Notes under the pieces: generated by a model
Database searches by the model: none
What the model was told of the DNA's origin: nothing
What the model saw: only the letters and a program-made list of their open reading frames with translations
Position numbers and translations under genes: made by a program
From: a virus
Lineage: Duplodnaviria; Heunggongvirae; Uroviricota; Caudoviricetes
DNA: 46,256 nucleotides
IMG/VR virus record: IMGVR_UViG_2579779052_000002
Reading direction: 5' to 3' (one strand)
Part shown: one piece after another, positions 1-46,256 of the stretch
Layout of the letters: every line of letters begins with the position of its first letter
Position numbering within the stretch: the stretch's first letter is position 1

Positions 1-136
1 CAATATCGGTACTGTTTGCTGGCAGACCTGTATGAGGCGGAATATATGCGTCACCTTCACCAATAAATTCATTAGTTCCGGCCAGCAGATTATAAATTTT
101 TATGGTCCGTGCTTGTTCACTCATTCTGAATGCCAT
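1..136 (-). CDS. tfa: tail fiber assembly protein, N-terminal fragment (runs off window start)
   Basis: Minus-strand ATG at 136..134 overlaps stf stop (TAATG). Translation [45 protein letters not shown] resembles lambdoid Tfa N-termini. Position immediately after stf. Confidence 0.8.
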
Positions 137-3100
137 TATGCAAGCCTCACAATATAGTTAAATGCGATGTTTTTGACGGTGTTTTCCGCGTTACCAGCAG
201 CGTTAACGGTGATGGTGTGTCCATGTGAACCAATCGCAACGGAGTGCGCATGAGCACCAATTGGAACAGAGTGCGCATGGTTACCTGTAGTGCTTGTGGC
301 ACCAGACCAGGTTCTGGAAGCGTTAAAGTTTACAGGAACACCATAAGTAAATTGAGAGCCCGTAAATCCATGGGCTGGCGCAGAGCCACCCAGTGTAAAT
401 GCTCCACTTGCTGTATAGAAATTACCGCTATCACTTCTGAAGTAACCGAGAGTACCGGTAATTTCCATAGTGCCTCGGCTGTGGTTATGGTCACCAGTGG
501 CATTTGAAGACTTAGTACCATAATCAAACGACGACGTGGTTTTCGTCCCCAAATCCGTACTGGATGCACTGGCGCTGTGGGTGTGCGATTTAATGCCGTC
601 CTGTTCCTGAGATAATACGGCTCGACCACTGGCAGGGTTGCCCTTAATCGTCCAGCCCCGCATATCAGGGATCACGCCTGACGGATAAGCAGCTGCAAGT
701 TTCGGGTAAGCAGATTTGTCAAAAGTCTGCCCCTGCATCAGGGCATAACCAGACGGAACGGTATCTGATGGCCACGGGATTGGTGCGCCGACTGGGTAGC
801 TTTCTGGTGGAAGATTTTTCGAGGTATAAACTTCTGCCCAGTCTTCCTCAAAACCATAACCGTCTCTTGAAGAACGGTAGAACAGACCACGATTTCTGTA
901 ATGCGCCTTCATCTGCAGGGTCCGGCAACTTCCGACTCCGGTATAGAAGTTAACCAGAATATAGCTGTCGCCAGAGCGGGTGACATTGTAAGCGCCTGAT
1001 TCGGCATTCCAGGGAACGGCTCCATCCGAATCCGCATAAGCCCCCGTCGAACGTCGGGCAAATGCACCAATATTTTCCGGCGTGAGGTTAATATCCGCCG
1101 AGCCATCAAACTTAACACCGTTAATTTTTGGGACTGCCGCAAGTTTCGTCGCGGTATCGGCGTTCCCCTTCAGTGCCCCGGTGATCCCATCAGTAACAGA
1201 CAACGGACCTGAAATAGTCCCTCCAGTCGTTGGCAGCGCTCCAATATCTGATGGTGTAGGTTTCTGATGTGAGCTATACATCGTATAAACAACACCACCG
1301 GTAACGCTGGAAGGCTTACTCGCTGAATATGTTGGCGAGGTATAAATAGAAACTGACGCATTTGTAGTACAATCCCAATGGATATTTACACTCGTCGCAT
1401 AATTGCCAATCTCAACGTAAATATCATATGTATCGCCGGATGTGTTGATCCAGGCGAAATTCGTTAATCCGACGGCTGTACGCTTCCACAAAGCTCCGGT
1501 AATCCCTTTGGGCTTTCCATTGCCTGCTCGTAGAACCAGTTCTGAAATGCCTGCCTGCTGTGGGGAGCCGACGTTGTAACCAGCGCCACCAATCAATGCG
1601 ATGTAAACGATGGAACTCGCTTGTGGCATGGTAACCGTTGCCAGTTTGAACCCCCCTGCCCCGCCAGAGAAAGAGATCGTTACTGAATTTAAAGTGCCAA
1701 TATCTTTCGGTGTTAATGTTATATCCGCAGTCAGTGCTTTCCCGTTAACTTTTCGGTTAGATGGTACCCTGCCATTCGCATTGTCATTCGCTGCTTTAAC
1801 TGCCTTCGGTGTCGCGGCAAGCGTTTCAGATGTGCTGTTGGTTGCACTGCTGAGCTGTACTATCCCCTTTTTCGTCGTACTTGCATCCTCAAGCGCCACG
1901 GCGGATGCAATATCCTCTGCCCGTTTTGCCGCTGTCTCGGCGCGCGTTGCCGCGGATTCCGCCGTACTTTTGCTCTGTGCTGCCGCCGTCGCACTGCCAG
2001 TTGCCTCTGTCGCCTTCGTGGATGCTGTCGTGGCGCTGCCCTTCGCTGCTGACGCCTGTCTGGTCGCCTCATCTTTTGAAGCTGACGCCGATGATGCCGA
2101 TGACGCCGCCGAACTAGCGGACGATGCGGCAGCCGTTTTTGAGGATTCTGCGCTGGTTTCCGACGCTTTCGCGTTCGTCTCGGATGTCTTCGCTGCGGAA
2201 GCAGACCTCGCTGCTGCACTGGCCTGTTCAGTGGCTTCGCCAGCCTTCGTTGTGGCTGTTGAAGCAGACGAGGCGGCACTTTCTGCCGACTTTCCGGCAG
2301 CGGTGGCACTGGCTGAGGCCTGCCCGGCACTTGTTGACGCGGCACTGGCAGATAATGCAGCCGCTGTTTTTGAACCTGCCGCAGCTGAGGCGCTCTGTTC
2401 CGCTGCCGTCTCAGAAGACTTAGCGTTCGTCTCGGACGTTTTTGCCGCCTTCGCAGAATTTGCTGTCGCCGTTGCCGAGGAAGCTGCGCTGCTGGCGCTC
2501 GAGGATGCATTCGTTTCTGAAGATTTCGCTGCCTCTTTTGAGGCCGCCGCACCCCGTGCCGAGGTGGCAGCTTCTGACGCCTTCGTGGTCGCTGTGGATG
2601 CAGAAGTGGCTGCCGATTTTTGTGATGCTGCGGCATTCGTTTCTGACGTTTTCGCGGCACTGGCGCTGGTAGCTGCCGCGCTTTTTGATGACTCTGCAGC
2701 AGCAGCACTTTTTGAGGCTTCAGTGGCCTTTATTGATGCCGTTCCTGCGCTGGAAGACGCTGACTGAGCCGACGACGCGGCCTGTCCGGCTGACGTGCTG
2801 GCTGCACGTGCTGAGCCTGCAGCATCAGTCGCATGGGTTGCCGCCTCACGGGCTGATGTGCTGGCATCGCCGGCTGACTTCTTCGCGGCTGCCGTGTTCT
2901 GTGCCACTGCGGACGCGTTACGCGCCACCTCTTCCACCATCACTTCAAAACGGCGCAGTGCCTCCGGACGGGCATCATCCTCCGTCATGGCACCGAGAAA
3001 ATCATTCAGCGTACCCGGTTGTGAGTCTTCATACACGGTGATGGTCCCGGCGTGTGACGGCGGGAATCCCTCCACCAACAGACTGACGCTGTACTGACCA

Positions 3101-3264
3101 TACTCGACGTCCATTGTATAACGCCCGGCTTCATCCGGGTTTTCTGAGGCCACTGTGTTCACCACCACCGTGCTGCTGGTTCGTCTGGCCTTCAGCACAA
3201 TGGTGCAGTTCTGTACTGGTTTTCCTGTGCCATCTTTAAGCACGCCAGAAATTTTTACTGTCAT
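136..3264 (-). CDS. stf: side tail fiber protein (1042 aa) with long Ala/Ser/Thr-rich low-complexity central region and His-rich C-terminal tip
   Basis: ORF-track protein; N-terminus [26 protein letters not shown] and central [13 protein letters not shown] repeats match lambda-type Stf; C-terminus has HxH motifs ([21 protein letters not shown]). GGTGGA RBS before ATG. Confidence 0.9.
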
Positions 3265-3278
3265 ACTTTTCCACCAAT

Positions 3279-3311
3279 AAAAAAAGCCCGCAGCAGTGAC
3301 GCCACGGGCTT
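3279..3311 (-). terminator. rho-independent terminator downstream of lom
   Basis: Minus strand reads GCCCG-loop-CGGGC followed by TTTTTTTATT. Confidence 0.6.
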
Positions 3312-3415
3312 CAGGACAGTGTAACTTTACGTTTCCTCAAACGCAGTTCACCCCATAAGGTGGATGAACCTGCGTATCATAACAATATTTACAGAAGATA
3401 AATCGGCGTCTGTTG

Positions 3416-4015
3416 TCAGAAACGGTATCCGATACCAACAATAAATGCATCCGTTCGCCAGTCGCCACTACCGGAACCTTCATAAGCAAGGTCAATGGTC
3501 ACGTATTCGGTCGGGTTAAACTGCACGCCAGCCCCCCACGCCAGAGACGTGTTGCTGTGGCGACCGTCATCACTTCCGGTCAGCACGTCGTGCGTTTTCC
3601 CCTTGTTGTCAGTTACGCGGAGATAATCCCCGGAGAAAGTCGACACACGGCTGTAAGCCACACCCACCATCGCATACGCGCTGAACCATTCATTCACGCG
3701 TACAGACGGCCCCGCCATCACGCTGAACCAGCGGTTACGCACGGAATCTTCATGCCAGCGGGTATCGCTGTAGTGCGTTTTTTGCTCATCCTCAGCATTG
3801 GCATAACTGAAGGACGTAATCAGCCCCAGCGCGTCCGTAAACTCATAACGGTATTTCACGTTAATCCCGTTCAGATTATCGCTGCCGGGAGCGTTCGTAC
3901 GGGCATGAAGATACCCCGCGCTCAGTGTGGACTGATGTTCAGACGCCCATGCAGGCGCACCGGATACGGACAGACAGATGGCTGCGGACAAAATGGCTGC
4001 ACAAACTTTACGCAT
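3416..4015 (-). CDS. lom: Lom/Ail-family outer membrane beta-barrel protein
   Basis: 199 aa with N-terminal signal peptide (MRKVCAAILSAAICLSVSGAPAWA) and C-terminal ...IVGIGYRF typical of Ail/Lom/PagC family; located between J and stf as in lambda. Confidence 0.9.
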   Translation of the reverse strand: MRKVCAAILSAAICLSVSGAPAWASEHQSTLSAGYLHARTNAPGSDNLNGINVKYRYEFTDALGLITSFSYANAEDEQKTHYSDTRWHEDSVRNRWFSVMAGPSVRVNEWFSAYAMVGVAYSRVSTFSGDYLRVTDNKGKTHDVLTGSDDGRHSNTSLAWGAGVQFNPTEYVTIDLAYEGSGSGDWRTDAFIVGIGYRF

Positions 4016-4038
4016 AATTACCTCTCGCTTTTCTGCAA

Positions 4039-4064
4039 TAAAAAAGGCGCCATTTCTGGCGCCC
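4039..4064 (-). terminator. rho-independent terminator between J and lom
   Basis: GGCGCC-ATTTCT-GGCGCC hairpin followed on minus strand by TTTTTTATTG. Confidence 0.6.
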
Positions 4065-4082
4065 GTATATGGGTTATAAAAT

Positions 4083-7000
4083 TCAGCTGATACTGATGCC
4101 TGCGGTGGCTTTCTTCATCACCACAACCAGCAAATCGCTGATACTTGCTGTGGGATACCAGTTATTCACCAGCCATGCTGACACCGAAAACTCCAGTGTC
4201 ATGTGACCGTGACCGGCAGGCATATCAATAACACCACTGTAAATCAGCGTATTATCCAGCGCGGTACGGTTATAAATTTCAGCACCGTTTTTCCGCACTA
4301 TCAGACGGCATGAGGAGTAAATATCAGTATGCTCTTTCTCATGTTTAGCGCCGCTGAATGCCACCGCCGGAATAACAATCTGCCGGTCAAACGGCTGATC
4401 GTCATAAACCCTGACGGTAATGGTCCCTGATGGCCACCGCTCCGGTGCACGGGAGTCCCGGGGGAAAGCTTTGCCCACTGTTTTAACGAGATCGCCTTCA
4501 ATCTGGTTCGCGGACAATTTTCCCAGAACCCGACAGTTCTCGTTAATCGTGACGTTGTTGAGCGTCCCGGAGTTCGCATTCACGTTACCGCTGATATCGG
4601 CATTTTTCGCCGTCAGCCGCCCGTCCGGTGTCAGGGAAAATGCCGGAGGATTACCGCCGCTGGTAATGGTGGGAGCCGTCAGATATTTCAGGAACACTTC
4701 ATTCATAAATATCTGATCGCCCTGACCAACAAACATCGGCTTTGTGTTGCCATTCGCAGGATTAATCATCGCAATCCTGTCTGCCGCCAGCAGCACCTGA
4801 CTCTGCATTCCTGCTGGCGTATTCTCAATACCGGCACCGATACCCGCAATATAAAGGCGTCCGTCCTGCATCTGCTGCAGTTTCACGGCCCACATGCTGT
4901 TCAGGTTATTATTTGTATCAACCTGAACTTTCTGTATCTGCTGGATTGCCGCACTCTGATTTTCCAGTTTTTTATTGACGGTCTGCGTGATTTCATTGCT
5001 GACATTCGTAATGGACGTCCTGATTTCAGCCAGGTCCGGCGCAAGCTGACCGTTATCAATCTGCGTCCACAGCTCCTGGGCCAGATGTGTTTTCCCGATT
5101 TCTCCTTTGAAAAAATCCAGGTAACCTTCCGCATCATCGCTCGCCCGACCGACAGCCTCCACGAATGCCGATTTGCCAACAGTATTCACACTGCGGATAT
5201 AAAAATAATAATCATGGCCCGGTTTGATATTGATACTGGCAGCTATCCAGTACAGCGCCGAGCCAAGATAGCGGGCTGCGGTTTCAATCTGCCTGATATC
5301 CGCAATCCGCTTTTCCGAGAACCAGAACTCAAACTGTACCGTCGGGTCATAAACGGCAAGATGCGGCGTGGCGGTTATCTGAAAATAGCCCGGCGTCAGC
5401 TCAATCCGCGACGGTGCTGCCGGTGCGGCAATCCGGAAGGTGGTGGTGGCAGGTTCACCCTGCTGGCCATAGCTGTTTATCGCCCGCACCGTCAGGGTGT
5501 ATTCCCCGAGCGGCAGGCCGCTGAAACGGTTCTCCGTGTCTGCGGTGATGGCGGTGGTCACCAGTCTGGCATCCGTTCCCTTACCACTGGTCAGGCGCAG
5601 ACTGAAGCGCACACCCTTCACCACCCGCGGCGTGTCCCATTTCGCCTGCGCCAGATACTGGCCGTCAGCTGCGCTCACCTCCACCGTCAGGTGCTGCACT
5701 GCCGGTGGGATGACGCTGTTCAGGGAACCTGACTGCGGCTCAAAGCGGGCACCGTTATCCACGATGGCTTCTTTTTCCGGTACGTGCTGCACCGCCGTGA
5801 TGGCAAAGGTGCCGTCCGTGTTTTCCCGGACGGAGACACAGCGGAACAGGCGACGGCGCAGTGACGGCAGGGAGAGTCCCCACACCCCGTATGTCTCCAC
5901 ACCATCAGGCAGGGTACTGACCTGTATCCGGTCCGGCGCGGGGTGTTCGGTGATGTCCACACTCACTGGCTTACCGCTGCCGTTAATCAGGTTCACCGTG
6001 GCGGCACCGGTCTCCGGAAGTGTCACTTCACGGTCCAGCGTCAGGGTGCGGGTGGCAGCATCAATGGACAGGACACGTCCGCCGGTCAGGGTCCCGGCAT
6101 AGTCGTTATCACAGATTTCAATGATGTCACCGGGTGTGTGCCGCAGCCCCTGAGACCCGAGCGTGAAATCCACCGTCTGCGTTTCCAGCAGTTCGGTCTT
6201 TATCACCCACAGTCCGGCACGGTGGGCCTGACCGCGGCTGGTACAGCCGAACGCGTCCATCTTCAGCAGGTTGCGTCCGTAGCGCAGTATGGCTTCCGGG
6301 TCTTCCACCAGTTCCGTGGAGGTCTGCCAGCCGTTCTGCGGGTCGGTGTAATTCACCTCCACCGCCGTGTGCCGGTCCTTCAGGGCACTGAAGCTGTAGC
6401 GGAATCCCACGCCGTTATCATCCACCACCACATCGCTGTTGGTGTACGGCCACACCACATCCGACGGGCGGTCCTGAACGAACGTCAGCGTCTGACCGTT
6501 CCATACCGGCATACAGCGCATCGCAGAGCAGAAATCACTGAGAACGTCCCACGCCTTACGCTGTTGTGCCAGGTACGCATTAAAGGTCATCCGCGGCTCG
6601 GTCCCCCCGAAACCATCCGGGACCGTCTGATCGCAGTACTGCCCGATGGCATACAGCGCCCACTTGTCCACATCCGCCGCCCCCAGACGTTTTCCCATGC
6701 CGTAGCGCGGGTGAGTCAGCATGTCCCACAGGCACCAGGCCGGGTTGTTGCTGTATGCCGGTTTCAGACTGCCGTCCCAGATACCACTGTACGTGCGTTT
6801 TTCCGGGTCATAGTTTGACGGCACCTGGATGATACGACCGCGGATATGGTAGTTCACCGTCATCTGCTGGCCGCCGAACTGCTCCGCATCCACCTGCAGC
6901 CCCACAATGGCCGTGTTCGGGTAGCACTGTTTCACATCGATGATTTCGGTGTATGACGACCACAGCGTCTTATTCTGCAGCTGGTCCGTGGTGCTGTCCG

Positions 7001-7556
7001 CCGTCTCCCTGACCATCCGGATGTTAAAGGGCCGGGGAGGCAGATTATCCAGAATCACCGAGGCCAGGAACTGTGAGGTGGTCTTGCCGTTAATGGTGAC
7101 GTCCTTTTCTGTCACCCAGTTACCGTTACGCTGTAACTGAATCAGCAGGCGGACGGTTGCCGGGTTACGGTCACCCTTTGAGGTGGTCTCCACCAGTGAC
7201 TGCACCCCGAAGGTAACCCGCAGGCGGTCAATGTTCGCGGACGTAATGGTGCGCGTCACCGGTTTTGCCTTCGTCACTTCCACGCCCAGTCCGGTTTCAG
7301 CTCCGGAGGACTCAAAGCCTTCCGGTGGTGTCTGCTCCTGCTCCCCGGCGCGCCAGACCGCCGTCACACCGTGTATCACGGGATTGCCGTCCGTGTCCGT
7401 CAGTGGGGTTTTGTTCACCAGAATACTCTGCAGTCCCTTCACCGGACCTTCTATCGGTCCCTCACCAATCGCATCAATCACGCTCATCATCTGCGTGGAT
7501 TTGAGATTATCCTTCGCCTCACGAGGCGTGTGTGCCTTACCGCCACCTTTTCCCAT
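4083..7556 (-). CDS. J: central tail fiber / host specificity protein J
   Basis: 1157 aa; N-terminus [22 protein letters not shown] and long collinear similarity to lambda gpJ as recalled; GGGGAAGG RBS. Confidence 0.95.
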
Positions 7557-7660
7557 ACAGCCTTCCCCTGAATAAATTAACCGCCACTTGCCATTCCGTA
7601 CAGAAGTCGGATATCCTTCGCCCGAAAAGCATGAAACACATTTCTGCCATGCTAAAGAGA

Positions 7661-7694
7661 AACCCCGGTATCAGCAGATACCGGGGTTTTCTTT
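7661..7694. terminator. bidirectional intrinsic terminator hairpin in I-J spacer
   Basis: CCCCGGTATC-loop-GATACCGGGG stem flanked by A-run upstream and T-run downstream, so a T-tract follows the stem on either strand. Confidence 0.55.
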
Positions 7695-7760
7695 CATGCC
7701 CACCGATAATCCTGTTGGTTAAAACCGGTAATGGCATAAAAATTCTGAATATCTTCACAT

Positions 7761-7789
7761 TTTCACACACTGACTGTGGCGCTTATAAT
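7761..7789 (+). promoter_or_regulatory. candidate sigma70 promoter (TTTCAC-17 nt-TATAAT)
   Basis: Perfect -10 hexamer TATAAT at 7784-7789 with weak -35 at 7761-7766; about 100 nt upstream of a plus-strand terminator. Confidence 0.3.
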
Positions 7790-7860
7790 TTCGCTGCGTT
7801 AGTGTTTTTTTGCCCGAGTAACAAAAACAACTCCTTAACATTGATCTTCATTTGTCTGTC

Positions 7861-7893
7861 CCCGCAGCTCCGCGATCACTGCGGGATTTTTTT
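7861..7893 (+). terminator. plus-strand intrinsic terminator
   Basis: CCCGCAG-loop-CTGCGGG followed by ATTTTTTT on plus strand only. Confidence 0.5.
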
Positions 7894-7898
7894 ATGTT

Positions 7899-8579
7899 TT
7901 ATCCCTGTCGCCCGATAACCACGACCGTTCCGCCCCCGCCTTCATCACGGGTGCTGATGTCCTGGGATATACGGCGGGAGCCAACCAGCATTTCCCCGTA
8001 AGGCACCGGCATCGGGTTCCCCTGGGCAATCATGTTATCCAGCGAGGAAAAGTACGTGTTCTGTCTGCCGTTATCCGTTGCGCGGTAATCCGGTGTTTTT
8101 GCCTTCGGGGCCAGCATCTGGGCCACACCGCCCAGAATCATGCTGGCTCCAAGTGAAAACAGCATCGTGGTGGCAGAAAAACCACCGGCTGCCAGGGCTG
8201 AACCCCATAACGCCATTGATGCCCCGGCAGTGAAGAAAGAGCCCACGATGGCTGCCGCCCCCAGCACAATCTGCAGTCCACCCTTTCCGGCCCCGGCCAG
8301 TCGCGGCACAATATGGATGACCGTTCCCTCACCCAGCTGTTCGTGAAGACGGGCGTACACCGCCTCCGGTGCCGTGTCATAACCGGCAATACGTATCTGG
8401 TACCAGCCTTCGTTCATCTGACGGCGAAAGCCCGGCACCTGTAACGACAGCGCCCGGATGGCTTCCGCTGCCGTGTTCACATACAGGCTGAGGCGGCGGC
8501 CAAATCGTTGTAAATCCCCGTGAAGGCAGATGCGTGCCAGTGGCGGTGACGCCAGACAGAATGCGTTCGTCGTTGCCAT
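7899..8579 (-). CDS. I: tail assembly protein I
   Basis: 226 aa; N-terminus MATTNAFCLASPPLARICLHGDLQRFGRRLSLYVNTAAEAIRALSLQVPGF matches lambda gpI as recalled. Confidence 0.9.
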   Translation of the reverse strand: MATTNAFCLASPPLARICLHGDLQRFGRRLSLYVNTAAEAIRALSLQVPGFRRQMNEGWYQIRIAGYDTAPEAVYARLHEQLGEGTVIHIVPRLAGAGKGGLQIVLGAAAIVGSFFTAGASMALWGSALAAGGFSATTMLFSLGASMILGGVAQMLAPKAKTPDYRATDNGRQNTYFSSLDNMIAQGNPMPVPYGEMLVGSRRISQDISTRDEGGGGTVVVIGRQG

Positions 8580-9220
8580 TTTTCGGAATACCTCTCCCGT
8601 TTACTCAGTTGTTCAGGCAGATGGTGAAGCAGCTCACCGTTGCCGCAGTAAATGGCGGCATGGTTCGGTACCGAAGCACCAAAGCAGCACAGCAGAATAT
8701 CGCCCGCCTGTGCAGAGGACAGGGGCACCCGGTAAAAGCCGGTGACCGCCATATTGTCCAGGTAAAGGTTCTGACCGTTGCGCCACCAGTCATCCTCGCG
8801 ATGAAAATCCGGCATTTCAGTCCCCGCCAGATGATAAGCATCCCGGAACAGCGTGTAACAGTCCGTCACCCCGTGCTCAAAGCGCCGTCCTGTCAGATGT
8901 GGCACACAGCGGAATTTGTGAATGTCACCCCGGCAGACCAGCCACCAGGGCAGTGCGCTTTTTATCTGCAGCCGCCGGTCAGCCTCGCTCAGCCAGGGCA
9001 GCCCACCGGGATGACTGTGGACCAGTGCCACAATCTCCCCCTGCATCTCTGCCCGCAGCCAGTCTTCCGGTGCGATACGAAAATACGCCTCCGGCTCTGC
9101 AGAAATATTCACACAAGGGATATACCACTCCCCCTCCGGCGTGCTTATCACGAAGCCGCACGACTCCGCAGGCGCACACCGCCGGGCATGCGCCAGAATC
9201 GCTGATTCAGTCTGTGTCAT
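8477..9220 (-). CDS. K: tail assembly protein K (NlpC/P60-like)
   Basis: Chosen start ATG at 9220 (MTQTESAILAHARRCAPAESCGFV, lambda gpK-like) rather than the upstream ORF-track start; ~100 nt 3' overlap with I. Confidence 0.85.
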   Translation of the reverse strand: MTQTESAILAHARRCAPAESCGFVISTPEGEWYIPCVNISAEPEAYFRIAPEDWLRAEMQGEIVALVHSHPGGLPWLSEADRRLQIKSALPWWLVCRGDIHKFRCVPHLTGRRFEHGVTDCYTLFRDAYHLAGTEMPDFHREDDWWRNGQNLYLDNMAVTGFYRVPLSSAQAGDILLCCFGASVPNHAAIYCGNGELLHHLPEQLSKRERYSEKWQRRTHSVWRHRHWHASAFTGIYNDLAAASACM

Positions 9221-9230
9221 AAACCGGGAT

Positions 9231-9929
9231 TTACTGCGAAAGTTTATTAATGGAAAGGAAACCGCCAAAATTGCCGACATTCCTGCGCAGTTCACACCCG
9301 CGCATGCACTTGCTGCATCTGTCCTTACGGATATCCGTGGTGGGGTTGTCGAACTCATCCGCCACCGCAGGACCGTTATACCCGCATTCATCTCCCCGGT
9401 AATCCCACATACAGGTGTTCGCCAGCATGATGCGACCGGGAAACAGCGCCCCATCCGTCTCGGTCGGTGTAGCCAGCACAAACGAGGCCGTCATGGCTGT
9501 CAGCTGCGACATCTGCTCCACCACCCAGCGGTCACTCAGCTCCTGCTCCGGGTCCGCCTCCGGATTGCCCGCAACGAAATTCACCGCATCCAGAAAACGG
9601 GCATACACCCGGCGGCGGACCACCGTGGCCCCCACCAGACTCTGCAGGTCCTCCGCCATCCCGGTGACAAGGCCAAACAGATTGGACACCGTCAGCGACG
9701 GGCGGGCACTGCTGCCCCGGCCGTTCATCTCAAAGCCGCTGCCGTCAATCGGGTATGCCTCATACTTACGCCCCTGCCAGGTGACCGGCTCCCCTTTTTC
9801 ATTCAGCTCATTACAGAAAAAATACCGCTCACCACCCTGTACCGTCAGGTCGATTTCCCAGAGTACCACCCGCGGTGACTGCTCTGATTTAACCGACTCG
9901 TTCAGACTTTCTTCGCGAATATCCTGCAT
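9231..9929 (-). CDS. L: minor tail protein L
   Basis: 232 aa, MQDIREESLNES..., lambda gpL-like; start overlaps M stop. Confidence 0.9.
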   Translation of the reverse strand: MQDIREESLNESVKSEQSPRVVLWEIDLTVQGGERYFFCNELNEKGEPVTWQGRKYEAYPIDGSGFEMNGRGSSARPSLTVSNLFGLVTGMAEDLQSLVGATVVRRRVYARFLDAVNFVAGNPEADPEQELSDRWVVEQMSQLTAMTASFVLATPTETDGALFPGRIMLANTCMWDYRGDECGYNGPAVADEFDNPTTDIRKDRCSKCMRGCELRRNVGNFGGFLSINKLSQ

Positions 9930-10270
9930 CAGTTCACCACCTGCTCAATCGTACAACTGAAATCACTGTACCTGGCGTTATCTGTGACGCTCCACTCCCG
10001 GCACACCACCCTCACCGTCCGGTTATGTTTCGGCGGTCGCCACAAAAAGGCACGGTAACCACCATGCCAGGATAAAAATTCATCCAGCCAGCGCCGGGTT
10101 GGTTCATCCGTCACCCGGAACACCGCCTGAAACGTCTTCAGTCTGGCATTAAGTCCCGTCGGTCGGCGCTGTTCATAACCGTCACCAAACCGAACCCTCA
10201 CCACCGACGGTTTCTCACTCACCTGCATCCCTTCACGCGGGACCAGATGCAGCGTTTTTATCTCAGCCAC
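9929..10270 (-). CDS. M: minor tail protein M
   Basis: 113 aa, MAEIKTLHLVPREGMQVSEKP..., lambda gpM-like; 8-nt overlap with H. Confidence 0.9.
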   Translation of the reverse strand: MAEIKTLHLVPREGMQVSEKPSVVRVRFGDGYEQRRPTGLNARLKTFQAVFRVTDEPTRRWLDEFLSWHGGYRAFLWRPPKHNRTVRVVCREWSVTDNARYSDFSCTIEQVVN

Positions 10271-13200
10271 TCAGCATTCCTCCGTCACGTCGCATGGACA
10301 GCATCACCGCCTGCACCCGCTGGTCAATCAGCTGCACAAGACTGCCTGCCGCCTCCGCCCCTATCTGTCCGTTAGCCCCGTCATTCTGAATGGCGATGTG
10401 GTAGACCGGGGAATACACCAGACCGGCACTGCCGTTCATACTGCCCACCGCGCGTACGCCCAGCGAGCCATCCGCCGCCCGGGTCAGGGGCATAATGGCT
10501 TCAGGTCCGGCTTCCCCCATCAGCCCGGCCCCTTTTGCAAACGCAAAGTACGTGGGCGTGTCCACAATGCTGTTGCTGTACGCACTCAGGTTTGCCGAGG
10601 TATACACGCCGCCTTTTGCATTGGCCACCGCACCGCCCAGCCAGCTACCAATACTGCCGATAAATCCTCCCGCTCCGGACATACTGTTTGCCGCCGTCTT
10701 GATCCCGTTGACAATCGCGGCATTCATAAGAACTTTTGATATTTCCTGCAGCACTGATGAGGCCCAGCTGCGCCATTCCACTTTATTTCCGTTCAGCATC
10801 TCCGTGATGTTATTCACCATCCCTGAGATACCCTCCGTCGCCAGCTGTGCTGCCTGTGAGGCGTAATCGGACGCATTATCCACCCAGTTACTGAATCCCT
10901 CCTGCAGCCCTTTCTGCCAGTCCGCACGCTGCCCATCCGATTCGGCATAAAAGGCTTCCTGCTCTTTCAGACGTTCACTCAGATACTGCGCGTTCTGTGC
11001 CAGAGCCTGTCTGTAAAAATCCTCACTGATATCCCCGGTCTGATACTGAGACTGAAGGTCCGCATCCTTCTGGCGGAAACTGTCGCGGATCTGCTGCAAC
11101 TCCCGCATGCGTTCACGGAGCCGCTCTCCCTGCCCGTACCCCAGCAGTTCCGCTTCATTTGATGCACGCGCAGCCACATTATCATTCTTCAGGGTCTCTT
11201 CCCGGGACCGCAACTGCTCCCGGATTTTTTGCTGGTCAATCAGGGCCGCATTGCGCAGCAGTTCCTGCTTCTGCATCTCCGTCAGGGTTTTCAGTTCGCC
11301 CTGCGCAGTCTGGTATTTCAGCTTCGCCAGCTCTGTATTCTGCCCCGCAAGTGCCAATTGCTCTTTCTGCTGCTTCAGCAGCCGGGAAAAACTGTCTTCC
11401 GCTTTTTCCGTCTCTGATTTTCCACCCCGGGATTTGGGTTTATTCGCCTCGTTATTGCGCCAGGCTTCCAGGGCATTACTGATATAACGTTGTCTCGCCT
11501 CCTGATACGGTTCACCCACAAAACCGAGGTCATCCGCCGCATACCCCAGTCGGACACGCTCTTTTTCTTCCCCTTTCAGTCTGGACAGGGCCAGCTCACG
11601 CTCTGTTTTTGTCAGGGCACTCTGCTGTTTATCATCCAGAGTGGCCTGTGGCAGCCGTAACGGCACATTCACCAGTCCCTGCCGCTGCTGAAGCAGTTCA
11701 TTACCCAGCCCCAGCAGACGGTTGAATTCCGTATGCTGACCGTTCATAACCAGCATGGACTGGTACACCTTATTCTGCTCTGCCGCCTGCTGACGAATTA
11801 ACGCCACACGACGGTCTTCCAGCCCGGCAAGCACATCCTGAATGGACTGCGCTTTTTCCTGCATCTGTGCCAGACGGGACTGCTCAACGGCAAGCTGCTC
11901 TGTTGCCTGAGAAAGCCCTTCCGTCACGGTCTTCACCGATGTCAGATGGTTTATCATGAATCCGTCACCGGTTGTCCAGCCAGGGTTAGCCAGAACATAC
12001 TGATATCCAGCGATTTTTTCCTGCAGGGATTTCACCCGGCTGGCCTGTTCATCAATCAGCCGGTTCTGCTCTGCCAGCGCCGCCCGTGTTCGTCCTTCAT
12101 TATCTGAGGCTTCAGGCAAAGACATTGACGGCGTTTTATGCGCGATTTCATCTATCGTCAGTGCATACTGGCGCGCTGACTCCCTGGCCTGCTCCTGATT
12201 CTGGTACAGCGTATACCATGCTGCTGCCCCCAGCATCACCAGTCCGGGTACGCCACCAACCAGTCCCAACGCACCAGTCATCAGACGTGAGCCCACCGCC
12301 GTTGTACTGTTCAGCGCATTCTGGGCTGCGGTTCTGGCAGCAATATTTCTGTTCAGGCGTTCCTGTGTGGCCGCCAGACGGGCTTCTGCAGCAATCTGCA
12401 TCTCCGTCCCGCGGGCTGCCGCCACAGCCTGCTGTGCACGGTACACGGCTGCCCTTGCCCGCGCCGTGGCAATCTGCGTCCCCCTGAGCTGTGCTTCCGC
12501 CAGTGCCACTTCATTACGTGCTGCCGTCACAAGTCCTGCCGTGGCAGACACCGCTCCGGAGGCCATATTGCCAAAGTACCGGGCAACCCCGACGGCAACC
12601 AGCGCCCCCGCGGCTGTTGCCACATTATCAATATTACCGGCAACACCGTTCAGCACGCCGGAGAGCGTTTTCGTCGCTCCGCTGGCTTCATTCGCGCCAC
12701 CCACCCAGGCCATAAAGGCGTTTTCCACCTTTGTGATCCCGTCAGAGACCGTTTCCGGCATGGCGGCATATTCATCACGCAATACCCCCAGCTGGCTGAT
12801 TAACGCAGGAACGACTTTATCCGCCGTCAGTTTGCCGTCGTCCGCCATCGCCTTAAGGTCTTTACGGGCCACGCCCATACCCGCAGCCAGTGCACGTACG
12901 ATCCGGTCTCCGCTTTCATTGACCGAATTAAATTCCTCACCGCGTAACACACCCTGTGCCAGCGCCTGGCTGAACTGGGTGATCACCGAGCCCGCCTCTG
13001 CCGTACTGGCACCGGAGATTTTCAGCCCCGTGGAAATGGCCTCCGTCACCTTCAGCACATCATCAGCACTGTAACCATATTCACGCATTGAGGCTGCCGA
13101 GCGGGCAAACAGGGCCGCATTATCTGAAAATGCCGTGCCCGTCCGCTGGCTGATATCCATCAGCACTTTCTGTGATGACGAAAATTCATCGGATGACTGC

Positions 13201-13505
13201 GACGCCTGTTTCAGTCGGGCATTCACGGAACTCCATTCATCGGCCAGAGAAATCAGGTGTCCGGTGGCAAAGGCACCTGCAAATGCCCCCGCCGTTCCGG
13301 CAGCTGAAGCGCGGATTTCCGTCAACTGGCTGTTCAGCTCAGCCAGGGCGCGTCGCTGCTCCCGGGCGACTGCGGCAGCCTGACGCCCGCCATTCTGCAG
13401 GGTCCGGTAATATTCACTGCCCATGCGGGAAGTCCGCTGGATCTCCGACTGGAATGACTGCGAATTTGCCGAAATTTTGATAATCAGTTCACGTAACGTC
13501 GCCAT
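10263..13505 (-). CDS. H: tail tape measure protein (1080 aa)
   Basis: Long coiled-coil-rich protein between G-T and M; larger than lambda gpH (853 aa as recalled). Confidence 0.9.
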   Translation of the reverse strand: MATLRELIIKISANSQSFQSEIQRTSRMGSEYYRTLQNGGRQAAAVAREQRRALAELNSQLTEIRASAAGTAGAFAGAFATGHLISLADEWSSVNARLKQASQSSDEFSSSQKVLMDISQRTGTAFSDNAALFARSAASMREYGYSADDVLKVTEAISTGLKISGASTAEAGSVITQFSQALAQGVLRGEEFNSVNESGDRIVRALAAGMGVARKDLKAMADDGKLTADKVVPALISQLGVLRDEYAAMPETVSDGITKVENAFMAWVGGANEASGATKTLSGVLNGVAGNIDNVATAAGALVAVGVARYFGNMASGAVSATAGLVTAARNEVALAEAQLRGTQIATARARAAVYRAQQAVAAARGTEMQIAAEARLAATQERLNRNIAARTAAQNALNSTTAVGSRLMTGALGLVGGVPGLVMLGAAAWYTLYQNQEQARESARQYALTIDEIAHKTPSMSLPEASDNEGRTRAALAEQNRLIDEQASRVKSLQEKIAGYQYVLANPGWTTGDGFMINHLTSVKTVTEGLSQATEQLAVEQSRLAQMQEKAQSIQDVLAGLEDRRVALIRQQAAEQNKVYQSMLVMNGQHTEFNRLLGLGNELLQQRQGLVNVPLRLPQATLDDKQQSALTKTERELALSRLKGEEKERVRLGYAADDLGFVGEPYQEARQRYISNALEAWRNNEANKPKSRGGKSETEKAEDSFSRLLKQQKEQLALAGQNTELAKLKYQTAQGELKTLTEMQKQELLRNAALIDQQKIREQLRSREETLKNDNVAARASNEAELLGYGQGERLRERMRELQQIRDSFRQKDADLQSQYQTGDISEDFYRQALAQNAQYLSERLKEQEAFYAESDGQRADWQKGLQEGFSNWVDNASDYASQAAQLATEGISGMVNNITEMLNGNKVEWRSWASSVLQEISKVLMNAAIVNGIKTAANSMSGAGGFIGSIGSWLGGAVANAKGGVYTSANLSAYSNSIVDTPTYFAFAKGAGLMGEAGPEAIMPLTRAADGSLGVRAVGSMNGSAGLVYSPVYHIAIQNDGANGQIGAEAAGSLVQLIDQRVQAVMLSMRRDGGMLSG

Positions 13506-13552
13506 TCACCTTTCTCCGGGCGTAAAAAAACCGCCTCAGCGGTTCTCATCAT

Positions 13553-14232
13553 TCATGACTGTGCTGCAAAGCTCAGCGCGTCTTCCAGCGCCGCAAACGG
13601 ATCCACCTCCGGCTTATCCTCATCCTCGCCCCAGCAGAGCATGGCGTCCTTCAGTGCAACATTCATCCCCTGTGCCCCAAAAACCGCTTTCACGATCTGT
13701 GCATTACGGATATCCCCGCGCTCATCACCCAGCGGGGATACCCTGTCGAACTCCATCCACATCATCGCCTCGCTCACACTCAGGCTGTGCCGCAGTTCGG
13801 ATAAGGTGCGCCCCAGACGGAGCGCAAGTCGCATCAGAAAGCGAATTTCCGGGCGGGCTACTTTTTTCTGGCCGACTCTGCATCAGCGATCAGTTCCAGT
13901 GCCTGACGCAGCAACCGGGCATGTACCGGACCATAGACGGCCAGCACCTGCTCACGGTCGTCCGGAGCGAACACCCGCTGCAGATCCGTATCACACAGGA
14001 CATCGCAGAACAGCGTCACATCCGCTTCCAGGTTACGGCGGGTTTTCGCCACCACCGACAGGGTATCGTCATCCTCTCCATCACCATTGAGCACTTCCTG
14101 CCACAGATACCAGGCCTCTGCCGAAGGCTCCCGCAGCACCACGCTGACATTACCCCATTCCGGCACCTTCACCGTTTTATGACGAAACCCTGACAGTCTG
14201 GCCAGCGCCAGCGTTTTCAGATCCTTTTTCAT
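13553..14232 (-). CDS. T: tail assembly chaperone G-T fusion produced by programmed -1 ribosomal frameshift
   Basis: G frame ends ...ARKK-stop at 13858; the -1 frame is open across the slippery site and continues as ...KKVARPEIRFLMRLALRLGR... to stop at 13553. Confidence 0.75.
13858..14232 (-). CDS. G: tail assembly chaperone G
   Basis: Start chosen at ATG 14232 (MKKDLKTLALARLSGF) just after V stop; acidic protein between V and H. Confidence 0.8.
   Translation of the reverse strand: MKKDLKTLALARLSGFRHKTVKVPEWGNVSVVLREPSAEAWYLWQEVLNGDGEDDDTLSVVAKTRRNLEADVTLFCDVLCDTDLQRVFAPDDREQVLAVYGPVHARLLRQALELIADAESARKK
13861..13867 (-). promoter_or_regulatory. -1 frameshift slippery heptamer A_AAA_AAG
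   Basis: Minus strand reads GCC AGA AAA AAG TAG; heptamer A AAA AAG lies immediately before the G stop codon. Confidence 0.7.
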
Positions 14233-14246
14233 GATGACCCATCCCC

Positions 14247-14963
14247 TTATCCGGCGGCTGCGCTCACTGTCACGGTGCATTCAACAGACGTCACACTCTG
14301 TGCTTTCTCTGCCGAATCGGTCACCACGCAGGTATATTTCCCCGCATCAGCGGACTGCGCACCTGGCTTACTGAAGGTGTCTGTCGTCTGCCCGTCAACC
14401 GGCTGACCATCCTTCTTCCAGGCGTATTTATACGGCGGCGTTCCCCCGTTGGCACTGACTGACATTGTCAGCAGCGCACCTGTATTCACGGTAAGTGTTT
14501 TATCCAGATTTTTCACAAACGCCAGCGGTACCACAAAGGACACCGGTTTGCCTTTCATACGCAGTGAAAACGTTGCTGCCACCACGCCGTTGGTACCGGA
14601 TGACCAGGTGTGCTGACGCACTTCCGCCAGGAACTTAAAGCCCTTACCGGACGGAAACAGCACCTTAAACGCATACAACGCGTCATTGTCATAGGCATCA
14701 CGCAGGGCGTTCTGGGCCTGATTCAGATAAAAATTACCCGACATGGAAATCTCAGACGACGCCCCCAGACCGTTGATGTTCTCCTGCTCGGTGGAGCAGA
14801 GCGTGGTCACATCAATATCCTGTTTCTGACCGGCGGTGAACTGGACTTCCTTGATGGTGCAATCCAGGCGCAGATATTCCGCCTTATCCATAGTTTCAGC
14901 AGTCGCCGGGGCAGATGAAATCATCACCTGCGTCAGCTGTGAGCGTTCATACAAAGCAGACAT
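14247..14963 (-). CDS. V: major tail protein V with C-terminal Ig-like domain
   Basis: Start chosen at ATG 14963 (MSALYERSQLTQV...) preceded by AGGAGG; C-terminal region resembles Big_2-type Ig domain (ends TVSAAAG). Confidence 0.85.
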   Translation of the reverse strand: MSALYERSQLTQVMISSAPATAETMDKAEYLRLDCTIKEVQFTAGQKQDIDVTTLCSTEQENINGLGASSEISMSGNFYLNQAQNALRDAYDNDALYAFKVLFPSGKGFKFLAEVRQHTWSSGTNGVVAATFSLRMKGKPVSFVVPLAFVKNLDKTLTVNTGALLTMSVSANGGTPPYKYAWKKDGQPVDGQTTDTFSKPGAQSADAGKYTCVVTDSAEKAQSVTSVECTVTVSAAAG

Positions 14964-15027
14964 TCTGCCTCCTGATAATAAAAAACCCGCACGCGGCGGG
15001 GTATGGTTTTGTAGAAAAAAGAAAAAG

Positions 15028-15372
15028 TCACACCGTGACCTGAAACTCCAGGGTTGCACGGTAACAGCGGTTTTCCGGAATATAGTCCTGCATTTCACTG
15101 ACGGATCCCGGGGCCAGCAGCATTATGGCTTCACGGGCGTCCTGACGTATCTGACGCGCCTGCGTCACAGTCCCGGCATAAACGTCTATCTGCACCGACA
15201 CTGAGGACTCCGCCTGCCCGCCCATCACGTCCGCTGACACCGATGAAATCAGGCTGAAAACCACCCACGGAAGCGCCACCGACGGCCTGCCATCCAGCAG
15301 GGGGACCACATACGGGTACCCCTGCCCGCCGGCAAGATGCGCCAGATGAGGATACAAATCCGCCTCCGTCAT
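15028..15372 (-). CDS. tail terminator / minor tail protein (gpU-like position)
   Basis: 114 aa ORF immediately upstream of V, ATGA-coupled to the preceding gene; assignment by synteny. Confidence 0.6.
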   Translation of the reverse strand: MTEADLYPHLAHLAGGQGYPYVVPLLDGRPSVALPWVVFSLISSVSADVMGGQAESSVSVQIDVYAGTVTQARQIRQDAREAIMLLAPGSVSEMQDYIPENRCYRATLEFQVTV

Positions 15373-15815
15373 CGTCTCAGTACCTCATCAATGGCCCGGT
15401 TCATCCGCGCAATCGCCACCTGAGCTGCCTGTTCACTGCGCACATCAAACGCCGGGCGCACAAACGGGTGCGGTGGCATATTCACAGTCCCCATTTCCAC
15501 AAACCGCCAGTAGAAAGCATTGCGCGGGTTATCCGCCTTCATAGTGTTATCGCTGTTACCGGTGTCCGGATTAACACCACGGATATGGACACCGGATTCC
15601 ATCCCGCCATCGCGGGAGCGCCGGGAAAGGATCACCACATTGCGGCGCAGTTTTCCCCTGCGTACCGGTGCCCGTGACACCACTTCTTCTTTCAGCACAT
15701 TCGCACCCGCACGGGTTGCCTCACGCAGCACCCGGTTATTTTCCGCACCACTCAGAAGCTGCAAATCGCGGCTGATGTCCTCCAGCCCCGAAAAATCCAG
15801 CAGGGTTTCGATCAT
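15369..15815 (-). CDS. HK97 gp10-like tail completion / head-tail joining protein
   Basis: 148 aa; position and general resemblance to HK97 gp10 family; ATGA coupling on both sides. Confidence 0.6.
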   Translation of the reverse strand: MIETLLDFSGLEDISRDLQLLSGAENNRVLREATRAGANVLKEEVVSRAPVRRGKLRRNVVILSRRSRDGGMESGVHIRGVNPDTGNSDNTMKADNPRNAFYWRFVEMGTVNMPPHPFVRPAFDVRSEQAAQVAIARMNRAIDEVLRR

Positions 15816-16162
15816 TTTTCCCCTCCCAGCCGACAGAGAATTTCCAGCCGCCCGCCGGTCGCATCCGGCACGGGCAGCCCGACAACGTTCAGGATCCGGT
15901 CACGCCATGGACCACTCAGCACATGAAGTCGTGACGCTGCCGTGATTTCCCGACCGGACTGACCGCGCACCCAGATGCGGATTTCCGCCTGCGCCATTTC
16001 CGCACCGGACTGCATCCGCTCCCGGCTGCTCCTGCCACGGATATCCGCATGAATTTTCCCGCATGACACCCATTCTTCCGTCATTTCTCCGGCAGCGTTA
16101 CGGGTTAACACCGGATTCAGAACACTTATCATCTGTGTCAGACGACCTGCAGATATTGCCAT
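15812..16162 (-). CDS. head closure / head-tail adaptor protein
   Basis: 116 aa ORF in connector block between portal and tail genes. Confidence 0.6.
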   Translation of the reverse strand: MAISAGRLTQMISVLNPVLTRNAAGEMTEEWVSCGKIHADIRGRSSRERMQSGAEMAQAEIRIWVRGQSGREITAASRLHVLSGPWRDRILNVVGLPVPDATGGRLEILCRLGGEK

Positions 16163-16171
16163 TCCCCCTCC

Positions 16172-16498
16172 TCATAACACCGTCGGACAACGCAAATCGT
16201 AAATCAGCACGGAAACAGAAAACGGCAGCTCCCCCTGAAGCAGTTCTTCCCGCTCCGCAAGATCCGGATTCCGGTACAGCATCCCGGTCAGTCGCATGGC
16301 AGCCCCCTTCATCCGGGTTAATGCCTCGCCCGGGATCAGTTCACCGTCCTCACGGATCACTTTATCCCGGCTGCCCTGAATGTAGGCCAGCAGCACGGCG
16401 GTAGCCTGACGAACCTTGTCCATCAGCATGTCATCATCCGCGTCATGGTCGACACGCAGATGTGCCTTGATCTCTTCCAGTGTCAGTAATGCCGTCAT
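16172..16498 (-). CDS. head-tail connector (gp6-like)
   Basis: 108 aa, overlaps portal stop by 4 nt; synteny. Confidence 0.6.
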   Translation of the reverse strand: MTALLTLEEIKAHLRVDHDADDDMLMDKVRQATAVLLAYIQGSRDKVIREDGELIPGEALTRMKGAAMRLTGMLYRNPDLAEREELLQGELPFSVSVLIYDLRCPTVL

Positions 16499-19080
16499 TT
16501 TCCGCCTCCTGCATCCCGCCCACGTTTTGCCGCCAGGGTCCAGGCTGATGAATGAGCTTCTCCGGGTTTATCTTCGGTCATACTGTTGCAGTGCCACAGC
16601 GAGCCCCCCCACGTCACCGTATCGCCGGGGTGGTAGGTTTCACCGGCTCTGAACACACCGCGGTAGAGCATCACCGGCAGGGAAAATGTTTTTTCCGTAC
16701 GCTGGCCACTGCTCTGCCGGACCACCACAGAGAACAACCGCTCACCCGTCATGCTGACGTCAATATCCGCCACCCCGTCAACCAGGCATTCCCATCCCCG
16801 CATCCCGTGCGTTTTTTCATACGCCCGCCAGAGTCCGCCCTGGTGTGTGGCATACGTGCCCCGGGGAAAGGATTTTTGATCGTCAATGGCGGGGAGTATT
16901 TCCAGAGCCGTGGCATCACGCCCGTCCTGCGGAGCCGGCAGGGCACTCACCGCATCCAGAACCGCCTTCTGCAGAACATCCGGATCGTAGTCACGACCAT
17001 CACGCGGAACATGAATATGGCTTACCGCCTCCTTCACCATCTGTTCAAGCATCGGACGCACATCATCCGGGGTGAGACTTTTACCGTCTGCCGGCTGCGG
17101 AATATTTGCGACCGCATCATTCACCGCCTTCTGCAGAACATCGGGATCATAGTCACGACCGTCGCGCGGAACAGGGATATGGCTTACAGCCTCCTTCACC
17201 ATCTGTTCAAGCATCGGACGCACATCATCCGGGGTGAGACTTTTACCGTCCGCCGGCTGCGGAATATTTGCGACCGCATCATTCACCGCCTTCTGCAGTA
17301 CTTCCGGATCGTAGTCACGACCATCACGCGGAACAGGGATATGGCTTACAGCCTCCTTCACCATCTGTTCAAGCATCGGACGCACATCATCCGGGGTGAG
17401 ACTTTTACCGTCCGCCGGCTGCGGAATATTTGCGACCGCATCATTCACCGCCTGCTGCAGTACATCCGGATCATAATCACGACCATCACGCGGTACCGGA
17501 ATGGCCCCCACAGCGTCATCCACCATCGCCTGCAGAACCGGACGCACCTCATCCACCGTCACATGCTTCTGTAATACCGCCGACAGGGAAGTCAGTTTCT
17601 CTTCAAACGCTTGTGCCTGCGAGGCCATCTTCCCCTCAAATGTGCGCTGTAAATCCGCCAGCACTGTGGAGAATTCTTCTCCCAGTGCACGAATAATGGA
17701 CAGTTCCCGTTCCGTCATTTTCTCAGTATCCCCCCTGAACATCGCTTTCACCGCATCATGCTCTGTTTCACTGATTGCCTTATTACCGTCAGATGCGCCG
17801 TCAGGCAGCTGTGATGAAACTGTTTTCCCGGCAGACGCGAACGGATCCTCACGGGCATCACGACGGGACAGCGCCTCCAGACTGTAGTTCTGCTGCTGAA
17901 GATACAGTGCATCACCGCCGGCCAGGGGCGGCAGGTTCTCCCGTTTACGGGCCTCATTGGGCGTGAGAAGCGTATTTTTCACCGCATCCCCCAGCGTTTT
18001 CATGCGCCGCTCACTGTCCATTCTCAGCAGCGTGGTGACATCAAATTCTGTACTCTCGTTTTCCCCCGTTTCCAGCGCCTCATCCAGTAACAGTTCAATG
18101 GACTCAATCAGCGTCTGCAGGCACTGGGAATAATACTGCTGCTCCAGCGCCTCCACGTTGTCACTGGAAGGCGGTTGTCCCACGCCAATCTTGTAGGCCG
18201 GGACACGGAACACCGAACAGACAATTTCAGCGGTCATCTTCAGTTGTTCCACCGTCTGCGCATCCACAGGTGAAAACGTCGTGGGGTTGTATTTTGCCCC
18301 GTTGCTCAGAATGGCCGTTTTCCCCGCATTTTCGCCTGTATACCCGCTGTCCCAGTTGCTCTTCAGTTTTTTCGCATTTTCTTCCGTAATACTGCCGGGG
18401 ATCTCAATCACCCCGGACGGCCTGCCGCCATTTCTGAAAAAAGACGTCGAATTTTCCTGAATATGATGCCCCTGCGTGGCCGCCAGCCCGGCGGCATACA
18501 CCGGCGGCAATCCTATAAGCGGATGAAAAAAACAGTTAAACCGGTCGTGGATCACTTCCCGGGCAGGCACCGTCACCGCCTCCGTGATCCCGCAGTTCCG
18601 GTCCGGCGTGATGCGGTAGAACACCTCGCCGTCATCCGCCACCAGAGGTTCAACCCGGCTCCAGTCCAGAATACGCAGTTCTTTGATCTGCCCCCGGGCA
18701 TTACGGATTTTCAGCACCACCGTATTGCCATGACGCAGTTTGGCGTTCAGCCACAGTTCAAAAAACTGGATGCGGTTCTGCTGGGCGTTGGGACGACGAC
18801 AGAGGCGGGCAATATCCCCCCGGCGCGTTTCCCTGCGTATCCCATGCGCATCCGTCTGCATAAGACGCAGCCGCATTTTGGCGATATCCTGGGATATCAG
18901 CGAAATACATGCAAACACCGCATGAAAGGAGAGGACGGCTTCAGGATCGGCTTTCACGCCCTGCTGCCAGGCGCCGGAAAAGGGCTCAGCCACCGCCTGA
19001 AACAGGCTGGTCCAGCCCGCCTCTCTTACGTCACGTCCTGATTTCTGGTTTTTTCGGGTTCGCCGTAAAAGGTTCCACAT
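16495..19080 (-). CDS. portal protein (HK97 family) with ~440-aa C-terminal extension containing tandem 54-aa repeats
   Basis: N-terminal ~420 aa contains portal-like motifs (RPSGVIEIPG, GENAGKTAILSNGAKYNP, EIVCSVFRVPAYKIG); C-terminal region has 4 copies of IPVPRDGRDYDPDVLQKAVNDAVANIPQPADGKSLTPDDVRPMLEQMVKEAVSH. Confidence 0.8.
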   Translation of the reverse strand: MWNLLRRTRKNQKSGRDVREAGWTSLFQAVAEPFSGAWQQGVKADPEAVLSFHAVFACISLISQDIAKMRLRLMQTDAHGIRRETRRGDIARLCRRPNAQQNRIQFFELWLNAKLRHGNTVVLKIRNARGQIKELRILDWSRVEPLVADDGEVFYRITPDRNCGITEAVTVPAREVIHDRFNCFFHPLIGLPPVYAAGLAATQGHHIQENSTSFFRNGGRPSGVIEIPGSITEENAKKLKSNWDSGYTGENAGKTAILSNGAKYNPTTFSPVDAQTVEQLKMTAEIVCSVFRVPAYKIGVGQPPSSDNVEALEQQYYSQCLQTLIESIELLLDEALETGENESTEFDVTTLLRMDSERRMKTLGDAVKNTLLTPNEARKRENLPPLAGGDALYLQQQNYSLEALSRRDAREDPFASAGKTVSSQLPDGASDGNKAISETEHDAVKAMFRGDTEKMTERELSIIRALGEEFSTVLADLQRTFEGKMASQAQAFEEKLTSLSAVLQKHVTVDEVRPVLQAMVDDAVGAIPVPRDGRDYDPDVLQQAVNDAVANIPQPADGKSLTPDDVRPMLEQMVKEAVSHIPVPRDGRDYDPEVLQKAVNDAVANIPQPADGKSLTPDDVRPMLEQMVKEAVSHIPVPRDGRDYDPDVLQKAVNDAVANIPQPADGKSLTPDDVRPMLEQMVKEAVSHIHVPRDGRDYDPDVLQKAVLDAVSALPAPQDGRDATALEILPAIDDQKSFPRGTYATHQGGLWRAYEKTHGMRGWECLVDGVADIDVSMTGERLFSVVVRQSSGQRTEKTFSLPVMLYRGVFRAGETYHPGDTVTWGGSLWHCNSMTEDKPGEAHSSAWTLAAKRGRDAGGGK
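16939..17586. repeat. 162-bp tandem direct repeat, ~4 copies, in-frame within portal gene
   Basis: Anchor AATATTTGCGACCGCATCATTCACCGCC recurs at 17101, 17263 and 17425 (period 162); flanking copies are degenerate. Confidence 0.9.
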
Positions 19081-19247
19081 TCGCCATGCTCCGCATCACG
19101 TTTCTTTTTCTGACCTGCCGGACGTCGCACCGTGATGTACTCCGCCTTTCCCAGGCGAACCAGCACCTCCGCACACGGCTGTGCCACATCACGGATATCC
19201 CCGGCCCGGGCATCATGCGTGCCCTGCAGATATCGGATCTTTGCCAT
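19026..19247 (-). CDS. hypothetical small protein (73 aa) between capsid and portal genes
   Basis: ATG-initiated ORF, weak RBS, overlaps portal start by ~55 nt; may not be expressed. Confidence 0.3.
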   Translation of the reverse strand: MAKIRYLQGTHDARAGDIRDVAQPCAEVLVRLGKAEYITVRRPAGQKKKRDAEHGECGTFYGEPEKTRNQDVT

Positions 19248-19291
19248 AACCTGTTACGGGAGGCGCACGCCTCCCGTCCTCCTTATCAGAC

Positions 19292-27909: not shown

Positions 27910-29790
27910 TTATGATGATGCTGGTGCATTTATCTCCAGCACCAGACTTTCTATCTCAACGCCATACGCTGCATTTTTGGTAATATCCGTCAGCGTCAGC
28001 GCATTCAGCCCCAGTGTCAGACTGTCTTTTATGACCTGGAATGCCGGGCCAGCCACTCCATTCAGTTTCGGAGTAACCGTGGCACTGCCGGCGGTGAACA
28101 CCAGCTCCAGCGTCTGCCAGTCGTTACTGTAATTCCCGAACTCGCCCAACTTTGTGTTTCCTGCTTTCTTGTGATGCATCAGATTCAGTTTGCCGTCTGT
28201 GGTCTGGGTGAAGAACGACATCAGGAACGGGTTACCAGTCCCGGTCATCGCCACGACGTCAGGTAACGCTACATCGGTATACAGATAAATTCCCAGACCG
28301 AACTGATTGTTGGTCAGTGCGCCTGACAGGCGGAACTTACAGGTCAGTCTGCCGCCCTGTGTCAGCAGGGTAATTGCGTCATCCACCGGATGCATCAGGG
28401 ACCAGGTTTTATTGCTCTGCTTGGTGATCTTAAATACACCATCTGACAACTGAATTCCGCCGTCCTTAATGGTCCAGCCCTGCGCAGCAGCATCTCCGGC
28501 TGTCGGCATCAGGGAGATTGTGCGTATGGATGCATCTTCAGACGGCCCCGATGGCGTGTTGCCGCCGGGCGAGGGTTTGATTTCCGGTGCCTTACCACTG
28601 ATGAAGGCTGAGGTGCGCCCGGCTGCGTTCAGAATAGCGGTTGCCAGACGATCCGGAATAATGCTCCTGCGCGCCCATGAACTGAAATGTGTCGGGCGGT
28701 TTGATGATACCTGGTTTCCATTCGTTCTCGATGCCGCACCGTAATATCCTGATGCCGGAATATCCGGATCTTCTGCCGGCGCGTTAGTGGCGGTATTGAC
28801 GCCGTTACCGTCTGTCATGAAGGGCACAAAATAAACGCCCTCACTCTCCCTGTTTTTATCCCCGCCGTACACGGTGTCGTACTGGGTAGCGTATGTATTT
28901 TTCCAGTAATACGTCGTGTCACCACAAATCCACGGCACATCTGCAGCACTGCCTCCATGACACTGCGTGTTAAACTCGGTAATGTCCGCACGAAACTGTT
29001 TCAGCATGGCCGCAAACAGCGGAGGTTGCTGTGAGTACGTAGCGGCGCTCATGTCAAATTCGCCCTGCATCCAGCATACGGCCAGCAGCATGTTTTTTGG
29101 GTTTTTCTGCAATGCGGCCTTCGTGCGCAAAATCAGGTCCTGATATAAAGGTTTACCCACACCCCAGCGAGCCGAATCCTGACTGGCTCCTGTGGACTCG
29201 CTGAATGTCCCCTCCGCGCCCTGGGTGAATGCCGAACCACCACGACAGCATGGAACCAGTAAAATCCCGGCATTCTGTGGAATGTAAGGCAACAGGCGTT
29301 TGGCAATATGCAAGCCCTGTCCGACACAGCCATACTGCCCTTTGCTCAGGTCTGCATTCGGGTGATTCAGTGCGCTCATATCCTGAACATCATGCAGGCA
29401 GTGATCTGCCGGAATGATGTCGTTAAATGCGCATGCTTTACCACCGGGAGTCACTGTGTTGCGACGGGCCAGTTGCTTAATGCGTGGGTGGGGCGCATCG
29501 TAAGAATCCGGCAGCGGCATTCCCTCACCATATGACATGGCATTGGATTGACCAGCAAGTACCACCACGTAATACCACTCCGGCACGCTGCCGTGCTGGG
29601 GGGAATCAGGTGAGATGTCTGTAGTGCCATCGGCCACCATTGCCTGCATTAGATACCACGGGGTGCCGGGTTCGTAGGCAACCCGCGTCTCCCCCTGAAG
29701 ATGCCACCCTTTCGCAAGATGTTCATTCACCTTTTGAGTCAGTTCAGCCTGTGTCATGGCTGTAATCAGTGCAAAGTTCTTACTGGTCAT
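27910..29790 (-). CDS. nanS-p: prophage-encoded sialate O-acetylesterase (NanS-p type; DUF1737 N-terminus + SGNH/SASA esterase + C-terminal lectin-like domain)
   Basis: 626 aa; VVLAGQSNAMSYG esterase motif; architecture and placement just upstream of the lysis cassette as in EHEC lambdoid prophages. Confidence 0.8.
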   Translation of the reverse strand: MTSKNFALITAMTQAELTQKVNEHLAKGWHLQGETRVAYEPGTPWYLMQAMVADGTTDISPDSPQHGSVPEWYYVVVLAGQSNAMSYGEGMPLPDSYDAPHPRIKQLARRNTVTPGGKACAFNDIIPADHCLHDVQDMSALNHPNADLSKGQYGCVGQGLHIAKRLLPYIPQNAGILLVPCCRGGSAFTQGAEGTFSESTGASQDSARWGVGKPLYQDLILRTKAALQKNPKNMLLAVCWMQGEFDMSAATYSQQPPLFAAMLKQFRADITEFNTQCHGGSAADVPWICGDTTYYWKNTYATQYDTVYGGDKNRESEGVYFVPFMTDGNGVNTATNAPAEDPDIPASGYYGAASRTNGNQVSSNRPTHFSSWARRSIIPDRLATAILNAAGRTSAFISGKAPEIKPSPGGNTPSGPSEDASIRTISLMPTAGDAAAQGWTIKDGGIQLSDGVFKITKQSNKTWSLMHPVDDAITLLTQGGRLTCKFRLSGALTNNQFGLGIYLYTDVALPDVVAMTGTGNPFLMSFFTQTTDGKLNLMHHKKAGNTKLGEFGNYSNDWQTLELVFTAGSATVTPKLNGVAGPAFQVIKDSLTLGLNALTLTDITKNAAYGVEIESLVLEINAPASS

Positions 29791-30098
29791 TGTGTTACTC
29801 CCGTCTGGTGTGTCAGTTCGGCTATTCTCTTATCCAGTTCAGCAATGGCCCGTTTATCCGCGTTACAGGTTTCCAGTGCATCCAGAAGGCGGTCGCCCCA
29901 TATTCCGAGGTTTCCCCATGTGGGTTGGTCAGGGAAGGGGGGAGGCGTTACCGGCATGGTCAGCGTCTGCGGTATAAGCCGGACTGACGGCGCTGGCCGT
30001 GGCGCGTTCTGCGTGCCTGCGCAACCTGTCAGTAAAACGAGCGTCAGGCAAAGCGTGGGCGCATTCATCTTTTGCAATATCGTTGCGTAGCTGTTCAC
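29787..30098 (-). CDS. lysC: o-spanin lipoprotein (P2 LysC-like), overlapping i-spanin
   Basis: Signal peptide plus lipobox (LTGC); starts inside the i-spanin gene in another frame and extends past it; stop overlaps nanS-p start. Confidence 0.65.
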   Translation of the reverse strand: MNSYATILQKMNAPTLCLTLVLLTGCAGTQNAPRPAPSVRLIPQTLTMPVTPPPFPDQPTWGNLGIWGDRLLDALETCNADKRAIAELDKRIAELTHQTGVTQ

Positions 30099-30336
30099 GT
30101 CTTACCTCTCCGTCCTGATTGCGTTGCTGATTGTCCGCGCGGAGTTGAGCCAGCACCTGCTGCATATCCTGTACCCCGGCGCTGATGATATTCAGTGTGT
30201 CGACGGTACTTTTCAGGGTGCTGGCCTGCGCTTCGTTTCTGGCGTTCTCCCGGCCCAGCGACCACGACAGACGCATGGATGTTCCCCATGCGGCAATCAG
30301 AAGGAAAGCGACGCCAAGCGTGGGCCAGAGCTTCAT
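29929..30336 (-). CDS. lysB: i-spanin (P2 LysB-like)
   Basis: Start chosen at ATG 30336 (MKLWPTLGVAFLLIAAWG..., N-terminal TM then coiled coil); ATGA-coupled to the endolysin gene. Confidence 0.65.
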   Translation of the reverse strand: MKLWPTLGVAFLLIAAWGTSMRLSWSLGRENARNEAQASTLKSTVDTLNIISAGVQDMQQVLAQLRADNQQRNQDGEVRREQLRNDIAKDECAHALPDARFTDRLRRHAERATASAVSPAYTADADHAGNASPLP

Positions 30337-30725
30337 GCCGGATAGGCTCCGTGTGGTAACTGAAAATGCGGTCCGTCTTTCAGGGTCTTCCAGTCGCCGC
30401 CCCATTCCACCGGAATATTCAGTTCCCGGCTGGCCTGTCTGAATGCTGCTGCGATTTTTTCGTACAGCGGCCATTCCCATGACACCTGGCTGCCAACATA
30501 AGCCACAACATCCACGGCATGCCCTGTGAGATGGCGACTGTTCATGGTCTGGCTCTTGCCTGTGGTCACGAGCTGCTTCTGACGATAACGACTGCGCAAT
30601 CCTTCGGTGATACCAAAATCCACTTCCGAGATTTCCAGCGCCCGTCGGGTCACTTTCACCAGATCAGGATTTACACCCTGCAAATTCTTTTCGCTTCGGC
30701 TGCTGAATTTAAATGTGTTGCTCAT
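30333..30725 (-). CDS. endolysin, L-alanyl-D-glutamate peptidase (M15 family)
   Basis: 130 aa with HLTGHAVDV zinc-binding-type motif; sits between holin and spanins. Confidence 0.7.
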   Translation of the reverse strand: MSNTFKFSSRSEKNLQGVNPDLVKVTRRALEISEVDFGITEGLRSRYRQKQLVTTGKSQTMNSRHLTGHAVDVVAYVGSQVSWEWPLYEKIAAAFRQASRELNIPVEWGGDWKTLKDGPHFQLPHGAYPA

Positions 30726-31045
30726 TCGTTCCTCTCCTTCACCCTGCGATCAAATATTGCAATAACCTTGTCGCGTGCTTTCTCTGCGCCCATAAAACCG
30801 ATTGAGGCACCAAAAAACGTCACTGCATCCTCAGGGATCCCGAAGAAGCGCAGCGACCCGGCCACGGCCATGGCAAGAACGCCGCACGCCAGCGATCCCG
30901 TTACGGTCTGAACCAGTGTTCGTCCGTCATAAAGACTCATCAGCGCGGAAATGCTGACAGCCGCGCCTACTGCATACACCGTTGGCAGGTGGTCAAAGAG
31001 CCACGCAATAACCTGCTCTGTGATCCCTGTTTGAATGGTGCTCAC
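30722..31045 (-). CDS. holin (P2 Y-like position)
   Basis: GTG start with GGGGGGAG RBS directly after X stop; 107 aa with hydrophobic segments. Confidence 0.6.
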   Translation of the reverse strand: MSTIQTGITEQVIAWLFDHLPTVYAVGAAVSISALMSLYDGRTLVQTVTGSLACGVLAMAVAGSLRFFGIPEDAVTFFGASIGFMGAEKARDKVIAIFDRRVKERNE

Positions 31046-31047
31046 TG

Positions 31048-31248
31048 CTACTCCCCCCACAACTGAATCATTTCTCGTTTCTTCTTCTCCGGCTCCGGCA
31101 TCTCCACTTCCTGCCCGGCGTCCAGAAATACCTGCTGACAGAGTCCGGGGTTGGCATCCAGCACCTTTTCGGTGACGCCCCGTGTCGTGCCGTAGTACCG
31201 GAAACAGAGCGAATCCACGGTGTCGCCTTCCAGTGCCTTCACTTTCAT
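31048..31248 (-). CDS. X: tail protein X (P2 gpX-like)
   Basis: MKVKALEGDTVDSLCFRYYGTTRGVTEKVLDANPGL... matches P2 gpX (MKTFALQGDTLDAICVRYYGRTEGVVETVLAANPGL...) as recalled. Confidence 0.8.
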   Translation of the reverse strand: MKVKALEGDTVDSLCFRYYGTTRGVTEKVLDANPGLCQQVFLDAGQEVEMPEPEKKKREMIQLWGE

Positions 31249-31742
31249 CAGCACAGCTCCGCAAACATTCGCGGTCGTCCCAGAATGTCAGAGATGGCCC
31301 AGCTCACATCGCGCCACAAATCCGATGTCTGTATATCCAGTGCGTCCGCCCGGCGGTCGCCCTTGTCCGTTGTGTCCGCATCGCGGTAACGCTCCAGAAT
31401 CAGGGCGCGTGTGGCGGTATAAACAGCATTGCGCCAGTGCCAGAGATTGACGCTTTCTCCGTTAATTACAGGGGCCGGAACATCGGCCAGCGTCTGATAG
31501 CCAGCCGCCTGTTGTTCCTGCTGCCATGCTTCCAGCTCGCGGGTAACGTGTGCTATGGCCCCGGTGGCGGTATGCAGCAGGCGGGAGGTGGTCACGCGGC
31601 CCGGCAGTCGTACCGCCAGACGCAGCTCACGCAGCACAATATCCGGCCAGAATGCACCCGCTGAAATGCGAGTGTCGCCATCATCGGTATCGGTGATGTC
31701 GTCCTCTGCGGGGCCGGGGTTAGTTCTGGCAACCATACTCAT
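31248..31742 (-). CDS. L: head completion / stabilisation protein (P2 gpL-like)
   Basis: Start chosen at ATG 31742 with AGGAG RBS; similarity to P2 gpL as recalled (EQFWPDV.../AVSEILG). Confidence 0.8.
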   Translation of the reverse strand: MSMVARTNPGPAEDDITDTDDGDTRISAGAFWPDIVLRELRLAVRLPGRVTTSRLLHTATGAIAHVTRELEAWQQEQQAAGYQTLADVPAPVINGESVNLWHWRNAVYTATRALILERYRDADTTDKGDRRADALDIQTSDLWRDVSWAISDILGRPRMFAELC

Positions 31743-31843
31743 GGGGTTCACTCCTGAAAAAATCGGGCGGTGGGTGCGCGGTGTAAACGGTCACGGAGTC
31801 AAACCGGAACACCGCGCACGCCGCCCGCTGACGGGGTCAGTCG

Positions 31844-32644
31844 TTAACCGCGCTTTGCCTTCTGCGTCGCGGTGGTTTTTCGTGTTGCAGGCTTCCGCGT
31901 TGTCTTTTTATTTTTGCTGCTTTCGTCCTGCGCCTGCTGTGCGCTGGCGTCTTCTGGTTCGGCTGCGGAATCGGCTTTTTTCAGGGCGCGGGAAAGGGTT
32001 GCAATCTCGCGTTTCACACCTGCGTTCGGGTTCAGGTGCATCGCTTCGCGCAGCAGCTTCAGTGAAGAGGCCATGTTGTCTGCATCGGTCAGGCCACGAC
32101 GGGCAAAGGCACACGCCTTGCATAATTTGGCGCGCACTTCGTCCGGAATGTCCTGGTTGGCGACAATTTCCCAAAGTGTGTCCAGTGGTTCGATAAAGGC
32201 GGATAAATCCGCGTCGGCATCCGTCCCAGCCTGCGTCAGTACCGGGTTGCAGATTTCTTCGGTCAGTACCGTGGCAGCAGTACGGCCAAAGTTATCCGGC
32301 ATGATGAGGTTGTGACGGACCACATATGCACCAATACGCAGCGCCAGCGGAAGATCGCCGCAGTCAATCGCCCACACCATCAGCGTGGCAATTACTTCGT
32401 CCTGTTGCCCGCCGTCAGCCTCCAGCGTTCCCTCAATCCAGCCGGAAAAGTCCGGCAACAACTCTTTTTTGATGGCGGCTTTCGCGCTTCTGGCCTGTAT
32501 GGCCTTTAGCCTGGCCTGTGCCAGACGCAGACGATACAGCACTTCTTCATGCGCGGTACACGCGGCGTGGTCCACACCTTCATTCGCCCGGCCTGCGCGC
32601 TGTGCCATCACGTTCTGCCAGTGTTGTTGTGCAGGAGTAATCAT
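31844..32644 (-). CDS. M: terminase endonuclease (small) subunit, P2 gpM-like
   Basis: 266 aa with GGAGAG RBS; position between N and L; basic C-terminal tail. Confidence 0.8.
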   Translation of the reverse strand: MITPAQQHWQNVMAQRAGRANEGVDHAACTAHEEVLYRLRLAQARLKAIQARSAKAAIKKELLPDFSGWIEGTLEADGGQQDEVIATLMVWAIDCGDLPLALRIGAYVVRHNLIMPDNFGRTAATVLTEEICNPVLTQAGTDADADLSAFIEPLDTLWEIVANQDIPDEVRAKLCKACAFARRGLTDADNMASSLKLLREAMHLNPNAGVKREIATLSRALKKADSAAEPEDASAQQAQDESSKNKKTTRKPATRKTTATQKAKRG

Positions 32645-32689
32645 TTTTTCTCTCCGTTACAGGCGGGCATGATGCCCGCCGTGAGTTGA

Positions 32690-33742
32690 TTAGCTGTCGG
32701 CGAACTTCAGGCCAGTGACCATCGCGCACTTGCCATAGTCTTCAACGACATAAGCGTCATTGATGGACTGGTAGGTGGCGATGCGGTTGTATTCCGGCTC
32801 GTCTTTCATCAGACGACGCATTGAACCTTTCTGCCAGTAAATCGACAGGTTGTTGAACGAGGTGATAAGCATCGTTGCATCCGGGAAGAACGGCGCAAGG
32901 AACACGCCCAGCCCGCCAATGGTGCGCGATGACAGGATGAGCTGCCCGGCAAGTAATTCCGCATTGGGATTCTGGCCGCTGATGCTGTTCAGCACGGGCA
33001 GACGCAGCGAGTTAAACAGGTTGCGCCCCATAATCACCACGAGGTCGTCAGCTTCCTTGTGCCATTCATCCAGCAGGGATGAGCGCGCATCCTGTACCAG
33101 AGCATCGGCATTCGCATACTTACCCGCGTGCGCCACAGTGTTGTCCATGTTGCGGGAGGTCAGCGTCACGTCATTCATTACGCGCTCGCTGGCATCGGTT
33201 CTGATGTGCTCCAGCCAGCCCACGTTAACGTCCTGAAGCAGCTTGTTGGTGTGAAAATCAGACTCGTAGGCGTGGGATGTGCCGTTAAAGCCAATCATGA
33301 TGCGATCAAGCGCTACCTGCCGGGCGATCTGTGTACTGATACGGGACTGAAAATCGCTGTGGGCCGCCCAGGTATCAAGCTGTGGGTACGAAATAAAGGT
33401 ATCGTAGTTCACCTGTTCGCACTGGTACTGACGAGACTTCATATCGATCACGTTATTCGGGTTACGGCGTTTGATGCCGTCATAACTGCTATTCGTGCGC
33501 GCAATTGGCCCGGTGGTGTCCAGGAGGATTTTTTCGCCTTTCTGGTCGGTCACGCCGATCACGTTAATTCTTTTCGTAAATTCGGTACTTTCCTTTGAGG
33601 CGTTTTCAAAACGCTGCTGCACCGCGGGTTCCACGGTAAATCGCGATACCAGTGCAGATACCGGGATATTGTTAAGCGACGCCTGCTGCGCCATATAGCA
33701 CCCCAGCTTGTTGCGGGTAATATCTGACATCACCAGATTCAT
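32690..33742 (-). CDS. N: major capsid protein, P2 gpN-like
   Basis: 350 aa; KFTVEP, INVIGVTDQKGEK, DLVVIMGRNLF segments align with P2 gpN as recalled; start could instead be ATG 33730. Confidence 0.85.
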   Translation of the reverse strand: MNLVMSDITRNKLGCYMAQQASLNNIPVSALVSRFTVEPAVQQRFENASKESTEFTKRINVIGVTDQKGEKILLDTTGPIARTNSSYDGIKRRNPNNVIDMKSRQYQCEQVNYDTFISYPQLDTWAAHSDFQSRISTQIARQVALDRIMIGFNGTSHAYESDFHTNKLLQDVNVGWLEHIRTDASERVMNDVTLTSRNMDNTVAHAGKYANADALVQDARSSLLDEWHKEADDLVVIMGRNLFNSLRLPVLNSISGQNPNAELLAGQLILSSRTIGGLGVFLAPFFPDATMLITSFNNLSIYWQKGSMRRLMKDEPEYNRIATYQSINDAYVVEDYGKCAMVTGLKFADS

Positions 33743-33765
33743 AAAAAATTTGCTCCTTTGTCTTA

Positions 33766-34602
33766 TCAGAAGTCAGCCAGCTGGTCGGAGGCTGCGCCCG
33801 TTGCGGTGAAGCGGTTCTGCGGATCGCCGTCCTGCGTGCGCAGTTTTTCCTTCAGTGCTGTCAGCTCTGTGGTCAGTGACGTGATTTTCTGGCGGTCCTG
33901 CTGATGGCGGGTTTCCAGCACATTAAAACGGTCGATAATGTCGGCCTGTGATGTTGCAACGCCTTCCACCGCTTCCTGAATACGGGAGAAACTGGCGTCA
34001 TCCGCTTTGCGGCCACGACCAATAATCCCCATTACGCGGTTAAACCACTGGGTGCCTTCTTCCTGGCGTTGTTCTGCCATTTCGATGATTTCAGACTCGA
34101 TGGCTTCGGAGATAAGCGGTGCTTCACCCTGGATACTGTTGAACGTCATCACCGCCTGACGCTGCTGTGCCGTGAATTTCAGGCGCTCAGTGCCCAGGCT
34201 TGCCGGGGTGTCGGTCATCGCCAGCCCGACCAGATAGGCACGCCCGTTAACGGAGAACTGCGGGTGCAGTTCGATACTGGAATAGATTTTCTTGCCGTCA
34301 GCGACAAGCTGCTTCATGCGCTCGGTCGGTTCGATTTCTGCATACAGCGCAGTACGTCCGGCCAGCGGGCCTTCCGTAATATCTTCCGTACTCAGCGCGG
34401 TGACATCGCCCATTGCGGAAAATTCGCTTGACGGGCATGGCGAGAGATAGTGCTCAACGTTCACGCGGGCAGCGTAAACATCCGGGTTGAAGTTCTCGGC
34501 GGCTTCACGCAGATGCACCGGACTGATTTCACGGCCATCAACAGTTGATCCGGAGACAGCCACGCGAAACTTTTTGCGGGATGTCTTTTTTTCATTAGCC
34601 AT
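33766..34602 (-). CDS. O: capsid scaffolding protein, P2 gpO-like
   Basis: Start chosen at ATG 34602 (MANEKKTSRKKFRVAVSGSTVDGREIS...), aligning with P2 gpO N-terminus as recalled. Confidence 0.85.
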   Translation of the reverse strand: MANEKKTSRKKFRVAVSGSTVDGREISPVHLREAAENFNPDVYAARVNVEHYLSPCPSSEFSAMGDVTALSTEDITEGPLAGRTALYAEIEPTERMKQLVADGKKIYSSIELHPQFSVNGRAYLVGLAMTDTPASLGTERLKFTAQQRQAVMTFNSIQGEAPLISEAIESEIIEMAEQRQEEGTQWFNRVMGIIGRGRKADDASFSRIQEAVEGVATSQADIIDRFNVLETRHQQDRQKITSLTTELTALKEKLRTQDGDPQNRFTATGAASDQLADF

Positions 34603-34756
34603 AGTTTTTGCCCCTCTGACTGGTTCTTCAGTCATGATGGCAAAGCGTAACAGGCTGATACAAAGGGATTTTGTTGTAAGAAAACGGCCAGAACAGGGGG
34701 TTAAGGAGAACAGTTTCGCGCGCGGGTAATCTTCCTGTAATTACTCAGGGGGAGCA

Positions 34757-36508
34757 ATGATTCAGGACGCTTTTGTGCGCCAGCGTGCGCGGCAACTTTA
34801 CTGGCAGGGTTATCCGCCCGCAGAAATATCACGTCTGATGGGAATAAACCCGAACACGATTTATGCGTGGAAAAAACGCGACCAGTGGGATGAAACGCCA
34901 CCCGTGCAGCGTGTCACGCAGTCCATCGATGCGCGCCTCATCCAGCTTACTGAAAAACAGAATAAAACAGGCGGTGACTTTAAGGAAATAGACCTGCTGA
35001 CCCGGCAGCTTAAAAAACTGCATGATGGCCAGCCGGATGCGACGGTCACAGGAAAGAAAGGCCGGGCGAAAAAACTCAAAAATCATTTCACGCCGGAACA
35101 GATTGCCGCACTGCGGGAAAAAATCATCAGCAGGCTGGAGTGGCATCAGCGGGGCTGGTTTGACTCCCTGACCCTTTGCAGGGAAGCCGGGATACGTAAC
35201 AGGATGATCCTGAAATCCCGACAGATTGGGGCGACCTGGTATTTTGCACAGGAAGCTCTGCTGATGGCGCTGCGTGACGATGTGGCGCAACCTTACCAGC
35301 GTAACCAGATTTTTTTGTCTGCGTCGCGTCGTCAGGCGTTCCAGTTTAAAAGCATTATTCAGAAGGCCGCGGCTGAAGTTGATGTGGAGCTGAAAGGGGG
35401 CGATAAAATCATCCTCTCCAACGGCGCAGAGCTGCATTTTCTCGGCACTTCTGCTGCGTCGGCACAGTCCTATACGGGCAATTTTTATTTTGATGAATTT
35501 TTCTGGGTCAGTCGCTTTGCTGAACTGCGCAAGGTGGCTGGCGCTATGGCAACCCTCAGCGGACTGCGGCGCACCTACTTCTCCACGCCATCCACCGAAA
35601 CGCACGAGGCATACGCCTACTGGAACGGCGACCGCTGGAACGAGAAAAAGGCCACGCATAAACGCCAGCGTTTTTCTGTGGACTGGAAAACTCTGCATAA
35701 CGGGCTTATCTGCCCTGACCGGACGTGGCGGCAAATTGTCACGCTGGAAGATGTGGTCAATCACGGCTGGAAACACACCGATATCGACGAAATTCGTGAT
35801 GAAAACACCGAAGACGAGTTCCTCAATCTCTATATGTGTGAGTTTGTCCGCGAAGGGGAATCGGCATTTAACCTGAATATCCTGATTGGCTGCGGTGTTG
35901 ACGGATACGACGACTGGAAAGACTGGAAACCTTTTGCTCCCCGCCCGATGGGGAATCGTCCGGTATGGATTGGGTATGACGCAAACGGCAGTAGTGGCAA
36001 CGGCGACAGCGGCGCTGTGTCCGTGGTGGTTCCTCCGGCTGTTCTTGGTGGCCGTTTTCGAACGGTGGAGACGCGACGCGTTCAGGGGCTGGAGTTTGAA
36101 GAACAGGCCAGAGTCATTGAAGAGTTCACGTATCGCTACAACGTGGAACACATCGGCATTGATGTGACGGGCGGGAACGGGGAGGCTGTTTATCAGATAG
36201 TGAAACGGTTTTTCCCTGCTGCTATTCCGTACACCTTCACGCTGTCATCAAAACGGTCGCTGGTACTGAAAATGCTGCAAATAATGCGTGCCGGGCGGTG
36301 GGAATACGATCGCGCCGAACGCGAGCTGGTCGCGGCCTTTAACGCCGTGCGTAAGGTGAAAACACCGGGCGGCTTTATCACTTACGAAACGGACCGCGCG
36401 AGGGGGATCAGCCACGGCGACCTTGCGTGGGCAACCATGCTTGCTGTCATTAACGAACCGATTGGCGGCGAAGGAGAAAACGAGCGTTTCACGGTTATGG
36501 AGTTCTGA
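34757..36508 (+). CDS. P: terminase ATPase (large) subunit, P2 gpP-like
   Basis: 583 aa with GGGGGAG RBS; divergent from O as in P2; ATPase-like region around KSRQIGATWYFA. Confidence 0.9.
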   Translation: MIQDAFVRQRARQLYWQGYPPAEISRLMGINPNTIYAWKKRDQWDETPPVQRVTQSIDARLIQLTEKQNKTGGDFKEIDLLTRQLKKLHDGQPDATVTGKKGRAKKLKNHFTPEQIAALREKIISRLEWHQRGWFDSLTLCREAGIRNRMILKSRQIGATWYFAQEALLMALRDDVAQPYQRNQIFLSASRRQAFQFKSIIQKAAAEVDVELKGGDKIILSNGAELHFLGTSAASAQSYTGNFYFDEFFWVSRFAELRKVAGAMATLSGLRRTYFSTPSTETHEAYAYWNGDRWNEKKATHKRQRFSVDWKTLHNGLICPDRTWRQIVTLEDVVNHGWKHTDIDEIRDENTEDEFLNLYMCEFVREGESAFNLNILIGCGVDGYDDWKDWKPFAPRPMGNRPVWIGYDANGSSGNGDSGAVSVVVPPAVLGGRFRTVETRRVQGLEFEEQARVIEEFTYRYNVEHIGIDVTGGNGEAVYQIVKRFFPAAIPYTFTLSSKRSLVLKMLQIMRAGRWEYDRAERELVAAFNAVRKVKTPGGFITYETDRARGISHGDLAWATMLAVINEPIGGEGENERFTVMEF

Positions 36509-37554
36509 TGAGCAGAAAAAATAAAAAAGTGCGCATGAGTTCACGCATTGATCTCGCTGATGCGCTCAGGAAAGAATCATCGCTCAGTGCATTCACATTT
36601 GATGGTCCTTATCGCCTGACCGGGCATGACCTGCTGGACAATATGTACTGTGCTGATAACGGACGGTGGTATGAAACCCCGGTGGACTGGTACGGTCTGG
36701 CAAGAGCAGCCCGGCAAACGTCCTGGCATCAGTCTGCGCTTTACTTTAAGCGCAATGTATTACTCGGTTGCTACATCCCGCACCCGCTGCTTTCCCGGCA
36801 GGATTTCTCGGCGCTGGCGCTGGACTGGTTTGTGTTCGGTAACGCATTCCTTGAGCTTAGAAGCAATATGCTCGGCGAACCGCTTAAATTACGGCACGCC
36901 CTGGCGAAATACATGCGACGCGGAAGCGATCTTGAATCATGGTGGTATGTGCAGGATGGCAAGGACGCGTTCCAGTTTCGCCCTGGCAAAGTGTGCCACC
37001 TGATGAATCCGGATATTAACCAGGAAATCTACGGCATGCCGGAATATCTTGGCGCATTACTCTCGGCCAGCCTTTCTCATTCGGCGGACATGTTCAGAAA
37101 ACTGTACTACGACAACGGATCCCACGCCGGGTGCATCATCTACATCGGTGCAGCGCAGGTAAACCGCGAAAGCATGGACTCCCTGAAAGAAACGTTACAG
37201 GGCGCGCGTGGTGGTGGTGCGTTTAAAAACGTACTCATCCATGCGCCCAACGGGGGCAAAGAAGGTGTGCAAATTTTGCCGTTCCAGCAGATCACTGCAA
37301 AGGATGAGTTCATGAATGTTAAGGCGGCATCCCGTGATGATGTGCTGGCTGCGCACCGCGTTCCGCCGCAACTGATGGGGGCGATGCCGGGCGAAAAAAG
37401 TGCGTTTGGTGATGTGGAGAAGGCCGCGCGGGTTTACGCAATTAACGAGCTGATGCCCGTCATGGAGGCCATGAAGCACATCAATGACTGGCTTGGCGAA
37501 GAGGTGATCCGCTTTAACCCTTACGCACTGCTAGATACCCAGCCCACATCCTGA
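36508..37554 (+). CDS. Q: portal protein, P2 gpQ-like
   Basis: 348 aa, start overlaps P stop (TGATG); P-Q order as in P2. Confidence 0.9.
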   Translation: MSRKNKKVRMSSRIDLADALRKESSLSAFTFDGPYRLTGHDLLDNMYCADNGRWYETPVDWYGLARAARQTSWHQSALYFKRNVLLGCYIPHPLLSRQDFSALALDWFVFGNAFLELRSNMLGEPLKLRHALAKYMRRGSDLESWWYVQDGKDAFQFRPGKVCHLMNPDINQEIYGMPEYLGALLSASLSHSADMFRKLYYDNGSHAGCIIYIGAAQVNRESMDSLKETLQGARGGGAFKNVLIHAPNGGKEGVQILPFQQITAKDEFMNVKAASRDDVLAAHRVPPQLMGAMPGEKSAFGDVEKAARVYAINELMPVMEAMKHINDWLGEEVIRFNPYALLDTQPTS

Positions 37555-38005
37555 CGCGCTTCGCTTGTCTGCTGCTTCGCCGGGGCATAAAAAATTTATG
37601 CCCCGACTCTCCAGCTCCTGTATCAATCAGATAATTTCACGACGCTTTTCTGCTTATTGTCATCATCGGCGGTCAGACTCTTACGCAATCCCACCGCGTT
37701 GACTGCATGTTCTCGCCGCCTCAGTGCGATTTTGACGGCCTTATCTGCCACCCATCAAATCAAAAGCCCTCACGTCTTTTTCACGCTCAGCGTGAGAAAT
37801 ACAGCCATTCTGTTGTGTCGCTGCGACATCGTTCAGGGGATGCTATTTACCCCCTGAAACGCGGGCTGTTCCCCCGTCACCTGCGCGCAGAAAAAACGCG
37901 TTTTTTTGTGCACGTACGGATCCTTGACGGATCCAGCCACCACGCGGGCCGGAAGTACAAAAAGTCGTTCAAAAAAATTGTGCAAACTTGTGCACTATCG
38001 TGCAA

Positions 38006-38031
38006 ACAAAAAAAGCGCCTTATCGGCGCTT
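38006..38031 (-). terminator. intrinsic terminator after the 38040-38309 gene
   Basis: Minus strand AAGCGCC-GATAA-GGCGCTT followed by TTTTTTTGTTTG. Confidence 0.6.
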
Positions 38032-38039
38032 CAAAAGTA

Positions 38040-38309
38040 TCAATTGTTGCTGTTTATTAATCGCCAACCACGAACATATGCTTCATAGGCATCTCTGTGC
38101 CTTACAGTTCCAGCCTGGCTAAACGGAATGTTAGCTAAAACTAAATCATTCTGAGCCATAGCGCGTCCTTCAAGCGCATCTTTTATGCCTAGCTCAAAAG
38201 CACAGGCAGCGCATTTGTGCCGACCTTCTTGTCCTTGATATTCAGGGAGAGACAGAAATGTTGGATTATAACGATGAGGGTTCTTGCAAATACCTGTTTT
38301 AGCCCGCAC
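38040..38309 (-). CDS. hypothetical protein (89 aa), possible Cys-containing small regulator
   Basis: GTG start with GAGG RBS; followed by a strong terminator; no family recognised. Confidence 0.45.
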   Translation of the reverse strand: MRAKTGICKNPHRYNPTFLSLPEYQGQEGRHKCAACAFELGIKDALEGRAMAQNDLVLANIPFSQAGTVRHRDAYEAYVRGWRLINSNN

Positions 38310-38673
38310 TTTATTTACCTCATAGGAAAAATATGCGTGCCTTTACAGAGGTGCGTGTAAGCAATAAAATATACGACGCACATTTTGATTTACTTCGGAA
38401 GGCACGCATATCAGGTTAAGTGAGTCCGACCGAGTTTTACGCCCCAATAGTTGCTGCTATTGGGGCGTTTTGCATGGACAATGCCGCGCAATTATCTTGT
38501 CGCTCACAATGCGAACGATCTTACAAAAAGGCACATTACTGTCAAGATAATTGATCGTTTTAATCGATAGATAATAGACAATCTATTTGTTTAACAGATC
38601 GATTATTGAAGTAAGTGTGCCAAATGGAATGATACTGTCTCTATAAACGTGAGCATTTTTCGCGCAGATGCTT

Positions 38674-38985
38674 TTACTCAGGAAATAACGCCCGGATATT
38701 CCCAGCCATCTGGCTGGTTATCTTAGCCACTGGTGCAGACTGTGCTTCAAACTTTTTTGAGCTGATTTGTGTCACAGGTAACATCTCATCATCAGCCCAT
38801 GCGGCCAGTCGGTAAGCCTCTGCCGGATTCGTCTTCAGAAGTGCCAGCCCGGCCAGAAAAGCCACGCGTTGGCCGCTTTTGCGGGCTTCTGGTGTAAGGC
38901 TGTCCAGCCAGGCGCATGCTTCTCCTTCGTTCTTGACGGCGGCGGGCTTCAGATAGAAACTTATCCGTCTGGTTGGTGTCGTCAT
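38674..38985 (-). CDS. parR: ParR/StbB-like centromere-binding protein
   Basis: Start chosen at ATG 38985 (MTTPTRRISFYLKPAA...KSGQRVAFLAGLALL), resembling plasmid R1 ParR N-terminal RHH region as recalled; directly downstream of parM. Confidence 0.6.
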   Translation of the reverse strand: MTTPTRRISFYLKPAAVKNEGEACAWLDSLTPEARKSGQRVAFLAGLALLKTNPAEAYRLAAWADDEMLPVTQISSKKFEAQSAPVAKITSQMAGNIRALFPE

Positions 38986-38989
38986 TGGT

Positions 38990-39949
38990 TTACTCCTTGT
39001 CCATTGCGTACAGCCCATTAACCAGAGCAAACTGTGGCACCCCGTCCGCGATGAAAGTCGCATTAACTCCGCAGGCTTCGCGGATAGCGGGTGCCACAAT
39101 CTCCGCCCCGCCACCGACAACCATCACCCGCCCGTAACCCGAAAAAACCGCCAGCGCGCGGATCACGCGTTGTTTCAGTGTTTCTTCCTTTTCACGAATA
39201 ACCGCCATCAGGCTGGCGTAATGCGCGTCATTGTGGATGTGCTGGCGCAGCCAGGCTTCATTATGGCGATGTTCGATAATGGTATTGGCGATGTGGTGAC
39301 TGGTGCGCATACCGTTAGTGGCCATCACCGACAGTACGGCATCGGCCATAAGAGAAACGCCTACGTGTGGATCGCAAAACACCTGGCTGATACCTGCCAG
39401 TTGCCCCTGAACCTTTGCCACATCCAGCGTGGTTCCGCCCAAATCCACAATCAGCAGGGATTCAAACGGACTCATGTCAGCCAGTGCTTTAAAGCCAGCC
39501 GGAATGGATTCAGGCATAACCCGTACGTTACGGATAGTGAATGCTTCGCCGTTCTGGTACTCCACCGGGCGCATGACGTTCGCTTTTTTGCGGTTGATGT
39601 TGGCCATGTCCGGCTGTGCGTTTGTGTCGAAATATTCGCTCAGTGGCAGGGTAACAACCACATCCACTTCCTGTGGCGTGATGTCTGATTTGACCAGCGC
39701 GTGATGAATGGCAATGACATTCACATCGCTGTACTGGTATTGCGTGTCGGTCGTCTGGACAAAGCGATCGCTGACCGGATCAAAACCATAGCGCACGCCA
39801 TCAAGCATGTAGTTAGCAGGCTGCGAGCCACCGAACGGCGCAGACCATTCCGACTTGAAGCTGTTCGGGCTGATGGCGTTGCGGCGTTCGCCGTTCTCAG
39901 TCCATGCCAGCTTGATGTTGGTGGAGCCGTCGTCGATGTAAATTTTCAT
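38990..39949 (-). CDS. parM: ParM/StbA-like actin-fold partition ATPase
   Basis: 319 aa; motifs IDDGSTNIK, MPESIPAG, LIVDLGGTTLDV, VMVVGGGAE match actin-like ParM (R1 StbA) as recalled; AAGGAAAA RBS. Confidence 0.8.
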   Translation of the reverse strand: MKIYIDDGSTNIKLAWTENGERRNAISPNSFKSEWSAPFGGSQPANYMLDGVRYGFDPVSDRFVQTTDTQYQYSDVNVIAIHHALVKSDITPQEVDVVVTLPLSEYFDTNAQPDMANINRKKANVMRPVEYQNGEAFTIRNVRVMPESIPAGFKALADMSPFESLLIVDLGGTTLDVAKVQGQLAGISQVFCDPHVGVSLMADAVLSVMATNGMRTSHHIANTIIEHRHNEAWLRQHIHNDAHYASLMAVIREKEETLKQRVIRALAVFSGYGRVMVVGGGAEIVAPAIREACGVNATFIADGVPQFALVNGLYAMDKE

Positions 39950-39977
39950 GTCGGTTTTCCTTATGTTGATTAATTAA

Positions 39978-40096
39978 TCGTTTACGGGATTCTGAAATCC
40001 CGTTTTTGCCTGTTTTGTGCGCGCTTCATATATCGCTGCGCGTTTTTTGCTCATTTACGGGATTCGTGAGTCCCGTTTCTGTCTGTTTTTTGTTTC
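39978..40096. repeat. two ~45-bp direct repeats (73 bp apart), each with an ACGGGA-loop-TCCCGT hairpin followed by a T-rich tract
   Basis: TTTACGGGATTCTGAAATCCCGTTTTTGCCTGTTTTGT and TTTACGGGATTCGTGAGTCCCGTTTCTGTCTGTTTTTTGT; one copy in the A-parM spacer, one in the last codons of A. Confidence 0.8.
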
Positions 40097-42866
40097 CACT
40101 GGTCAGGCCACCCCGCAGCAGGTCTGCTTTGCGGCTGGCGCGTTCAGTGGTTTCACTGATTCTCTGTGCGTGCTCTGCGTCGCGGATGGCGCGCAGCATG
40201 TCAGAAAGCACGGTAACGGGTGTTTTCATGGTGTTCTGGTCCTGCTGAAGTGTGGATGCCAGGCGTGCGGCGGCTTCAGGGTCTGATGCCCCCAGCTGTG
40301 CCAGATAGCTGGCGACCGGGTTATGGCGGATCTCCGTGCTGCTTACGCCATGATTACGGCTCAGACGCTGCCAGAGCTGCGTGATTCGGCTGTCCGGGCG
40401 GGTATCCGGTTTGCGTACAATTTCAAATCCCTGCGGTGCAATGATGCTGCCGTCAACGTACAGACTGCCGCCCCGTAACAGGTGCTGCATCTGTTGTTCA
40501 CCGATATGCAGGCCGAGAGATTCAGCAGACTCCCGCCATTCTTTAGCGAGTAACTCGTGGTTATCAGGCAAAGGCCGCTGCTGTTTGCGGCTCTGTGTCC
40601 AGTTCTGCATTTCATCGCTGCTGTTTTTTGCCTGTTTGTCACGAAGCGAACGCATCAGCGCCCGGCGTTCGTGCCGTTTCAGTGAGCGCATCCATTCATT
40701 TACTTCAACGCCGTCAGGAAGCTGCGGCCACGGTGCTGGCCGTTCTTCCGGCTGTTCTGTCCCGTTGTTGCCTGTTTCCTGTACACGGGGACAGTTATTG
40801 CCACGAGTCCAAGGGGCGGCAGGGCCGCCCTGAAGGTCAAAACCATTTTCGCGGGCGCTGTCTTCCGCTTCCGGTTTACGTCTTACCAGCTTCCAGTTAT
40901 CCGGATGCGTGCACACACGGGAGGATTCCCCGATGAATGGCGACCAGATCCCGTAAATCTGTACACTCTGTTCGCCGTAATCGTTCAGCTCATCTGCGAG
41001 GTCGTAGGCTGTGCGAATCAGGTAGTCCTTGCGCGGAACAAGTACGCCACCCTGTTTTTCAATGTAGGTGGCAAAACATCCGGCATCAGCGGCAGCGAGT
41101 ACCGCATCCATTGCATCATCCTTCAGCCGTTGTGGGCCTTCCGGGTTGCGTGCCATCTGGCTGGCAAGGCGGCGGAGTTCACGCCATACCTGACGGGAGG
41201 GGATGCCAAAGAACTGGAACTGGCGGACCCGGTGAAGGCGTGCCCAGCCGATGGCGCGTTCCACGCTCTCGGCCATTGATTTTCCGGTTTCGTGGTCAAC
41301 GCGTGGCTTGCCCGTTTTCGGGTCGATGCCATCCACGGCGCGGCTGTCCAGGTTCTTTCCGATGTAGGTGGCGATGTAGCTGGTTGGCGTGCCTTTTGAG
41401 CCGTCGACATACTCCACCTTAAAGCGCGGAGTAATATCATTGCCCAGCTCGTGGCGGTCTTCCTGAATGGCAATATCGCGGGTGTGGGACACAATGGTGT
41501 CGATTTCTTCCGGATGAGCAAAGACCATCATATGCCAGTGCACGGTGCCGTCATGGTGAGGCTCCACCGTGCGGATGCCATACCAGCGCAGGCCGTCGCG
41601 GTTCAGTTTCTTGCGGACCGCCGCAAAAAACGTGTTAACCAGGTAATCGCTGGAGTCGCGCATGGTGGCCCCGTTCCATTTGGGATTCGGATGACCGTTC
41701 TCTGTTGTGGCGTGGTATTTTGACGGGCAGGTGACAGTCAGAAACACCGCTCTGTCGCCACGGGCTTCGGCCAGAAGTTCCAGCCCCTTCATGGTGGCCA
41801 TCATTTCTGCCTTACGGTGAATCGGGTTACTTACTCCCGCGTAATACACTGTCTCGAGATCAATCGTGAACCCGTCTTCGTTTTCCAGCATGAAACTTTT
41901 CAGGAAATCGCGTGTTTTCTCGCGCTGTGCGCGAAACTCGCTTAACGCGTCCTGGCTCAGATAGGGTGATGTTTTTCTGGAAACCAGACAGGCGGCGCGG
42001 AGTTGTTCTTCTCTCCACTCGCAACGTAACAGCCACAGTTTGCGTTTCCACCATTCCGCACAGGTCAGGCGAAGGATTGCGCCCGGCAGCAGCTCCGTGT
42101 CCGGTTCATTCCTCCGGTCTTTGTCTGTTGTCAGAGCGTCATAATGTGGAGGCATAGCGTGCAGGTGTAACGCCATGCGGGCCAGCATCTGATACGCCTT
42201 CAGCGTTACATCCATGGTCAGCTCGCCATCGGTCGCGCCAAAGCCATCGCAGAGTTTTTCAAAAGTGCCACTGAACATCGCCGCCGTCATGGTGGCCAGC
42301 GTCTGTATCTGGTGTTTGTTGAGCTGCGGCAGGTAAAGCAAATCGTCCAGGCGTTCGCGTCCGGCAAGGGAGCGATAGCCCGGTGTCAGCCAGCGGCTGT
42401 CGGTGCGGTCCAGACGTTCGAATATTTTGCGCAGGGTTCCGCGCGCGTAGCGTTCAGCCTGCCAGCTCTTTTTGCCTTTCTGACGATCGGCTTCCTGCTT
42501 CTTGCGCAGAAAAGAGAGGTGGCGGCTCAGAGGTTCACGCAGATAAACGGGAAGCACCTTCAGTGTGGCAAAAGCACGGGCCACCGGGTCTTGTTCTGTT
42601 GCCTGACGCTTGCTGATGATGCTTTGTGCCAGCTTTTCACGCTGTCCGGCTTCCTCAAGGGATGCCATGAGTTTTTTACCCACGGTGGATTGTGCGAAAA
42701 AGGCTTCTTCCTTCGCTTCCTGTTCTTCCTGTGCCCTTTTGTTTGCCTCAAGGTAGTAACGGATGGCGCGTTGCAGGTCGGTTTCAGTTTCCTGCCTGCG
42801 CTCCGTAAATCTGGCCGGATCAATGGCTGGCCGTGGTTCATTCCAGCTCCATGCAAACGCACTCAT
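40026..42866 (-). CDS. A: replication initiation endonuclease (P2 gpA-like, HUH rolling-circle family)
   Basis: HUH motif HWHMMVF and tyrosine motif SYIATYIGK; start set at ATG 42866, ATGA-coupled to the upstream gene (ORF track starts 27 nt earlier). Confidence 0.8.
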   Translation of the reverse strand: MSAFAWSWNEPRPAIDPARFTERRQETETDLQRAIRYYLEANKRAQEEQEAKEEAFFAQSTVGKKLMASLEEAGQREKLAQSIISKRQATEQDPVARAFATLKVLPVYLREPLSRHLSFLRKKQEADRQKGKKSWQAERYARGTLRKIFERLDRTDSRWLTPGYRSLAGRERLDDLLYLPQLNKHQIQTLATMTAAMFSGTFEKLCDGFGATDGELTMDVTLKAYQMLARMALHLHAMPPHYDALTTDKDRRNEPDTELLPGAILRLTCAEWWKRKLWLLRCEWREEQLRAACLVSRKTSPYLSQDALSEFRAQREKTRDFLKSFMLENEDGFTIDLETVYYAGVSNPIHRKAEMMATMKGLELLAEARGDRAVFLTVTCPSKYHATTENGHPNPKWNGATMRDSSDYLVNTFFAAVRKKLNRDGLRWYGIRTVEPHHDGTVHWHMMVFAHPEEIDTIVSHTRDIAIQEDRHELGNDITPRFKVEYVDGSKGTPTSYIATYIGKNLDSRAVDGIDPKTGKPRVDHETGKSMAESVERAIGWARLHRVRQFQFFGIPSRQVWRELRRLASQMARNPEGPQRLKDDAMDAVLAAADAGCFATYIEKQGGVLVPRKDYLIRTAYDLADELNDYGEQSVQIYGIWSPFIGESSRVCTHPDNWKLVRRKPEAEDSARENGFDLQGGPAAPWTRGNNCPRVQETGNNGTEQPEERPAPWPQLPDGVEVNEWMRSLKRHERRALMRSLRDKQAKNSSDEMQNWTQSRKQQRPLPDNHELLAKEWRESAESLGLHIGEQQMQHLLRGGSLYVDGSIIAPQGFEIVRKPDTRPDSRITQLWQRLSRNHGVSSTEIRHNPVASYLAQLGASDPEAAARLASTLQQDQNTMKTPVTVLSDMLRAIRDAEHAQRISETTERASRKADLLRGGLTSGNKKQTETGLTNPVNEQKTRSDI

Positions 42867-43252
42867 GGCTGGTATCCCGTCACGCGCTGCCACTCCTGTG
42901 AGAAGAGGGCGGAAAGGCGGTTAAATTCAGCGGAGTATTCACTCAGCGAGGCACACCCGCCAGCAGTGCGATGCGCCAGCATTGCCGCAAATATGGAGGC
43001 CGGGGAGTCGTAATACGCCAGCAGTGATTCGCCGTGTGGTGTCAGGCAGTGCAACGCCAGCCCGTGTGGTGTGAAGTCCACGCGGTAGCAGTCGTCTACT
43101 GTGAAATAAAGGGTGTCTGCATTCTCCGGTTTTGTGGTGCGTGCTCTGTTGTCACGACCACGGATGTAGAGATCAAATAATCCCTGAAGAACGGGAGCCA
43201 GACGGGTGTCCTGTGTGCGCACCCATCTTGTGAAGTCATGAGCGTCAATCAT
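42863..43252 (-). CDS. hypothetical protein (129 aa), early operon
   Basis: ATG ORF translationally coupled to A. Confidence 0.55.
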   Translation of the reverse strand: MIDAHDFTRWVRTQDTRLAPVLQGLFDLYIRGRDNRARTTKPENADTLYFTVDDCYRVDFTPHGLALHCLTPHGESLLAYYDSPASIFAAMLAHRTAGGCASLSEYSAEFNRLSALFSQEWQRVTGYQP

Positions 43253-43360
43253 GCTGCAATTCTCTTTACTACAGATGTGCGAAGGCTTCCTGCCAAAAAA
43301 CTCAGAAGCGGTCGGTTACAGGAATTGACGTTCTACGAGTAGTTATTGCTGGCTTGAGGT

Positions 43361-43579
43361 TCATTTCTGTTTAATTCCGTGCATGCTGTAGAAGAAATCA
43401 AAAGTGTTATCTATGCGTATCATGAGCTCACGCTGCATCGCTTCTGGTGTTTCTGGTTCGCCTGGTGAGCCAACTCCCGCGAAGAAATCACCGATCTCGC
43501 TTTGAATAAGTGCCTTTAGCGTTGCTGAGGAACTCAGGTGTGTTCGGTGATGTCTGCGAGTGATTCTTCTCCTACTCAT
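43361..43579 (-). CDS. hypothetical protein (72 aa)
   Basis: ATG ORF, ATGA-coupled to the upstream gene. Confidence 0.45.
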   Translation of the reverse strand: MSRRRITRRHHRTHLSSSATLKALIQSEIGDFFAGVGSPGEPETPEAMQRELMIRIDNTFDFFYSMHGIKQK

Positions 43580-43779
43580 TTGCGTGGATCCTGTACCTGT
43601 CGGATAAGATTCACCCGCGCCACATTAGTGGCGCAAAAGTAAGTGCCGTCAGTGAGATAGATGTGGTGTGCATCCTTTTCTGAGCGGTGTTTGTCGATTG
43701 TGGTAATCAGACGTTCGTCGACTTCGTATTCACGTCCTCTGGAGGTGAAACGAACGACAGGAAAATGCTTAATTGCCAT
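43576..43779 (-). CDS. hypothetical protein (67 aa)
   Basis: Start chosen at ATG 43779 with AAGGAGG RBS (ORF track starts at an upstream GTG). Confidence 0.55.
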   Translation of the reverse strand: MAIKHFPVVRFTSRGREYEVDERLITTIDKHRSEKDAHHIYLTDGTYFCATNVARVNLIRQVQDPRK

Positions 43780-43865
43780 TACGCCTCCTTGGTGTGTGTG
43801 AATACCTCTGCGAATGCAGATTGTGTTCACATTTTTTTATTTAAGCTGGGGTTTTATTTATGCGG

Positions 43866-43979
43866 TTATTCGCCAGTGAAAAAGCGTTCAATCTTTTTTA
43901 CTGAATTAATAATTCGCATAATACCAATTGCACAAACCACCGAAATAATAAGAACAATCCAGGATATAAATATACTCAT
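43866..43979 (-). CDS. small hydrophobic peptide (37 aa, single predicted TM)
   Basis: Below ORF-track cutoff; MSIFISWIVLIISVVCAIGIMRIINSVKKIERFFTGE, ATGA-coupled to the upstream gene. Confidence 0.35.
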   Translation of the reverse strand: MSIFISWIVLIISVVCAIGIMRIINSVKKIERFFTGE

Positions 43980-44218
43980 GCGATATTTCCCAGTTTGTAC
44001 GGCTCAATATGCTCCCCGCATTCTGCGGCGCAGATAAGCTCAGAAAGTTCATTAAGCGCATCCAGATCGTCAGCGTAAAAAGCTACGTCATACAGACTCC
44101 GGATAGCCCTGGTCAATGAGTCACGGGCTGCACGTTCTGAATGAGCGCCGGATGCGCTTAAACGAAAATAAAAACGCTCAAGTGCTTTGTTGATGAGAGT
44201 TTTATATTCTTTATCCAT
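43976..44218 (-). CDS. hypothetical protein (80 aa)
   Basis: ATG with AAGGGTG RBS. Confidence 0.5.
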   Translation of the reverse strand: MDKEYKTLINKALERFYFRLSASGAHSERAARDSLTRAIRSLYDVAFYADDLDALNELSELICAAECGEHIEPYKLGNIA

Positions 44219-44229
44219 CGCAACACCCT

Positions 44230-44508
44230 TTAATCTGCTTTCTGAATTTCAGCTTCTGAATCCATGCAGATAATCTCGATATAGGGTTCATCGCCATTAA
44301 CCTGACGAGATTTTTCGGCTTCGCTAATTATTTCGCGAATGATCTGGTACGGAAGCTCTACAGTCAGGCGTGTACCGTTCAGATAAACGTAGGTAGCTGC
44401 GTTTTTTTCAGATGGAACTACTCCGTCAATAGCTGATGCGCGTAATAACAGTTCACCGCGAAAATCAATAAAGCGGATAAATACACCTTGTGCATGGTCT
44501 TTAGTCAT
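44230..44508 (-). CDS. hypothetical protein (92 aa)
   Basis: ATG with AGGTG RBS. Confidence 0.5.
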   Translation of the reverse strand: MTKDHAQGVFIRFIDFRGELLLRASAIDGVVPSEKNAATYVYLNGTRLTVELPYQIIREIISEAEKSRQVNGDEPYIEIICMDSEAEIQKAD

Positions 44509-44518
44509 AAAGCACCTG

Positions 44519-44869
44519 TTATAAAGCAGCCTGTTTAATAAAACTTTGCCCGCGAAGCAGACGATCGACTGTGCGTAGTGCTTCGTACAATGTGAAATCC
44601 TGCCCGAACTGATTATCGCCGCTGCTTAATGCAAAAATGCGGTTTCCGGTAAACGGATTGTGTGGGCATCTGTGAACCACGATTCCAGCTTTCTCAATCA
44701 GCCAGGTGTGTTCGCCGATTTGTTTTACAGCGTGCCCATCTGGTGTTGCGTGCGTCTCGTTCAGGTTATAGCGGCTGTTACTACGTGATGCACTGGTAGC
44801 GACGTGGTGTACATGGCGTTCTACGCCATTACGAAATTTGGAGTATGGATTATTAGTGTTTTTTTTCAT
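44519..44869 (-). CDS. hypothetical protein (116 aa)
   Basis: ATG ORF in early operon; weak RBS. Confidence 0.45.
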   Translation of the reverse strand: MKKNTNNPYSKFRNGVERHVHHVATSASRSNSRYNLNETHATPDGHAVKQIGEHTWLIEKAGIVVHRCPHNPFTGNRIFALSSGDNQFGQDFTLYEALRTVDRLLRGQSFIKQAAL

Positions 44870-44890
44870 GATGATGCTCTGTTCATTGTT

Positions 44891-45094
44891 TTAGCTGTTA
44901 GCCAAAGCGTCTTTTAACATCGCCACAAGGTTTACTTCAGGCTTTTCCATTTTGGCGCGTTTGGGGCGGATAATAATTCGACCGTCAGCCAACATCTTTT
45001 TGCATGTATTAAGAGGGATACCTGTTATCTCTGCATATTTCTGCAGGGATACATAGGGGGCATTCACATTGATATTGATGGTTATACCTGACAT
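44891..45094 (-). CDS. cox: Cox-like HTH excisionase/regulator
   Basis: 67 aa; APYVSLQKYAEITGIPLNTCKKMLADGRI resembles P2 Cox HTH (IPYQEFAKLIGKSTGAVRRMIDKGKL) as recalled. Confidence 0.55.
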   Translation of the reverse strand: MSGITININVNAPYVSLQKYAEITGIPLNTCKKMLADGRIIIRPKRAKMEKPEVNLVAMLKDALANS

Positions 45095-45110
45095 CCCACT
45101 AGCCTCCTGA

Positions 45111-45317
45111 TCAGGAAGATTTGTTTTGTTCTTTCTGGGTTAGCTCTAGGCCGCGAAGGAAGATCATGCGCGCCATGTTAGAGGATGAGCGTTGTTCTTT
45201 AGCTGCCATTTCATCAATGACGGCTCGCTCCTCGAGGGACAGCCGAAGTGCCAGTCTTGGACCTGTGGCGGTGTTACGCGGAATGCGTGATCTGGTATCG
45301 TGAAGAACTTGTTTCAT
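45111..45317 (-). CDS. small ribbon-helix-helix-like regulator, first gene of the early operon
   Basis: 68 aa, RLSLEERAVIDEMAAKEQRSSSNMARMIFLRGLE; no obvious RBS (possibly leaderless); divergent from repressor. Confidence 0.45.
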   Translation of the reverse strand: MKQVLHDTRSRIPRNTATGPRLALRLSLEERAVIDEMAAKEQRSSSNMARMIFLRGLELTQKEQNKSS

Positions 45318-45359
45318 AGTGGTATATTGTGATCATCTAATAGCTCGTGAAATCATTTT

Positions 45360-45377
45360 GGTATCAAAAAAGATACC
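45360..45377. promoter_or_regulatory. candidate operator GGTATC-AAAAAA-GATACC in divergent repressor/early promoter region
   Basis: Perfect 6-bp-arm inverted repeat 15 bp upstream of the repressor ATG; a related half-site GGTATA lies at 45321. Confidence 0.4.
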
Positions 45378-45392
45378 TGTCAAGGTTTTTGT

Positions 45393-45797
45393 ATGAAAAA
45401 TGATATTGGTCAGCGGTTGCGTGAGGAAAGGGAAAGATTGGGACTTAGTCAAGTTGCCATGAGCGACATTGGTGGAGTCAAAAAGCTAACTCAGCTTAGA
45501 TATGAGAAAGGAGATAGCTTTCCTGATGCTGCGTATTTGGCAGCGCTGTCTCGTTTTGGCCTTGATGTTCAGTATGTTGTGTTGGGAATTCACTCACCTG
45601 AAACTTATAACGATGATGAGCAGGAGTTGATTACTCGCTTTCGAGCAGCTTCGTTAGATGTGAAAAACGCGGTGATCGGGGCTTTAAAAGGTGCGATCAG
45701 TGAAAAGGAAACTCAGCCATCAGGACGTGAGTTAAATATTTCTGGTGGTAATAACCGTATCGCTGGTCGTGACTATAACGAAACTAAGGGTAGGTGA
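45393..45797 (+). CDS. XRE-family HTH repressor (immunity repressor candidate)
   Basis: 134 aa; N-terminal HTH (IGQRLREERERLGLSQVAMSDIGGVKKLTQLRYEKGDSFP); divergent from the cox-like operon. Confidence 0.7.
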   Translation: MKNDIGQRLREERERLGLSQVAMSDIGGVKKLTQLRYEKGDSFPDAAYLAALSRFGLDVQYVVLGIHSPETYNDDEQELITRFRAASLDVKNAVIGALKGAISEKETQPSGRELNISGGNNRIAGRDYNETKGR

Positions 45798-45812
45798 TAG
45801 TAGGGAGGTGAC

Positions 45813-45893
45813 ATGGCCGTCAACTCAAACGGTTCAAACAATCGCGTTGCTGGGCGTGATTTTCACGAAAAGAATATTCAGATAGAGCGATAT
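45813..45893 (+). pseudogene. ORF truncated by IS1 insertion
   Basis: ATG 45813 with GGGAGGTG RBS; reads MAVNSNGSNNRVAGRDFHEKNIQIERY then runs into the IS1 left end at 45894. Confidence 0.55.
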
Positions 45894-46256
45894 GGTGATG
45901 CTGCCAACTTACTGATTTAGTGTATGATGGTGTTTTTGAGGTGCTCCAGTGGCTTCTGTTTCTATCAGCTGTCCCTCCTGTTCAGCTACTGACGGGGTGG
46001 TGCGTAACGGCAAAAGCACTGCCGGACATCAGCGCTATCTCTGCTCTCACTGCCGTAAAACATGGCAACTGCAGTTCACTTACACCGCTTCTCAACCCGG
46101 TACGCACCAGAAAATCATTGATATGGCCATGAATGGCGTTGGATGCCGGGCAACCGCCCGCATTATGGGCGTTGGCCTCAACACGATTTTCCGCCATTTA
46201 AAAAACTCAGGCCGCAGTCGGTAACCTCGCGCATACAGCCGGGCAGTGACGTCATC
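45894..46256 (+). mobile_element. IS1 insertion sequence, left end and insA (continues beyond window)
   Basis: GGTGATGCTGCCAACTTACTGATTTAGTGTATGATGGTG matches IS1 left inverted repeat as recalled, followed by insA. Confidence 0.9.
45949..46224 (+). CDS. insA: IS1 transposase InsA
   Basis: 91 aa, [91 protein letters not shown]. Confidence 0.95.

Follow-up and report, generated by a model that had tools for sequence, protein, structure and literature searches.

Comparison of the 46,256-nt stretch of DNA analysed here (the window) with its relatives leads us to conclude that a 37-codon open reading frame (ORF) on its minus strand genuinely codes for a protein of P88-like (Xuanwuvirus, P2-family) Escherichia prophages. 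On balance, we are inclined to see in its product a single-pass inner-membrane microprotein, coupled to DUF4754, that would serve as an early accessory factor by modulating a larger membrane protein. The gene is already known to databases and ordinary as a finding; the present result confirms an already annotated small ORF as a bona fide conserved gene, and its importance is limited.

The P88-like element and its early operon

Over the 2 kb that surround the ORF, the window is 87-91% identical to Xuanwuvirus (P88-like, Peduoviridae) phages, among them P88, 520873 and P884B11, and the corresponding locus of strain E2865 is 99.8% identical to it. The main features of the region are the following:

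45393-45797, plus strand: cI-like (cI-type) repressor gene, divergent from the Pe-like site
45355..45383, minus strand: sigma-70 promoter-like site TTGACA-17-CAAAAT, found by scanning and facing the repressor gene; presumed early promoter Pe
43976..44218, minus strand: DUF4754, the upstream partner gene, 80 aa (PF15946, E 7.5e-54)
43866..43979, minus strand: peptide gene, MSIFISWIVLIISVVCAIGIMRIINSVKKIERFFTGE, 37 codons plus TAA, ATG start
43576..43779, minus strand: next cistron, 67 aa, phrog_3459, starting at ATG 43779 behind a strong Shine-Dalgarno (SD) sequence AAGGAGG; the occupant of this slot varies among relatives

The Pe-like site is the sole sigma-70 promoter-like site that the scan returned on either strand between 43200 and 45500, and no terminator-like site was found between cistrons in the same interval. 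Downstream of it the genes follow each other in the order Arc-like, Cox-like, DUF4761, orf92 (92 aa), DUF4754, peptide, three small ORFs and gpA (955 aa), so that the peptide gene is the sixth cistron. This order matches that of P88, 520873, Sakai Sp13 and EDL933 and, judged by its composition, the gene set is a P2-type early lytic operon. The initial annotation had placed the ORF in an early operon, and the repressor gene, the single divergent Pe-like site and the P2-type gene order through gpA bear this out.

The match of the upstream partner to the DUF4754 profile covers residues 1-80 of 80 and scores 180.4 bits, for a gathering cut-off of 27. Structure prediction yields, with confidence, a bundle of three helices and a C-terminal tail that is flexible; Foldseek searches of PDB and BFVD with this model yielded generic helical-bundle matches only (E > 0.3). 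Sequence searches of PDB found no match for the peptide and DUF4754 profiles, nor for DUF4761 and orf92.

The junction between DUF4754 and the peptide gene

The initial annotation had given the ORF at 43866-43979 as one of 37 aa, whose ATG overlaps the stop of the preceding gene. These limits are exact (37 codons plus TAA), the strand, which had been left unstated, is minus, and the overlap is as described: the ATG (43979-43977) runs over the TGA (43978-43976) of the 80-aa ORF 43976..44218. Two elements define the junction:

43976..43979, minus strand: ATGA overlap of peptide start and DUF4754 stop, indicative of translational coupling; kept in 93/93 loci
43986..43993, minus strand: SD-like sequence CTGGGAAA, inside the 3' end of DUF4754; weak, -4.2 kcal/mol with the anti-SD

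A purine-rich SD element located 7-13 nt upstream of the peptide ATG is retained among relatives and is stronger in the divergent alleles, which carry GAGGAG, GAGGTG or AAGGGG at equal spacing (-7.6 to -8.5 kcal/mol with the anti-SD). It is retained although the DUF4754 codons that overlap it specify different residues between alleles.

We also considered a programmed -1 frameshift that would join DUF4754 to the peptide, and rejected it. The candidate slippery motif, G_GGA_AAT, is present only in a minority of junctions, those of the GGGAAAT type, to which the window belongs (16/93); the other close relatives read G_GGG_AAT (73/93) and the divergent alleles have unrelated sequence at this place.

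Conservation and selection

The comparison was made on 93 DUF4754-anchored loci, drawn from phage records, E. coli, E. albertii and 80 IMG/VR contigs. An ATGA-overlapped ORF is found in all 93, which answers the check on conservation among related elements that had been proposed for it: the ORF encodes 37 aa in 85 loci and 41 aa in 4, and homopolymer frameshifts are found in the other 4, i.e. the product is an intact one of 37 or 41 aa in 89. The ATGA is also kept in divergent loci, five of which were checked beyond the 93 (L089, L093 and L094-L097 are the divergent loci named), and in all 98 loci the DUF4754 and peptide genes are adjacent without exception.

When 39 distinct nucleotide versions are read in six frames, the peptide frame alone is open throughout. 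Its pN/pS is 0.23, as compared to values of 1.46 and 1.00 in the remaining frames of this strand; DUF4754 has a pN/pS of 0.10. Between pairs of divergent alleles pS ranges from 0.48 to 0.76 and pN from 0.18 to 0.27. Within the close clade the signal of selection is moderate, the first, second and third codon positions having 11, 7 and 18 variable sites, respectively. The conservation, the open frame, the pN/pS and the kept SD together indicate that the reading frame is under purifying selection and is not a chance ORF.

The family is a narrow one. Only 10 peptide clusters emerged when 1.84 billion representative proteins were searched exhaustively. A profile search returned 151 proteins and, among the matches listed (120), every named organism is Escherichia; taken as a whole, the range extends beyond Escherichia only to a few records from Shigella, Salmonella and Citrobacter. 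The clusters include three 41-aa alleles (P0065, P0066 and P0068) with 54-68% identity to the window peptide; the gene of each lies in a P2-like early operon, with the same 4-bp spacing to a DUF4754-type gene of 80 aa upstream. Overall, the divergent alleles are 51-68% identical, and the DUF4754 genes that precede them go down to 33-45% identity. Within E. coli the locus is frequent, being found in 1354 of 5426 complete genomes. A 51%-identical copy in phage 503458 was discarded as a divergent allele, since three indels (a 1-nt deletion, a 4-nt deletion and a 1-nt insertion) break it.

Homopolymer frameshifts that alter or remove the last residues are present in 4 of the 93 loci (L026, L065, L066 and L009) and in several database clusters. 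They arise from recurrent indels at two runs within the ORF, T5 at 43880-43884 and A6 at 43892-43897, and they lead either to a variant of 45 aa, with the tail ...KKIERFSLVNN..., or to a product cut to 30 aa. The 45-aa form is no rarity, several of its database clusters numbering dozens of members. Since such alleles persist, the last four residues, or the gene as a whole, seem to be dispensable in some prophages, or else the gene is decaying there.

Recombination has also left its mark at the junction. Two loci, L094 and L095, have an identical 41-aa peptide allele behind DUF4754 alleles that are only 42% identical (junction at locus positions 4001-4004). This mismatch points to a recombination junction in the last bases of DUF4754 and hence to a peptide and spacer that behave as a separate mosaic module.

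A single locus bears a label that departs from the host range given above: NZ_JBQPOM010000071.1 (L007), with a 98%-identical DUF4754 locus, comes from an assembly labelled Vagococcus sp., i.e. a Gram-positive organism. The contig is probably a contaminant or mislabelled.

The predicted product

The peptide divides into two segments, given here by their codons:

43917..43979, minus strand: predicted transmembrane (TM) helix, codons 1-21; uncharged; from hydropathy, alignments and AlphaFold2
43869..43916, minus strand: basic amphipathic tail, codons 22-37; R/K22, I24, K28, I30, E31 and F34-T/S-G/D conserved

Residues 1-21, all uncharged, have a mean Kyte-Doolittle hydropathy of 2.6-2.8 and a summed Hessa dG of -2.7 to -3.4 kcal/mol. 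From residue 22 to residue 37 the peptide is amphipathic (muH 0.75) and its charges are +4/-2. AlphaFold2 models the peptide as a single continuous helix from residue 2 to residue 35 (pLDDT 92.7). In the alignment M1, S6, W7, L10, G19, I23, I24, K28, I30, E31 and F34 are kept across intact alleles, and A17 and R/K22 are nearly invariant. Because kept residues are found in both segments, helix and tail are each likely to carry specific constraints. The single-TM hydrophobic peptide of the initial annotation is thus what the hydropathy of residues 1-21 predicts, and conservation and selection lend support to it. By the positive-inside rule the topology is probably N-out/C-in, with a cytoplasmic tail. 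A lipoprotein was rejected: there is no K or R in residues 1-21, and P0065 and P0068 have Met or Phe at the position of Cys16.

A conserved hairpin downstream of the peptide gene

The 86-nt spacer that follows the ORF (43780-43865) is conserved even where the downstream gene differs. It contains one element:

43805..43821, minus strand: conserved RNA hairpin A-TCTGC-ATTC-GCAGA-GG, with no U-tract

The hairpin is present in a single copy in the window, and the peptide ORF ends 44 nt before it. In most relatives the stem is TCCGC/GCGGA and in others TCCGT/ACGGA, which gives the general pattern TCYGY-N4-RCRGA followed by GG. Across 16 variants, 98.8% of the cells of the 5-bp stem pair, as compared to 36-65% in slid controls. 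Covariation is seen at two pairs, in which both bases have changed in a compensatory way; in two variants there are G.U pairs, workable only on the mRNA strand.

The early-operon terminators annotated in P2 and 186 have a comparable position and are also short hairpins, then followed by GGGC(A)TTC. A GC-rich hairpin is thus found at the operon position equivalent to that of 186 tR1 and of the P2 terminator; it differs from these by having no T-run, the stem being followed by GGUAUUC or GGGCUUC. No U-tract was found after the stem, and the terminator scan made no call on the mRNA strand; a scan of 42800-45900 against Rfam detected no family. The hairpin may be an element of RNA processing, stability or anti-termination.

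Existing annotation and expression data

The initial annotation had also noted that the ORF is below the length cut-off of its ORF list. It is indeed real and short; it had not, however, been overlooked, since P88, Sakai, vB_EcoM-569R5 and PGAP already annotate it. The gene is SF19_gp07 (YP_009113050.1), a 'membrane protein', in phage P88, and ECs_5738, again a 'membrane protein', in prophage Sp13 of the re-annotated E. coli O157:H7 Sakai genome. It is called 'putative membrane protein' in vB_EcoM-569R5, 'hypothetical protein' by PGAP (WP_000021647.1 in strain E2865, WP_000021655.1 in O157:H7) and 'Prophage membrane protein' in UniRef. The annotated homologues of P88, Sakai and PGAP are 89-100% identical to the window gene, have the same 4-bp overlap and lie in the same operon, i.e. 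there is no substantive difference. Gene callers are inconsistent in this respect: the RefSeq record of phage 520873 (NC_049344) misses the ORF and leaves it unannotated.

Searches of Pfam, PHROGs, NCBIfam and PADLOC assigned the peptide to no family, a lone TIGR01218 line (E 0.067) being meaningless. A literature search found no paper on DUF4754 and nothing functional on Xuanwuvirus.

In the Ribo-seq study of Sakai (S2 Table), two neighbours of the ORF in the operon, ECs2622 and ECs2627, have RNA RPKM values of about 24 and 16 and ribosome RPKM values of about 41 and 16, respectively (PMC5597208). The peptide ORF is not among the novel translated genes reported for this lysogen, in which the operon is nearly silent (PMC5597208), and the supplements of the EDL933 translatome contain no entry for it. 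The low signal in Sakai agrees with repression of the operon in the lysogen and is no proof, either way, as to translation in lytic growth.

A possible mode of action

We may propose the following course of events. The peptide gene would be the last cistron of the promoter-proximal early lytic block, and ribosomes finishing DUF4754 would restart at the overlapping ATG, aided by the SD in the DUF4754 3' end. Given that the ORF lacks its own promoter and is located in a lytic operon, the peptide is expected only on infection or induction; it would be made only when Pe fires, in step with DUF4754. The N-terminal helix (residues 1-21) would then span the inner membrane in the N-out/C-in orientation, leaving the basic tail (residues 22-37) in the cytoplasm, and the peptide would bind and modulate a larger inner-membrane protein, as do other very small bitopic membrane proteins. 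The contacts could be provided by a helix face made of S6, W7, L10, A17 and G19 and by the tail motif K28-x-I-E-x-x-F-T-G. In this way the peptide would act on the host cell as an early accessory factor without a structural role.

Such a scheme has parallels. MgrB, AcrZ, MgtS, Blr and CydX are proteins of 30-50 aa that act by binding a larger membrane protein. The peptide resembles them in its size, in its single TM helix and in the binding proposed for it; in contrast, these regulators are chromosomal and individually regulated, whereas the peptide is encoded by a cistron of a phage operon. Family scans and the PDB search detected no homology between them. Small bitopic membrane regulators have been reviewed (PMC12648545).

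Another parallel is provided by gene position. According to the record annotation, phage 186 has in the equivalent slot, just before tR1, two overlapping small cistrons, fil and dhr, for inhibitors of division and replication, and in P2 orf78/B is likewise the last gene before the internal early-operon terminator. The match with fil/dhr lends support to a host-directed role, by position only: Fil and Dhr have no sequence similarity to the peptide and, from their sequences read by eye, are about 66-77 aa long with no membrane segment evident. The role in host takeover or exclusion suggested in the initial annotation is an analogy, if a plausible one. A more specific version can be imagined, in which DUF4761, DUF4754 and the peptide would form an Escherichia-restricted P88-like host-takeover module, the peptide shutting an inner-membrane machine (e.g. 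the divisome, FtsH or a transporter) early in lytic growth as the counterpart of 186 fil/dhr, and the hairpin being a descendant of tR1 that has lost its U-tract and sets, through RNA processing or anti-termination, the expression of the variable genes and gpA. We consider this version rather unlikely. The gene belongs to a P2-family prophage module carried by about a quarter of complete E. coli genomes, O157:H7 Sakai and EDL933 among them. If its function were defined, the annotation of thousands of genomes would gain from it, and it could provide one more example of a phage microprotein with a host membrane target.

Alternative explanations

The constant association of the two genes invites another reading, namely that peptide and DUF4754 are the two subunits of one complex, which the peptide would anchor in the inner membrane; the overlap would ensure equimolar synthesis, and the helical bundle would be tethered through the cytoplasmic tail of the peptide. 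The two genes are never apart in 98 loci, the ATGA persists despite the divergence of DUF4754 to 33-45% identity, and the flexible, conserved C-terminal tail of DUF4754 could be the interaction segment. Nevertheless, the same 41-aa allele is found behind DUF4754 alleles that are 42% identical (L094 and L095), and tolerance of recombination at the junction argues against a tightly co-evolved interface. Nor is there a clean natural fusion of the two proteins: database 'DUF4754' proteins of 103-128 aa, which could have been taken for such fusions, turned out to be frameshifted reads through the wrong frame. We thus regard an anchor as an improbable reading, if one that deserves some weight. It is more doubtful still that what matters is the act of translation alone, i.e. 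that ribosomes are kept on the message up to the hairpin, for instance against Rho-dependent polarity or so as to set the folding of the spacer RNA. The end of the ORF 44 nt ahead of the conserved hairpin would agree with this, as would the persistence of 45-aa frameshift alleles in which the translation stop is shifted. But purifying selection acts at the amino-acid level (pN/pS 0.23), and specific residues are kept across alleles that differ by 0.5-0.8 at synonymous sites, so that of all the explanations considered this is the one to which we give the least credit.

Two further possibilities concern the effect of the peptide on the cell, and we hold each of them to be quite unlikely. One is that it damages the membrane in the manner of a type I toxin or a holin, by depolarising or permeabilising it and thereby stopping host metabolism or aborting the infection. 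Toxins of the Fst/Ldr type are small and have an N-terminal TM helix and a charged tail, and translation of Hok is coupled to an overlapping frame; the size and architecture of the peptide resemble those of Fst/Ldr-type toxins and, as in Fst, Ldr and Hok, a small hydrophobic helix is followed by a charged C-terminal tail. Moreover, type I toxins borne by prophages are known (PMC12648545). In contrast to these toxins, the peptide gene lacks its own promoter and any known antisense RNA, there being no promoter-like site near the ORF on either strand, and it is embedded in a long operon instead of standing alone or in a lysis cassette; in addition, the ORF is intact in most of very many prophage copies. 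A type I toxin proper was rejected for want of an sRNA promoter (Pe is the only site in 43200-45500) and of an Rfam family, and a holin, antiholin or spanin because the flanking genes are DUF4754 and small early ORFs, upstream of gpA, and not an endolysin. The other possibility is that of a superinfection-exclusion or lysogenic-conversion factor protecting the lysogen. It goes back to the analogy, drawn in the initial annotation, with small membrane proteins such as T4 Imm, which blocks DNA entry. The conversion genes of P2-type phages, old, tin and fun, are however located elsewhere, and the ORF lies within a repressor-controlled lytic operon, with neither promoter nor terminator of its own. 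Besides, ECs2622 and ECs2627 give very low RNA and ribosome signals in the Sakai lysogen (PMC5597208). The missing promoter and the near silence of the operon disfavour exclusion by the lysogen, and a conversion or exclusion moron, which should have a promoter and terminator of its own and be expressed in the lysogen, was rejected; exclusion taking place during lytic growth may still be compatible with the data.

Other features of the window

The window joins two kinds of phage DNA: a lambdoid late region (1-30000), with genes for tail fibre, J, tape measure, capsid and a NanS-like esterase, and a P2-like prophage (30000-46000) in which head, terminase, portal, gpA and early operon are kept and the tail genes are absent. 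Judging from this gene content, the P2-like element is probably a truncated prophage like Sakai Sp13 and, as a consequence, the window copy of the peptide gene may never be expressed. A ParM-like segregation gene (38990-39949) is located between the portal gene and gpA.

At the right end of the window, from 45949-46224 (plus strand) onward, an IS1 element (InsA domains, E 1e-30) is inserted beside the repressor gene; strain E2865 has a gene for a 'membrane protein' at this place. The database peptide P0070 is the same 37-aa protein in a truncated form with an altered C-terminal tail (...GDAANLLI). This tail matches that of the window ORF 45813..45920, which ends where the IS1 insertion begins, and P0070 may thus reflect the insertion.

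Finally, annotations conflict at 45111-45317. The minus strand has a 68-aa ORF with a match to the PHROG 'Arc-like repressor' (E 1e-28), the name under which it is annotated in phage 520873. At the same place PGAP calls an ORF of 45 aa on the opposite strand (WP_001673482.1 in E2865, O157:H7 PV15-279 and EDL933), which is also listed in the Sakai record (L004, 3136-3273).

Follow-up and report, generated by a model that had tools for sequence, protein, structure and literature searches.

Two oppositely oriented genes, with start codons only 75 bp apart, mark the locus described here: a repressor gene (ATG at 45393) and a gene encoding a 68-aa protein of the ribbon-helix-helix (RHH) type (ATG at 45317), the latter followed by a gene for a Cox-like protein (Table 1). 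The intervening spacer (45318-45392), whose length confirms that given in an earlier, sequence-only reading of this DNA, contains a perfect palindrome and the predicted promoters of both directions. The window, i.e., the whole stretch of 46,256 nucleotides that was analyzed, joins two elements, namely the late region of a lambdoid prophage and a P2-like prophage remnant. The P2-like copy is flanked by IS1 on one side and by the lambdoid prophage on the other, and IS1 interrupts the gene located 3' of the repressor, which in intact relatives encodes a Flk_N-like protein of about 214 aa with a C-terminal membrane anchor. Judging from its genes and signals, the region is the lysis/lysogeny control of a defective P2-like (Xuanwuvirus-type) prophage remnant; given the IS1 cut and the adjoining lambdoid prophage, the switch in this particular copy may no longer govern a lytic cycle.

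Among phage records the nearest is that of Escherichia phage 520873 (Xuanwuvirus), with 96% identity over positions 44414-45897 (query 44400-45900), where its annotations read transcriptional regulator, Arc-like repressor, Cox-like excisionase and repressor, and DUF4761. The 701-bp switch region was found in 525 of 5,426 complete Escherichia coli genomes, including many O157:H7 strains, and the RHH gene in a single phage (two accessions) among 50,697 deposited phage records. A literature search returned no published account of the RHH gene or of a switch in which it comes first, and no usable transcription start site (TSS), footprint or expression data for this switch family were found in EHEC dRNA-seq, CP-933T or Xuanwuvirus publications. 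The Salmonella BTP5 dataset corresponds to a 186-type prophage, which falls outside the family.

Table 1. Features of the locus and its surroundings (window coordinates), and spacer dyads of six immunity types.
Feature	Position	Strand	Details
Large terminase gene, lambdoid prophage late region	21293-22954		
Endolysin gene, lambdoid prophage late region	26318-26851		
P2-like prophage remnant	27.9-43 kb		portal, terminases, capsid, ParM-like gene, A-type replication nickase
Cox-like gene, HP1/K139 type	44891..45094	-	67 aa; SD AGGAGG 45108-45103
RHH gene	45111..45317	-	68 aa; first gene of early operon
Predicted leader of Pe transcript	45318..45348	-	31 nt, without SD
Conserved block over Pc core	45319..45339		GTGGT-N5-GTGAT (direct repeat, 10-bp spacing) followed by CTA
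Predicted lysogenic promoter Pc, extended -10 TGgTATATT	45320..45328	+	predicted TSS ~45335, directed toward repressor gene
GGTATA	45321-45326		inside extended -10 of Pc
Candidate leftward -10 CAATAT	45324..45329	-	overlaps Pc -10; TSS would fall on the A of the RHH ATG (45317)
Predicted early lytic promoter Pe	45355..45383	-	-35 TTGACA 45383-45378, spacer 17 bp, -10 CAAAAT 45360-45355
Perfect 18-bp dyad GGTATC-A6-GATACC (GGTATCAAAAAAGATACC)	45360-45377		putative operator of HTH repressor
Immunity repressor gene	45393..45797	+	134 aa, XRE-type HTH at N terminus
5' remnant of gene 3' of repressor	45813..45893	+	cut by IS1 from ~45894
IS1 InsA ORF	45949-46224		Pfam-confirmed
Type A dyad			GGTATC-N6-GATACC
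Type B dyad			GAGATC-AATA-GATCTC
Type C dyad			TAGGGAAC-AAAA-CTTCCTA, imperfect
Type D dyad			GGTGTG-N6-CACACC
Type E dyad			GGTACGC-TTTT-GCGTACC
Type F dyad			TTTGCAG-AAAT-CTGCAAA

The repressor matches the PHROG family phrog_8 (E 2.5e-14), and its N-terminal five-helix HTH domain places it in the XRE / Cro-CI type; its similarity to Pfam HTH_31 (23.2 bits, under the 27-bit cutoff) and to NCBIfam RstR and DicA (about 5e-6, under their cutoffs) is weaker, and its homologues bear precomputed HTH_31 and HTH_3 hits. The C-terminal part consists of a helix followed by an NRIAGRDY tail. Searches against Pfam and NCBIfam gave no match to an S24 peptidase domain in the protein, and a lambda CI or LexA-type SOS-cleavable repressor was ruled out by the lack of this C-terminal autocleavage domain. 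A weak Shine-Dalgarno (SD) motif (AAGG, 45382-45385) precedes the gene. Homologous repressors occupy the same position in all related loci, and across immunity types they constitute one family with 31-93% identity, the greatest differences being located in the HTH helices.

The start codon of the RHH gene is the first one after an in-frame TGA. Several lines of evidence bear out the earlier description of its product as RHH-like: it matches PHROG 3431 ('Arc-like repressor') with an E value of 1e-28, its family profile retrieves HP0222 (5.7e-4), Arc (0.017) and CopG-family structures from the PDB, and the AlphaFold monomer model (pLDDT 82.8) displays helices 28-41 and 45-67 after an extended segment, with Foldseek neighbours in PDB and BFVD that are almost all RHH proteins (probability up to 0.97-1.0, E values of at least 0.03). 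By fold and similarity the protein belongs to the Ribbon-helix-helix (Arc/MetJ/CopG) superfamily; Pfam RHH_1 and RHH_5 were matched only at E 0.075, under their cutoffs. The family is small, with 46 clusters from Enterobacterales and one betaproteobacterium, and has a conserved basic N-terminal arm, HxxRSRxPRG. As for the Cox-like protein, it is by sequence a homologue of the HP1/K139-type Cox family, with 45% identity to HP2 Cox (E 3e-18), a match to PHROG 575 (E 1e-27), and tblastn matches to Cox-annotated genes of K139, Kappa, phiO18P and F108; no similarity to P88 Cox was detected. Its gene has a strong SD:anti-SD pairing energy of -10.3 kcal/mol.

For comparison, 24 non-redundant loci were assembled from IMG/VR and from contigs encoding the individual proteins; they derive from IMG/VR (L045-L059), E. 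coli (L002 and L003) and other genera, namely Photorhabdus, Serratia, Klebsiella (two), Chitiniphilus, Salmonella (three), Sodalis and Yersinia. A profile search of genome contigs with the RHH alignment gave no confirmed locus. Across genera, the RHH gene is in every locus the first after the early promoter and opposite to the repressor, and the following gene is Cox-like in most of them; in the window and in related loci the RHH gene lies between the early promoter and the Cox-like gene. The presence of this additional gene at the head of the lytic operon is unusual.

The early lytic promoter (Pe) is predicted from the sole sigma-70-like site in a scan of 44800-45900, which agrees with the consensus at 10 of 12 positions, and a promoter of 9-11/12 directed toward the RHH gene is present in 24/24 loci. 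The Pe -10 ends 37-38 nt before the RHH ATG in relatives and 48 nt before it in Chitiniphilus, and the predicted TSS is an A at 45348 (A at -31) that is invariant in 17 Enterobacterales sequences. The lysogenic promoter (Pc) has a poor -35, and its prediction rests on the extended -10, whose TGnTAnnnT pattern is separated from the RHH ATG by exactly 3 nt in every one of the 24 loci, including that of Chitiniphilus, where the rest of the leader is unalignable. Two invariant positions of the hexamer fit a -10 on either strand, and preference for the rightward orientation comes only from the invariant TG and from the T that opens the hexamer. Pe and Pc are thus predicted to be convergent, with 5' ends that overlap by ~14 nt. 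The divergent switch of the sequence-only reading therefore holds for the genes, which do diverge, but not for the predicted promoters, which are face-to-face as in P2, 186 and HP1. No terminator was found in the region, and an Rfam search for known RNA families returned nothing relevant.

The translation start of the RHH gene deserves separate consideration. As had been claimed, no recognizable ribosome binding site precedes it: the SD:anti-SD energy of the 20 nt upstream (GATGATCACAATATACCACT) is +0.6 kcal/mol, the median for random 20-mers of the window being -2.4 kcal/mol. The start codon is ATG in all 24 loci and an SD at working distance is present in none of them; types D-F do have a GAGG, but at 16 nt before the ATG it is too distant to serve as an SD. 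The leader and start region are unusually unstructured (MFE -1.74 kcal/mol, compared with -5.85±2.09 kcal/mol for shuffled sequences, 196/200 of which fold at least as well), which fits SD-independent initiation on the predicted Pe transcript. The lack of an SD is explained in our analysis by the occupation of its slot by the antisense Pc -10, located 3 nt from the ATG. An upstream out-of-frame AUG at 45334, opening a 20-codon ORF, was discarded as a relevant signal for not being conserved in types D-F.

A different origin for the RHH mRNA is conceivable, in which a symmetric bidirectional -10 would produce, at least in part and independently of Pe, a leaderless transcript starting with the AUG at 45317. 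Such a transcript could coexist with the convergent Pe/Pc arrangement. The candidate leftward hexamer ends 6 nt before the RHH ATG, and a -35-like TTCACG (4/6) lies 16 bp upstream of it; a TTnACr element at this distance is found in most loci, for an overall agreement of 7-8/12. Positions 2 and 6 of the two overlapping hexamers pair with one another, and the predicted TSSs (45335 and 45317) are 18 bp apart, a separation that is the most common configuration of bidirectional promoters in E. coli (bioRxiv 10.1101/2020.01.31.928960). The invariance of the 3-nt gap between ATG and extended -10 in the 24 loci, including Chitiniphilus with its differing upstream distances, and the ATG start without SD in 24/24 genes also agree with a leaderless message. 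However, the leftward hexamer is poor (agreement at only 2-3 of 6 positions, the first T being absent, with values of 3-5/6 across the family), the invariant TG speaks for a rightward promoter, Pe (10/12) is much stronger and conserved in position, and constitutive leftward transcription would enter cox and the lytic genes in the lysogen, where no terminator was found. On these grounds a leaderless RHH message is regarded as a tentative proposal that carries less weight than initiation on the Pe leader. Its stronger form, which we consider unlikely, would take TGnTAnnnT/ATG as a true bidirectional promoter (repressor mRNA to the right, leaderless RHH mRNA to the left), and the RHH protein as an immunity-type-independent regulator acting on a Pc core common to at least 10 heteroimmune P2-like phages; if so, the RHH protein of an infecting phage could lower repressor synthesis of a heteroimmune resident prophage.

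Regarding the control of Pe, the palindrome noticed in the sequence-only reading is present and perfect, it comprises the Pe spacer plus the first base of the Pe -10, and its pattern has no other exact match in the window. Perfect dyads with arms of at least 6 bp occur in 1.2% of random 20-mers of the window, which taken alone is only modestly suggestive; its status as an operator was decided by the comparative data. At least 10 immunity types share the promoter scaffold but differ in the dyad or near-dyad that occupies the spacer, and in 6 of 10 types the dyad is perfect, type-specific, with arms of at least 6 bp, and placed at the same promoter position, the chance of this being about 0.001-0.015 for each type. 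Types A, D and E possess related repressors (53-80% identity) with distinct recognition helices (KKLTQLR, KKWTQIK and RKQAQLL, respectively), which are paired with the arms GGTATC..GATACC, GGTGTG..CACACC and GGTACG..CGTACC. The repressors of type B and Serratia, 71% identical, have the common dyad GAGATC..GATC(T/C)C, and those of type C and Photorhabdus, 50% identical, the common core AGGAAG-TTTT. RHH type does not follow this pattern: type 1 (91-100% identity) is paired with dyads A, B and C, and type 2 (~44% identity to type 1) with dyads D, E and F. Since the dyad tracks the recognition helix of the HTH protein and not the RHH type, the 18-bp dyad, which lies within Pe, is very probably the operator that this repressor recognizes, in agreement with the operator role previously suggested for it. 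The RHH and Cox-like genes, for their part, are a module separate from the repressor and its dyad, both modules having recombined inside the spacer near 45343.

The same data bear on the arrangement originally envisaged for this locus, a minimal divergent switch in which repressor and RHH protein would both act on the palindrome and on a GGTATA half-site, as CI and Cro do in lambda. Both sequences are present, and the RHH protein combines a DNA-binding fold with the position of first lytic gene, which speaks for such a switch. Against it, RHH type does not co-vary with the dyad, each of the two types occurring with three different dyads, so that binding of the RHH protein to the palindrome it would share with the repressor is unlikely. 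GGTATA, although present, does not behave as an operator half-site, for it is not above chance and does not track the repressor type: GATATA replaces it in L007, L008 and phage 520873, which carry the same repressor and palindrome, and GGTATA is found beside other repressors. A GGTATC in the RHH coding region (45294-45299) was likewise rejected as a half-site, since type B carries it and the type A loci L049 and L052 do not. Together with the presence of a Cox homologue, these observations make a switch with shared operators very improbable, and the locus does not fall into the lambda-type CI/Cro class, as each RHH type is paired with three dyads and repressors.

Other candidate sites were considered and discarded. 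A near-operator with 2 mismatches at 45005-45022 is identical in types A, B and C despite their different repressors and degraded in the type A loci L049 and L052, being just Cox coding sequence. A possible additional operator at the start of the repressor gene (TGTATG-N6-GATATT, 45389-45406) agrees at only 8/12 arm positions and varies at synonymous sites within type A; a clear second dyad is present in type F only, and type D has one perfect half-site. A host-factor site, suggested by the faintly CRP-like dyad of type D, was rejected because the dyads differ among types.

Alternatively, the palindrome could act chiefly at the RNA level, as a 5' UTR hairpin that affects the stability or translation of the repressor mRNA made from Pc. 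If Pc starts near 45335 the dyad would be transcribed, changes in its arms are compensatory between types, and it is included in the minimum free energy fold of 45335-45410. Nevertheless, this fold is no more stable than those of shuffled sequences (z = -1.1), and the dyad is fixed in position with respect to the Pe -35 and -10 and variable with respect to the repressor start, which overlaps the Pe -35 in Photorhabdus and the Pe -10 in Serratia. Given, moreover, that the dyad sequence tracks the recognition helix and that HP2 has the same operator-in-spacer design, a main role in RNA is very improbable. Finally, the idea that the RHH gene is unrelated to the switch, e.g., a toxin-antitoxin antitoxin or a moron, finds some resonance in structural matches to CopA_SO, TacA and AtaR among the best and in a weak NCBIfam RelB match (E 0.044), but it is scarcely credible for a gene that is always first after Pe and opposite to the repressor across genera, with a Cox-like neighbour in most loci and no adjacent toxin gene (no toxin family match).

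With the palindrome assigned to the repressor, the block conserved over the Pc core becomes the candidate site for the remaining regulators. Its conservation extends far past the needs of a -10. The TTGTGATC part of it is absent in two Salmonella loci and in Chitiniphilus, all of which lack the 67-aa Cox-like gene, and this hints at a Cox site. A possible site for the RHH protein is the inverted element (A/T)TAG-N17-CTAT, which surrounds the shared -10 and is more generally present. On this basis, 45319-45339 is put forward as a candidate operator for the Cox-like protein, the RHH protein or both, although the block could also be a site for Cox alone or an RNA element for translation. GTGAT-type repeats were not seen in the att arm next to int, the int-proximal arm being the one inspected.

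The presence of the repressor, an operator-like dyad, promoters and early genes, together with the comparison with the 24 related loci, supports the original proposal that this is an immunity switch. We favour, with a probability of about 0.7, a model in which the repressor acts on the dyad within Pe, Pc faces Pe, and the RHH and/or Cox-like proteins act on the Pc core. A repressor dimer bound to the dyad, between the Pe -35 and -10, would exclude RNA polymerase and thereby confer immunity. Without repressor, Pe would fire at ~45348 to give a transcript with an unstructured 31-nt leader lacking an SD, which would encode, in this order, the RHH protein, the HP1-type Cox homologue, DUF4761, DUF4754 and the replication genes. 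The repressor gene would be transcribed rightward from Pc, and polymerase at either promoter would exclude the other. Because Pc transcripts pass through the operator, the model allows for negative autoregulation of the repressor. Binding of the RHH and/or Cox-like protein to the conserved block might then turn off repressor synthesis, and perhaps damp Pe; this is the weakest step of the model, drawn from sequence conservation and by analogy. The role conceived for the RHH protein resembles that of Cox or Apl in other P2-like phages, or that of Arc in P22 immI.

Among known systems, HP1 and HP2 (Peduoviridae, Hpunavirus), with the order CI - pR1/pR2 - pL - cox, provide the closest design, HP2 in particular. 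Their Cox is homologous to the Cox-like protein described here, the spacer of the lytic promoter pR2 contains, according to the HP2 record, a palindromic operator for the repressor, GGGTCAAATGACCC, and pL, annotated over the start of the first lytic gene (cox), faces the lytic promoters. By contrast, our locus has an RHH gene ahead of cox, only one Pe with one clear operator, and a far more compact layout (75-bp spacer, with predicted overlapping 5' ends); its first gene lacks the normal SD that HP2 cox has, and no similarity was detected between its repressor and HP2 CI.

P2 and WPhi share the same phage backbone, and P88, which belongs to the same genus, carries an ordinary P2-type C/Cox pair before the same DUF4761/DUF4754 early genes, indicating that the immunity module has been exchanged. 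In P2, Pe and Pc are convergent with transcripts overlapping ~35 nt, and C binds direct repeats (PMC1904263). Convergent promoters with overlapping transcripts are likewise predicted here, and the P2 repressor blocks Pe, as proposed for ours; the putative operator of our locus is however an inverted repeat, the repressor is not of the P2 C type (BLASTP gave no alignment with P88 C), and Cox, the first early gene in P2, comes second. The distinction from the P2 C/Cox arrangement drawn in the sequence-only reading is accordingly upheld as regards the repressor and its dyad, but it must be qualified by the Cox homologue that follows and by the predicted face-to-face promoters. P2-like phages in general have face-to-face promoters, the lytic one overlapped by the operators of the repressor and the lysogenic one by those of Apl/Cox, and 186 Apl binds direct repeats spaced ~10-11 bp, between and over the promoters (PMC7498355). 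The 186 pR/pL pair, with repressor operators over the lytic promoter, is therefore comparable in design to our locus, and the GTGGT-N5-GTGAT repeat over Pc resembles the Apl repeats; on the other hand, Apl is the first gene in 186, the promoters of the RHH-first switch are far closer, and no equivalents of CII or Tum were seen in it.

Lambdoid phages have back-to-back promoters and operators common to CI and Cro (PMC7498355). The likeness to the CI-Cro systems of lambda, 434 and P22 lies in an HTH repressor dimer, here inferred, on a dyad of 17-18 bp, and in heteroimmune variants that differ in helix and operator; the differences are the face-to-face promoters, a first lytic protein that does not track the operator, and a repressor without S24 domain. 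The P22 immI region (Mnt/Arc/Ant) also begins an operon with a small Arc-type RHH gene, from a promoter overlapping the opposing one, and Arc represses both Pant and Pmnt. Unlike immI, which is a secondary immunity region, our locus is the primary one, it has no antirepressor gene, its opposing regulator is an HTH protein and not an RHH protein such as Mnt, and similarity of the RHH protein to Arc is marginal. These comparisons set the RHH-first locus beside the face-to-face switches of P2-like/HP1-like phages, as a new version of that design.

The locus breaks a rule of P2-like phages: their early genes normally begin with the one for the Cox/Apl recombination directionality factor, which here comes second. 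The switch region is carried by 525 of 5,426 complete E. coli genomes, and the RHH gene by only one phage among the deposited records. The RHH start codon, 3 nt from an antisense extended -10, offers a testable case of how overlapping signals can force SD-independent or leaderless translation. Furthermore, at least 10 repressor types, each with its own spacer dyad or near-dyad on one constant promoter scaffold, constitute a natural set of parts that is useful for studies of HTH specificity or for orthogonal circuits.

The window is composite: it joins the late region of a lambdoid prophage (1-27000), in which long tail genes are present, to a remnant of a P2-like prophage (27900-45893). Beside the immunity switch, an IS1 copy interrupts the gene for a Flk_N-like protein after codon 27. 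From this position in the window, IS1 has removed three features that come after the repressor in relatives: the Flk_N-like gene, the integrase gene and a small ORF. The phage record closest to the switch region, L067 (NC_049344.1, 'Escherichia phage 520873, complete genome'), seems to represent an excised stretch of prophage and not a phage that was isolated: one of its ends carries host yecA, its integrase is split, and its tail sheath gene holds an IS100.

Coordinates of features discussed for the window and, where cited, for the E. coli locus L002
Feature	Window	Locus L002	Remark
Large terminase, lambdoid late region	21293-22954		
Endolysin, lambdoid late region	26318-26851		
ParM-like partition gene, P2-like remnant	38990-39949		
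Repressor C-terminal tail NISGGNNRIAGRDYNE and next gene, which repeats it (5' remnant in the window)	45745-45797 and 45813-45893	3214-3858	
IS1 insertion	45894-46256		InsA ORF 45949-46224, Pfam-confirmed

Regarding the ribbon-helix-helix (RHH) gene that diverges from the repressor, RefSeq does not annotate it at L002:2500-2718 (E. coli UCPROB-001), where the annotation instead has an antisense ORF of 45 aa (2567-2704). The equivalent antisense ORF lies at 45121-45303 in the window, and of the two overlapping frames it is the RHH frame that is kept throughout the family. In some distant homologues of the RHH protein (P0016, P0021 and P0026), the RHH module is tandemly duplicated within a single chain of 120-153 aa, and such chains would make single-chain pseudo-dimers. 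Outside the family, the closest phage-encoded relatives of the repressor (45393-45797) are HTH proteins with 33-55% identity from phages of Burkholderia (BcepMu, KS10), Pseudomonas (B3, Ps59, Dobby) and Ralstonia.

The inferred operator also displays variation among related loci. The type A locus L021 (IMG/VR) carries a one-base variant, GGTATC-A6-GATATC, which may reflect a mutated operator or an error in sequencing. In type F (L056), a second, near-perfect dyad, ATTGCAGAAAAATGCAAAT, spans the repressor start codon at 32 bp from the first, and type D loci (L053, L054 and L057) display a perfect GGTGTG half-site at 31 bp that includes the GTG start of the repressor; the corresponding window site (45389-45406, TGTATG-N6-GATATT) matches at only 8/12 positions. 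These sequences near the repressor start may constitute an auxiliary operator involved in autoregulation.

The repressor tail, NISGGNNRIAGRDYNE, recurs at the N terminus (MAVNSNGSNNRVAGRDFHE...) of the product of the following gene, a Flk_N-like protein of ~214 aa with a C-terminal membrane anchor. Besides the window, the loci cited for this comparison were L002, L062, L063, L071 and L072. The tail motif and its N-terminal copy occur together in loci of E. coli, Serratia and Klebsiella, and neither is present in the Photorhabdus locus. This pattern suggests a peptide signal common to the repressor and the Flk_N-like protein, or an interaction between them.

What the first reader, a model, noticed from the sequence alone, without database searches (positions are those of the whole stretch)
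45393..46256. IS1 insertion disrupting an ORF beside the repressor; shared NNR(I/V)AGRD(Y/F) peptide motif
The IS1 left end begins at 45894 inside an ORF that starts at 45813 with a strong RBS. That truncated ORF and the C-terminus of the adjacent repressor both encode the motif NNR-I/V-AGRD-Y/F-N/H-E with divergent codons, suggesting a functional repeat or a former larger gene. IS1 here may have altered immunity or integration functions of the P2-like element; its right end and target duplication lie outside the window.
Basis: seen in the sequence. Interest (0 to 1): 0.5.

Follow-up and report, generated by a model that had tools for sequence, protein, structure and literature searches.

The report
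Repressor tail mirrored by membrane partner
An ordinary IS1 jump has cut a prophage gene, but that gene encodes a membrane protein whose first 20 residues copy the last 20 of the neighbouring repressor, and this match recurs and co-varies across many prophages, pointing to an apparently undescribed link between repressor and membrane.

Summary
The IS1 left end starts at 45894. It cuts a real gene after codon 27. Intact relatives encode a 216-aa protein with an N-terminal head peptide, an Flk_N helical domain and a C-terminal membrane anchor. Their gene order is repressor, this protein, a DUF2511 periplasmic protein, then integrase.

The shared NNR(I/V)AGRD(Y/F) peptide is not chance. It is conserved in both families at the protein level, using different codons. 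Across about 40 lineages the repressor tail and the partner head change together, in two motif classes. A profile search of 1.84 billion proteins finds the motif almost only at the extreme C-terminus of prophage repressors (two HTH types) or the extreme N-terminus of small membrane proteins (several architectures). These sit in P2-like and Mu-like prophages. AlphaFold leaves both peptides disordered. Their composition is rich in G, N and V and poor in L, K and P, like amyloid-signalling motifs.

My best reading is that tail and head pair directly, coupling the repressor to a membrane partner. This is inferred, not shown.

The IS1 allele leaves a 35-aa head-only peptide and is probably polar on int. 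The P2-like element here is also fused to a lambdoid prophage and lacks its tail genes in this window. The IS1 right end could not be recovered. I found no prior description.

The parts
45393..45797 (+). Immunity repressor gene (134 aa). It has an XRE-type HTH (residues 1-65), two helices (74-105) and a disordered C-terminal tail (106-134).
   Evidence: Pfam HTH_31/HTH_3 and PHROG 8 'transcriptional regulator'. AlphaFold gives pLDDT about 90 for residues 11-60 and about 40 for 106-134. The exact protein is indexed in 24,120 blocks of public assemblies.
45732..45788 (+). Repressor tail motif, LNISGGNNRIAGRDYNETK.
   Evidence: Conserved as (I/V)NVSGxGNR(V/I)AGRDY(N/H)ExKK at the C-terminus of homologues. 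Profile hits in 1.84 billion proteins lie at extreme termini only.
45795..45812 (+). Junction between the two genes: triple stop TGA TAG TAG, then Shine-Dalgarno GGAGG (45804-45808) and a 4-nt spacer.
   Evidence: Read directly from the sequence. The 15-nt gap implies co-transcription and argues against read-through fusion.
45813..45893 (+). First 27 codons of the partner gene. The intact form is 216 aa: head peptide, Flk_N domain and C-terminal membrane anchor. The head motif VNSNGSNNRVAGRDFHEKN lies at 45819-45875.
   Evidence: Intact gene at L001:5714-6364. Pfam PF27202 Flk_N, PHROG 5825 at E 4e-102. N10, R11, D16 and E19 are invariant in both alignments; R15 is invariant in 20 and at least 90% conserved in 53 homologues. 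In the AlphaFold model the head (1-41) is disordered, residues 46-172 are helical, and a transmembrane helix spans 192-215.
45885..45893 (+). Predicted left copy of the 9-bp IS1 target duplication (GAGCGATAT). This is a prediction only.
   Evidence: Inferred from the junction compared with the intact sequence ...GAGCGATAT|GATGGTTCT. An independent IS1 in the same operon (L011) shows a 9-bp duplication.
45894..46256 (+). IS1 left part: IRL at 45894-45916 and insA at 45949-46224. It has the same orientation as the operon and runs off the end of the window.
   Evidence: Exact IRL match. NF033558 IS1 transposase at E 1.8e-25. At least 99% identical copies in 4,920 E. coli records.
45813..45920 (+). 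Chimeric 35-aa ORF left by the insertion, MAVNSNGSNNRVAGRDFHEKNIQIERY+GDAANLLI. It is a head-only peptide with no Flk_N domain and no membrane anchor.
   Evidence: The identical product (P0243) is on record in 34 blocks of public assemblies.
44891..45317 (-). Divergent early operon start: Arc-like repressor (45111-45317) and Cox-like excisionase/repressor (44891-45094). Included as context for the immunity switch.
   Evidence: PHROG 3431 Arc-like at E 1e-28 and PHROG 575 Cox-like at E 1e-27. The same genes are annotated in phage 520873.

Best explanation
Shown: this is the lysogenic (repressor-side) operon of a P2-like prophage. In intact relatives it reads repressor, membrane-anchored Flk_N protein, periplasmic DUF2511 protein, integrase. 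IS1 has inserted after codon 27 of the second gene. The repressor's last 20 or so residues and the partner's first 20 or so residues are the same peptide. The match is maintained by selection and changes in step in the two proteins across prophage lineages.

Inferred mechanism: the two disordered, G/N/V-rich peptides pair with each other, like-with-like, as beta strands. The tail is probably the repressor's own self-association element, because some repressors carry it without any partner. The partner's head mimics that element. A membrane-tethered protein made from the same transcript can therefore capture repressor subunits, or co-assemble with them, at the inner membrane. This would set or switch the amount of active repressor, giving an SOS-independent input into the lysis/lysogeny switch.

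Consequence for the window allele, also inferred: the anchor and the Flk_N domain are lost, and a soluble 35-aa head-only peptide can still be made. Transcription into DUF2511 and int is probably interrupted. Co-transcription of int with the repressor is assumed by analogy with P2 C-int (established P2 biology, from my own knowledge).
For: Gene identity and operon:
- Searches give the same four-gene order next to yecA in 10 of 10 contexts. One of them (L011) carries an IS1 in the DUF2511 gene.
- The region is present in 524 of 5,426 complete E. coli genomes.

Selection on the peptide:
- Head residues N10, R11, D16 and E19 are invariant in both alignments; R15 is invariant in 20 and at least 90% conserved in 53 homologues of about 60% identity.
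- The tail is conserved in repressor homologues.
- Synonymous codons differ between the two copies.

Co-variation:
- 26 of 35 unique loci have cognate tail/head scores above nearly all of 200 shuffles (at most 2 of 200 reach them).
- For 15 lineage representatives the cognate scores sum to 643, against 411 +/- 37 for permuted pairings (0 of 100,000).
- Lineage-specific matches include FNGxxxGQF / FNGxxxGQF (L024), GAQIGQASAGDI / GAQIDQAAAGDI (L029) and GGVAARDIIN / GGVAGRDIVN (L169).

The terminal position is obligatory:
- 51 of 53 profile hits in 1.84 billion proteins lie at residues 1-24 or in about the last 25 residues.
- C-terminal carriers are HTH repressors of XRE type or 186-CI type.
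- N-terminal carriers are membrane proteins: Flk_N plus a transmembrane helix, or a zinc ribbon plus transmembrane helices.
- Because the head occurs on partners that lack Flk_N, the constant elements are tail, head and membrane.

Adjacent tail/head pairs also occur in Mu-like prophages. Both peptides are disordered in monomer models. Tail-only repressors exist (L180, L181; several loci).
Against: - No physical interaction was tested or modelled. No multimer prediction was available.
- The cognate head is the single best match for its tail in only 5 of 15 lineages, because motif classes are shared.
- Within the AGRD class, position-specific covariation is weak and not corrected for phylogeny: p = 0.07 for the variable residue and 0.0004 for Y/F.
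- The partner is co-expressed with the repressor. A plain antirepressor made all the time makes sense only if its activity is gated by something still unknown.
- The partner gene is repeatedly found broken in nature: frameshifted in phage 520873, plus several truncated database entries. It is therefore not needed to maintain lysogeny.
- Partner start codons in distant loci were assigned by my own script.
Confidence: 0.5

Rival explanations
1. Toxin-antitoxin-like or Rex-like exclusion module. The membrane protein is a latent effector that depolarises the membrane or aborts infection. The repressor's disordered tail holds it inactive. When the repressor is titrated or destroyed, by superinfection or induction, the heads self-associate and the effector fires.
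For: - The layout resembles type II TA operons: an HTH protein with a disordered C-terminal tail, followed at -8 to +32 nt by a small protein.
- The repressor's HTH gives weak hits to MqsA and HipB-family antitoxin models.
- The position in the repressor operon matches lambda cI-rexA-rexB (my own knowledge).
- The partners are all small membrane proteins.
- Frequent natural inactivation of the partner fits a costly effector.
Against: - No hit to any PADLOC defence model or to any toxin family.
- In TA systems the antitoxin tail does not resemble the toxin, so sequence identity between tail and head is not explained.
- A single C-terminal anchor plus a 130-residue soluble helical domain is not a typical pore-former.
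Confidence: 0.2
2. Both peptides are recognition tags for the same third party, such as a host protease, adaptor or chaperone. Repressor and partner would then be co-regulated or compete for that factor without touching each other.
For: - The strict requirement for an extreme N- or C-terminal position is typical of degrons and other terminal tags.
- The tails end in a basic cluster (KK, KRKK, KSKE), reminiscent of basic C-terminal ClpX signals (my own knowledge).
- Both peptides are disordered.
Against: - A conserved host factor would hold the motif constant. Instead it diversifies into classes and lineage-specific variants that match within a locus, even among phages of related hosts.
- N- and C-terminal degrons are normally different sequences.
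Confidence: 0.12
3. The match is an evolutionary relic, with no present function. It would be left over from a duplication, or from splitting a once larger membrane-anchored repressor gene.
For: In the window the two ORFs are in the same frame and only 15 nt apart. The repressor's HTH gives a faint hit to RodZ, an HTH protein that I know to be membrane-anchored.
Against: - No fused gene was seen in about 160 loci.
- There is a triple stop between the ORFs.
- The motif is conserved at the protein level with divergent codons.
- Cognate co-variation extends across gamma- and betaproteobacterial prophages and across two HTH types and several partner architectures. A neutral relic would have decayed.
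Confidence: 0.04

Closest known systems
Amyloid signalling motif pairs: fungal HET-s/NWD2, PP and sigma motifs, and bacterial BASS1-10 (Dyrka et al., bioRxiv 10.1101/2020.01.06.895854)
   Same: - A short motif of about 20-25 residues sits at the C-terminus of one protein and at the N-terminus of the product of the adjacent gene.
- There are many motif families, and cognate neighbours match.
- Composition is rich in G, N and V and poor in K, P and L (one search compared with the text).
- The motifs are disordered in monomer models.
   Different: - There is no NLR/STAND receptor and no Bell or HeLo effector.
- The C-terminal carrier is a DNA-binding prophage repressor, and the N-terminal carrier is a small membrane protein.
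- The hosts are unicellular Proteobacteria, where the BASS paper reports NLR-like and Bell architectures as rare or absent.
- Fibril formation is untested.
- The RHIM-type G-phi-Q-phi-G core is not present as such.
Antirepressors that sequester or aggregate repressors: Qtip of vibriophage VP882 (bioRxiv 10.1101/2019.12.16.877910) and RstC of the CTX satellite RS1 (my own knowledge)
   Same: A small phage protein binds the repressor and relocates or aggregates it, giving SOS-independent control. Qtip localises cI to the cell poles.
   Different: - Qtip binds the N-terminal DNA-binding domain and is produced only on a quorum signal.
- Here the presumed contact is the C-terminal tail.
- The partner mimics that tail, is membrane-anchored, and is co-transcribed with the repressor.
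Flk (RflH), the flagellar export regulator of Salmonella and E. coli
   Same: The partner shares the Flk_N helical domain (PF27202; NCBIfam PRK10715 at E 9e-16 over residues 37-166). It also shares the C-terminal tail-anchor topology (Flk topology from my own knowledge).
   Different: - The score of 58 bits is far below the equivalog cutoff of 353.
- The partner is about 120 residues shorter, is prophage-encoded, and carries the head peptide, which to my recollection Flk lacks (not checked here).
- Nothing links it to flagella.
Lambda cI-rexA-rexB and other cargo genes co-transcribed with a prophage repressor
   Same: Genes placed directly downstream of the repressor and expressed in the lysogen, one of them a membrane protein.
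   Different: There is no sequence relationship. Rex proteins share no peptide with cI.
IS1 insertions in prophage genes
   Same: Canonical IRL and insA. An independent 768-bp IS1 with a 9-bp duplication sits in the next gene of the same operon in another E. coli (L011).
   Different: Nothing unusual. Only the right end and the duplication are unseen.

Membership tests
IS1 insertion sequence | 23-bp terminal inverted repeat GGTGATGCTGCCAACTTACTGAT | tested here: met
   Exact match at 45894-45916.
IS1 insertion sequence | insA reading frame (zinc ribbon plus HTH) directly inside the left end | tested here: met
   The ORF at 45949-46224 matches NF033558 at E 1.8e-25 and the IS1/IS1595 zinc domain at E 2e-10.
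IS1 insertion sequence | Right inverted repeat and 9-bp (sometimes 8-bp) target duplication | not testable with these tools
   They lie outside the window. The junction is absent from complete E. coli genomes, GTDB representatives, IMG/VR and JGI metagenomes. Draft contigs end inside IS1.
P2-like prophage (Peduoviridae, Xuanwuvirus) | Divergent Cox-type / C-type immunity switch with gpA replication and Q-P-O-N-M-L head genes | tested here: met
   98.7% nucleotide identity to phage 520873. Annotations. 99% identity to the O26:H11 prophage over 27928-45897.
P2-like prophage (Peduoviridae, Xuanwuvirus) | Complete virion module, including the tail genes R to D and ogr | tested here: not met
   Below 27928 the window is lambdoid: TerL, portal, tape measure, J and tail fibre.
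Flk (flagella biosynthesis regulator) equivalog | Full-length match above the NCBIfam cutoff | tested here: not met
   58 bits against a cutoff of 353. Only residues 37-166 match. It is an Flk_N-domain protein, not Flk.
Amyloid signalling motif pair (BASS-like) | The same short motif at the C-terminus of one protein and the N-terminus of the adjacent gene product | tested here: met
Amyloid signalling motif pair (BASS-like) | About 25 residues, enriched in G/N/Q/V/I and depleted in K/P/L | tested here: met
   Enrichment G x2.1, N x3.9, V x1.4; depletion L x0.11, K x0.44, P x0.41. Q and I are not enriched.
Amyloid signalling motif pair (BASS-like) | The N-terminal carrier is an NLR/STAND NTPase and the C-terminal carrier is a Bell or HeLo-type effector | tested here: not met
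   The carriers are small membrane proteins and HTH repressors.
Amyloid signalling motif pair (BASS-like) | Cross-beta fibril formation and templating between the two motifs | not testable with these tools
   This needs peptides, thioflavin T, electron microscopy and seeding assays.
Type II toxin-antitoxin | The downstream protein belongs to a known toxin family or is toxic | tested here: not met
   No Pfam or PADLOC toxin or defence hit. Toxicity itself was not tested.
Phage antirepressor (Ant/Tum/Qtip type) | Expression separate from the repressor and switched on by an inducing signal | tested here: not met
   The partner is 15 nt downstream of the repressor in the same operon. There is only a faint match to the PHROG 245 Ant model (E 0.004).

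The most novel reading that the evidence does not exclude
The tail and head are a prion-like (amyloid-type) signalling pair. On some envelope cue, the membrane-anchored partner nucleates through its head and templates the repressor's tail into a co-aggregate. That would switch off the repressor and give P2-like and Mu-like prophages an SOS-independent induction or exclusion pathway. It would extend amyloid signalling from NLR cell-death systems of multicellular microbes to virus lysis/lysogeny control in ordinary enterobacteria.
Probability: 0.15. Interest if true: 0.9.

Novelty: new variant of a known kind. Interest (0 to 1): 0.68.

Why it matters
P2-like prophages are classically not SOS-inducible, and what controls their repressors in the cell is poorly understood. 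If the repressor tail and the membrane partner's head do pair, a very common prophage would have a built-in link between the cell membrane and the lysis/lysogeny switch. The region is in about 10% of complete E. coli genomes, including EHEC O26 strains. The same device recurs in Mu-like prophages and in Pseudomonas, Bordetella, Burkholderia and Aeromonas.

It is directly testable in sequenced strains. The IS1 allele in this window is a natural head-only truncation. The two motif classes allow clean swap experiments.

It would also be the first case I can find of matching terminal peptides in adjacent genes outside NLR-type immune systems. The IS1 insertion itself is routine.

Tried and rejected
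1. Recovering the IS1 right end and the target duplication. No complete E. coli genome holds the junction. An exact junction search found nothing in GTDB representatives. A right-junction pattern search found nothing in IMG/VR or JGI metagenomes. The 35-aa chimeric product is on record in 34 blocks of assemblies, but every contig read ends inside IS1.

2. Fused ancestral gene or read-through. Rejected because of the triple stop, the variable gaps and frames, and the absence of any fused homologue.

3. DNA-level repeat. Rejected: only 33 of 57 nucleotides are identical and the synonymous codons differ.

4. Known defence, toxin or antirepressor families. PADLOC gave nothing for the partner or for DUF2511. 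Pfam gave only sub-threshold noise for the partner.

6. Hypothesis that the Flk_N domain is the receptor for the peptides. Rejected because head-bearing partners exist without Flk_N.

7. Literature. Full-text searches for the motif strings, for Flk with P2-like repressors, for membrane-anchored antirepressors, and for amyloid signalling in prophages found no description.

It was replaced by the profile search of representatives.

9. Two eukaryotic repeat proteins topped that profile search. They are Ig-domain and low-complexity repeats that sum many weak matches, and I dismissed them as chance.
Full report
**1. The observation**

The 23-bp IS1 left inverted repeat starts exactly at 45894. It is followed by insA at 45949-46224, which matches NCBIfam IS1 transposase at E 1.8e-25. 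The 363 IS1 bases in the window are 98.6% identical to a complete 768-bp IS1 found in locus L011.

The ORF starting at 45813 has a GGAGG ribosome-binding site 4 nt upstream. It lies 15 nt after the repressor stop, across three consecutive stop codons, TGA TAG TAG. Its first 27 codons are native. Eight IS1-encoded codons follow, and the stop is at 45918-45920.

The shared peptide is real:
- The tail is LNISGGNNRIAGRDYNETK (45732-45788) and the head is VNSNGSNNRVAGRDFHEKN (45819-45875).
- They share 10 of 19 residues but only 33 of 57 nucleotides.
- Six of the ten identical residues use different codons.
- The local alignment scores 62, against a maximum of 38 in 200 shuffles.
- [IVL]AGRD occurs nowhere else in the six-frame translation of the window.

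**2. What the disrupted gene is**

The flanking DNA occurs in 524 of 5,426 complete E. coli genomes, mostly at 99% identity or more. It is 98.7% identical to Escherichia phage 520873 (Peduoviridae, Xuanwuvirus).

In E. coli O26:H11 11368 the uninterrupted ORF encodes a 216-aa 'membrane protein', WP_000290352.1. The operon reads repressor (134 aa), this protein, a DUF2511/YebY-like protein with a signal peptide, integrase, and then the attachment site next to yecA. Ten independent contexts show the same order, one of them with an IS1 in the DUF2511 gene.

The protein belongs to PHROG 5825 (E 4e-102, function unknown). It carries Pfam PF27202 Flk_N. Its residues 37-166 match the Flk model PRK10715 at E 9e-16, far below the equivalog cutoff.

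AlphaFold on a 53-sequence alignment gives three regions:
- a confident helical domain at 46-172, with pLDDT about 90;
- a C-terminal transmembrane helix at 192-215;
- a disordered head at 1-41, with pLDDT below 50 over residues 1-23 and 35-41.

**3. The motif is a conserved, co-evolving feature of a two-gene module**

*Conservation within each family.* In 20 and 53 partner homologues of about 60% identity, N10, R11, D16 and E19 of the head are invariant; R15 is invariant in the 20-sequence set and at least 90% conserved in the 53-sequence set. Repressor homologues end in (I/V)NVSGxGNR(V/I)AGRDY(N/H)ExKK. AlphaFold models the repressor as an HTH plus two helices (74-105), followed by a disordered tail (106-134, pLDDT about 40).

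*Co-variation across loci.* I fetched 80 loci from GTDB genomes and 80 from IMG/VR that encode repressor relatives. I compared each repressor's last 40 residues with the first 45-50 residues of the next gene.

In most tail-bearing loci the next gene lies at -8 to +32 nt and starts with a peptide resembling its own repressor's tail. The peptide differs between lineages in both proteins at once:

| Locus | Tail | Head |
|---|---|---|
| Pectobacterium L024 | QIFNGDISGQFAGNQIIN | QEFNGTAQGQFSSRDIIN |
| Bordetella L031 | QVFHGQVGQ | QIFRGQVGQ |
| Jeongeupia L029 | GNAQIGQASAGDIVN | GGAQIDQAAAGDINN |
| L169 | FHGAVSGGVAARDIINN | FQGNVDGGVAGRDIVNQ |
| L060 | GDINGIMAGRD | GGVHGVLAGRD |

Two broad classes emerge: NR-x-AGRD-(Y/F), and F-(H/N)-G-x-VGQ...GD-(I/V)-x-N. 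In nearly all loci examined the tail and head belong to the same class; L062 is a hybrid.

The statistics are as follows:
- 26 of 35 unique loci have cognate scores that at most 2 of 200 shuffles reach.
- For 15 lineage representatives the cognate sum is 643, against 411 +/- 37 for permuted pairings (0 of 100,000).
- The cognate is the single best match in only 5 of 15 tails, because classes are shared.
- Within the AGRD class, position-specific covariation is modest and not corrected for phylogeny.

**4. Census of the motif**

I searched a 24-position profile of the AGRD motif against 1.84 billion representative proteins. It gave 53 hits at E <= 1e-3. Two are eukaryotic repeat proteins that sum many weak matches, and I dismiss them as chance. 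All the others carry the motif at residues 1-24 or within about the last 25 residues.

C-terminal carriers are HTH repressors of two types. One is XRE-type. The other is the 186-CI type (Phage_CI_repr), for example P0259 and P0276. Both have the same helix-plus-tail C-terminal module.

N-terminal carriers are membrane proteins. Some are Flk_N plus a transmembrane helix (about 205 aa). Others have the head, a CPxCE...CxHC zinc ribbon and transmembrane helices (113-146 aa). Distant partners also have one or two transmembrane segments with other cytosolic parts, except L069, which has no obvious transmembrane segment.

Adjacent pairs were confirmed in Mu-like prophages, which carry an rve transposase or Mor:

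| Locus | Tail | Head |
|---|---|---|
| L094 | FTVSGNNNRVAGRDYKGK | MEFNINGDSNRVAGRDYHEH |
| L095 | IKVSGRGNRVAGRDYNETKE | VDIQVEGSNNRVAGRDYLELN |
| L182 / L183 | IKVSGSGHRVAGRDYHE | VSIEVNGDNNRVAGRDYYEM |

Exceptions exist. L180, L181 and about eight Xanthomonadales-type loci have a tail but no recognisable adjacent head. The tail can therefore stand alone.

**5. What this suggests**

The constant elements are three: a disordered beta-prone tail on the repressor, the same peptide at the free N-terminus of a protein, and a membrane anchor on that protein. The Flk_N domain is dispensable for the pattern.

The simplest mechanism that explains the identity, the terminal position, the diversification with cognate matching and the tail-only cases is homotypic pairing. 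The tail would be the repressor's self-association strand, and the partner's head would mimic it. Repressor subunits would then be captured or co-assembled at the membrane. I hold this at about 0.5. No interaction was tested.

The composition of the motif cores is G x2.1, N x3.9, V x1.4, L x0.11, K x0.44 and P x0.41. This is largely the bias reported for bacterial amyloid signalling sequences. Those sequences likewise sit at the C-terminus of one protein and the N-terminus of the adjacent gene product. An amyloid-type templating switch is therefore not excluded (about 0.15). However, the NLR and Bell partners that define those systems are absent.

The rivals are:
- a TA-like or Rex-like effector held in check by the repressor tail (0.2);
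- a shared tag for a host factor (0.12), disfavoured because the motif diversifies and matches within loci;
- a functionless relic (0.04), contradicted by the co-variation.

A 2026 review of amyloid signalling and my other full-text searches mention nothing like this. Qtip is a precedent for an antirepressor that relocalises a repressor, but it binds the N-terminal domain and is signal-induced.

**6. What IS1 did here**

The insertion removes the Flk_N domain and the anchor. It leaves a translatable 35-aa head-only peptide. That exact product, P0243, is on record in 34 blocks of public assemblies, so this is a lineage allele and not an artefact.

IS1 has the same orientation as the operon. An independent IS1 in the next gene of another strain is 768 bp long with a 9-bp duplication. 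The expected duplication here is GAGCGATAT.

Polarity on DUF2511 and int is likely but unshown. It rests on the assumption that int is transcribed with the repressor, as in P2 (my own knowledge).

The partner gene is often broken in nature. It is frameshifted in phage 520873, the only one of 50,697 phage records that carries it, and it is truncated in several database entries. It is therefore not required to maintain lysogeny.

**7.

The window is a hybrid. Positions 27928-45897 are 99% identical to the O26 P2-like prophage. Below 27928 the DNA is lambdoid: lysis genes, terminase, portal, tape measure, J and tail fibre. The P2 tail genes are absent. The join is at the 3' end of a nanS-p-like esterase gene that both prophage types carry. 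The P2-like element is therefore already split in this genome, whatever IS1 did.

**8. Verdict**

The IS1 event is ordinary. The shared peptide is the interesting part. It marks a widespread module pairing a repressor with a membrane partner, which my searches did not find described. Its function is unknown but testable. I rate it as a new variant of a known kind, namely matching terminal motifs in adjacent genes, with interest 0.68.

Noticed in passing
window 1-27928 versus 27928-45897: The window joins a lambdoid prophage to a P2-like prophage. The lambdoid part carries lysis genes, TerL at 21293-22954, portal at 16495-19080, tape measure at 10263-13505, J at 4083-7556 and a tail fibre at 136-3264. 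The join is at the 3' end of a nanS-p-like SASA/DUF6645 esterase gene (27910-29790, minus strand) that both phage types carry. The P2 tail genes and ogr are missing from the window. This looks like homologous recombination between esterase paralogues, giving an inversion or a deletion.
   Followed up: partly
L011:7345-8112 (E. coli GCA_047262435.1): An independent 768-bp IS1 sits in the DUF2511 gene of the same operon in another strain. It has the same orientation and a 9-bp target duplication. The repressor-to-integrase operon therefore seems to be hit repeatedly by IS1.
   Followed up: partly
L002:4713-5738 (phage 520873, NC_049344.1), and proteins P0005, P0010, P0030, P0245, P0247, P0248, P0253: The partner gene is frameshifted in the only deposited phage genome that carries it. 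It also appears in several truncated or frameshifted forms in the protein collection. This suggests recurrent loss of the membrane partner while the repressor is kept.
   Followed up: partly
window 45111-45317 (minus strand); L001:5067-5204: RefSeq annotates a 45-aa hypothetical ORF on the plus strand here. It does not annotate the 68-aa Arc-like repressor on the minus strand, which matches PHROG 3431 at E 1e-28 and is annotated in phage 520873.
   Followed up: no
L044, L046, L052-L092 (Pseudomonas genomes), gene at about 4000-4400: Tail-less relatives of the repressor lie 63-108 nt upstream of a GacA/UvrY-type response regulator in many Pseudomonas genomes. In E. coli the prophage attachment site lies in the same uvrY-uvrC-pgsA-tRNA neighbourhood. 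This may be a domesticated remnant of a similar prophage.
   Followed up: no
window 38004-38674 and 38990-39949: The cargo stretch between the portal gene and a ParM/StbA-type partition gene differs from the O26:H11 11368 prophage. The presence of ParM (319 aa) and a partner partition gene in an integrated P2-like prophage is itself notable.
   Followed up: no
repressor tails: Nearly all tails end in a short basic cluster directly after the motif (KK, KSKE, GGKKK, KRKK, RKRKG). The heads have no such cluster. It could be a DNA, lipid or protease contact.
   Followed up: no
L004:2625-2855: Some relatives of this prophage carry a 76-aa protein with Pfam PF25738 'Derepression' in the early region. 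It may be a separate antirepressor-type function in the same phage group. I did not look for it in the window.
   Followed up: no
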